IMG/VR virus record: IMGVR_UViG_3300005764_003243
Coordinates: 1 to 33,360 of that record
Strand: one strand, 5' to 3'
Origin: a virus
Taxonomy: Duplodnaviria > Caudoviricetes
DNA length: 33,360 bases
Shown here: in pieces, positions 1 to 33,360 of the stretch
How positions within the stretch are numbered: position 1 is the stretch's first letter
Layout: every line of letters begins with the position of its first letter
Position numbers and translations under genes: made by a program
The notes under the pieces: generated by a model
Seen by the model: only the letters and a program-made list of their open reading frames with translations
What the model was told of the DNA's origin: nothing
Database searches by the model: none

Positions 1-405
1 TCATGGCTCGGCCCGCCGCGCAGCTCGGCGCCGGCGCTCGGCAATCCACCAAGCGCGATGGCGGGGGCACAGATTCCACCGGACCAGGGGGCGCCCGTCG
101 GGGTCGAGCCCGCGACTCGCATGGTACCCGTCGCACCCGGCGGCGGCCGCTCGCCCGTCGCGCGGCGCCTCGGGGTTTCGATACGCGCATACGCCGCGGC
201 GGCATGCCTCGGCCGAGGCGAGCGCTCGAGCCCATGGCGCGTCGACGGCGGCCGCCCCCTTTTCCCCCCCGACCCCCCCTTTTTCCCCTGTCTCTACTTG
301 CCTTGGGGTTTCTACCCCTCCGGAAGCCTCTACCGAGGATCTAACCGTAGGGCTTGGGGATAGTGTCGATAACTCGCCGCCAATTACCGTACCCGTGTCG
401 CCCAT
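1..405 (-). CDS. Hypothetical phage protein with Cys/His-rich C-terminal part
   Basis: ATG at 405 preceded by GGGAGGGGG; Cys/His motifs CRRGVC, CDG, NLCPRH; the stop overlaps an ATGA at the window edge. Confidence 0.5.
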   Translation of the reverse strand: MGDTGTVIGGELSTLSPSPTVRSSVEASGGVETPRQVETGEKGGVGGEKGAAAVDAPWARALASAEACRRGVCAYRNPEAPRDGRAAAAGCDGYHASRGLDPDGRPLVRWNLCPRHRAWWIAERRRRAARRAEP

Positions 406-421
406 TCGCCGCCCCCTCCCT

Positions 422-443
422 TGTGACTACTCAGTGACCACTA
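422..443 (+). repeat. Integrase arm-type site candidate, left copy TGTGACTACTCAGTGACCACTA
   Basis: 19/22 identical direct repeat of 641..662; each copy has two GTGAC(T/C)A units; the copies flank the tRNA-like core. Confidence 0.7.
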
Positions 444-546
444 GGAGCAATCTCCGCCCATGCGGCGCCATGCCTCGAGGGCGCCGAATCGAGAAAACAC
501 AGGGGCTTAGAGGGGGCGAGGTGGGGCCGCATGGCCCCTCGTGCTT

Positions 547-589
547 ACTCTTAATCAGCGGGTCGGGCGTTCGATTCGCCCGCGGCCCA
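547..589 (+). mobile_element. attP: attP core: 3' half of tRNA-Lys(CTT)
   Basis: Anticodon loop CTCTTAA, T-arm GGGCG-TTCGATT-CGCCC, acceptor 3' strand GCGGCCC-A; no 5' half upstream; adjacent to the integrase stop. Confidence 0.85.
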
Positions 590-596
590 TTAAGAG

Positions 597-609
597 AATC
601 AACCACTTA
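597..609 (+). promoter_or_regulatory. IHF-binding consensus in attP
   Basis: AATCAACCACTTA exactly fits WATCAANNNNTTR and lies between the core and the right arm site. Confidence 0.65.
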
Positions 610-1843
610 CGGCACCCCTCGATTTATGCGCCCCTCGAGCTGTGACTAGTCCGTGACCATTACGCCGAGAATGCCGCGGCGTCGAGGGGGCGTCGTCGAG
701 CACGCCGACCCCGTGTTGATAACTCGCCTCGAGCCCCGACCCGTACAAGTCAATCGTTATCTGAATCGAGGCATGGCCCATTTGCGCTTGGATGTACTGA
801 GGCGGGGCGCCCTCGCTTGTCAGAATCGACCCGTAGGTATGCCGCAAGTCGTGGGGCTTTAGGTCGCGACCTAGCCCCGACTCGCGAGCGATACGGCGGA
901 GTAACCGGCGCACGTTTCGGGCGTCGAGCATCGACCATGCTTCCGACGGGAATAGCAGCGCCGAGCGCGGCTTGCCGTCGAGCCCGACGACGCGCTTAAG
1001 GGCGGCAATGTGCAGCTCGAGGATAGCGGCGAGCTGCGGCGATACGTCGACCCGGCGGGCGCCGTGCTTTGGCGTTTCCATGCGCCCGTGCTTATCGTTC
1101 CATGCCCGGGCGACGAGTAGCTTACCCGCCTCGGGCTCGTAGTCGTCGAGCTGCAAGGCAACCGCCTCGCCGATACGTACGCCGGTGCGGGCGAGGGTTA
1201 GCAGCAACGGGTACGCCGTCGCGAGCTGCACCCGTACCCATTCGAGGAGTACCCGGAGCTTTTCCTTAGCGAGCACCCGCGCCTCGACCGCCGCCTTTCG
1301 ATGCTGTTTGGTCGGGTGCAAGTGGAGCTTGCGGCCGAGCCGGGCGGCGGGGTTACCCGAGATAATCTCCTCGTCGACCGCCTCGTTTAAGAGCGCCCGG
1401 AGCGCCGAGTAGATCGCATATACCGACCCCTTAGCGAGCGGCTTTTGCACCCGGGTACCGTCGGCTTTGACGTACCCGACCCCTTGCCGCCGGCAGTCTT
1501 TTAGAAACGCCTTGACGGTTTGCCGGGTCAGCTCGGCGACGAGCATATCGCCGAGGCGCGGCGCGATATACAGCTCGACGGCTTGGCGGTACCCCTCGAG
1601 GGTGCGCGCCTTAATCCCGCCCTCGAGCCCGTCGAGCCATTCGAGGGCGAGCGCCCGCACCGTCTTAGAACGGTCGACGAGGGCGGAAAGCCCCTTTTGC
1701 CGGCGCTCGAGGTCGCGTTGCTTGTCTAGGGCGGCGTCGCGCTCGGCGGCGGTTTTGAACGAAAGCCGGCGGCGCTTTAGCTTGCCGTCGACGTGCACGT
1801 AGTAGTCGGCGACGAATCGCCCGCGCCTTTTCGCCCCCGTCAT
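599..1843 (-). CDS. int: Tyrosine recombinase (phage integrase)
   Basis: RTGVRIGEAVAL, PHDLRHT and MGHASIQITIDLY give the R..HxxR..H..Y catalytic set; N-terminal arm-binding and core-binding regions. Confidence 0.95.
   Translation of the reverse strand: MTGAKRRGRFVADYYVHVDGKLKRRRLSFKTAAERDAALDKQRDLERRQKGLSALVDRSKTVRALALEWLDGLEGGIKARTLEGYRQAVELYIAPRLGDMLVAELTRQTVKAFLKDCRRQGVGYVKADGTRVQKPLAKGSVYAIYSALRALLNEAVDEEIISGNPAARLGRKLHLHPTKQHRKAAVEARVLAKEKLRVLLEWVRVQLATAYPLLLTLARTGVRIGEAVALQLDDYEPEAGKLLVARAWNDKHGRMETPKHGARRVDVSPQLAAILELHIAALKRVVGLDGKPRSALLFPSEAWSMLDARNVRRLLRRIARESGLGRDLKPHDLRHTYGSILTSEGAPPQYIQAQMGHASIQITIDLYGSGLEASYQHGVGVLDDAPSTPRHSRRNGHGLVTARGAHKSRGAVSG
641..662 (+). repeat. Integrase arm-type site candidate, right copy TGTGACTAGTCCGTGACCATTA
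   Basis: Direct repeat of 422..443, lying inside the integrase 3' end. Confidence 0.7.
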
Positions 1844-2067
1844 GCTCTAGCCCTCGGGCTCGGGGTCGGGGTCGCCCCACGGGCGGGCTTTCGCCCATGC
1901 GTTTGAGCTAGGAGCGCAAGGGCTCGCTCCGCTAGGGGGCCGATTGCTCGAGCGCCTTGCTCCCATCGCGATACGGTCGTAACCGCTACGCCGAGCGCCG
2001 TCGCTAGCTCGGCTTGTGTCAGCTCGAGCCGGCGGCGCAGCGCCTTTACCTCGTCGGGTGTCATCAT
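1840..2067 (-). CDS. XRE/Cro-C1 HTH regulator (repressor candidate), leaderless
   Basis: VKALRRRLELTQAELATALGVAVTTVSRWEQG is a canonical HTH_3; stop overlaps the int start (ATGA). Confidence 0.85.
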   Translation of the reverse strand: MMTPDEVKALRRRLELTQAELATALGVAVTTVSRWEQGARAIGPLAERALALLAQTHGRKPARGATPTPSPRARA

Positions 2068-2458
2068 GCCCCGGAGTATACCGCTGGCCTATGCCGATGG
2101 CAACGCCGGTGCGGCGCGCCTCGTATGCCTCGAGGTCGGCGGCCCGGTAATGCCGCGGCCCCCCGGGGGCATCTTGCCGGCTCGGTATCCGCCCCGAGCG
2201 TGCCCATTCGTTAAGCGTGTAGGGCGCCACGCCGAGGCGCTCGGCGGCCGCCCGGGTCGATAGCGCCGCCGAGGGCAACGCGGCGTCAATGCTCGCGTCG
2301 GGGGCGAGGTCGACGCCGAGGGCGGCGAGGGTGCCGAGCGTTGCCGTCAATGCGCCGACGAGGTCGTACGCCCGGGCAATCAATCGAGCCTGAGTGGGGC
2401 CGCCTCGGTCGGGAGGGCGCCTTGACCCGTCGCCCCACTTCCGCCCGGCTCCCTGCAT
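1847..2458 (-). CDS. Excisionase-like protein (MerR/HTH_17-type) with a C-terminal tail overlapping the XRE gene
   Basis: LSTRAAAERLGVAPYTLNEWARSGRIPSRQDAPGGPRHYRAADLEAY; start uncertain, ATG at 2458 chosen. Confidence 0.7.
   Translation of the reverse strand: MQGAGRKWGDGSRRPPDRGGPTQARLIARAYDLVGALTATLGTLAALGVDLAPDASIDAALPSAALSTRAAAERLGVAPYTLNEWARSGRIPSRQDAPGGPRHYRAADLEAYEARRTGVAIGIGQRYTPGHDDTRRGKGAAPPARADTSRASDGARRSGYDRIAMGARRSSNRPPSGASPCAPSSNAWAKARPWGDPDPEPEG
2075..2103 (-). promoter_or_regulatory. Sigma70-type promoter for the XRE-int transcript
   Basis: TTGCCA-N17-TATACT-N7-ATG; short inverted repeat TGCC-ATC-GGCA over the -35. Confidence 0.7.
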
Positions 2459-2610
2459 CCTTGTCGTCCCGGTGCCTAGTACCAAGGGACGACGCACCCG
2501 TACCCCGCAACCGCCACCGACGCCCCCCGCGGTGCGCCGCGCTACCAAGCAATTAAAATCTCGGGCGCTGCTACGTGTGACGCCCCTACTAGCCCGGGCA
2601 CGCAGAAGCG

Positions 2611-2874
2611 TCAAGAGGATTTCAAGCCGGCGAGGCGGCGGGCGAGCTGATACGCCGCCGCCGGGTCGCCCGGGTGTATCAGCTCGGCCCACTCAAGCAC
2701 GGCGGCGGCGTCGGTTACCCGCCCGACCCGGCGCCACCGGGCAAGCGTCGGGAGGGCGACGCCGAGGGCGCGATGCAGCGCCGAGGGGCCGCCCGCCGCC
2801 TGTATACTGCGGTAGATGACATTAACCCGGGTGCGCGGTTTTCGGCGCCCGTCGGGCCGGCGGCGGCGAGCCAT
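2611..2874 (-). CDS. Cro/YdaS-like HTH protein
   Basis: IQAAGGPSALHRALGVALPTLARWRRVGRV pattern; TTGGCT-N17-TATGCT upstream. Confidence 0.7.
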   Translation of the reverse strand: MARRRRPDGRRKPRTRVNVIYRSIQAAGGPSALHRALGVALPTLARWRRVGRVTDAAAVLEWAELIHPGDPAAAYQLARRLAGLKSS

Positions 2875-2883
2875 ATAGGGCCG

Positions 2884-2979
2884 AGCATACCCGAGCCCGG
2901 CGCCGCAGCCAAGCGCGGGTTTAATACGTATCGTTTCTTATACGTATCGCTTGACGCCCCGGGTGCCCGGGCGTATGGT
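2884..2979. promoter_or_regulatory. Divergent promoters with operator-like direct repeats
   Basis: Minus strand TTGGCT-N17-TATGCT (2912-2884); plus strand TTGACG-N17-TATGGT (2951-2979); ATACGTATCG at 2924 and 2940 between them. Confidence 0.65.
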
Positions 2980-2987
2980 CTAGGCGT

Positions 2988-3110
2988 ATGACAAACACCG
3001 ATTGCCGGCTTTGTGGCGCGCCGCTCGACGACGTCGACGCCGTCGCCCTCGAGTGCCCCGATACGGGCGCCGTCGCCTATGCGTGCGAGGATTGCGCCGA
3101 CCGTGGCTAG
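2988..3110 (+). CDS. 40-aa zinc-finger microprotein (not in ORF track)
   Basis: MTNTDCRLCGAPLDDVDAVALECPDTGAVAYACEDCADRG has two CxxC pairs; ATG lies 8 nt after the -10. Confidence 0.7.
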   Translation: MTNTDCRLCGAPLDDVDAVALECPDTGAVAYACEDCADRG

Positions 3111-3532
3111 TAAGGTCGCCGCCGCCGCACGAGGCGCAAGCGCCGCTCGGGCTCGTGGCCCGGCTCCGGGCCGAGCACCCGCGCCCGTACCGCCGTCGGG
3201 CTCCAATCGAATAGCTCGCAAATCGACGCAAACGATAGGGGCCAGCTCCGGTCGTTCGCCCGAAACCATGCGGTCGTTTTCTCATACACGCCGGCTTGCT
3301 TGCCGTGCGCCCGCCCCGGCGGCGAGCGCCGCAAGTCGAGGAGCGCTTGCGTGAGTACCGCCAAAGCTAGGCACCGTTCCGGCGTTTCGCCGACGCGCAA
3401 GCGCGTGAAGCGTACGACGTCGGTCGGGTCGGGAGAAAAGAGCCTCGAGCAGTCGGGCAACGGTACGGCGCCGGCAGATTTAACGGCGGGTGCCCATTGC
3501 ACTCGACCGTCAACCGACGCAAAGCTAGCCAC
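3107..3532 (-). CDS. Conserved hypothetical helical protein, possible regulator
   Basis: E.CLALAVL.QA..D...AWF....SWPLSF..ICE.....P..VR pattern, which I recall from Binatota/deltaproteobacteria-like genomes. Confidence 0.6.
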   Translation of the reverse strand: MASFASVDGRVQWAPAVKSAGAVPLPDCSRLFSPDPTDVVRFTRLRVGETPERCLALAVLTQALLDLRRSPPGRAHGKQAGVYEKTTAWFRANDRSWPLSFASICELFDWSPTAVRARVLGPEPGHEPERRLRLVRRRRPY

Positions 3533-3575
3533 TAAAGCGCCCGTCTACCATGCGGGCGTCGCAAAGAGGAGCCCC

Positions 3576-4760
3576 ATGGAAAACGAAACCCCCGACGTCG
3601 TCGCCGAGCCCGTACCGCCCGAGGGCGCGCTTACGCTCGTGCCGCCCGCCGAGGGCGCCGCGCTCCTCTTGAATGACCCCGCGGCGCTTAAGGCGCAGCT
3701 CGAGACATACGGCGAGGCGCGCCGGCTCCTCGTCGAGTGGCTTATGAGCCAACTAGTCGCCGGTATCGACTACACGCTGATACACCGCAAGGTCGGCGCC
3801 CGGGGGCAGAAAACCGACTGCCCCGAGAAAGGGAACCTTACCGGGCGGGCGTGCCCGACGTGCGGCGGCAAGAGCACGCTTTGCAAGCCAGGAAGCGAGA
3901 AGATTTGCGGCTTGCTGCGCTTGCAACCGAAATTCCGCCGCGACGTCGAGGCATGGGAGATGCTCGGTAGCGAGCCCGGGCTAGTGTGCCTCGTATGCGA
4001 GCTATACACCGCGGCGGGGGTTATCGTCGCCGAGGGGCGGGGCTCGCGCCATCGCGACCAGGATTTTGGCGATACAAATAAGACGCTCAAAATGGCGCAA
4101 AAGTCGGCGCAAACCGACGCCGTGCTTAGGTGCGCCGGCTTGTCGGAAATTTTCACGCAAGACCTCGAGGATAGCGGCGGCGGTTTCGATAACGGCGCCC
4201 CCGAGGCGGGCGAGTTTGAGGCGCCTAAGAGTAAGAGCGGCGCGGCGGCCCCCTCGAGCTTGCAAGCGCAGCTCGAGGCGTCGGTTAAGGCGACTGCACC
4301 TCGACCCGCCCCGACGCCCCCTCGAGCGGCCCCGCCGGTGCGCCCCATGCAGACTCGGCCCGCCCCGACGGCGCGCCCCGCACCGCGGCCCGCCCCTCGA
4401 GCGCCGCAACCGGTGCCCGCCGGTGGCTCGACGCCGCCCGACGCGCTATCGCCCGCCCGGGTCAATCGCCTTATGGCTTTGCTGCACGAGGCAATCGAGG
4501 GCGCCGAGGTGCCGCAAGACCAGCACGCCGGTATCTTCGACGCTGCCCGCGCTTACTTGGTGGATTGGGTAGGGCAAACGCAGGGGCGCGAGCGCCTTTC
4601 GGATTGCTCATGGCGCGCCTACGACGAGCTTTGCGCGCAAGTACCCGCCGCCGTCGACGCGGCGCTATCGGGTCAGGCACCGTTGCCGCGGCCGCGCCCC
4701 CGGCTCGTGCGGCGCTACGGCGCCCCGCGCAGCATGAACACGCCTCGGCGGCAATTCTAG
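3576..4760 (+). CDS. Putative single-strand annealing/recombination protein with Zn-ribbon insert and Pro-rich linker
   Basis: RBS AGAGGAG; TLCKPGSEKIC...NKTLKMAQKSAQTDAVL...SEIFTQDLED motifs; directly upstream of an exonuclease. Confidence 0.65.
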   Translation: MENETPDVVAEPVPPEGALTLVPPAEGAALLLNDPAALKAQLETYGEARRLLVEWLMSQLVAGIDYTLIHRKVGARGQKTDCPEKGNLTGRACPTCGGKSTLCKPGSEKICGLLRLQPKFRRDVEAWEMLGSEPGLVCLVCELYTAAGVIVAEGRGSRHRDQDFGDTNKTLKMAQKSAQTDAVLRCAGLSEIFTQDLEDSGGGFDNGAPEAGEFEAPKSKSGAAAPSSLQAQLEASVKATAPRPAPTPPRAAPPVRPMQTRPAPTARPAPRPAPRAPQPVPAGGSTPPDALSPARVNRLMALLHEAIEGAEVPQDQHAGIFDAARAYLVDWVGQTQGRERLSDCSWRAYDELCAQVPAAVDAALSGQAPLPRPRPRLVRRYGAPRSMNTPRRQF

Positions 4761-4762
4761 CC

Positions 4763-5410
4763 ATGGCGGGCGCGCTCGAGGAGCCCGGCTCCATTCTCAC
4801 CTTTGACCCCGAGGCGCACGTCTACCGCGTAGACGGGGCGCCCGTGCCGTCGGTTACCGAGCTGCTCGAGGCGGCGGGTATCTCGCCCGACTACTCCAAA
4901 GTTAACCCGACCGTGCTACTGCACGCCCGCCGCCGCGGTATCCATGTCGACTTGTGTTGCGACCTCGACGACGCCGACGACTTGGATTGGTCGAGCGTGC
5001 ACCCCGAGGCAGTCGCCTATGTGCAAGCGTGGCAAGCCTTTAAGGCCGATTACGGTTACCGCCCGCTCGCGTCGCAAGTCATCCTCTACCATCCGACCTA
5101 TGGGTACGCGGGCACAACCGACTCGGTCGGCGACCTCGACGGCTACGTTACGATTGTCGAGCGCAAGGCTACCGCGAAAATGGCGGCGAGCTACGCGCTC
5201 CAAACCGCCGGCTATGCGTGCGAGGGTATGCATACGGCGCCCGCGGGCGGCGGCCGCCTCGTGCCCGTCGAGTGGGGCGCGCCGGCGCGCCTCGGCGTGC
5301 ATTTGCAGCGCACCGGGCGCTATGAGCTGGCACCCTATGATGACCCCGAGGATCTAGCCGCATGGCTCGGCGTCGTCGCCCTCGCCCGGTGGCGCAAGGC
5401 TCGAGGCTAG
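4763..5410 (+). CDS. PD-(D/E)XK (Cas4/RecB-like) phage exonuclease
   Basis: FDPEAHVY..DG..VPSVT, RGIHV, YAGTTD...VERK...LQTAGY. Confidence 0.8.
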   Translation: MAGALEEPGSILTFDPEAHVYRVDGAPVPSVTELLEAAGISPDYSKVNPTVLLHARRRGIHVDLCCDLDDADDLDWSSVHPEAVAYVQAWQAFKADYGYRPLASQVILYHPTYGYAGTTDSVGDLDGYVTIVERKATAKMAASYALQTAGYACEGMHTAPAGGGRLVPVEWGAPARLGVHLQRTGRYELAPYDDPEDLAAWLGVVALARWRKARG

Positions 5411-5413
5411 GCA

Positions 5414-5447
5414 CATGCCCGCCCGGGCTCGTATAAGGGCGGGCATG
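5414..5447. promoter_or_regulatory. Perfect 11-bp inverted repeat over the -10 and start codon (operator candidate)
   Basis: CATGCCCGCCC-N12-GGGCGGGCATG. Confidence 0.55.
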
Positions 5448-5642
5448 ACCCCCGAGGATATCCGCGCCGCGGCCGCCGCCTTGGGGCGCCTCGGCGCTCG
5501 TAAGGGCGGGCTCGCTCGAGCGGCGCGCCTCGACGCCGAGGAGCGCTCGAGGCAAGCGCGCCATGCCGTCGGCATTCGATGGGCGCGCCACCGGGCCAAG
5601 CGCCGCCGCCGGCCCCGCGACAAGCCCCGACGCCCCCGTTGA
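5445..5642 (+). CDS. Small basic KGG-type protein, possibly DNA-binding
   Basis: AAAALGRLGARKGGLARAARLDAEERSRQARHAVGIRW; leaderless after TATAAG. Confidence 0.7.
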   Translation: MTPEDIRAAAAALGRLGARKGGLARAARLDAEERSRQARHAVGIRWARHRAKRRRRPRDKPRRPR

Positions 5643-5675
5643 CAGCTACGTGCCCGGCAACGTATGGGCGGCCCC

Positions 5676-6095
5676 ATGCCACAAGGGACGCCCGCGAAAG
5701 AGACATTAGCGGCGATTCAGAAGCTAGCTGGCTTTGCAGCGCTCCGCGACGCCGTTAAGGCGCACCAAACGAAACACAAGGGGCACGCCGGGCAAGCGCA
5801 CCGTTACCCGCCCGAGGTACGAATCAAGGCCGTTGCGCTCGCAAGCCGCGCCCTCGCCAAAGGGATTGGCGTAACCCCGACGCTCGAGGCGGCGGGGCTC
5901 GCAAGCTCGGCCCTTTACTGGCCCGAGGTGCGCGCTATCACCCCGAAGCGCAAGCGGCGCGTCGCGATGCGCCCCGTCGAGGTCGGGCGCCGCGCCTCGG
6001 CAAACGGTGCCTTGGTTGTTACTACGCCTGAGGGCTATCAAATCGAGGGGCCGGCGGCGCTCGTCGCCGAGCTACTAAAAACGCTTCGGGGGTAA
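5676..6095 (+). CDS. IS66 TnpA-like HTH accessory protein
   Basis: RYPPEVRIKAVALA...RPVEV...LVVTTPEGYQIEG..LVAELLKTL; TTGACA-N18-TATGGG-N7-ATG upstream. Confidence 0.7.
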   Translation: MPQGTPAKETLAAIQKLAGFAALRDAVKAHQTKHKGHAGQAHRYPPEVRIKAVALASRALAKGIGVTPTLEAAGLASSALYWPEVRAITPKRKRRVAMRPVEVGRRASANGALVVTTPEGYQIEGPAALVAELLKTLRG

Positions 6096-6098
6096 TAC

Positions 6099-6455
6099 AT
6101 GCTACCACTCGCGACCTCGTTTCGGGTTTGGGCATACGCCGCGCCGGTCGACTTACGCCAAAGCGTCGACGACTTGGCGGCGCTCGCCCGCAAGCGCTTG
6201 CACGCAACCGACGTCGGCGCCTGCTTTCTTTTCGTCAACGCGCTCCGCAACCGCGCTCGCGTGCTGCACTACGACGGCACCGGATGGGGATTGTACGCCA
6301 AGCGACTCGACGAGGGCCGCCGCTTCCCGGCGCTATGGGACGACGACGCCGACCCCGAGAAACCGGGCGCCGCGCTTAAGCTCTCATGGGCGGAGCTGCA
6401 ATCCTTTATCCGCCTAACCCCGGCGCATAAGGTCGCCGCCCGCCGGGCCGCCTAG
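6099..6455 (+). CDS. tnpB: IS66 TnpB (Orf2)-like accessory protein
   Basis: RVWAYAAPVDLRQSVDDL...FLFVNALRNRARVLHYDGTGWGLYAKRLDEGRRF; IS66 type, not the IS200/605 RNA-guided TnpB. Confidence 0.85.
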   Translation: MLPLATSFRVWAYAAPVDLRQSVDDLAALARKRLHATDVGACFLFVNALRNRARVLHYDGTGWGLYAKRLDEGRRFPALWDDDADPEKPGAALKLSWAELQSFIRLTPAHKVAARRAA

Positions 6456-6676
6456 CCCTCGAGCTGCTCGAGCGCCTCTTGCCGTAACGCCTCGAGCACG
6501 TCGGCGGGTAGCGCCTCGGTAACGTCGACGCCGCCGAGCTGCACCCGCACCTCGACGTCGGCGGGCTCCGCCTCTTGCCGGGAATCCGGCGGCCCGCCGT
6601 AGCGAGGGCGGTACGCCGGCGTATAGGCGAGCACCTCGACGTCGACCGGCGCGGTTACCTCGCTCGCAAATCTCAC
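6452..6676 (-). CDS. Hypothetical acidic phage protein
   Basis: Last gene of the leftward operon; GTGA coupling with the upstream gene. Confidence 0.55.
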   Translation of the reverse strand: MRFASEVTAPVDVEVLAYTPAYRPRYGGPPDSRQEAEPADVEVRVQLGGVDVTEALPADVLEALRQEALEQLEG

Positions 6677-6843
6677 GCCGGCGGCGGGGGCGGCGGCGGG
6701 TAGAGCGCCGCCAATATCTCGGCGACCTTCTTACCGACAAAGAGGGCGCTTCCTTGCACGACGATATGCGTACCGTCGGGTCGGGTAATGTCGACGGTTG
6801 CCGCGCCCCCGCCGCTTTCCTCGGGCTCGTGCCGTGTTGCCAT
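6673..6843 (-). CDS. Hypothetical protein (56 aa)
   Basis: ATG at 6843 with GGAAAGGGG upstream; MATRHEPEESGG... Confidence 0.5.
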   Translation of the reverse strand: MATRHEPEESGGGAATVDITRPDGTHIVVQGSALFVGKKVAEILAALYPPPPPPPA

Positions 6844-6857
6844 ACCGTGCCCCTTTC

Positions 6858-7064
6858 CTAGTCGCCGACGTAGCGCGCCCGCTCTAGCCGGCGGTTGAGT
6901 ATCTTGACGACGCCGATAGCGACGTCGAGCAAATTTTCGTCGGGTACTTGCCCGCGGGCGGCCCGCATGGCGTCGAGCACGGCGCGTGCCCCGTCTAGCT
7001 GCGCCTCGAGGCGTTCCGCCTCTTGCCGTTTCTCCTCGTACCATTCGCCCGGGTCGCGAGCCAT
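6858..7064 (-). CDS. Hypothetical coiled-coil protein
   Basis: TAATG-coupled to the terminase ATPase gene. Confidence 0.55.
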   Translation of the reverse strand: MARDPGEWYEEKRQEAERLEAQLDGARAVLDAMRAARGQVPDENLLDVAIGVVKILNRRLERARYVGD

Positions 7065-7762
7065 TAGCCTAGTTGGTCATGGGCGAGGTCGCGAAAGAAT
7101 CCCGGGCCGGCGGAGCTAACCGCCGTGATCCGCCCGCCGCCCTCGATAGTCGGGCGGAGCGCTACCCAAGTCTCGTAAGCGTGCTCCCAAAATGACACCT
7201 CGTCGGCAAGCACCGACGTAAACGTATGTTGCCGCGCTTGCTCCTCGCCCTCGCCGAGTGCGACGATTTCCGAGCCATTCGGAAAGCGCAGCAAGCCGAT
7301 GCTGTACTCGCATTCGACGGCGGGTAACGACGCCGGCGTATGCCGGTGGATAAAATGCGCCCGGCGTACCAGCTCGCACGAGCCCTCGGTTTCGGTTCTT
7401 CCCAATTTGCGCGCCATGAACGCGCATTTGCTGAGCGGCGTGAACCGGGCAAGCCAATAGTTCACCGCGACAAATAGCCACGTAACGACCATGCGCCGCG
7501 ACTTCGCGACGACGACGATCGGGTGCGACTGCCACCGGCGCACGAGTAGCTCGGCATACTCATGCGGCGGGTAGCGCCTGACTTGCCCCGTTGCCTCGTC
7601 GCGCGTCCATACGCAGTCGCGCACAAACGCCCACGGGTCGCCATGCGCCCCGTAGTCGGCCGTCGCCTTGCGCTGCTCAAGGGCGAGGCGCGCCGCGGCC
7701 CGCACGGCTAGAGGATGGTCGGGGCCGAGCACGCGCCCGGCGGCGGGCGGCGTTTCAGGCAT
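7064..7762 (-). CDS. terL: Terminase large subunit, N-terminal ATPase domain as a stand-alone gene
   Basis: VVVAKSRRMVVTW (terminase Walker A variant), LRFPNGSEIVAL, SVLADEVSFW (Walker B), ITAVSSA (motif C); ends at ...FFRDLAHDQLG with no nuclease domain. Confidence 0.85.
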   Translation of the reverse strand: MPETPPAAGRVLGPDHPLAVRAAARLALEQRKATADYGAHGDPWAFVRDCVWTRDEATGQVRRYPPHEYAELLVRRWQSHPIVVVAKSRRMVVTWLFVAVNYWLARFTPLSKCAFMARKLGRTETEGSCELVRRAHFIHRHTPASLPAVECEYSIGLLRFPNGSEIVALGEGEEQARQHTFTSVLADEVSFWEHAYETWVALRPTIEGGGRITAVSSAGPGFFRDLAHDQLG

Positions 7763-8597
7763 GCGCGGCGGCAAGCTCTTTAATGGCGTTCACGAGGGCA
7801 ACCAAAATCGGGTGCATATCGAAAACTAAGACCTCGGTTTCCTCGTCGTCGGCGGGGTCGAGCTTCATGCGCCCGAGCGACACGCATTCGGGAAAGATGG
7901 CGCGCACCTTCTCGGCGTCGAAACCGTAACAGAGGGGGCCGTCGGGGTCGCTCTTTAGGTGATAGGAGATTGGTTCAAGCCCGAGAATTTCGGCGAGCCC
8001 CGCGGCGTATGGTCCGACGTCTTGCTTCAGCCGGGGGTCGGATGGATTCGCCCATGTGGTGCCGCTCGCCTTGGTCGCCGTCGCCCCGGCGATGGTGAGA
8101 TTGCCGCTGGCATCGAGCGTAAAGAGGTTCGTCGCCGGTGCGACGCCAGCGGTGCCGTGCAGCACGATCATCGTGTCGGAGCCCGAGTGCAGTTCAAGTG
8201 CCCACGTTGCTTTTGTAGCGTCATCCACTACGCCGTTAGTCGAGACATTTGCGCGCAGTGCAAGCCCGGGATTACCAGAACCAAAGACCCCAAAATGCGC
8301 CTTGGTGCCGACGGATGCTTGGTTGAGCGCGACGCCATCGCCCACCGACGTGAGCACGGCAACCGTCTTCGTTGTATCGGTGGGCACGAGCGTTGTCCCC
8401 GAAACACTCCAAGGGAGGGCGGAGGGTTTGATGGTCGGATTCGGGTACGTCCCTTGTAAATCACCGCCCGCCGCCGCGCCGGTCGAGAGCACGCCTGAGG
8501 TCGTCCACGTCGTACCGTCGTACGTGTACACGACGCCATTAGGCGCGGAATACTGCTGCCCGTTCGTCGGCGAATTCGGGAAGTCCAGCGCAGCCAT
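7755..8597 (-). CDS. Fibre/spike protein with C-terminal intramolecular chaperone (peptidase S74)
   Basis: SDPRLKQDV...GFDAEKV...FPECV...LVNAIKEL; GGDLQGTYPNP motif. Confidence 0.85.
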   Translation of the reverse strand: MAALDFPNSPTNGQQYSAPNGVVYTYDGTTWTTSGVLSTGAAAGGDLQGTYPNPTIKPSALPWSVSGTTLVPTDTTKTVAVLTSVGDGVALNQASVGTKAHFGVFGSGNPGLALRANVSTNGVVDDATKATWALELHSGSDTMIVLHGTAGVAPATNLFTLDASGNLTIAGATATKASGTTWANPSDPRLKQDVGPYAAGLAEILGLEPISYHLKSDPDGPLCYGFDAEKVRAIFPECVSLGRMKLDPADDEETEVLVFDMHPILVALVNAIKELAAAHA

Positions 8598-8600
8598 TCG

Positions 8601-8873
8601 TTACCCCATGTTGATCGGCACCCATTGGGTCGAGGTGCCGTCGTTGTAGTAAATAAAGAGCTTCCCGCTATCGCTCCGCCACCACAATTGCCCGACGACG
8701 GGCGACGCCGGCGCCGTAACACCAATCGACGCGAGTCCAGGTCTGACCCATGCCGAGCCATTGGATACGTACAACGCTTGCTCAGCCGTATTAAAATACG
8801 TGTCGCCTGAGAGTCCGACGGCGGGCGCGCTCGCGTAGGGTGCGGCGTTCGTCGTGCCGTACGCGCGTGGCAT
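8601..8873 (-). CDS. Small virion fibre/adapter protein made of two short beta modules
   Basis: GDTYFNTAEQALYVSNGSAWV and GQLWWRSDSGKLFIYYNDGTSTQWV. Confidence 0.7.
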   Translation of the reverse strand: MPRAYGTTNAAPYASAPAVGLSGDTYFNTAEQALYVSNGSAWVRPGLASIGVTAPASPVVGQLWWRSDSGKLFIYYNDGTSTQWVPINMG

Positions 8874-8875
8874 TG

Positions 8876-10105
8876 TTAGCCGACGACGACGACGCGGTAC
8901 CCGGCGCCGAGGTTTGGATTGTAGCGCACGGTTACGCTGTTGACGCTCGTCGCGTCCCAATCGACCTCGACCGCCGTATAGGGCGAGGCGCCATTCAAGA
9001 CGGTTACCTCGACGTCGCGCGTGTTCAAATTGTGGGTTACGACCTCGGGCGACGCCGTGCCCGTGAGCGCGCCGGCGTATTTCTTCGCCATGCCGGTAAT
9101 GGCAGTCGTGACGTAGCTTTGCGTCGCAATGACGGTCGTATCGACCGCCACCGTATCGGCCGCAACGGTAATGCCGGTGCCCGCGCCGACGTCGAATGTG
9201 TTACCCGTGAGCGTGAGCCCGGCGCCGCCGACGTATGCCGTAGGGCCGCCAAACTGTACCCAGGTAAGCGCCGTCGTGCCGACGGTAATCGGCGCGTCGG
9301 TTGTCATGACCCAAGCCGTGTCTTTGTTAACGGTACCTTCCGACACAAACACGGCGGCGTTTAAGAGGTCGCCCGCCGCGGCGGCGTCGGTGGCTCGAGC
9401 CCATGCGCCCGACGCTGCTATCCATATCCCATTTTCCGCCGGCGCGGTTTGGTTCTTGAGTAATACGCGGTCGTTCGCGATTGGCGTTACGCCGTCGATA
9501 GCGACGAGCCCGGTAAGTGCGACGTTCGCAGTCGACGCCACGCGCGCGGTATCTTTCCACGAGAGCCCGCTAATGGCGCCGTCAACGTACGCTTTCGTCG
9601 TCGCGTCGGTGCCCGCCGTCGGCGTCCCGAGGCTCGTGATCTTCTGCCCGTTCATGTTGAGCGCAGCAATCGGAACGGCAAGCGACGAGATGGAGATTGA
9701 GGTATGCGCGTTGCCGTCGTGCACGGGATTGCCGTGCGTGTGATCCGAGCGCGCAATCGTCGCGGCACTCCCGTTCGCCCCCGCAACGCCGAAAGTCTGC
9801 TCAGTCGTGATGGCGCCGAAAGCGGGCTCCCCATGCTTGTGGTCTTCCCGCGCGTAGTTTGTGCTCGTGCCGACAACCGGCGCGTCACCAATCGCTTGCG
9901 TCGTTACCGTCGTCGCCGGGCTTAGCGCCCCCGCCGACTTGGCGGCGACCCATTGCGTTCCGTCGTACCAATAGAGCGTGTTATCGGCGCTATTAAAGTA
10001 GAGGAGCCCTTTCACCGGGCTTGCGGGCGCCGAGCCGAGATTCTGTACGACTGCGTTACGCAGCTCGTTTTTAACGAGGTCGACGGCGCCGTAAATGGTC
10101 GGCAT
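8876..10105 (-). CDS. Virion fibre/head-decoration protein
   Basis: DATTKAYVD, DRVLLKNQTAPAENGIW...WARATD, C-terminal THNL domain; Thr/Ala/Gly-rich. Confidence 0.8.
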   Translation of the reverse strand: MPTIYGAVDLVKNELRNAVVQNLGSAPASPVKGLLYFNSADNTLYWYDGTQWVAAKSAGALSPATTVTTQAIGDAPVVGTSTNYAREDHKHGEPAFGAITTEQTFGVAGANGSAATIARSDHTHGNPVHDGNAHTSISISSLAVPIAALNMNGQKITSLGTPTAGTDATTKAYVDGAISGLSWKDTARVASTANVALTGLVAIDGVTPIANDRVLLKNQTAPAENGIWIAASGAWARATDAAAAGDLLNAAVFVSEGTVNKDTAWVMTTDAPITVGTTALTWVQFGGPTAYVGGAGLTLTGNTFDVGAGTGITVAADTVAVDTTVIATQSYVTTAITGMAKKYAGALTGTASPEVVTHNLNTRDVEVTVLNGASPYTAVEVDWDATSVNSVTVRYNPNLGAGYRVVVVG

Positions 10106-10114
10106 GCCAGCCCC

Positions 10115-11050
10115 CTAACTTAAATACGCCTCGCCCGCGACCGCCGCCGAGAACGTTAGTTGCACCGCGGTTGCGCTCGTGTAGTCGACGGCCCCGGGCC
10201 ATATCTCGCGGCCCGTCGAATCGACCGCCGCGACATTCGGGCGGAAAGAGAGATTATGCGTAATCGCCCAAGTCGTCGCCGCCGACGCTTGCACATGACG
10301 ATAGGACATTTGCGCCGCCGTACCCGTGCGGTTGAAGTCAACGAGCACGTCGGCGTTATTCGCCGGCACGCCGCCGGTGCCATTGGCGAGCACCGTCACG
10401 GGTACTTCAAACCATGTCGTATGGTCGATCAATGCAGCGCTAACCTGAAACTTGCCCCATTTGGTCGAGTCGGTTTGCTGCTGTGCTAGGATGACATCAC
10501 CGACGGCAGTCGTGAGAAATATGTTTCGGGTATCGGCGCCGGCCGTTGTTTGCGTCGAAAAGCGCAGCATGGTCGGCGCGCCTACAATGTCGGGGGCAAT
10601 GTTGCCGTTGCCCGGGTCAGTCGTGCCGCCCGTCGCCTTGTAATTCCATACGCCCGAAAGCCCGGCGCCGCCCGCGGCCCCCGGGTCGCCTTTTATGGTC
10701 GGCGTCGCCGGTACCCATTGCGTCGAGTTGCCGTCGTCGTAGTAGACAAAGAGCCGGCCGTCGGGGTCGCTCCGCCACCACATGTCGCCGACGGCGGGCG
10801 ACGCGGGCGGCGTCGGGCCGACGTGGACGCTCGCGCCGCCGCCGCCAGTCGGCGTTACCCATGCCGTCGCGTAGTCGGTCGCCGACGTTTTCTCGAGTAC
10901 CTGGCCCGACGTGCCGCCGGCGGGCACCCCTGGCCCCGCCGGCCCGGTCGGCCCGGGCGGTCCTTGTGGCCCCGGCGCGCCGCCGCCGGCGCCACCGGTG
11001 CGCCGCGGCGGGCGTATCTGCGGCGGGCGGGGGCCGGTTACCGAATCCAT
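10115..11050 (-). CDS. Fibre protein with short collagen-like repeat
   Basis: GPQGPPGPTGPAGP, GVPAGGTSGQVLEK, GDMWWRSD module, C-terminal WAITHNL domain. Confidence 0.8.
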   Translation of the reverse strand: MDSVTGPRPPQIRPPRRTGGAGGGAPGPQGPPGPTGPAGPGVPAGGTSGQVLEKTSATDYATAWVTPTGGGGASVHVGPTPPASPAVGDMWWRSDPDGRLFVYYDDGNSTQWVPATPTIKGDPGAAGGAGLSGVWNYKATGGTTDPGNGNIAPDIVGAPTMLRFSTQTTAGADTRNIFLTTAVGDVILAQQQTDSTKWGKFQVSAALIDHTTWFEVPVTVLANGTGGVPANNADVLVDFNRTGTAAQMSYRHVQASAATTWAITHNLSFRPNVAAVDSTGREIWPGAVDYTSATAVQLTFSAAVAGEAYLS

Positions 11051-11056
11051 TCCGAG

Positions 11057-11266
11057 CTAGGGGTAGATCCCGAGCCCCGCCGCGTCTAGCTCGAGCAGGA
11101 TAGCGGCCGCCCGGATCACCCGGAGCCTCGCCGGCGGGTCGAGGGGCTCGAGGATGGCGATTACCTTTCGGGCGACGGCGTGCAGCTCGGGGCGCCGCTC
11201 GAGGGCCGCCGTCGGCGCGGGCGTCGGCCCATTGTCGCCAAACGCCAAGGGCTCGTTTGCTTCCAT
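11057..11266 (-). CDS. Hypothetical protein (69 aa), leaderless
   Basis: TAGGCA-N17-TACAAG-N6-ATG; helical ...KVIAILEPLDPPARLRVIRAAAILL. Confidence 0.55.
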   Translation of the reverse strand: MEANEPLAFGDNGPTPAPTAALERRPELHAVARKVIAILEPLDPPARLRVIRAAAILLELDAAGLGIYP

Positions 11267-11298
11267 GCGGCGCTTGTAGCGCCTCACACGGCGTGTGC

Positions 11299-11952
11299 CT
11301 AGCCAGCGCTCGCTTCGATGGCGTCGCGGCGGAGGACGCACGCATCGCAACGCCCACATGAGCCAGCGCCGGTCAGCAGCGTACGCGGGCGGTAACACGA
11401 CCATGTCGCGGCGAGGTCGATAGCCATGCGCCGGGCGAGCGCCACGACATCGCGCTTAGACAGCTCGACGAGCGGTGCCACGACATGCACGGGGCGCCCG
11501 AGCGCATGGCTCGCCATGTCTTGCCACGCGAGCAGAAAGGGCGGGCGGCAATCGGGAAACCCGGCGGCGTCGTCGCCATTGGCACCAATCCAAATGGAAT
11601 CGGCGCCGTTGATTCCGGCGACCGCCAGCGCCGCGGCGAGAAAGCACACGTTCCGCCCGGGTAAAAACGCATCGCTCACGCCGCCGCTTTTCATGGCGTA
11701 AATATCCCGGTCGCTTGCCGTCGTGCCACGGGCGAGCGGTAGGAGCTTCCACGGGGCCGGGTCGAGCTGCACGCCGAAGAACGCCACGCCCGCCGCGGCG
11801 GCAATGCGCCGGGCGCACGTCAGCTCGATTATGTGGCGCTGCCCGTACGCCACGCCGACGGCAGTCGTTTGGTCGGCCCCGTCACGCCAGCACGCGAGCC
11901 CGAGCGCCACGGTTGAGTCAATGCCGCCCGAGAGCAAGACGACGTTACGCAT
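11299..11952 (-). CDS. queC: 7-cyano-7-deazaguanine synthase QueC
   Basis: VVLLSGGIDS (PP-loop), YGQRH..E, PGRN, FPDCR, PLVELSK, TWSCY...CGRCDAC Zn site. Confidence 0.92.
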   Translation of the reverse strand: MRNVVLLSGGIDSTVALGLACWRDGADQTTAVGVAYGQRHIIELTCARRIAAAAGVAFFGVQLDPAPWKLLPLARGTTASDRDIYAMKSGGVSDAFLPGRNVCFLAAALAVAGINGADSIWIGANGDDAAGFPDCRPPFLLAWQDMASHALGRPVHVVAPLVELSKRDVVALARRMAIDLAATWSCYRPRTLLTGAGSCGRCDACVLRRDAIEASAG

Positions 11953-12556
11953 AGAGCAATAAGCCCCCTTGCCGCCGCGCCGGCTCCAATTCTGCCAGGG
12001 TCGCGGCGTAGCGCGTGACGCTCGTGCCGTCGAACGACTGCGCGCCGGCGGCATGGCACCGCGCGATGCGCCGTTGCGTGTTGACGCGCCCGACGTGCAG
12101 ATAACAGCCGATCTTCGCCGCGACGCCGCCCCAATAGCCGAGCGTGTCGAGCTTCCATGCCGTCGTGCCGCCGATGAAAAGCCCGACGTTCTCGCCGAGC
12201 AGCGGCACGACGTCGGCGGGGTCGACACCATCCTGCACCGGTACCAGCACGAGGCGCGTGTACCCGCAAAGAAACGGGAGCCACGTACGGCTCCGCCGAA
12301 TCGACGCCGCCCCGGCGCCGACGATATCGGGCAGCACGACGAAATCGGCCCCGCTTCCGAGCTGCCGCACGGCGTCTAAGAAGGGGTCAGGATCCCACGC
12401 GACGCCGCGGCGGTACGCGCTCCAAGCGCCGTTATCGAGCGCGTAGCGCATGCCCTCGGTGCGTATGCACGCCGGCGTCACGAGCAAGCGCCATCCGGCG
12501 GCGCGCAAGGCGTCTAGGTTGCGCCGAGTACCCGTGCGACTGGCGTAGCCGATCAT
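11945..12556 (-). CDS. TGT-fold/DpdA-like guanine transglycosylase candidate
   Basis: YALDNGAW, VLPDIVG, VPVQDG, LFIGG, HVGRVN, SFDGTS parallel the TGT/DpdA DSGxF, D, QG, GG, H, S.D motifs; overlaps the queC start. Confidence 0.7.
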   Translation of the reverse strand: MIGYASRTGTRRNLDALRAAGWRLLVTPACIRTEGMRYALDNGAWSAYRRGVAWDPDPFLDAVRQLGSGADFVVLPDIVGAGAASIRRSRTWLPFLCGYTRLVLVPVQDGVDPADVVPLLGENVGLFIGGTTAWKLDTLGYWGGVAAKIGCYLHVGRVNTQRRIARCHAAGAQSFDGTSVTRYAATLAELEPARRQGGLLLYA

Positions 12557-12795
12557 TGCTCGAGCGCCTCCGCGTCCATGAGCGCGCCCAAGTACGCGAC
12601 CATACCGCGCAGCACCGTGCCCGCATGCGTCCCGAGCATCCTCGAGGCGCCCCACCAAGGCTCGAGCCCGCCCGAGGCGTCGGCGGTGATGATGGCAACC
12701 GCGCGCACCTCGCCCGCCTCGACGGCGCGCATTAGCCCCTCGAGCGCCGCCTTGACCCCGGCGCCATCCTCGAGCGGCACGACGCGAGCGCTCAC
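12553..12795 (-). CDS. Hypothetical protein
   Basis: GTG start; coupled by 4-nt overlaps at both ends. Confidence 0.55.
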   Translation of the reverse strand: MSARVVPLEDGAGVKAALEGLMRAVEAGEVRAVAIITADASGGLEPWWGASRMLGTHAGTVLRGMVAYLGALMDAEALEQ

Positions 12796-12989
12796 GCCTC
12801 GGGCTCCTCGAGGCGCTCGCCCCTGCATAGCGCCTCGCCCCACTTGAGCGTTGCGTGGCACGCTTGCCGCGCCGCCTCGACGTCGGCGATCCGGTCGGTA
12901 CGGGCGGCGGGTAGCCAACCAAAATCAAGCGCCCGGCGGAGCGCCGCGACGACGACGCCGAGCGTATGCAAATCGACCGGCTCGCTCAT
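12792..12989 (-). CDS. Hypothetical protein
   Basis: ATGA-coupled within the operon. Confidence 0.5.
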   Translation of the reverse strand: MSEPVDLHTLGVVVAALRRALDFGWLPAARTDRIADVEAARQACHATLKWGEALCRGERLEEPEA

Positions 12990-13165
12990 CGCTCGCCCTC
13001 GAGGTCGCGCAAGGCGCGATAGAGCGCGACCCTAAAAAGCCCGAGCGCCTCGTGCTCGAGCTGCTCGCGCCCGTCGGAATCTATCGCCCCCCGCGCCGCC
13101 GCCGTCGCCCGCCCGCGCTCGACCTCGACCCGTACGGTTACAAAGTACCGCCCCTCGAGGCTCAT
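12986..13165 (-). CDS. Hypothetical protein (59 aa)
   Basis: MSLEGRYFVTVRVEV...; ATGA-coupled. Confidence 0.5.
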   Translation of the reverse strand: MSLEGRYFVTVRVEVERGRATAAARGAIDSDGREQLEHEALGLFRVALYRALRDLEGER

Positions 13166-13371
13166 TGTAGGCACCGGTGCGCCCGCCATCGCGTATACCA
13201 CTCGTCGGCGACGTCGGGCGGGTCGCGTCGGGTATCTATGCCGAGCTGATAGACCAGGGCGCCGCAAGTGTCGCAATGCACCGTCAAGCGCAAACACTCG
13301 TCGCCTAGCTCGTCGTTCTCCTCGTAGACGACAAGCGGGCGCCGCCGCGCCGGCTCGACCGTGATACTCAT
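13162..13371 (-). CDS. Small putative Zn-binding protein
   Basis: HCDTCG...AHRC; ATGA-coupled to the TerS-like gene. Confidence 0.55.
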   Translation of the reverse strand: MSITVEPARRRPLVVYEENDELGDECLRLTVHCDTCGALVYQLGIDTRRDPPDVADEWYTRWRAHRCLQ

Positions 13372-14039
13372 TCGCCCCCGGGCAGATACCCGGCGACCCC
13401 GCGGAACCGCTCCGGCCACTCGCCGCCGGTGGCAAGGCGCTCTAGCTCGTCGTCGCTCATTTGCTCGAAAAGGTGCGCATGCATAACCGCCTTGCGCTCG
13501 ACCTTGTCGCCCGACACGGTTAGCAGCAGCTCGCCCGCCCGCAGCGCATCCGAGTCGCGCCGCGCTCGCCCCCGCCGCTCGCCCGTCGCCTTGTCTTTCA
13601 TGCCGCCCGCCAATTCGGCGACGTGCTCGATTACCGCCGGCGCCGCCGCCTTTGCCGTCGCCTGCACGCCATACTCGCCCCGCAAGATTCGGTCGACTTG
13701 CTCGGCTCGTATCAGCTCGACGATTCGCTTAACCGCCGGATGCTGCAACGCCTTGGCAGCATTCGACACGTTCGCCCATCCAATCGCCCCCGCGATCGAG
13801 CGCAAGTCGTAGCCCCCGAGGTGCAGCATCGCGACCGTCCAATGCCGCGCCGACGCCGAGCGCCGTAGCTCCTCGAGGCTTAACCCTGGTACCGACTCGA
13901 GCCAGCGCCGCGCCTCGGCCCGCTTCTCGTCGCGCGATAACCGCGCCGCCCGCCGCATGTGCGCAAGCCGCTCGACGACAACCGCCACCGATGGCCCCGG
14001 GTGCCGTTGCACTCCCGACCCCGTGCGCTCGTCGCTCAT
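13368..14039 (-). CDS. terS: Terminase small subunit-like protein
   Basis: HTH-like GYDLRSIAGAIGWANVSNAAKALQHPAVK, helical core, ALRAGELLL..SGDKVERK and MSDDELERL tail; first gene of the operon containing the TerL ATPase. Confidence 0.6.
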   Translation of the reverse strand: MSDERTGSGVQRHPGPSVAVVVERLAHMRRAARLSRDEKRAEARRWLESVPGLSLEELRRSASARHWTVAMLHLGGYDLRSIAGAIGWANVSNAAKALQHPAVKRIVELIRAEQVDRILRGEYGVQATAKAAAPAVIEHVAELAGGMKDKATGERRGRARRDSDALRAGELLLTVSGDKVERKAVMHAHLFEQMSDDELERLATGGEWPERFRGVAGYLPGGE

Positions 14040-14047
14040 GCCCGCCG

Positions 14048-14076
14048 CCGCTACCATGGCCCGCGGCCCTTGCCTA
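14048..14076 (-). promoter_or_regulatory. Candidate promoter TAGGCA-N17-TAGCGG for the leftward operon
   Basis: Same geometry recurs at 5408, 11301 and 18485. Confidence 0.45.
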
Positions 14077-14207
14077 GCCGGCGTGTTCAGACTCGAGCCG
14101 GTCGGCATGCGGCGGCGACTGAACCTCGAGGGCCGCAGCGTTTAGCTCCGGGCCGCCGCGCCTCGGCGAGCACCGGGCTCGACGGCCGCTCGCTGCCGCT
14201 CGCTGAC

Positions 14208-14370
14208 CCCCACGCTGCGCGTGGGGCTCGCGGCCTGGCTGGCTAGCTGGCTAGCGAGCCAGCCAGCCGGGATGCGGGAACCCGCGCCCCGCGCGGGCTT
14301 CCCGCCCTGCCTGGCCAAGGCAGGCCAGGGCTAGCAGGCTAGCCCTGGCTAGCTAGCAGCCTAGCCTGCT
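14208..14370. repeat. Array of closely spaced inverted repeats (at least five hairpins)
   Basis: CCCCACGC/GCGTGGGG; CTGGCTGGCT/AGCCAGCCAG; GCGGGAA-CCCGCGC/GCGCGGG-C-TTCCCGC; CCTGCCT/AGGCAGG; CCAGGGCTAGC/GCTAGCCCTGG. Confidence 0.8.
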
Positions 14371-14940
14371 CCCGGCACATCTGCCTGACAGTGCGCTATG
14401 GCACCCCGCATGGCCGGGGCGAGCGAGGCGTAAGCCGAGCGGCCATAGCCCGCGCGGCGTAACTCTTCCGCCGCGTTTGGGTAGCAAGCTAGGGCGCTAG
14501 GTACCGCCTCCCGTTGGTCGGGCTCCGGGGTCTTGCCGGGCTTGGCCAGCTCGGACCCCCCCCTAGTCCCCCCCCAATCGGGCGGTGAGACTAGGCGAGT
14601 GTGAGTCGAGGTATGGCGTAGAGGCGGGTCGTCCGCATGCGCTCGGGGCTATGGGGGGGGTGCAGAAGAGGGGAAACGCGATACCCCATAGCCGGAACCC
14701 CCCTGGTCCCGAGGCGGGGGAATACAGGCGGCCGTTACGTAGCTTCTTTCGATCCCGCGCCGCCTACCGTTGCGGTCCGAGGGACCGAACGCCCGTAGAG
14801 GGCCAACACACTCGCCAGCTCGACGGATTTCCCGACCGTCGGCACCCGTGACTCGTGCTTGTGCGCTTTGCGAGGGGGGTACGTCAATGCATAACGCGTT
14901 ATGCACCTTTGTAAGAAAGGGCATGCTGCCCCCGCCTCGA

Positions 14941-14971
14941 GGGCTAGACTCGGGCTAATGGCGTGCTAGGG
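14941..14971 (+). promoter_or_regulatory. Repeated promoter-like element, copy 1
   Basis: 25/31 identical to 22635..22665; heads the rightward operon. Confidence 0.6.
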
Positions 14972-15067
14972 GCTCGGCTCCGCCATGCGACGGGCGGGCG
15001 CTCGAGGGGGCGACGATGGATGCTCGGCCGCCCCGACACACCGAGTCAAACCCTCGAGTGGCCCGCC

Positions 15068-16222
15068 ATGCTGTTCCGATTCGGGGCGGTCCTAATGGTG
15101 GCGCTCGGGGCGGTAGCGGCGGAGGGGGCGACGCTCCGCGGCGTGCTCGGCGACGCGCAAGAGGCAGTCGGTATCCGACCGGCGCCGGCGTTTGCGCATT
15201 TTGCCGCCCATCTTACCGGGGCGGCGGGCGCCGTGGTGTCGCCTATCGAGCCGACCTCGGCGGCCGCGGTTGCCTTGGGCGCGATTGACTCGAGCATGGC
15301 GCCCTTAGGGCCGATCTTTTTGGATCATGCGCGCACCCTCGGCGCCGGCGTGTGGAATGTAAACGCCGTCGCGATGCAGTCGTTAGGCGACGGCGTGCTT
15401 GACGGGCAAGGGCTCGGCGAGCTCGGCACCGGGGCGGGGCGTACCATTCTGAAACGCACGCCGACGGGGCACGGGCCGCCGCTCGAGGCAGTCGCCTTGC
15501 GGTACGACCTCGACTTGCGCTTGCGCGCCCTTGCGGTTGCCGTGTCGCGCGGCATTACCGACGACGTCGACGTAAGCGTGCTTCTCCCGATTGTCAGCTC
15601 GGCGCTCGACTGCACGGTTAGCGCCGGCGGCCGCTCGGGTGCCGTGCATACGGGCTCGGTCGGCGTCGGTGACCTCGACGTCCGGGTTAAGTATGCGCTT
15701 CCCTTACCGAGCCCGCTCTACGGGGCCGCCACCTTAGACGCCGTCTTTCCGACCGGCGACGAGGCGCAAGCCCACGGCACCGGCGACTATTGGGGCACGA
15801 CGGCGGCGGATTTCTCGGTAGGTAACCACCGGCTCGAGGCAAACGTGCACCTCGGCGCCGCGGTAGATCTATCCGACGCCCGCCAAAGTCATGCGGTCTA
15901 CGGTCTATCGGGCTCGGCGCTCGTGTGGCCGCGCCATCTTGCCGCCGTCGTGGAGTTTTTGGGCTCGAGCGCCTTTGTACCGTCGCGCTCGGTGCCCGAT
16001 ACGCAAACGCTTGTCTTGACGCATGGAAGCGTCGCAAGCGGGCCGCTCCTCGGGGTCGATTGGGTCGATCGCCTAGACCGCTTCAATTTGAGCTTCGGTA
16101 TTCGCGTGCCTGTTGGAGCGCATGCAATGCTCTTTGCTTCCGGCTTACTTCCCTTGAATCGTGGCAGCGGGCTCCGGCCCGCCGGGGTGACGCCGGCGGT
16201 CGGCGTCGGCGGCACATGGTAG
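15068..16222 (+). CDS. Outer-membrane beta-barrel protein (COG4313/transporter-like)
   Basis: Signal peptide [21 protein letters not shown]; [16 protein letters not shown]...GTG; alternating strands; C-terminal aromatic VGVGGTW. Confidence 0.7.
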
Positions 16223-16740
16223 CGATGGCGGCGGCGCTCATGCTTGCGAGCGCGACGGCCCCTCGAGCCCTCGTGCCAACCAAGCGGGCGGCGTGTCGCA
16301 TTACGTGCGCCGGTGGCGTTGCCGGCCCGCCGGGGCCGCCCGGGCTCGACGGGCCGCCCGGGGCCGCTGGCTCGGCGGGGCCACCGGGAGCGCCGGGGCC
16401 GCTGGGGCCGCCGGGCCAGCTCGGCCCGCCGGGGCCGCCCGGGCCACCGGGGCCGGGAACGACCGTCATAACGGCGCGCACGGTCGAGCGCTCGGTACTC
16501 CGCCCCGGCGTTAATGAGCCCCTTACCGTCGAGTCGGAATGCGTGCCCGGCGAGCAAGTCATAGGCGGCGGCGTACGGGTAGCGGCAACCGACGCGGGCG
16601 ACGAGGCGCAGATGCATCTACAGGAAAGTGGCCCGACCGACGTCGGATGGCTCGGGCGTGCCGCGGCGACGAGCCGCTTTGCCCCGGGTAGCTCGCTCAC
16701 GGTTACGACGACGGTTTTTTGCCTCGAGGTGGCACCATGA
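16216..16740 (+). CDS. Secreted collagen-like protein
   Basis: Hydrophobic N-terminus, 16 consecutive Gly-X-Y triplets (many GPP), C-terminal [10 protein letters not shown]...VFC domain. Confidence 0.8.
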
Positions 16741-16877
16741 CAGTCGGCGAGCTGCTCATGTACGGCGGCGCGCTCGTCGTCATTATCGGCGGCGGCGCCT
16801 TTCTGCACGCATGGTGGAAAGCGGGCCGCACCTTGCCGCCGATTGACCGGCCGAAAAATGGCGAGTGGCCGAAATGA
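16737..16877 (+). CDS. 46-aa single-TM protein, holin candidate (not in ORF track)
   Basis: [31 protein letters not shown]...; ATGA-coupled on both sides, directly before the endolysin. Confidence 0.6.
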
Positions 16878-17458
16878 TTCAGCGCAAATATTTTTTCGAT
16901 AGCGTACGCGCGTCGCTCTTTAGCGGGCACATGACGCAAAGCCAGGTCGACGGTATGTCGGCAATGCTCGACTTCGCCGAGTCGGTCGGGTGCGATGATA
17001 GGCACCTCGCCTATATTCTCGGGACTACGTTTCACGAGACGGCGCAAACCATGCAACCGATAAGCGAATACGGGAAAGGCAAAGGCATGCCGTACGGCGT
17101 GCCCGACCCCGAGACGGGGCAAACGTATTACGGGCGCGGCTTTGTGCAGCTCACTTGGCGCGACAATTACGAGGCGCAAGATAAGAAGCTCGGGCTCGGG
17201 GGCGCGCTCGTCGCCGACGCCGATCTGGCGCTCGACCTCGGCATAGCGCTCAAGGTGATTTTCGGCGGCATGTACGACGGTGACTTTACCGGCGTCGGCT
17301 TGCCGAAATATATTACGTGCGTCGATACCGAAACCGATACGACCGATTACTACAACGCCCGCAAAATTGTGAATGGGCTCGATTGCGCGAGCATGATTCA
17401 GGGATACGCGCAGCTCTTTACGAACGCGATAACGCACGCCGCGACGACGGCGGCTTGA
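16874..17458 (+). CDS. Endolysin, GH19 (chitinase/lysozyme-like)
   Basis: [12 protein letters not shown]...[30 protein letters not shown]. Confidence 0.88.
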
Positions 17459-17473
17459 ACGGAGGGTTTCCGA

Positions 17474-17605
17474 ATGGCCCGCACCCCCGAGGAAGAGGAA
17501 ACCGAGCACCTCCCGCCCGACGACGAGGAGCACGACGAGGAGAAGAGCGCCGAGGAGCCCCCGCCGCCCGTGGGGCCGCCGGCCCCCGAGGAGCCGAAGC
17601 CATAG
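17474..17605 (+). CDS. 43-aa acidic Glu/Pro-rich peptide (not in ORF track)
   Basis: RBS GGAGGG; MARTPEEEETEHLPPDDEEHDEEK...; its TAG is directly followed in frame by the GTG of the next gene. Confidence 0.55.
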   Translation: MARTPEEEETEHLPPDDEEHDEEKSAEEPPPPVGPPAPEEPKP

Positions 17606-18487
17606 GTGGCGTTTCTCTCGAGTAGCTCGCTCGCCGAGCGCCCCGACCCGCGCACCAAGGCCGGGCAACCGTTGCCGGGCGTCACAGAATGGGATTGCCC
17701 GCGCAACGGCGTGCACGTCGTCGAGGTGCACTATACCGCCGACCCGGCGAAGCGCGACCCGCAATGGAAGCGCGAGGCGCAACGCGGCATGCCGCCGCGG
17801 GGATGGGCGCGCGAATTCGAGATTACGTGGGATCTGGGCGGCGGCGATCCCATGTTGCCCGAGTACGTGCCCGCCCTCATGCGCCGCGAGATTCGCACCA
17901 ATCAGTCGGGGCGGATTTTGCGAGGATGGGATTTCGGGCAAGTCTGCCCCGTCACCATCTTCGCGCAAGTCGACGCCTGGGGCCGGCTCCTCGTGCTCGG
18001 CGAGCTGGTGATGGAGCACGCCTCGCTGACGGCGCAGATCGAGGCGACCAAGGCGATGACGCTCGAGCTCATGGGCGCCGCGGGGCCGAGCTACGACGCC
18101 GGCGACCCCGAGGCGCTGCACGAGATGGAGCTAGGCTCCATCCGGCGCGAGCTCTTGAAGGCGGGCATCGTCTTGCAGACCTTCGGCACGATGAGCGGCA
18201 CGGCGCGGAGCTATGACCAGCTCCGCCAACGCATGCTGCGGCGGGTGATGGTGCCCGGCGAGCCCGAGCCCTCGCCCGCGTTTCTCGTATCGCCTCGGTG
18301 CCCCATCCTGCATAGTGCGCTCGCCGGTGGCTTTGCGCGGCACCCGAAAACGGGCAAGCCGATGCCGACCCATCCGTACAAAGACGTCGTCGACGCGCTT
18401 AGGTACTTAAACGAAAACCTCATGGGCGCCACCTCGGATTGGATGGCGAAAATGCAGGCAATCGCCAAGGCCGACTTGGCTTGGTAG
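17606..18487 (+). CDS. terL: Terminase large subunit, C-terminal RNase H-like nuclease domain as a stand-alone gene
   Basis: VHYTADP, WAREFEITW, ILRGWDFG...IFAQ...LGE, GDP, KDVVDALRYL; immediately upstream of the portal; no Walker motifs. Confidence 0.85.
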   Translation: MAFLSSSSLAERPDPRTKAGQPLPGVTEWDCPRNGVHVVEVHYTADPAKRDPQWKREAQRGMPPRGWAREFEITWDLGGGDPMLPEYVPALMRREIRTNQSGRILRGWDFGQVCPVTIFAQVDAWGRLLVLGELVMEHASLTAQIEATKAMTLELMGAAGPSYDAGDPEALHEMELGSIRRELLKAGIVLQTFGTMSGTARSYDQLRQRMLRRVMVPGEPEPSPAFLVSPRCPILHSALAGGFARHPKTGKPMPTHPYKDVVDALRYLNENLMGATSDWMAKMQAIAKADLAW

Positions 18488-18523
18488 GCACGCCGCCGGT
18501 TTTGTGTTAGGCGGCCCCGTCCG

Positions 18524-21067
18524 ATGGCGCGTAAGGCTCGGGCCGCCGCGGATAAAGCCGACGTCACGCCGCTCTCGCCCGCTCGAGGCGCGCCGGCGGA
18601 AAACTTAGCCCTCGACCCCGAGATAGCTGCTCGGGTCAAGGATGAGCTGTGCCCGCTTATCCGCTCGACCCGCAATGAGCGGCAAGTGTTACGCGACCGG
18701 TGGCTACGCTATTACCGGATTTGGGGCTTGCGGCACGATATCCAAGGTTACAAGGGTCGCACAAATACGTATTTTCCAATCGGGCGCCGGTGGATAGAGC
18801 AATGGGTAACCCGGATTAAGCGCGATCTATTCCCCGATAATGATTGGTTTGCGTGCCGCGCCTTGCGCGAAGAGTTTGAGGCACGGGTGCCCGCTAAGGT
18901 CGCGCTCCAAAAGTATTGGATGCGCCGCTATATGCGGCTTAGGCGCCATGCGTTGCCGTTCCTAAGACAGCTCGTGATGTACGGTACCTCGCCAGTGCGC
19001 AACGTTTGGCGTTGCCTCGAGCACGAGCAACCGGCGCTGCAAGACGTGCTCGACGACTTGGGCGAGCCCTCGGGTAAGACGGTCGAGCGCATAGAGAAAG
19101 TCGCCGATTTCCTCGGCCCGACATTCGAGCCGGTCGACCTCTTCGCGTTCTATGTCTGGCCCGTAACCGCCGACGGGCTCGAGTCGGCAACGCTCGTTTT
19201 CGAGGATCGGTGCGTTGCTCGCGCGCACGTCGAGGCGCTCGCCGCAAAGCCGCTCGACCCGGATAACCCGAAAGCCGGCAACGTCTACGAGTTTGTGCCC
19301 GAGCTGCTCGAGCTATACGCCTCGGCGATTTCGTCGCGTGGCTCCTCGAGTAGCGGCGCCAAATTCGACGCGCTCGCCTTGCGCCTCGCCGACAAGGGCT
19401 TTACCGCCCCGCTCGACCAAAACCTACCGACGGCGCTCCGCCCGCTCGACTTGACCGAGTGTAGTTGGATGGTCGACCTCGAGGGCGACGGCGTGCAACG
19501 CTATCTCGTAACCCTCGGCGCCGATACCATACCGCTCCGGGTGCAGCGCCGCCCATTTTGGTTTTCGGGCACGCAATGGCTTGCCGGGCGCTTTGTCGAG
19601 GTGCCCGAGGAGTTTTACGGGCGCGGCTTGCCCGAGCTGTTTGATTACCTGCAATATTTCGTAAACGACCTCGGCAACCAATCGGGCGACGCATTCGTTT
19701 GGTCGACCAATCCTATAGCCGTTGTCGATATCGGCGCCGTGCAAGACCCGACGTCGCTACGCATGACGCCGGGCGCAAAGTGGCTAGCCAATCCCGCCGG
19801 CGTGCAGTTTACGACGCCGCCGCAAGGCGCCGCGCAAGCCGGCTTTGACGCGGTGACCGGCTTTCTCGGCATGGCGGATAACTTGGTGGCGCCGACGCCG
19901 GCGCGCCCCATGGTGCCCGGGCAGCAGTCGGGGCCGCAAGATTCGGCGGGCTTGGCGGCGCAGCTCGCCGATAGCGCCGTCGACCTCCGCGCGATTGTCG
20001 AAAACCTCGAGGATGAGGTTATGGTGCCGCTCCTCGAGCGCTCCGACATTCTTTCGCAGCAATGCCTAGACCGAGACATAATTCTTAAGGTCGCCGGGCA
20101 AAACGGCGTCGAGCTGCTCGAGCACCCGATTACCGTTGCCGACTTGGTCGGTGAGTATGAATGGGAATGGCTCGGCACGACGTCGGCGCTTAACCAGCAA
20201 GTACGGGCGCAACAGATGGTGCAAGGGATTGCGCTCCTCGTGCAGCTACCGCCCGACCAAATCGCCGCCGAGGGCTTGGTAGTCGATTGGCGCTATATCG
20301 TCGAGCAATATTGGAGCCTCGGGCTCGGGCTTCCGAATCCCGACCGAGTGTTTAAAAACGCCGGCCCCAAAGAGGCGCAAGATTGGCGCTACGAGAACGC
20401 GCTTGCCCGCGTCAATCGCGCCGACGAGCTACAGGTATCGCCCGCCGATGACCACTTGGCCCATGTGCAGGGGCACCAAAGCGCGCTCGAGCATGGCGTG
20501 CTTACCGACGACGCGCACGCCGCGATGACCAAGCATGTGCAAGATCATATTAGCTTTGCCGTCGCCGCCGAGGTGCAACGGTTGCAAGCGGCAATGGCGG
20601 CCGCCGCCGGCCCCCCCGGCGGCCCTCCCGGGCTCGGCCCTCCGCCGCCCGGTGGCATGCCTCCGCCGCCGGGCGCTCCGGGGCCGCTCGGGCCGCCGCC
20701 GATGGGCGGGCCGCCGCCCGGGCCGATGGGGCCGCCCCCGGGGCCGCCGGTCGGGCCGCCCATTATGCCGGTGCCCGGCGGCGGCCCGATACCGCCGGCG
20801 CCCGTGATTCCTAAGCCACCGGCGGCGATTGTGCCCCCGGCGCCGCTCGGCGGCGGCTACGTGCCCGGCGTCGCTCGCCGCGGCGTGAACGAGCTGGCCC
20901 GCCAAGTCGGCGGCCGCCCCAAACTCCCGAAACCGCATAGCGACGCCCGGGATAGGGCGAAAGCGCTAATGGGTATCCGGCAACCGTCGCCGCTCGGCCC
21001 CGGGCGTATCGGGTCGACGCGCAACATTTCCGACCTATTCCGCCGCTTGCCGCGGCTTCCGAGGTAG
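18524..21067 (+). CDS. Portal protein with long Pro/Gly-rich C-terminal extension
   Basis: Position after the terminase; LVMYGTS, EEFYGRGLPE, TPGAKW, DDHLAHVQGH motifs of podovirus-type portals. Confidence 0.85.
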   Translation: MARKARAAADKADVTPLSPARGAPAENLALDPEIAARVKDELCPLIRSTRNERQVLRDRWLRYYRIWGLRHDIQGYKGRTNTYFPIGRRWIEQWVTRIKRDLFPDNDWFACRALREEFEARVPAKVALQKYWMRRYMRLRRHALPFLRQLVMYGTSPVRNVWRCLEHEQPALQDVLDDLGEPSGKTVERIEKVADFLGPTFEPVDLFAFYVWPVTADGLESATLVFEDRCVARAHVEALAAKPLDPDNPKAGNVYEFVPELLELYASAISSRGSSSSGAKFDALALRLADKGFTAPLDQNLPTALRPLDLTECSWMVDLEGDGVQRYLVTLGADTIPLRVQRRPFWFSGTQWLAGRFVEVPEEFYGRGLPELFDYLQYFVNDLGNQSGDAFVWSTNPIAVVDIGAVQDPTSLRMTPGAKWLANPAGVQFTTPPQGAAQAGFDAVTGFLGMADNLVAPTPARPMVPGQQSGPQDSAGLAAQLADSAVDLRAIVENLEDEVMVPLLERSDILSQQCLDRDIILKVAGQNGVELLEHPITVADLVGEYEWEWLGTTSALNQQVRAQQMVQGIALLVQLPPDQIAAEGLVVDWRYIVEQYWSLGLGLPNPDRVFKNAGPKEAQDWRYENALARVNRADELQVSPADDHLAHVQGHQSALEHGVLTDDAHAAMTKHVQDHISFAVAAEVQRLQAAMAAAAGPPGGPPGLGPPPPGGMPPPPGAPGPLGPPPMGGPPPGPMGPPPGPPVGPPIMPVPGGGPIPPAPVIPKPPAAIVPPAPLGGGYVPGVARRGVNELARQVGGRPKLPKPHSDARDRAKALMGIRQPSPLGPGRIGSTRNISDLFRRLPRLPR

Positions 21068-21069
21068 CC

Positions 21070-21621
21070 ATGGCGAATTGGATTCAGGGCGCAATCAAAC
21101 GCCCGGGCGCGTTTAAGGCGAAAGCGAAAGCCGCGGGCAAGTCGACCGGGGCGTACGCCTCGCAGGTCTTGAAAGAGGGCAGCACGGCGTCGACCCGTAC
21201 CAAGCGGCAAGCGGCGCTCGCGAAAACGCTCTCGAAGATCCGGAGCGGCAAGGCGAAGTTTCTCCTGCCGCTCGTGCTCGCCGCCGGCGTCGCGCATGCG
21301 GCGACCAAGCCATGCCCGAGCGGCGCCTTTTCCGCCGCGGCGTTGACGGCAACCGGCCCGACCACCGACGTCGTGCTCGCCCGTGGCGCCCCGGCGCTCG
21401 TCGTGCAGACCATCCGCACCGCGGGCACGGCAACCGTCGCGCTCGAGATATCGTGCGACTCGACGAATTGGGCAGCCGTTACGGGCGGCACCATGACGGT
21501 CGACGGCACGACGACGTCACAAGCCGTGTCGCTTTCCAATCCGGCGTGTACCTACCGGGCGAACGTGACGGCGTGCGCCTCGTGCAGCGTCACGGTCTTG
21601 TATGCGTGCGCTGGCCCGTAG
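21070..21621 (+). CDS. Basic NWI.GAIK.PGA domain fused to a hydrophobic linker and a beta-rich domain
   Basis: Lys-rich first ~60 aa, then KFLLPLVLAAGVAHAA, then a Thr/Ala/Cys-rich domain. Confidence 0.65.
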   Translation: MANWIQGAIKRPGAFKAKAKAAGKSTGAYASQVLKEGSTASTRTKRQAALAKTLSKIRSGKAKFLLPLVLAAGVAHAATKPCPSGAFSAAALTATGPTTDVVLARGAPALVVQTIRTAGTATVALEISCDSTNWAAVTGGTMTVDGTTTSQAVSLSNPACTYRANVTACASCSVTVLYACAGP

Positions 21622-22477
21622 CGCCGCCGCCGCGGTGTTTGTCTTCGCGCTCGAGCTTGGCGCCCTCGGCCAGACTCGCTTGGCGTGTGGCCCCGCCGTC
21701 GCGACATGCGGCCCGGCGATTGTTGAAGTGGGGGCGAGCACCGCGGGGTCGTCATGGGTTTCGAGCATGCTGGCTGTCTGGTTTCTCGACGAGGTATCGG
21801 GAACGCGCGTCAACGCTCAGGGCACCACCTCACGCGATCTTACCAACGTCACCGGTACCGATCCCACCTCGTCGACCGACGCCAAGCAGGGGCCGCGCTC
21901 GGCCGTCTTTGCAGGGAATCAGGCGCGGTGGACGAATGACACATTTCCCGCCCTCGTGTCGCCGATCACGGCCGGGTGTTGGGTAAAGGGTGCACTCACG
22001 GGTAACAACTCTTTTATGATGCATGATTACCAAACCGCCGCCGGGAGCTTCAAGCTCATGCGGAATATCAACGGCTACGAATTCGACGTGTACGACGCGA
22101 GCGCCACGTTGCATTGGTGTGGCGGCATTGCGGCCGGGAATACGTGGGCGCATGTCGTCGGTACGGTTGTCTCGGGCGATACGGTGAAGACGTATATCAA
22201 TGGGCTGCAGGGCTGTACGACGCCCATGGGCACGTCGGCGGCGCGGAATCAGGTACTCTATCTCGGTGAAAACAATATATGGAGCGGCCAGCTTGACGAG
22301 TGTTTTGTGACCGATCAGCTCCTGAGTCCCGCGGCGATTTGCCGCCTCTGCTCATGCGGTATGGATGGCGCCCTCTGTATGTGTGCGGGTGCCAGCTTTG
22401 TCACCAAGGGACGCAACGCGAGCGAGTGTAATAGCTGTGCCCTCCCGGCGAATTGCTCGGCGGCGACGCCGCCGTAA
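21602..22477 (+). CDS. LamG/concanavalin-like domain protein with signal-like N-terminus and Cys-rich tail
   Basis: ITAGCWVK, NTWAHVVGT...KTYING, WSGQLDE...LLSPAAI. Confidence 0.78.
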   Translation: MRALARSAAAAVFVFALELGALGQTRLACGPAVATCGPAIVEVGASTAGSSWVSSMLAVWFLDEVSGTRVNAQGTTSRDLTNVTGTDPTSSTDAKQGPRSAVFAGNQARWTNDTFPALVSPITAGCWVKGALTGNNSFMMHDYQTAAGSFKLMRNINGYEFDVYDASATLHWCGGIAAGNTWAHVVGTVVSGDTVKTYINGLQGCTTPMGTSAARNQVLYLGENNIWSGQLDECFVTDQLLSPAAICRLCSCGMDGALCMCAGASFVTKGRNASECNSCALPANCSAATPP

Positions 22478-22491
22478 AGAGGGGATATGCC

Positions 22492-22629
22492 ATGAGCCCG
22501 GGTCGCATTTTCGACGTCGTCGCAATCGTGTGCTTCGCTATCTCGACGGTACCATGGCCCCCGCAGCCGCCCGTCAATCTCACAAGCCTGGGCTTGGTCT
22601 TTTTCACCCTCGGGCATTTGTTCCCATAA
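22492..22629 (+). CDS. 45-aa two-helix membrane protein (not in ORF track)
   Basis: MSPGRIFDVVAIVCFAISTVPWPPQPPVNLTSLGLVFFTLGHLFP; RBS AGAGGGG. Confidence 0.65.
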   Translation: MSPGRIFDVVAIVCFAISTVPWPPQPPVNLTSLGLVFFTLGHLFP

Positions 22630-22634
22630 CCGGC

Positions 22635-22665
22635 GGGCTTGACTCGCGCTATTGGTGGGCTAAGG
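22635..22665 (+). promoter_or_regulatory. Repeated promoter-like element, copy 2
   Basis: GGGCTTGACTCGCGCTATTGGTGGGCTAAGG; intergenic, ahead of the scaffold/capsid block. Confidence 0.6.
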
Positions 22666-22677
22666 CGTTCCGGCCCG

Positions 22678-23043
22678 ATGGCACGCAAGCAGCTCGTGCC
22701 GCCGGGTTTGAAGCGCGGCGGCCGCGGAAAAGCCCCCCCGGTGCCGCCCGCCGCAAACGGCAAGAGTAACGGCAAGGCGCCGCTTGTCGCCGCCAAGGGC
22801 CGCGGCGCTGCAAAGGGCGCCCCGCTCCCGTCGCCCCCGCCGCGCAAGCGTACCGCGCCGGCCATGCCGCTCCCGACGGGGAACCCGACGCCCGTCATGC
22901 GCGCCCCGGCGGTTGCCGTGCATATCATGCCGCCCGGGCTCGACGAGGCGATGGCCGGGCCGGCGCTTTCCGCGGGCGTCGGCGGCAATCCCGCTCGGCG
23001 TGCCGCGGCCCGTGCGATGCGTGGGGGCCGCGTCGCGTTTTAG
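22678..23043 (+). CDS. Basic Pro/Ala/Lys-rich low-complexity protein
   Basis: ATG at 22678 (MARKQLVPPG...); tight spacing to the next gene. Confidence 0.55.
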   Translation: MARKQLVPPGLKRGGRGKAPPVPPAANGKSNGKAPLVAAKGRGAAKGAPLPSPPPRKRTAPAMPLPTGNPTPVMRAPAVAVHIMPPGLDEAMAGPALSAGVGGNPARRAAARAMRGGRVAF

Positions 23044-23045
23044 CC

Positions 23046-23240
23046 ATGAAAAAGCCCACGCATGACACGGTTTACTATCACAAAGGCGGCAAGTGGCATC
23101 CGACGCTTATCGGGCCGCACGAGGTCAAGAGCACGCTTCAGGCGTTGCACCGCGCCGGGTATCACGCCGTACCCGGGCGCCGCAGTATCGGGCCACCGGA
23201 AGGGCCGCCGAGGATGGGCGGCGGTAAGCGGCGCCGGTAA
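23046..23240 (+). CDS. Small basic His-rich protein
   Basis: TAATG-coupled to the next gene. Confidence 0.55.
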   Translation: MKKPTHDTVYYHKGGKWHPTLIGPHEVKSTLQALHRAGYHAVPGRRSIGPPEGPPRMGGGKRRR

Positions 23241-23590
23241 TGACTGACCCCGAGCTAATCCCTATCGACGAGGCGGAGCTAAAGGCGTTGACGTCGGCAT
23301 TGCGCGCGACGTCGTACGCCGAGCACCTCGAGCGCTACGTGCGCGAGCGCGTCGCCTATCTCCTCGACGATAGCGTTACCGACCCATACGTAGCCATGAA
23401 ACGCCGCGGGCAAGTCGAGGAGCTATCGCACCTCTTGCGCCCGGCATTCGTTCAAACCCTAGCGCTCCTCGGGCTCCGCGCTCGAGCCGAGCGCGACGCC
23501 GCTAGCTTGCGCGCCGGTGCCGAGCCCGCCCCGCCTCGGGATTGGTGGATAGATCCGCCCGACGTCGCAAGCGAGCATCCGGTGCCCTAA
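23240..23590 (+). CDS. Hypothetical head-module protein
   Basis: Helical; coupled to the scaffold gene. Confidence 0.6.
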   Translation: MTDPELIPIDEAELKALTSALRATSYAEHLERYVRERVAYLLDDSVTDPYVAMKRRGQVEELSHLLRPAFVQTLALLGLRARAERDAASLRAGAEPAPPRDWWIDPPDVASEHPVP

Positions 23591-24345
23591 TGCCCGACGC
23601 ACCCGCACCCGCACCCCCCGAAACCCCGCCCGGCGCCGCGCCGGCCCCCGAGGTAGAAACGCCGCTCGAGGCGCCCGCCGCCCCGCCGGCACCCTCCGAG
23701 CTAGATACGCTCCGGGCCGAGCATGCGCGCATCCGAGAAGAGAACGCCGCCTTAAACGCGACGCTGCGCCTGTTAACCCCGGTGCCGCAAGCGGCGCCGC
23801 AACCGATGCAGCTCGTACGCCTCGCCCCCGAGCGCGCCCGCATGCTCGCGCAAACCCTCGGCGGCGGGTGGAATGAGCAAAACGTGCAAGAGCACGTTCC
23901 GATTTTCGCCGCGTTCCTTCAAGAGCTAGCGACGCCGATTCTTACCGGGCTCGAGGGAATGGCGGACGTCGTCGACCTCGTGCAAGCCCGGCAAGAGATA
24001 CCCGACTACAAAACCTTTACCGAGGAAGTCGACCAGCTACGCGCCGAGTATCGGCAACGCGGGCAGACTATCACCCGCAAGCAAGCCGTCGCCGCCGTGC
24101 GGGCTCGGCGCATGGAAAGCCCCGAATACATGGACAAGGTGTTAGAGCAACGCGCCGCCGAGCGCGCCGCCGAGCAGCAACGCCGGGCCGCCGGGGCCGC
24201 CGCCGTCATTACCGAGGGCGGGGCGACCGTGCAGAAAGCCGGCCCGGAACCGACCAAGCAACCGCGGGCGCCGCAAACCAAAGAGGAGTTTGCCCGCCTA
24301 TCGCTCGAGGAGAAACGCAAGGCGCTCGAGGGCGCTACGATCTAA
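23590..24345 (+). CDS. Capsid scaffolding protein
   Basis: Pro/Glu-rich N-terminus, coiled coils, EEFARLSLEEKRKALE C-terminus; directly before the capsid gene. Confidence 0.75.
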   Translation: MPDAPAPAPPETPPGAAPAPEVETPLEAPAAPPAPSELDTLRAEHARIREENAALNATLRLLTPVPQAAPQPMQLVRLAPERARMLAQTLGGGWNEQNVQEHVPIFAAFLQELATPILTGLEGMADVVDLVQARQEIPDYKTFTEEVDQLRAEYRQRGQTITRKQAVAAVRARRMESPEYMDKVLEQRAAERAAEQQRRAAGAAAVITEGGATVQKAGPEPTKQPRAPQTKEEFARLSLEEKRKALEGATI

Positions 24346-24363
24346 CGGGAGGAGGGCCGCGCC

Positions 24364-25686
24364 ATGCCCGGCAGTACCTACAATTATTCCGACCCGGGGC
24401 TATCGACGTCGACAACGCTCGTTAACGACCTCGCCCCGCTTTGGCTACAGGATGAGCTGCTAGCCATCGCAGAAAAGCTGACCGTGTTTCAGGATATCGG
24501 CGACACGCCGACCATGCCCGAGGGCGAGGGCAAGACGTACTCGGCGCAGCGCTACGAGCGCTTGACGCTACCGGGCGCGCCGCTGACCGAGGGCATTACG
24601 CCCGACTCGACGCCGCTCGTCGTGAACAAGGTAACCGCCGTGCTCGAGCAATGGGGCATGGTCTGCTCGCTGACTGACGTCGCGATGATGACCACCAAGC
24701 ATCCGGCGTTAACGGCGGCAAAGGATAGGCTCGGCAACGCCTCGGCCGAATTGCAGGATCGGGAAATACAAAAGACCCTCATGGGCGGCGGCGTCGTCGT
24801 ATTCCCGGGCGGCAAGACGTCGAGGTCAACGCTCGCGTCGGGCGACGTACCGACAACCGATTTCGTTTCGGGTATCGTCGCCACGCTCCGCCAGCTCGGC
24901 GCACCGACCTTTTCCGGGTCGATGTACGCCGGCGTGATTGACCCCTATTCCGAGCAGGATCTAGCGAAAGATTCGACTTTCGTATCCTCGCACCAATACG
25001 CCGAGACAACCGCGCTCTTTAACGCCGAGATAGGACGGTGGCGCGGCGTACGGTGGAAGCGGAGCAATTTGCTTCCGATTCTCTCGGCGCTCGCAACCGG
25101 CGCCGGTGGCGTTTCCGCCGCGGCGTTGACGTCGCTTCCGACCGGCGACACGGGCTTTACGGCGGGCTCGAGCGTCAAGGTAACCGCGGCGCTCGCCGAC
25201 CCGACAACCGGGCTCGATACGCGGCAGATAACGACTGCCACGGTAACCAATGCCGGGGCGTTCGACGTGCAGTTTACGATTTCGGCGACCGCACCCGCCG
25301 GGCGATACAATCTCTATGTGTCGCAGGAAGCGGGTACCGTGCCGCTCTACGCCGGTATCGTGACGTTCGCGGGCACCGGCGCGGCAACGTACAACGTCGC
25401 GAAAGCCTCGGGCGGCGTGTCGATTGCCGCCAATCCAAACGGCGCGCCCGCCGGCGCCGACCCGCCCGCCACCGGTACCGTGCACACCGGGTACATTTTC
25501 GGCAAGTCGGCCTTTGCCGTGCCCGCCCTCGGCTCGCGTACGCAGGCCACATTGACGCCGGCGACGGCAACCGACTCTGACCCGCTACAGCAGCGCCGCA
25601 AGGCCGGGTTTAAGTTTATGACCAAGACGTGCATTTTAAACACCGACTTCTTCCGGCGTTTCGAGTGCATGTCGGCATTTAACTAA
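24364..25686 (+). CDS. Major capsid protein, N4-gp56-like family
   Basis: Strong RBS GGAGGAGG; MPEGEGKT, PLTEGITP, LEQWG...LTD, AEIGRWRGVRW, DPLQQRRKAGFK. Confidence 0.9.
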   Translation: MPGSTYNYSDPGLSTSTTLVNDLAPLWLQDELLAIAEKLTVFQDIGDTPTMPEGEGKTYSAQRYERLTLPGAPLTEGITPDSTPLVVNKVTAVLEQWGMVCSLTDVAMMTTKHPALTAAKDRLGNASAELQDREIQKTLMGGGVVVFPGGKTSRSTLASGDVPTTDFVSGIVATLRQLGAPTFSGSMYAGVIDPYSEQDLAKDSTFVSSHQYAETTALFNAEIGRWRGVRWKRSNLLPILSALATGAGGVSAAALTSLPTGDTGFTAGSSVKVTAALADPTTGLDTRQITTATVTNAGAFDVQFTISATAPAGRYNLYVSQEAGTVPLYAGIVTFAGTGAATYNVAKASGGVSIAANPNGAPAGADPPATGTVHTGYIFGKSAFAVPALGSRTQATLTPATATDSDPLQQRRKAGFKFMTKTCILNTDFFRRFECMSAFN

Positions 25687-26231
25687 TGGCGCGGCCCCGG
25701 AAGTATCCGGCGACGGCGTCGGTGCCTAACATCGCACCGGCGTCGGCCGCGGCCGAGGTCGACGGGCCGCCGACGCCCGAGGAGCTAGAGGGGCTCGAGG
25801 CGGGCCAGCTCGTAAGTATCGCGCTCGAGTGGCCCCGCATGACCATTACCCCCGCCATGCTTACGGCGTTGAATGAGACATGGCGCGACGTCGTGCTTGC
25901 CGACGACGACGAGGGCAAGTCGCTCGCCCGGCGCATTGTCTCGAGGCTGCGGCGGTGCGGGCATGGCGAGCTGCACCCTGGCTGTGTGCGCGTCAAGCTC
26001 GACGTGCCCGTATTGAAGCGCGCCGACGGCCGCGGCGGCGTGTGGTTTGTCACGATAAACGAGCGAAAGTTTGTCGGCCCGTGCGAAGTATGGGAATGCG
26101 AGGCCCGTACCATCCTCGAGCTTGTGCACCGCTACCGGCAAGTCGAGGATAACCGCATGAGCGATGACCAGCACCTAATCGACCTCGACGGCGGCATGGC
26201 GGAGCGCGCTCGAGCGATTCAGCGGGCGTAA
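25686..26231 (+). CDS. Hypothetical post-capsid protein
   Basis: TAATG-coupled to the capsid gene. Confidence 0.6.
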   Translation: MARPRKYPATASVPNIAPASAAAEVDGPPTPEELEGLEAGQLVSIALEWPRMTITPAMLTALNETWRDVVLADDDEGKSLARRIVSRLRRCGHGELHPGCVRVKLDVPVLKRADGRGGVWFVTINERKFVGPCEVWECEARTILELVHRYRQVEDNRMSDDQHLIDLDGGMAERARAIQRA

Positions 26232-26569
26232 TGGCGCAGCGTACGCCGAAATTCTCGGGCCAGCTCGTGAAAGTCACCGGCGAGGGCGAGCATGTGACGC
26301 TTGCTTTTACCGCGGGCACCGTGGACGAATTGCGCGCCGCCGTCGGCGTCGTCGGCGCCGTCGCCGCGGAGCGCATGAATGCAAACAACGCCGCGATACT
26401 CGACGCCGCCTCGACATTCGAGGAGCGGCAAGCGCAAGTTTACAGTAACGCCGTCGCGCAGCTCCGCCGCGAACTAGGCTTGTCGGCGCCCGGCGACGGA
26501 AACGGGGCGACACTAGAAACCCATGCCGACAATCCCGCAGGGCCGATACACTCGGCAGAGAATCCGTGA
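26231..26569 (+). CDS. Hypothetical protein
   Basis: TAATG-coupled. Confidence 0.55.
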   Translation: MAQRTPKFSGQLVKVTGEGEHVTLAFTAGTVDELRAAVGVVGAVAAERMNANNAAILDAASTFEERQAQVYSNAVAQLRRELGLSAPGDGNGATLETHADNPAGPIHSAENP

Positions 26570-27212
26570 CCTAGCGCTGAATCGAGCCGGTAACCGGGCG
26601 CTCGACGCCGACGCCGCGGATTTTCTGAGTCAGCACCTTTTCGAGCTGTATACGCTCGCCGACTGGCCCTTTCTCTACGTGTCGGCGCCGCTCACGATTA
26701 CCGGCGCGACGGTCGACTTGCCCGACGATTTCGTGTCGATTCAGGATGACCATGGCATGCAGATTTTAGCCATTGACGGGCAACCGACGGCTAACACATT
26801 CGTCGCCGAGCTATCGCCCGAGGAGCTAGCGGCGCGCTCGGGGCCGGGCATGCAAAGCGGGGCGCCGCCGAGCTTCTACGCGATATCGCGCAGCGCCATG
26901 CAAGCAAGCTTTTCGCCCGACCCCTCGGGCCATTCGCTCGACGCGCTCGTGCGCTATCGGCGCTTGCCGCCCGAGCCCTTGCCCGCCGACGAGCCCGACG
27001 ACGTGCCCGTTTTCCCGTATCACAATTATTTGGTGCAAGCCGTGTTTGTGTTTGCGCTCGAGCACGAGCGCGACCCTCGAGCGCAGCAAGAGGCAGCGAA
27101 CCGCGAGATGCTCTTAGCGTCGATTCGCCGCGGGCAAGCACCCTTGCGCTCGCAGCGTTCCGATATCCCGCTCGACCCGCTCGTTTTTCGCACGCCATAC
27201 CGAGGATGGTAG
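26523..27212 (+). CDS. Head-tail adaptor (tail tubular protein A-like)
   Basis: DWPFL, VDLPDDF, PPSFY, PDP, PVFPYHNYLV pattern and gene position. Confidence 0.7.
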   Translation: MPTIPQGRYTRQRIRDLALNRAGNRALDADAADFLSQHLFELYTLADWPFLYVSAPLTITGATVDLPDDFVSIQDDHGMQILAIDGQPTANTFVAELSPEELAARSGPGMQSGAPPSFYAISRSAMQASFSPDPSGHSLDALVRYRRLPPEPLPADEPDDVPVFPYHNYLVQAVFVFALEHERDPRAQQEAANREMLLASIRRGQAPLRSQRSDIPLDPLVFRTPYRGW

Positions 27213-27215
27213 AGA

Positions 27216-29180
27216 ATGCCCGGCGCCCCCGATAGAGAGCACGTAATCCCGGTGCGGAAATTCGCGGGCACCATCTTGTCGGTTGACCCCGCCTTTGTGC
27301 CGCTCGGGTTTCTCGCGAGCTGCAATAATTGGATTCCTGACCCGACGTACGTGCTAACGAAGCGGCGGGGGTCGATGCAATGGCAGCAGCTCCCGGGTAC
27401 CGTCGAAGATGTCGATACGCTCGCCTATAACCTCGGCTCGGATGGGCATCGCTATCTCTTCGCGATGGTCTGCGCTGGCACCCCCGGCGGTGATACGCTC
27501 TACGTCTCGGTCGACGACGGCACCTTTACCGCCGTGACCAATGGTACATTTGCCACGCAAAGCGAGCGCTACGCGATGGCTGCCGTCGGCGATACCATGT
27601 ACGTCGGGAACGATAGCGACCCGATGAAATATATTCACCTCGCCGACGCCGCGGTGGATTTGGTGCCGATGGGACTTGCCGACGATACCGGGCAGACCGC
27701 CACCTGCCTCGACGATCCAAACTCCAATCTGCTTGCCGGCGTCTACTCCTACCGCTGGGGCATCTACGACGGCACCAACAAAAAGTGGGTCAAGCTCGGG
27801 AACGTGCGCACCATCTTGACGCCGGCGGCAAGCCGGGTGCGGATTCAGTTCCGGCCGCCGACGGGCGGGCTGACCACTGGGCAAACGTGGCATCTCTTTG
27901 TTGCCGGCGTCGACCAGATGATCGAAGGGGCGCATGATCAGCTCCCTCACGGCGTCGCCGCGGGCAGCTCGGATATTTTCGCGCTCTACGACGACCCGAC
28001 GGTCGATACGACGGTCGTCCCTATCCCGTCGACGGTGCAGCGCCACGGGTCGCACCTCTGTGTACACCGCGGGTGCGTCTACGGGGCCGGCGGCAGTGGC
28101 TCGGAGAACCGGCGCGTATGGGCGACCTCGGTGCTCATTCCCGGGCTCGAGCAAACGAGCCTCGACCAAGGCGTGTTCTTTCCGGCGACGGCATTGACAC
28201 GCGACCTCGGCGACAAGGTGACGGGGCTTGCCGTCGTGCCGCAGTCGTCGGGCTCTATGCAGCCAAGCGCCCCGCTTGCCATCTTTACGCCCGTATCGAC
28301 CTGGCTCTGGCAAGGCGACTTGTCGAGCGATGACCCCGGAGCGAGCTTGACGCAGATATCGGCGGAGATTGGCTGCCCGAGCGATCGGTCAATCGTCGCC
28401 ACGCCGGTCGGCGTGATCTTCTGTGGCAAGCGGAGCGTCTACCTCTTAAGCCCCGCGGCCGCCGAGCCCCGCGATATCGGATGGCCCATTGAAAGCGCTA
28501 TCCGAAACATACCCGACGAGTCGCGCGAGCTGTCATGGGCGGTTTTCCACCGGGGGTTTTACAAGCTCGCGATAGCGCAAGCGGGCCAGGTCACGCCGAC
28601 GGCGCAATGGTGGCTCGACCTCCGCCACGGGCTTAGCGACCCGCCGGCATGGTGGGGGCCGCATACGACGCCGGCGTACACGGCAAGCGTGCGGGTGCAG
28701 AATCACCCCGCGGAGGATGACCGGCAATGGGCGGCCCTCGGCGCCGGGCAGATATTGCTGCTCGATCAGGCGGGGCACTACGTCGAGGATGGGGTGCCGC
28801 CGGTGCCGATACAGTCGCGCATGGTGACCGCATACCTCGACGACGGCGCGCCCCTCACACCAAAGCTTGCCAAGCGGGCGCGCGTCGTCGGCCGGGTCGA
28901 TACGACGACCTCCGTTACCGTGACGATCACGGGCGACGAGGCGCGTTCGGCAACGGGGATTCTGCCGCTGCATGGGAGCATGGGCGGCGAGTGGAATCTT
29001 TCCGATTGGAACGTGGCAGATTGGGTTGTCTCCGCGCTCGACCTCGCCGAGTTTGAATTGCCGGTGCCCGAGATTCGCGCCCGAGCCTTCCAAGCGATTC
29101 TCGAGCATACCGACCCGCTCCGCGTCGATCTGCGCGATTTCGAGTTGCGCGTGCAACCGTCGGCCCGGGAGACGCGCTAA
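27216..29180 (+). CDS. Tail nozzle/stabilisation protein (tubular protein B or P22 gp10-like)
   Basis: LTKRRGS, GDKVTGL, ISAEIGCPSDRSIV...GVIF, IGWPIE; beta-propeller-like. Confidence 0.75.
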   Translation: MPGAPDREHVIPVRKFAGTILSVDPAFVPLGFLASCNNWIPDPTYVLTKRRGSMQWQQLPGTVEDVDTLAYNLGSDGHRYLFAMVCAGTPGGDTLYVSVDDGTFTAVTNGTFATQSERYAMAAVGDTMYVGNDSDPMKYIHLADAAVDLVPMGLADDTGQTATCLDDPNSNLLAGVYSYRWGIYDGTNKKWVKLGNVRTILTPAASRVRIQFRPPTGGLTTGQTWHLFVAGVDQMIEGAHDQLPHGVAAGSSDIFALYDDPTVDTTVVPIPSTVQRHGSHLCVHRGCVYGAGGSGSENRRVWATSVLIPGLEQTSLDQGVFFPATALTRDLGDKVTGLAVVPQSSGSMQPSAPLAIFTPVSTWLWQGDLSSDDPGASLTQISAEIGCPSDRSIVATPVGVIFCGKRSVYLLSPAAAEPRDIGWPIESAIRNIPDESRELSWAVFHRGFYKLAIAQAGQVTPTAQWWLDLRHGLSDPPAWWGPHTTPAYTASVRVQNHPAEDDRQWAALGAGQILLLDQAGHYVEDGVPPVPIQSRMVTAYLDDGAPLTPKLAKRARVVGRVDTTTSVTVTITGDEARSATGILPLHGSMGGEWNLSDWNVADWVVSALDLAEFELPVPEIRARAFQAILEHTDPLRVDLRDFELRVQPSARETR

Positions 29181-29181
29181 A

Positions 29182-30228
29182 ATGGCGCAGATCACCCGAC
29201 CGTCGAAAGAGGGCGGCGCGACGACGTACCAGGGCAAGGTCGCCGCCGGGTATACCAAGATTCTCGCCTCGGAAGTCGACGCGGATTTAGACAAGATCTA
29301 CTCGGCGTGGAATACCGGCGTGGACGGCTCGAATATTCAGCCGGGGTCGATCACGGGCGGCATGCTCGCCCCGGGCGCCGTCGGCACGCGCGAGCTCGCC
29401 GACGGCGGCGTGCAAACGGTTGATATTGGCGCGCAGCAAGTCACGCTCGCCAAGCTCGCGCCCGAGGTCACGACGGCGGGCGGCGACTTGAGCGGTACGT
29501 ATCCAAACCCGGCTCTCGGCGTCGTGCAAAGCGGAATGGTACAGGTCAAATCCCGCGGGGCCGTCGCGGCTGGCGCGGCGTTTACCGAGCTTCGCGGGAA
29601 TTTCGTCACCGACAATGCCTTCGATAATACCAAGCCCACATGGATGGCGCGCGTTAATTACGGGAACGATGCGTTTGAAATCTGGCGCGCCCCGGCGCCG
29701 GGCACTACGTTTGCGTCGCCCTTTTCGGTGCGTGGGAGTGACGGCAAAACGGCGTGCACACTCGCTGATATTTCGGTCCTCAAGCAGATGCTTGCAGTCG
29801 GAGCCTCGGCGTACGATTACCACGCCTTCACGGTGACCGGCCCGCTGGGGCTCACGCTCAATTCAGAGGCGCTCTGCGTGGAAGGGACGTTCGTGTCGCG
29901 ATCCGGCCCATTTCTCATGCTTGCCGTGTTGAGCGGGCATGTCGGGGTCGCGTCATCGGCTCCGAATAACTCGTTGACCGCACGTATCCGAGTCGACGGT
30001 ACCGCGGGCGTGCCGACCGATGGCGCGATCTATTCGACGCAATCGGTTGCGCAGTTGACGACCGGGACGGGCGTCGCGGTTGTGCCGTTTGGCCTGACGT
30101 CGCTTGCCGGTGGTACCGGCCTCTCTGTCGGCTCGCATCGGGTGAAGATCACTTGCACGCTCGGGGGCCAAGCCGTCGCGAGTACTGCCATTGATACGGG
30201 TACGCTGATTGTGCTTGAGCTGTCATGA
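29182..30228 (+). CDS. Tail fibre protein
   Basis: ILASEVDADLDKI anchor, GSITGGMLAPGAVGTRELADG repeats, GGDLSGTYPNP. Confidence 0.75.
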   Translation: MAQITRPSKEGGATTYQGKVAAGYTKILASEVDADLDKIYSAWNTGVDGSNIQPGSITGGMLAPGAVGTRELADGGVQTVDIGAQQVTLAKLAPEVTTAGGDLSGTYPNPALGVVQSGMVQVKSRGAVAAGAAFTELRGNFVTDNAFDNTKPTWMARVNYGNDAFEIWRAPAPGTTFASPFSVRGSDGKTACTLADISVLKQMLAVGASAYDYHAFTVTGPLGLTLNSEALCVEGTFVSRSGPFLMLAVLSGHVGVASSAPNNSLTARIRVDGTAGVPTDGAIYSTQSVAQLTTGTGVAVVPFGLTSLAGGTGLSVGSHRVKITCTLGGQAVASTAIDTGTLIVLELS

Positions 30229-30893
30229 TCGTACGCCGCGCCATCTTTGCCGACGTGCCCGCGATTCGCATTGCGTTCGGGCACCTCGTCGCCGAGCTCG
30301 AGGCGCACCGGCTCGTGCCGTACCCGGAGCATGACGCGCAAACGCTCGACGATTTTACCGTGCACATTGCGGGCCGGGTGCAGGTCGACCCCCGCTTGCT
30401 GCTCTACGTCGCGCTCGAGGATGATACCCGCGCGTTGCTTGGATTTCTCGGCGGCGAGGTATCCGAGCGCGTCCTAGGGTACCCGACGCGCTTTGGCGCC
30501 GCCCATTGGCTCTACGTCGCCCCCGGCGCCCGGGGGCGCGGCGTCGCCCGGGCGCTCGTCCGCACCGCATGCGTCGATCTGGCGGCCATGGGCATTACGC
30601 ACGTCGAGCTGGCGTCCCTCACGGGCGACGAGCAATGGCTGAAACGCGGCTGGTACCCCTACCTCGTGCATTTCGTCTTGCCGCTCGAGGCGGTCGTCGC
30701 CGGGGCCGCCGAGCGGCCCGTGCTCGAGCCGGCGCCGGCGCTCGAGGTGCCCGCAGCCGAGATAGCCCCGCCGCTCGAGGCGTCGGCAAATGGGAATGGC
30801 GCCACGCCGCATCCGGCGCCGATGCGGCGCAAGCGGCGTAAACGGGCGCGGCGTCGGGCGCCGACGGTAGCCAAGGCGGAGCCATGCGCCTAG
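30225..30893 (+). CDS. GNAT-fold acetyltransferase-like protein 1
   Basis: MIVRRAIFADV, LLGFLGG, WLYVAPGARGRGVARALV. Confidence 0.8.
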   Translation: MIVRRAIFADVPAIRIAFGHLVAELEAHRLVPYPEHDAQTLDDFTVHIAGRVQVDPRLLLYVALEDDTRALLGFLGGEVSERVLGYPTRFGAAHWLYVAPGARGRGVARALVRTACVDLAAMGITHVELASLTGDEQWLKRGWYPYLVHFVLPLEAVVAGAAERPVLEPAPALEVPAAEIAPPLEASANGNGATPHPAPMRRKRRKRARRRAPTVAKAEPCA

Positions 30894-31411
30894 TGCGCCA
30901 CGCGACACCGCGCGACGTCGGCGCGCTCGTCGAGATGCTCGGGGCGCTGCTTGCCGAGCACCAAGTGCGGCACCCCGACACCTATCCGCGAACCGACCCG
31001 GTTTCGGGCGCCGCGTTCTATGGGGCGGAATGGGGCCGGCGCCTCGGTACCGACCCCGCATGCAACGTGTGGCTCGCCGCCGACCGCGACGTGCGGGGCT
31101 TTCTGGCGGGCGAGGTGTGGACGCGGCCGGTTGGCGAGCCACCGTCGGCTTTCTTCGTCGAATGGGTATACGTCGTACCCGAGCATCGCAATACCGGGAT
31201 TTCCCGCGCCCTCTTTCGAGATGGCTTGCTGCCCTATTGTCGGCGCCACGGTATCGACGTCGTCGAGGGCCGCACGGTACCCGGCGATACCCAATGGACG
31301 CGCCGAGGATGGGCGACCGTGGCATGCTCGGTCATGCGCGGCGTCGACGCGCTTACGCTCGACGTCGCCGAGCGCTCGGGCGATACGGTGCGCGAGGGGG
31401 CGAGGCAATGA
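30884..31411 (+). CDS. GNAT-fold acetyltransferase-like protein 2
   Basis: LVRHATPRDV, VRGFLAGE, WVYVVPEHRNTGISRAL. Confidence 0.8.
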   Translation: MRLVRHATPRDVGALVEMLGALLAEHQVRHPDTYPRTDPVSGAAFYGAEWGRRLGTDPACNVWLAADRDVRGFLAGEVWTRPVGEPPSAFFVEWVYVVPEHRNTGISRALFRDGLLPYCRRHGIDVVEGRTVPGDTQWTRRGWATVACSVMRGVDALTLDVAERSGDTVREGARQ

Positions 31412-32622
31412 GGTGCGATGATTCGAGGCGCTACCACCGGCGCTCTACTCCCGAGCGGGTGCGGTATTTCGGCAAGAACGAATCGAGCACCTCGATACAG
31501 TCGCCCTATGGCTCGCTCCCGACGACGGTCGCGGGGCGCATTAACCGCCAGCAACTAAGCCCGCTCTTAATGGGGCTCGGGCTCGGCACCGGGCCTCGAG
31601 CGCAGCGCCTACAGCAGCAGATCGAGAGCGGGCAAGCTCGAGGGCCGCTCGCCTCGGCGATTCAGCAGATACAGCAATACGCCCCCGGCGTGATTGGCGG
31701 CGCTACCGGAATCGGGCAACGGGTCGCACGGGAGGGTGAGCAAGCCGTCAACACCTTGCAGCAGTCGATTACCGGTGCACAGCAGATGATGCCTGAATGG
31801 ATGGCGGCGACTCGGGAGGGCTTAGGTGCGTCGCGACAAGCGCTAACCAGCGCGCAAGACCTCGCAAACCAATACCAGGGAATGTTGCCGGGCTTGCAGC
31901 AGACGGCGGCGCAAGGCACCGCGGGCGCGCAAACGGCGCTCGACCTCGCCCGCGGCGCGGCGCAAGGGCCGCAGCTCGGCGCCTCGCAGCAAGCGCTCAA
32001 TCTCGCGCAACGCTACGCGCAGCAAGCGGCGTCGCCGATCCAAGGCGAAGACCTCTACCAAGCCGCCGCCCGGCGGGTCATGCAGCAGGTACAGCCGGGG
32101 CTCGCCGCGCGCGGGCTCGAGGCGGGCGGCGCCGGCGCGCAAGCGCAGACGGAAGCGATGCGTGACTTGGCCTACAAATTCGCCGCCGACCAAGCGGCGA
32201 ACCGGCAAGCGAGCTTGCAGGGGCTTACCGGCGCCGCGTCGAATCTCGGCAATCTGCAGCAGCAAGGGATTACCGGGCTCGAGGGCGCGTCGCAGGGCGT
32301 GCAGCAAGCGGCGCAAGGGCAAGCGGGGCTCGGGCAGTCGATGCTCCCGTATCTGCAGGCGTTGCAGCAAGGCGCGCAAGGGATCCAGGGCGCGGCGCAG
32401 CAAGGCGCGCAGATGGCGATGGCGGGGCCGCAGCTCGCCGGTATGCAGGCAAACGCCGTGCAGCAGCTCGGGCAAACCCTTATGCAGCAATACGGTTTGC
32501 CTATGCAGGCAACCGGGCAGCTTTTGAATATTCTGACCGGCGGTATGCAGCCAGGGTTACAGATGCTCGAGGCGACGCGCCCGATAGCGACGCCGTCGAG
32601 CAAAGGAACGCAGGTACTTTAA
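31408..32622 (+). CDS. Gln/Ala/Gly-rich internal virion (ejection) protein
   Basis: Helical low-complexity composition, LAARGLEAGGAG motif, position after the tail genes. Confidence 0.7.
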   Translation: MRCDDSRRYHRRSTPERVRYFGKNESSTSIQSPYGSLPTTVAGRINRQQLSPLLMGLGLGTGPRAQRLQQQIESGQARGPLASAIQQIQQYAPGVIGGATGIGQRVAREGEQAVNTLQQSITGAQQMMPEWMAATREGLGASRQALTSAQDLANQYQGMLPGLQQTAAQGTAGAQTALDLARGAAQGPQLGASQQALNLAQRYAQQAASPIQGEDLYQAAARRVMQQVQPGLAARGLEAGGAGAQAQTEAMRDLAYKFAADQAANRQASLQGLTGAASNLGNLQQQGITGLEGASQGVQQAAQGQAGLGQSMLPYLQALQQGAQGIQGAAQQGAQMAMAGPQLAGMQANAVQQLGQTLMQQYGLPMQATGQLLNILTGGMQPGLQMLEATRPIATPSSKGTQVL

Positions 32623-32625
32623 GCC

Positions 32626-33117
32626 ATGGGCGATATGGCGTCGAGCTTAGGCCAGCTCGGTAGCGACGTCGGGCAAGCGACCGGCGTAAGCAATCTCGCC
32701 TCGGGTATATCCGACCTCTTTTCGGGCGGTAGCGAAACGCCGGCGCCGGGCGCCGCGGGTACGCCCGAGTTTGTCGGGCCGCCGTCGCCGGTACAAACGC
32801 CGGGTTTTCTTCAGGGCTTTGCGCAAGGGTTTGTCGGCATGCAACCGGGCAAGGGTGCGGATACGCCGATGGGCGCCGGGGGCGAGATTGGCTCCGGGCT
32901 CGGGCAATTCTTCCACCTTATCGACCAGCTTAAGCAGGGCGGCGTCGAGGGTACCGTAGGCACGCCGATGGTACAGCTCGCCGGGAAAAAGCTCCTCGGC
33001 ACCGAGATGGCGCCCGGGTACCAGCAAGCGACGGCGCCACAAAGCGGGCTTATTCATAAGATCATTGCGGCGTACACGGGCGGCATAGTCGACTCAGGGC
33101 GCATGGGGCATATCTAA
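32626..33117 (+). CDS. Gly-rich putative internal virion protein
   Basis: Operon continuation with 3-nt spacing. Confidence 0.55.
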   Translation: MGDMASSLGQLGSDVGQATGVSNLASGISDLFSGGSETPAPGAAGTPEFVGPPSPVQTPGFLQGFAQGFVGMQPGKGADTPMGAGGEIGSGLGQFFHLIDQLKQGGVEGTVGTPMVQLAGKKLLGTEMAPGYQQATAPQSGLIHKIIAAYTGGIVDSGRMGHI

Positions 33118-33120
33118 GCC

Positions 33121-33360
33121 ATGGATTCGCCCGGGCTCGACATTCCAAAGCAGATTGCCGGTAACGTCGTCGGCGGGCTCGCCGCGCTTACCTCGATTAA
33201 GTCGGGCGGGCTCGCGAATTATTTTATCAACCGGCAACGCGCGCTTGCCGACCCGGGCTTTCGGGCGACGCTTGCGGGGTCGCCTTTTACCGCGGGGCAG
33301 TTTTTCGTAAGCGGCGGCCGCGGCGGCGTCGCGCAACCGGGCGCCGGTATGCCCGCACCG
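33121..33360 (+). CDS. Partial CDS, probable internal virion protein
   Basis: MDSPGLDIPKQIAGNVVGG... is open to the window end. Confidence 0.55.
   Translation, partial: MDSPGLDIPKQIAGNVVGGLAALTSIKSGGLANYFINRQRALADPGFRATLAGSPFTAGQFFVSGGRGGVAQPGAGMPAP

What the first reader, a model, noticed from the sequence alone, without database searches (positions are those of the whole stretch)
7064..18487. Large terminase split into ATPase and nuclease genes ~10 kb apart on opposite strands
Seen: 7064..7762(-) has only ATPase motifs and stops shortly after motif C. 17606..18487(+) has only the linker and RNase H-like nuclease motifs and sits before the portal. Both are intact and tightly packed against neighbouring genes, and I see no intein or intron signatures. 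Known: TerL is normally one polypeptide whose two domains are mechanically coupled. Inference: a stably evolved three-component packaging motor (TerS + ATPase + nuclease) expressed from two divergent operons, which could allow separate control or stoichiometry of cutting and translocation. Inverting the left operon would still leave several genes between the halves, so a simple misassembly does not explain it.
Basis: partly seen in the sequence, partly recalled or inferred. Interest (0 to 1): 0.85.

Follow-up and report, generated by a model that had tools for sequence, protein, structure and literature searches.

The report
Two-gene phage terminase, opposite strands
This uncultured soil phage and its relatives encode their DNA-packaging enzyme as two separate genes that point away from each other, cut inside the motor domain, so the enzyme most likely snaps together from two protein chains instead of being made as one.

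Summary
The split is real and inherited. All 54 close ATPase relatives stop at the same place (TAG, TAA or TGA). 50 of 51 assessable nuclease relatives start with ATG/GTG at one position. All 12 contigs holding both halves keep them on opposite strands, and two complete relatives have no other terL. Both halves are under purifying selection, keep the tested catalytic residues and have congruent trees.

The cut is not at the ATPase/nuclease hinge. It lies inside the ATPase domain (about T4 gp17 residue 302), so the 'nuclease' gene also carries the last ATPase strands, lid and hinge. The chains therefore most likely reassemble as a heterodimer; this is inferred, and binding was not tested.

Relatives show one-chain, adjacent, same-strand-spaced and opposite-strand states. 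The opposite-strand clade nests inside the spaced clade, so fission came first and one inversion later. I found no intein, intron or recombination site.

Two-gene TerL is published for Arthrobacter cluster AY phages, but adjacent and cut at the hinge. This scan has noted split terminases on other DNA, including two opposite-strand cases. Verdict: new variant of a known kind.

The parts
7064..7762 (-). TerL ATPase-core gene, 232 aa: deviant P-loop K87-S88-R89, Walker B D187-E188, motif C S216-S217-A218; ends at about T4 gp17 residue 302
   Evidence: tested motif residues invariant or nearly so in 48 distinct sequences, median dN/dS 0.147
17606..18487 (+). TerL second gene, 293 aa: residues ~20-80 are the last ATPase strands, lid helices and hinge; ~81-279 are the RNase H-like nuclease (D109 = T4 D401; E133, D167, D260, D263 invariant)
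   Evidence: residues invariant in 47 of 47, median dN/dS 0.218
13368..14039 (-). Probable small terminase, first gene of the leftward operon (inferred from position and an HTH-type lead; no family hit)
   Evidence: same strand and upstream of the ATPase gene in 37 of 37 loci holding both, within 500 bp in 14 of them; no Pfam or PHROG hit; atlas lead to clusters with 14-18% HTH members
14183..14445 (.). Conserved non-coding element at the divergence point of the two operons: three invariant short boxes, CTAG-rich palindromic repeats and an inverted copy of two boxes; candidate packaging site, origin or divergent promoter (untested)
18524..21067 (+). Portal protein, SU10/podovirus type, directly after the nuclease gene
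   Evidence: PF23899 E 3.2e-7, just under cut-off; follows the nuclease gene in 52 of 54 loci
7755..13419 (-). Variable accessory genes between terS and the ATPase gene: tail-fibre/S74 chaperone, decoration-like protein, QueC, small unknowns
   Evidence: block is 12 bp to 6.2 kb long in relatives
14963..17605 (+). Variable genes before the nuclease gene: unannotated ~400-aa protein, collagen-repeat protein, GH19 endolysin, 43-aa acidic ORF (17474-17605)
   Evidence: homologues lie between the halves on the same strand in L115, L122, L123
24364..25686 (+). Major capsid protein of the head module
   Evidence: phrog_1357 E 9.1e-42
599..1843 (-). Tyrosine integrase; the record is classed as a provirus, 87% complete

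Best explanation
The phage makes its large terminase as two independently translated chains that rebuild one TerL subunit by fragment complementation. Chain A (232 aa) holds most of the ATPase core. Chain B (293 aa) starts with three strands and the lid helices that complete the ATPase domain, then the hinge and the nuclease. The cut lies in a surface loop just after the helix that follows motif C, so the lid-hinge-nuclease path that couples ATP hydrolysis to DNA movement stays covalent in chain B; only a rigid intra-domain contact becomes non-covalent. The A:B dimer then works as an ordinary TerL with TerS and the portal. History: fission in a one-chain ancestor, gene insertion between the halves, then one inversion of the terS-ATPase block. 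SHOWN: two conserved separate genes, position of the cut, congruent trees, nesting of the opposite-strand clade. INFERRED: expression, binding, 1:1 ratio, ATPase activity, terS identity, direction of fission.
For: Same stop position in 54 of 54 loci with three different stop codons; ATG/GTG start at one position in 50 of 51; flanks unconserved. 12 of 12 contigs with both halves are opposite-strand. Five long relatives, two with terminal repeats and 100% complete, hold exactly two terminase matches. Median dN/dS 0.147 and 0.218 against 0.167 for portal; tree distances correlate at r 0.95 over 36 loci. 42 of 49 one-chain relatives carry a match to chain B after the chain A match. In the model of one-chain relative P0064 (pLDDT 91.5) the cut maps to loop ~223-236 (pLDDT 78-79), while residues 17-293 superpose as one domain on the T4 ATPase domain 101-359 (Z 25.2, rmsd 2.7, 246 aligned, so at least 26 aligned residues lie after the cut) and on P74-26 4-255. 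hhalign puts chain B W54-W75 at T4 333-357. Chain B 22-80 is as conserved as its nuclease part (0.62 against 0.52). The opposite-strand clade (11 rows, support 100) lies inside a same-strand spaced clade (23 rows, 98-99) in both trees. In T4, domains separated at the hinge keep their activities but lose translocation (PMC9958956, passages), which fits a cut that spares the hinge.
Against: No experiment or model shows that the chains bind. The P-loop lacks the lysine at the T4 K166 position in all 65 split and all 42 one-chain family members where the motif was found, with an invariant lysine upstream instead, so ATP hydrolysis is inferred. Neither half reaches a Pfam terminase family alone. 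terS has no family hit. Trees are quick trees with long branches; the deep tree is unrooted, so fission versus fusion is not polarised. The window record is only 87% complete. Cluster AY phages are viable with a cut at the hinge, so sparing the hinge is not a general requirement.
Confidence: 0.8

Rival explanations
1. Two largely independent modules: chain A forms the translocating ring by itself and chain B is recruited only to cut, allowing separate timing or ratios.
For: The genes are in divergent operons up to 9.8 kb apart with no translational coupling. Several isolated TerL nuclease domains cleave DNA (PMC5389665, passages). Hinge-cut AY terminases exist.
Against: Chain A lacks the last ~57-70 residues of the ATPase domain, including the lid. 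The lid caps the active site and contributes to ring contacts in P74-26. The N-terminal segment of chain B is strongly conserved.
Confidence: 0.13
2. The halves are rejoined covalently, by RNA trans-splicing, a split intein, or a DNA inversion of 7064-17605, which would place the ATPase end against the nuclease start.
For: The geometry allows such an inversion (window sequence) and a tyrosine integrase is present. Mirusvirus TerL halves lie apart, sometimes on opposite strands, and are trans-spliced (PMC12768974, passages). A split-intein terminase is known (PMC2677866, passages).
Against: The longest word shared by the two junctions is 7-12 nt in 11 genomes against shuffled means of 7.4-8.8; one genome (12 nt) exceeds its shuffle maximum, at a position not shared by others. 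Flanks are unconserved. No Rfam match in the window at E<=1 or in 11 related loci. Neither protein has extra sequence at the cut. No close fused form was found (a weak search). Contigs bridge both split junctions and none of the 15 joints shown links the halves; 28 were not shown and contigs drop rare variants. Adjacent forms have their own start codons, several with a ribosome-binding site.
Confidence: 0.04
3. Assembly artefact or decaying provirus genes.
For: The record is a metagenomic provirus and the P-loop is deviant.
Against: Conserved arrangement down to about 70% identity, purifying selection, invariant catalytic residues, complete genomes with no other terL. The deviant P-loop is shared with one-chain relatives.
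Confidence: 0.02

Closest known systems
Two-ORF large terminase of Arthrobacter cluster AY phages (BillyTP genes 2 and 3, PP978841; BlueShadow)
   Same: TerL encoded by two separate genes in cultured phages (PMC11920828 and PMC12820723, passages; record).
   Different: AY genes are consecutive and overlap; 359 + 198 aa, cut ~110 residues after motif C and 15 before the first catalytic Asp, i.e. at the hinge; PHROG 9 type. Here 232 + 293 aa, cut 14 residues after motif C and 108 before D109, inside the ATPase domain; PHROG 2 type; divergent operons 4.5-9.8 kb apart.
One-chain T4-type TerL (T4 gp17; P74-26, D6E, P22; Pfam Terminase_6N, phrog_2)
   Same: Same ATPase and RNase H-like folds, Walker B, P-loop arginine, motif C, nuclease Asp; together the halves cover the chain without overlap.
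   Different: Two chains; no lysine at the K166 position of the P-loop.
Spliced or trans-spliced terminase of herpesviruses and mirusviruses
   Same: Halves lie kilobases apart, in mirusviruses occasionally on opposite strands (PMC13595911 and PMC12768974, passages).
   Different: Those are joined at RNA level into one chain in eukaryotic cells. Here each half has its own stop or start, no conserved flanks, and the virus is a bacterial-type phage.
Split-intein 'fractured' terminase gene (Dassa et al. 2009)
   Same: Phage terminase in two genes (PMC2677866, passages).
   Different: No intein sequence at either end here.
Two-ORF terL of vB_MoxS-R1 and Gordonia phage Nyceirae
   Same: terL in two ORFs (PMC9030533, passages).
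   Different: A frameshift was proposed there, untested; impossible across opposite strands.

Membership tests
Large terminase, T4/Terminase_6 type | ASCE ATPase domain with Walker B DE and motif C | tested here: met
   D187, E188, S217 invariant in 48 of 48; gp17 match E 1.7e-26
Large terminase, T4/Terminase_6 type | Walker A lysine at the T4 K166 position | tested here: not met
   absent in 65 of 65 split and 42 of 42 one-chain members with the motif; invariant K87 and R89 (= T4 R162) instead
Large terminase, T4/Terminase_6 type | RNase H-like nuclease domain with acidic catalytic residues | tested here: met
   fold Z 20.4 to D6E; D109 = T4 D401; invariant in 47 of 47
Large terminase, T4/Terminase_6 type | Both domains on one polypeptide | tested here: not met
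Large terminase, T4/Terminase_6 type | Encoded with portal, capsid and small terminase genes | tested here: met
   portal next to the nuclease gene in 52 of 54 loci; capsid; terS by position only
Large terminase, T4/Terminase_6 type | ATP-driven packaging and DNA cleavage | not testable with these tools
   needs biochemistry
Cluster AY two-ORF terminase | TerL in two separate genes | tested here: met
Cluster AY two-ORF terminase | Genes consecutive, cut at the hinge, phrog_9 type | tested here: not met
Split-intein or intron-split terminase | Intein halves or intron RNA at the break | tested here: not met
   no extra residues at the cut, flanks unconserved, no Pfam intein or Rfam hit
Invertible-segment gene switch | Inverted recombination sites at both junctions | tested here: not met
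   no shared, position-conserved word in 11 genomes; only one orientation in 12 of 12 contigs
Trans-spliced terminase (mirusvirus type) | Joined transcript | not testable with these tools
   no RNA holder listed

The most novel reading that the evidence does not exclude
A large uncultured terminase family with a non-standard P-loop has split and rejoined TerL many times at one loop inside the ATPase domain. The two chains form a self-complementing motor subunit whose second chain acts as an assembly switch, since the ATPase core is inactive until the lid-nuclease chain arrives. In this clade the two genes are driven from a conserved structured DNA element between the divergent operons that also serves as the packaging site.
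Probability: 0.25. Interest if true: 0.8.

Novelty: new variant of a known kind. Interest (0 to 1): 0.58.

Why it matters
TerL is described as one chain, and in T4 the separated domains cannot translocate DNA (PMC9958956, passages). A natural two-chain TerL cut inside the ATPase domain makes it possible to test which covalent links the motor needs, and to vary or label lid-nuclease and ATPase core separately. It also matters for viromics: 93 of the best 150 relatives are ATPase-only, and neither half of this phage reaches a Pfam terminase family, so terL-based detection and trees can miss or mislabel these phages.

Tried and rejected
Complex prediction of the two chains was not available, so binding is untested. 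No RNA holder was listed for the region. My first idea, that one inversion broke an intact gene or still toggles it, was dropped: same-strand relatives are already split and the junctions share no conserved site. The only long protein hit for the nuclease half (P0001, 594 aa) matches 21% of it and has no ATPase match; it looks like a frameshifted call. A joint 14230-17664 on opposite strands in run X2 rests on one contig with a 42-base side at 90% likeness and does not involve the ATPase gene. No close cultured phage: best ATPase hits are under 30% identical among the 40 listed of 619 records; the nuclease finds 2 records, a one-chain TerL. The 70-sequence ATPase alignment was too diverse for a locus scan, so distant loci were found through the nuclease half only; 80 of 523 were kept, best first. 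Chain B profile against T4 gp17 alone was not significant. No sigma-70 promoter or terminator in 13900-15200, no tRNA. Host not assigned: a 77% nuclease match lies in a Gaiellales bin, an 82% one is named from a Steroidobacteraceae bin. Literature searches that did not find this arrangement in a phage: 0 papers; 0 papers; the library lacks most subscription papers, and no supplements were opened, which may list further split terL cases. Passages of PMC7824862, PMC11476376, PMC12628072 and PMC10580990 held nothing on it.
Full report
OBSERVATION. The window is a temperate, podovirus-like phage record: integrase at 599-1843, SU10-type portal and adaptor, capsid at 24364-25686; it is classed as a provirus, 87% complete. 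ORF 7064-7762(-) is a 232-aa TerL ATPase fragment. ORF 17606-18487(+) has no useful family hit, but its model matches TerL nuclease domains over residues ~80-279. A profile of 43 one-chain relatives finds only these two pieces, at positions 18-222 and 218-488 of 503.

NOT AN ARTEFACT. IMG/VR gave 54 loci for each half. All 54 ATPase genes stop at the same position, using TAG 23, TAA 21 and TGA 10 times. Of 51 nuclease loci with an intact 5' end, 32 start with ATG, 18 with GTG and 1 has ACG. The 30 bases beyond either end are unconserved. Twelve contigs hold both halves, all on opposite strands; spacing is 4.5-8.6 kb in the ten measured and 9.8 kb in the window. Five long relatives, two of them complete with terminal repeats, have exactly two terminase matches. 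Against the window, median dN/dS is 0.147 (47 distinct ATPase sequences), 0.218 (46 nuclease) and 0.167 (39 portal); tested catalytic residues are invariant. Contigs of public soil runs bridge both junctions, though three of the four runs may be the source sample.

WHERE THE CUT LIES. Among the best 150 representatives for the ATPase half, 93 are ATPase-only, 49 are full length and 8 are ambiguous. 86 of the 93 end within -2 to +7 residues of the window's end. 42 of the 49 full-length proteins match the window's second ORF after the ATPase match. The one-chain profile aligns to T4 gp17 105-402 at 99% probability: chain A ends near T4 302, chain B W54-W75 falls at T4 333-357, and D109 is T4 D401. 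In the model of one-chain relative P0064, the cut is a lower-confidence loop (~223-236) followed by three strands and two helices. Residues 17-293 superpose as one unit on the T4 ATPase domain 101-359 (Z 25.2, rmsd 2.7, 246 aligned) and on P74-26 4-255 (Z 22.1), with the nuclease starting near 292-296. So chain B carries the last ~57-70 residues of the ATPase domain, the hinge and the nuclease. That these residues are the lid (T4 subdomain II) follows from their position and from passages on P74-26 and T4 (PMC5389665; PMC9958956).

HISTORY. A scan with the nuclease alignment found 523 viral loci, of which 80 were kept and 33 were new. Of the 33, 11 have the halves adjacent or overlapping, 14 have them on the same strand 0.7-7.4 kb apart, 1 is one-chain and 7 lack the ATPase within the locus. 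Adjacent forms have their own start codons, and the spaced ones examined (7 of 14) hold ordinary genes with no Rfam intron. Of 13 loci in genome bins, 9 are split, 2 one-chain and 2 lack the ATPase in the locus. L115, L122 and L123 read ATPase, barrel-like gene, endolysin, nuclease, portal on one strand; the window has the same order with the terS-ATPase block inverted. In separate trees of the two halves, the 11 opposite-strand rows form one group (support 100) inside a 23-row spaced group (98-99), and distances correlate at r 0.95 over 36 loci. On a 138-row quick tree (8 ambiguous and 5 off-length rows left out), split and one-chain states need 38 changes, at least 11 forced by well-supported branches, no fewer than shuffled labels (mean 40). 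Repeated fission or fusion at one loop is therefore likely, but the count and direction are unsure.

MECHANISM. Most likely (0.8) the two chains rebuild one TerL subunit: chain B's N-terminal strands and lid complete chain A's ATPase domain, while the moving lid-hinge-nuclease path stays in one chain. This is inferred from anatomy; binding and activity were not tested. Rivals: largely independent modules (0.13); covalent rejoining by splicing, intein or inversion (0.04); artefact or decay (0.02). One open point is the P-loop. It has the arginine matching T4 R162 but no lysine at K166 in any of 65 split or 42 one-chain members, with an invariant lysine upstream. Because one-chain members share it, it is a family trait and not decay after the split.

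ELEMENT BETWEEN THE OPERONS. The non-coding stretch 14110-14960 has 12 CTAG against 1.9 per kb overall. An 8-base word occurs once, in one orientation, 228-796 bases upstream of terS in 16 of 16 distinct sequences with at least 1.2 kb upstream, window included; L001, with less flank, has a one-base variant. Two further invariant boxes precede it (the 23 rows were chosen for having the word). The three-box pattern has 26 matches in IMG/VR, all on contigs already in the close set. The DNA strand folds better than 100 of 100 shuffles (z -5.5). A packaging site, origin or divergent promoter are all possible; none was tested.

KNOWN CONTEXT. Cluster AY phages encode TerL in two consecutive genes (PMC11920828, PMC12820723; passages). 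BillyTP is cut at the hinge and belongs to another terminase type. Mirusviruses keep the halves apart, sometimes on opposite strands, but trans-splice them (PMC12768974, passages). My searches found no paper on an intra-ATPase cut or on opposite-strand halves in a phage; the library is incomplete and no supplements were read. Earlier notes of this scan report split terminases on other DNA (31 by words), two of them opposite-strand; these are unchecked AI notes, and one gave the cluster AY lead that I then verified.

VERDICT. Real, conserved and unusual; a new variant of a known kind. Interest 0.58.

Noticed in passing
window 14183-14445: Clade-wide non-coding element with three invariant boxes and CTAG-rich palindromes upstream of terS. 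CTAG-rich stretches also lie upstream of terS or the ATPase gene in same-strand relatives L112, L116, L123, L128. 12 of 23 contigs that end upstream of terS end within 800 bases of it; no control was run (my note's 13 was a miscount).
   Followed up: partly
window 7064-7762, residues 87-95: Family-wide P-loop without the canonical lysine and with an invariant lysine upstream, in split and one-chain members alike.
   Followed up: partly
window 5664-6455 (+): Two-ORF IS66-like remnant (TnpB_IS66 E 1.8e-14) without a full transposase; a similar pair lies at the same place in L043.
   Followed up: no
window 11299-12559 (-): QueC-like gene next to an unknown gene (phrog_15826) inside the terS operon; possibly a base-modification pair.
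   Followed up: no
window 30225-31411 (+): Two tandem GNAT acetyltransferases within the tail and internal-protein genes.
   Followed up: no
window 8616-8717 and 10709-10813; L029, L051, L100: Duplicated tail-collar-like modules (85-87% identical). The tail-fibre block sits in the leftward operon here but before the nuclease gene in some relatives.
   Followed up: no
window 17662-17772: In run X2 a 6.9-kb contig otherwise matching the window carries 18 differences in the 5' part of the nuclease gene, suggesting a recombinant patch in a co-occurring strain.
   Followed up: no
L150 8880-10210: A split terminase in a Bacillota bin looks decayed: frameshifted ATPase and a short nuclease frame.
   Followed up: no
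PHROG families 10250, 5989, 5653, 19179, 21277: Short 'terminase large subunit' profiles of 199-347 positions, a hint that single-domain terL genes are common in databases.
   Followed up: no
L126 7423 and 9477: HNH-like endonuclease ORFs (motif recognised by eye) among the genes between the halves in one relative; no Rfam intron.
   Followed up: partly
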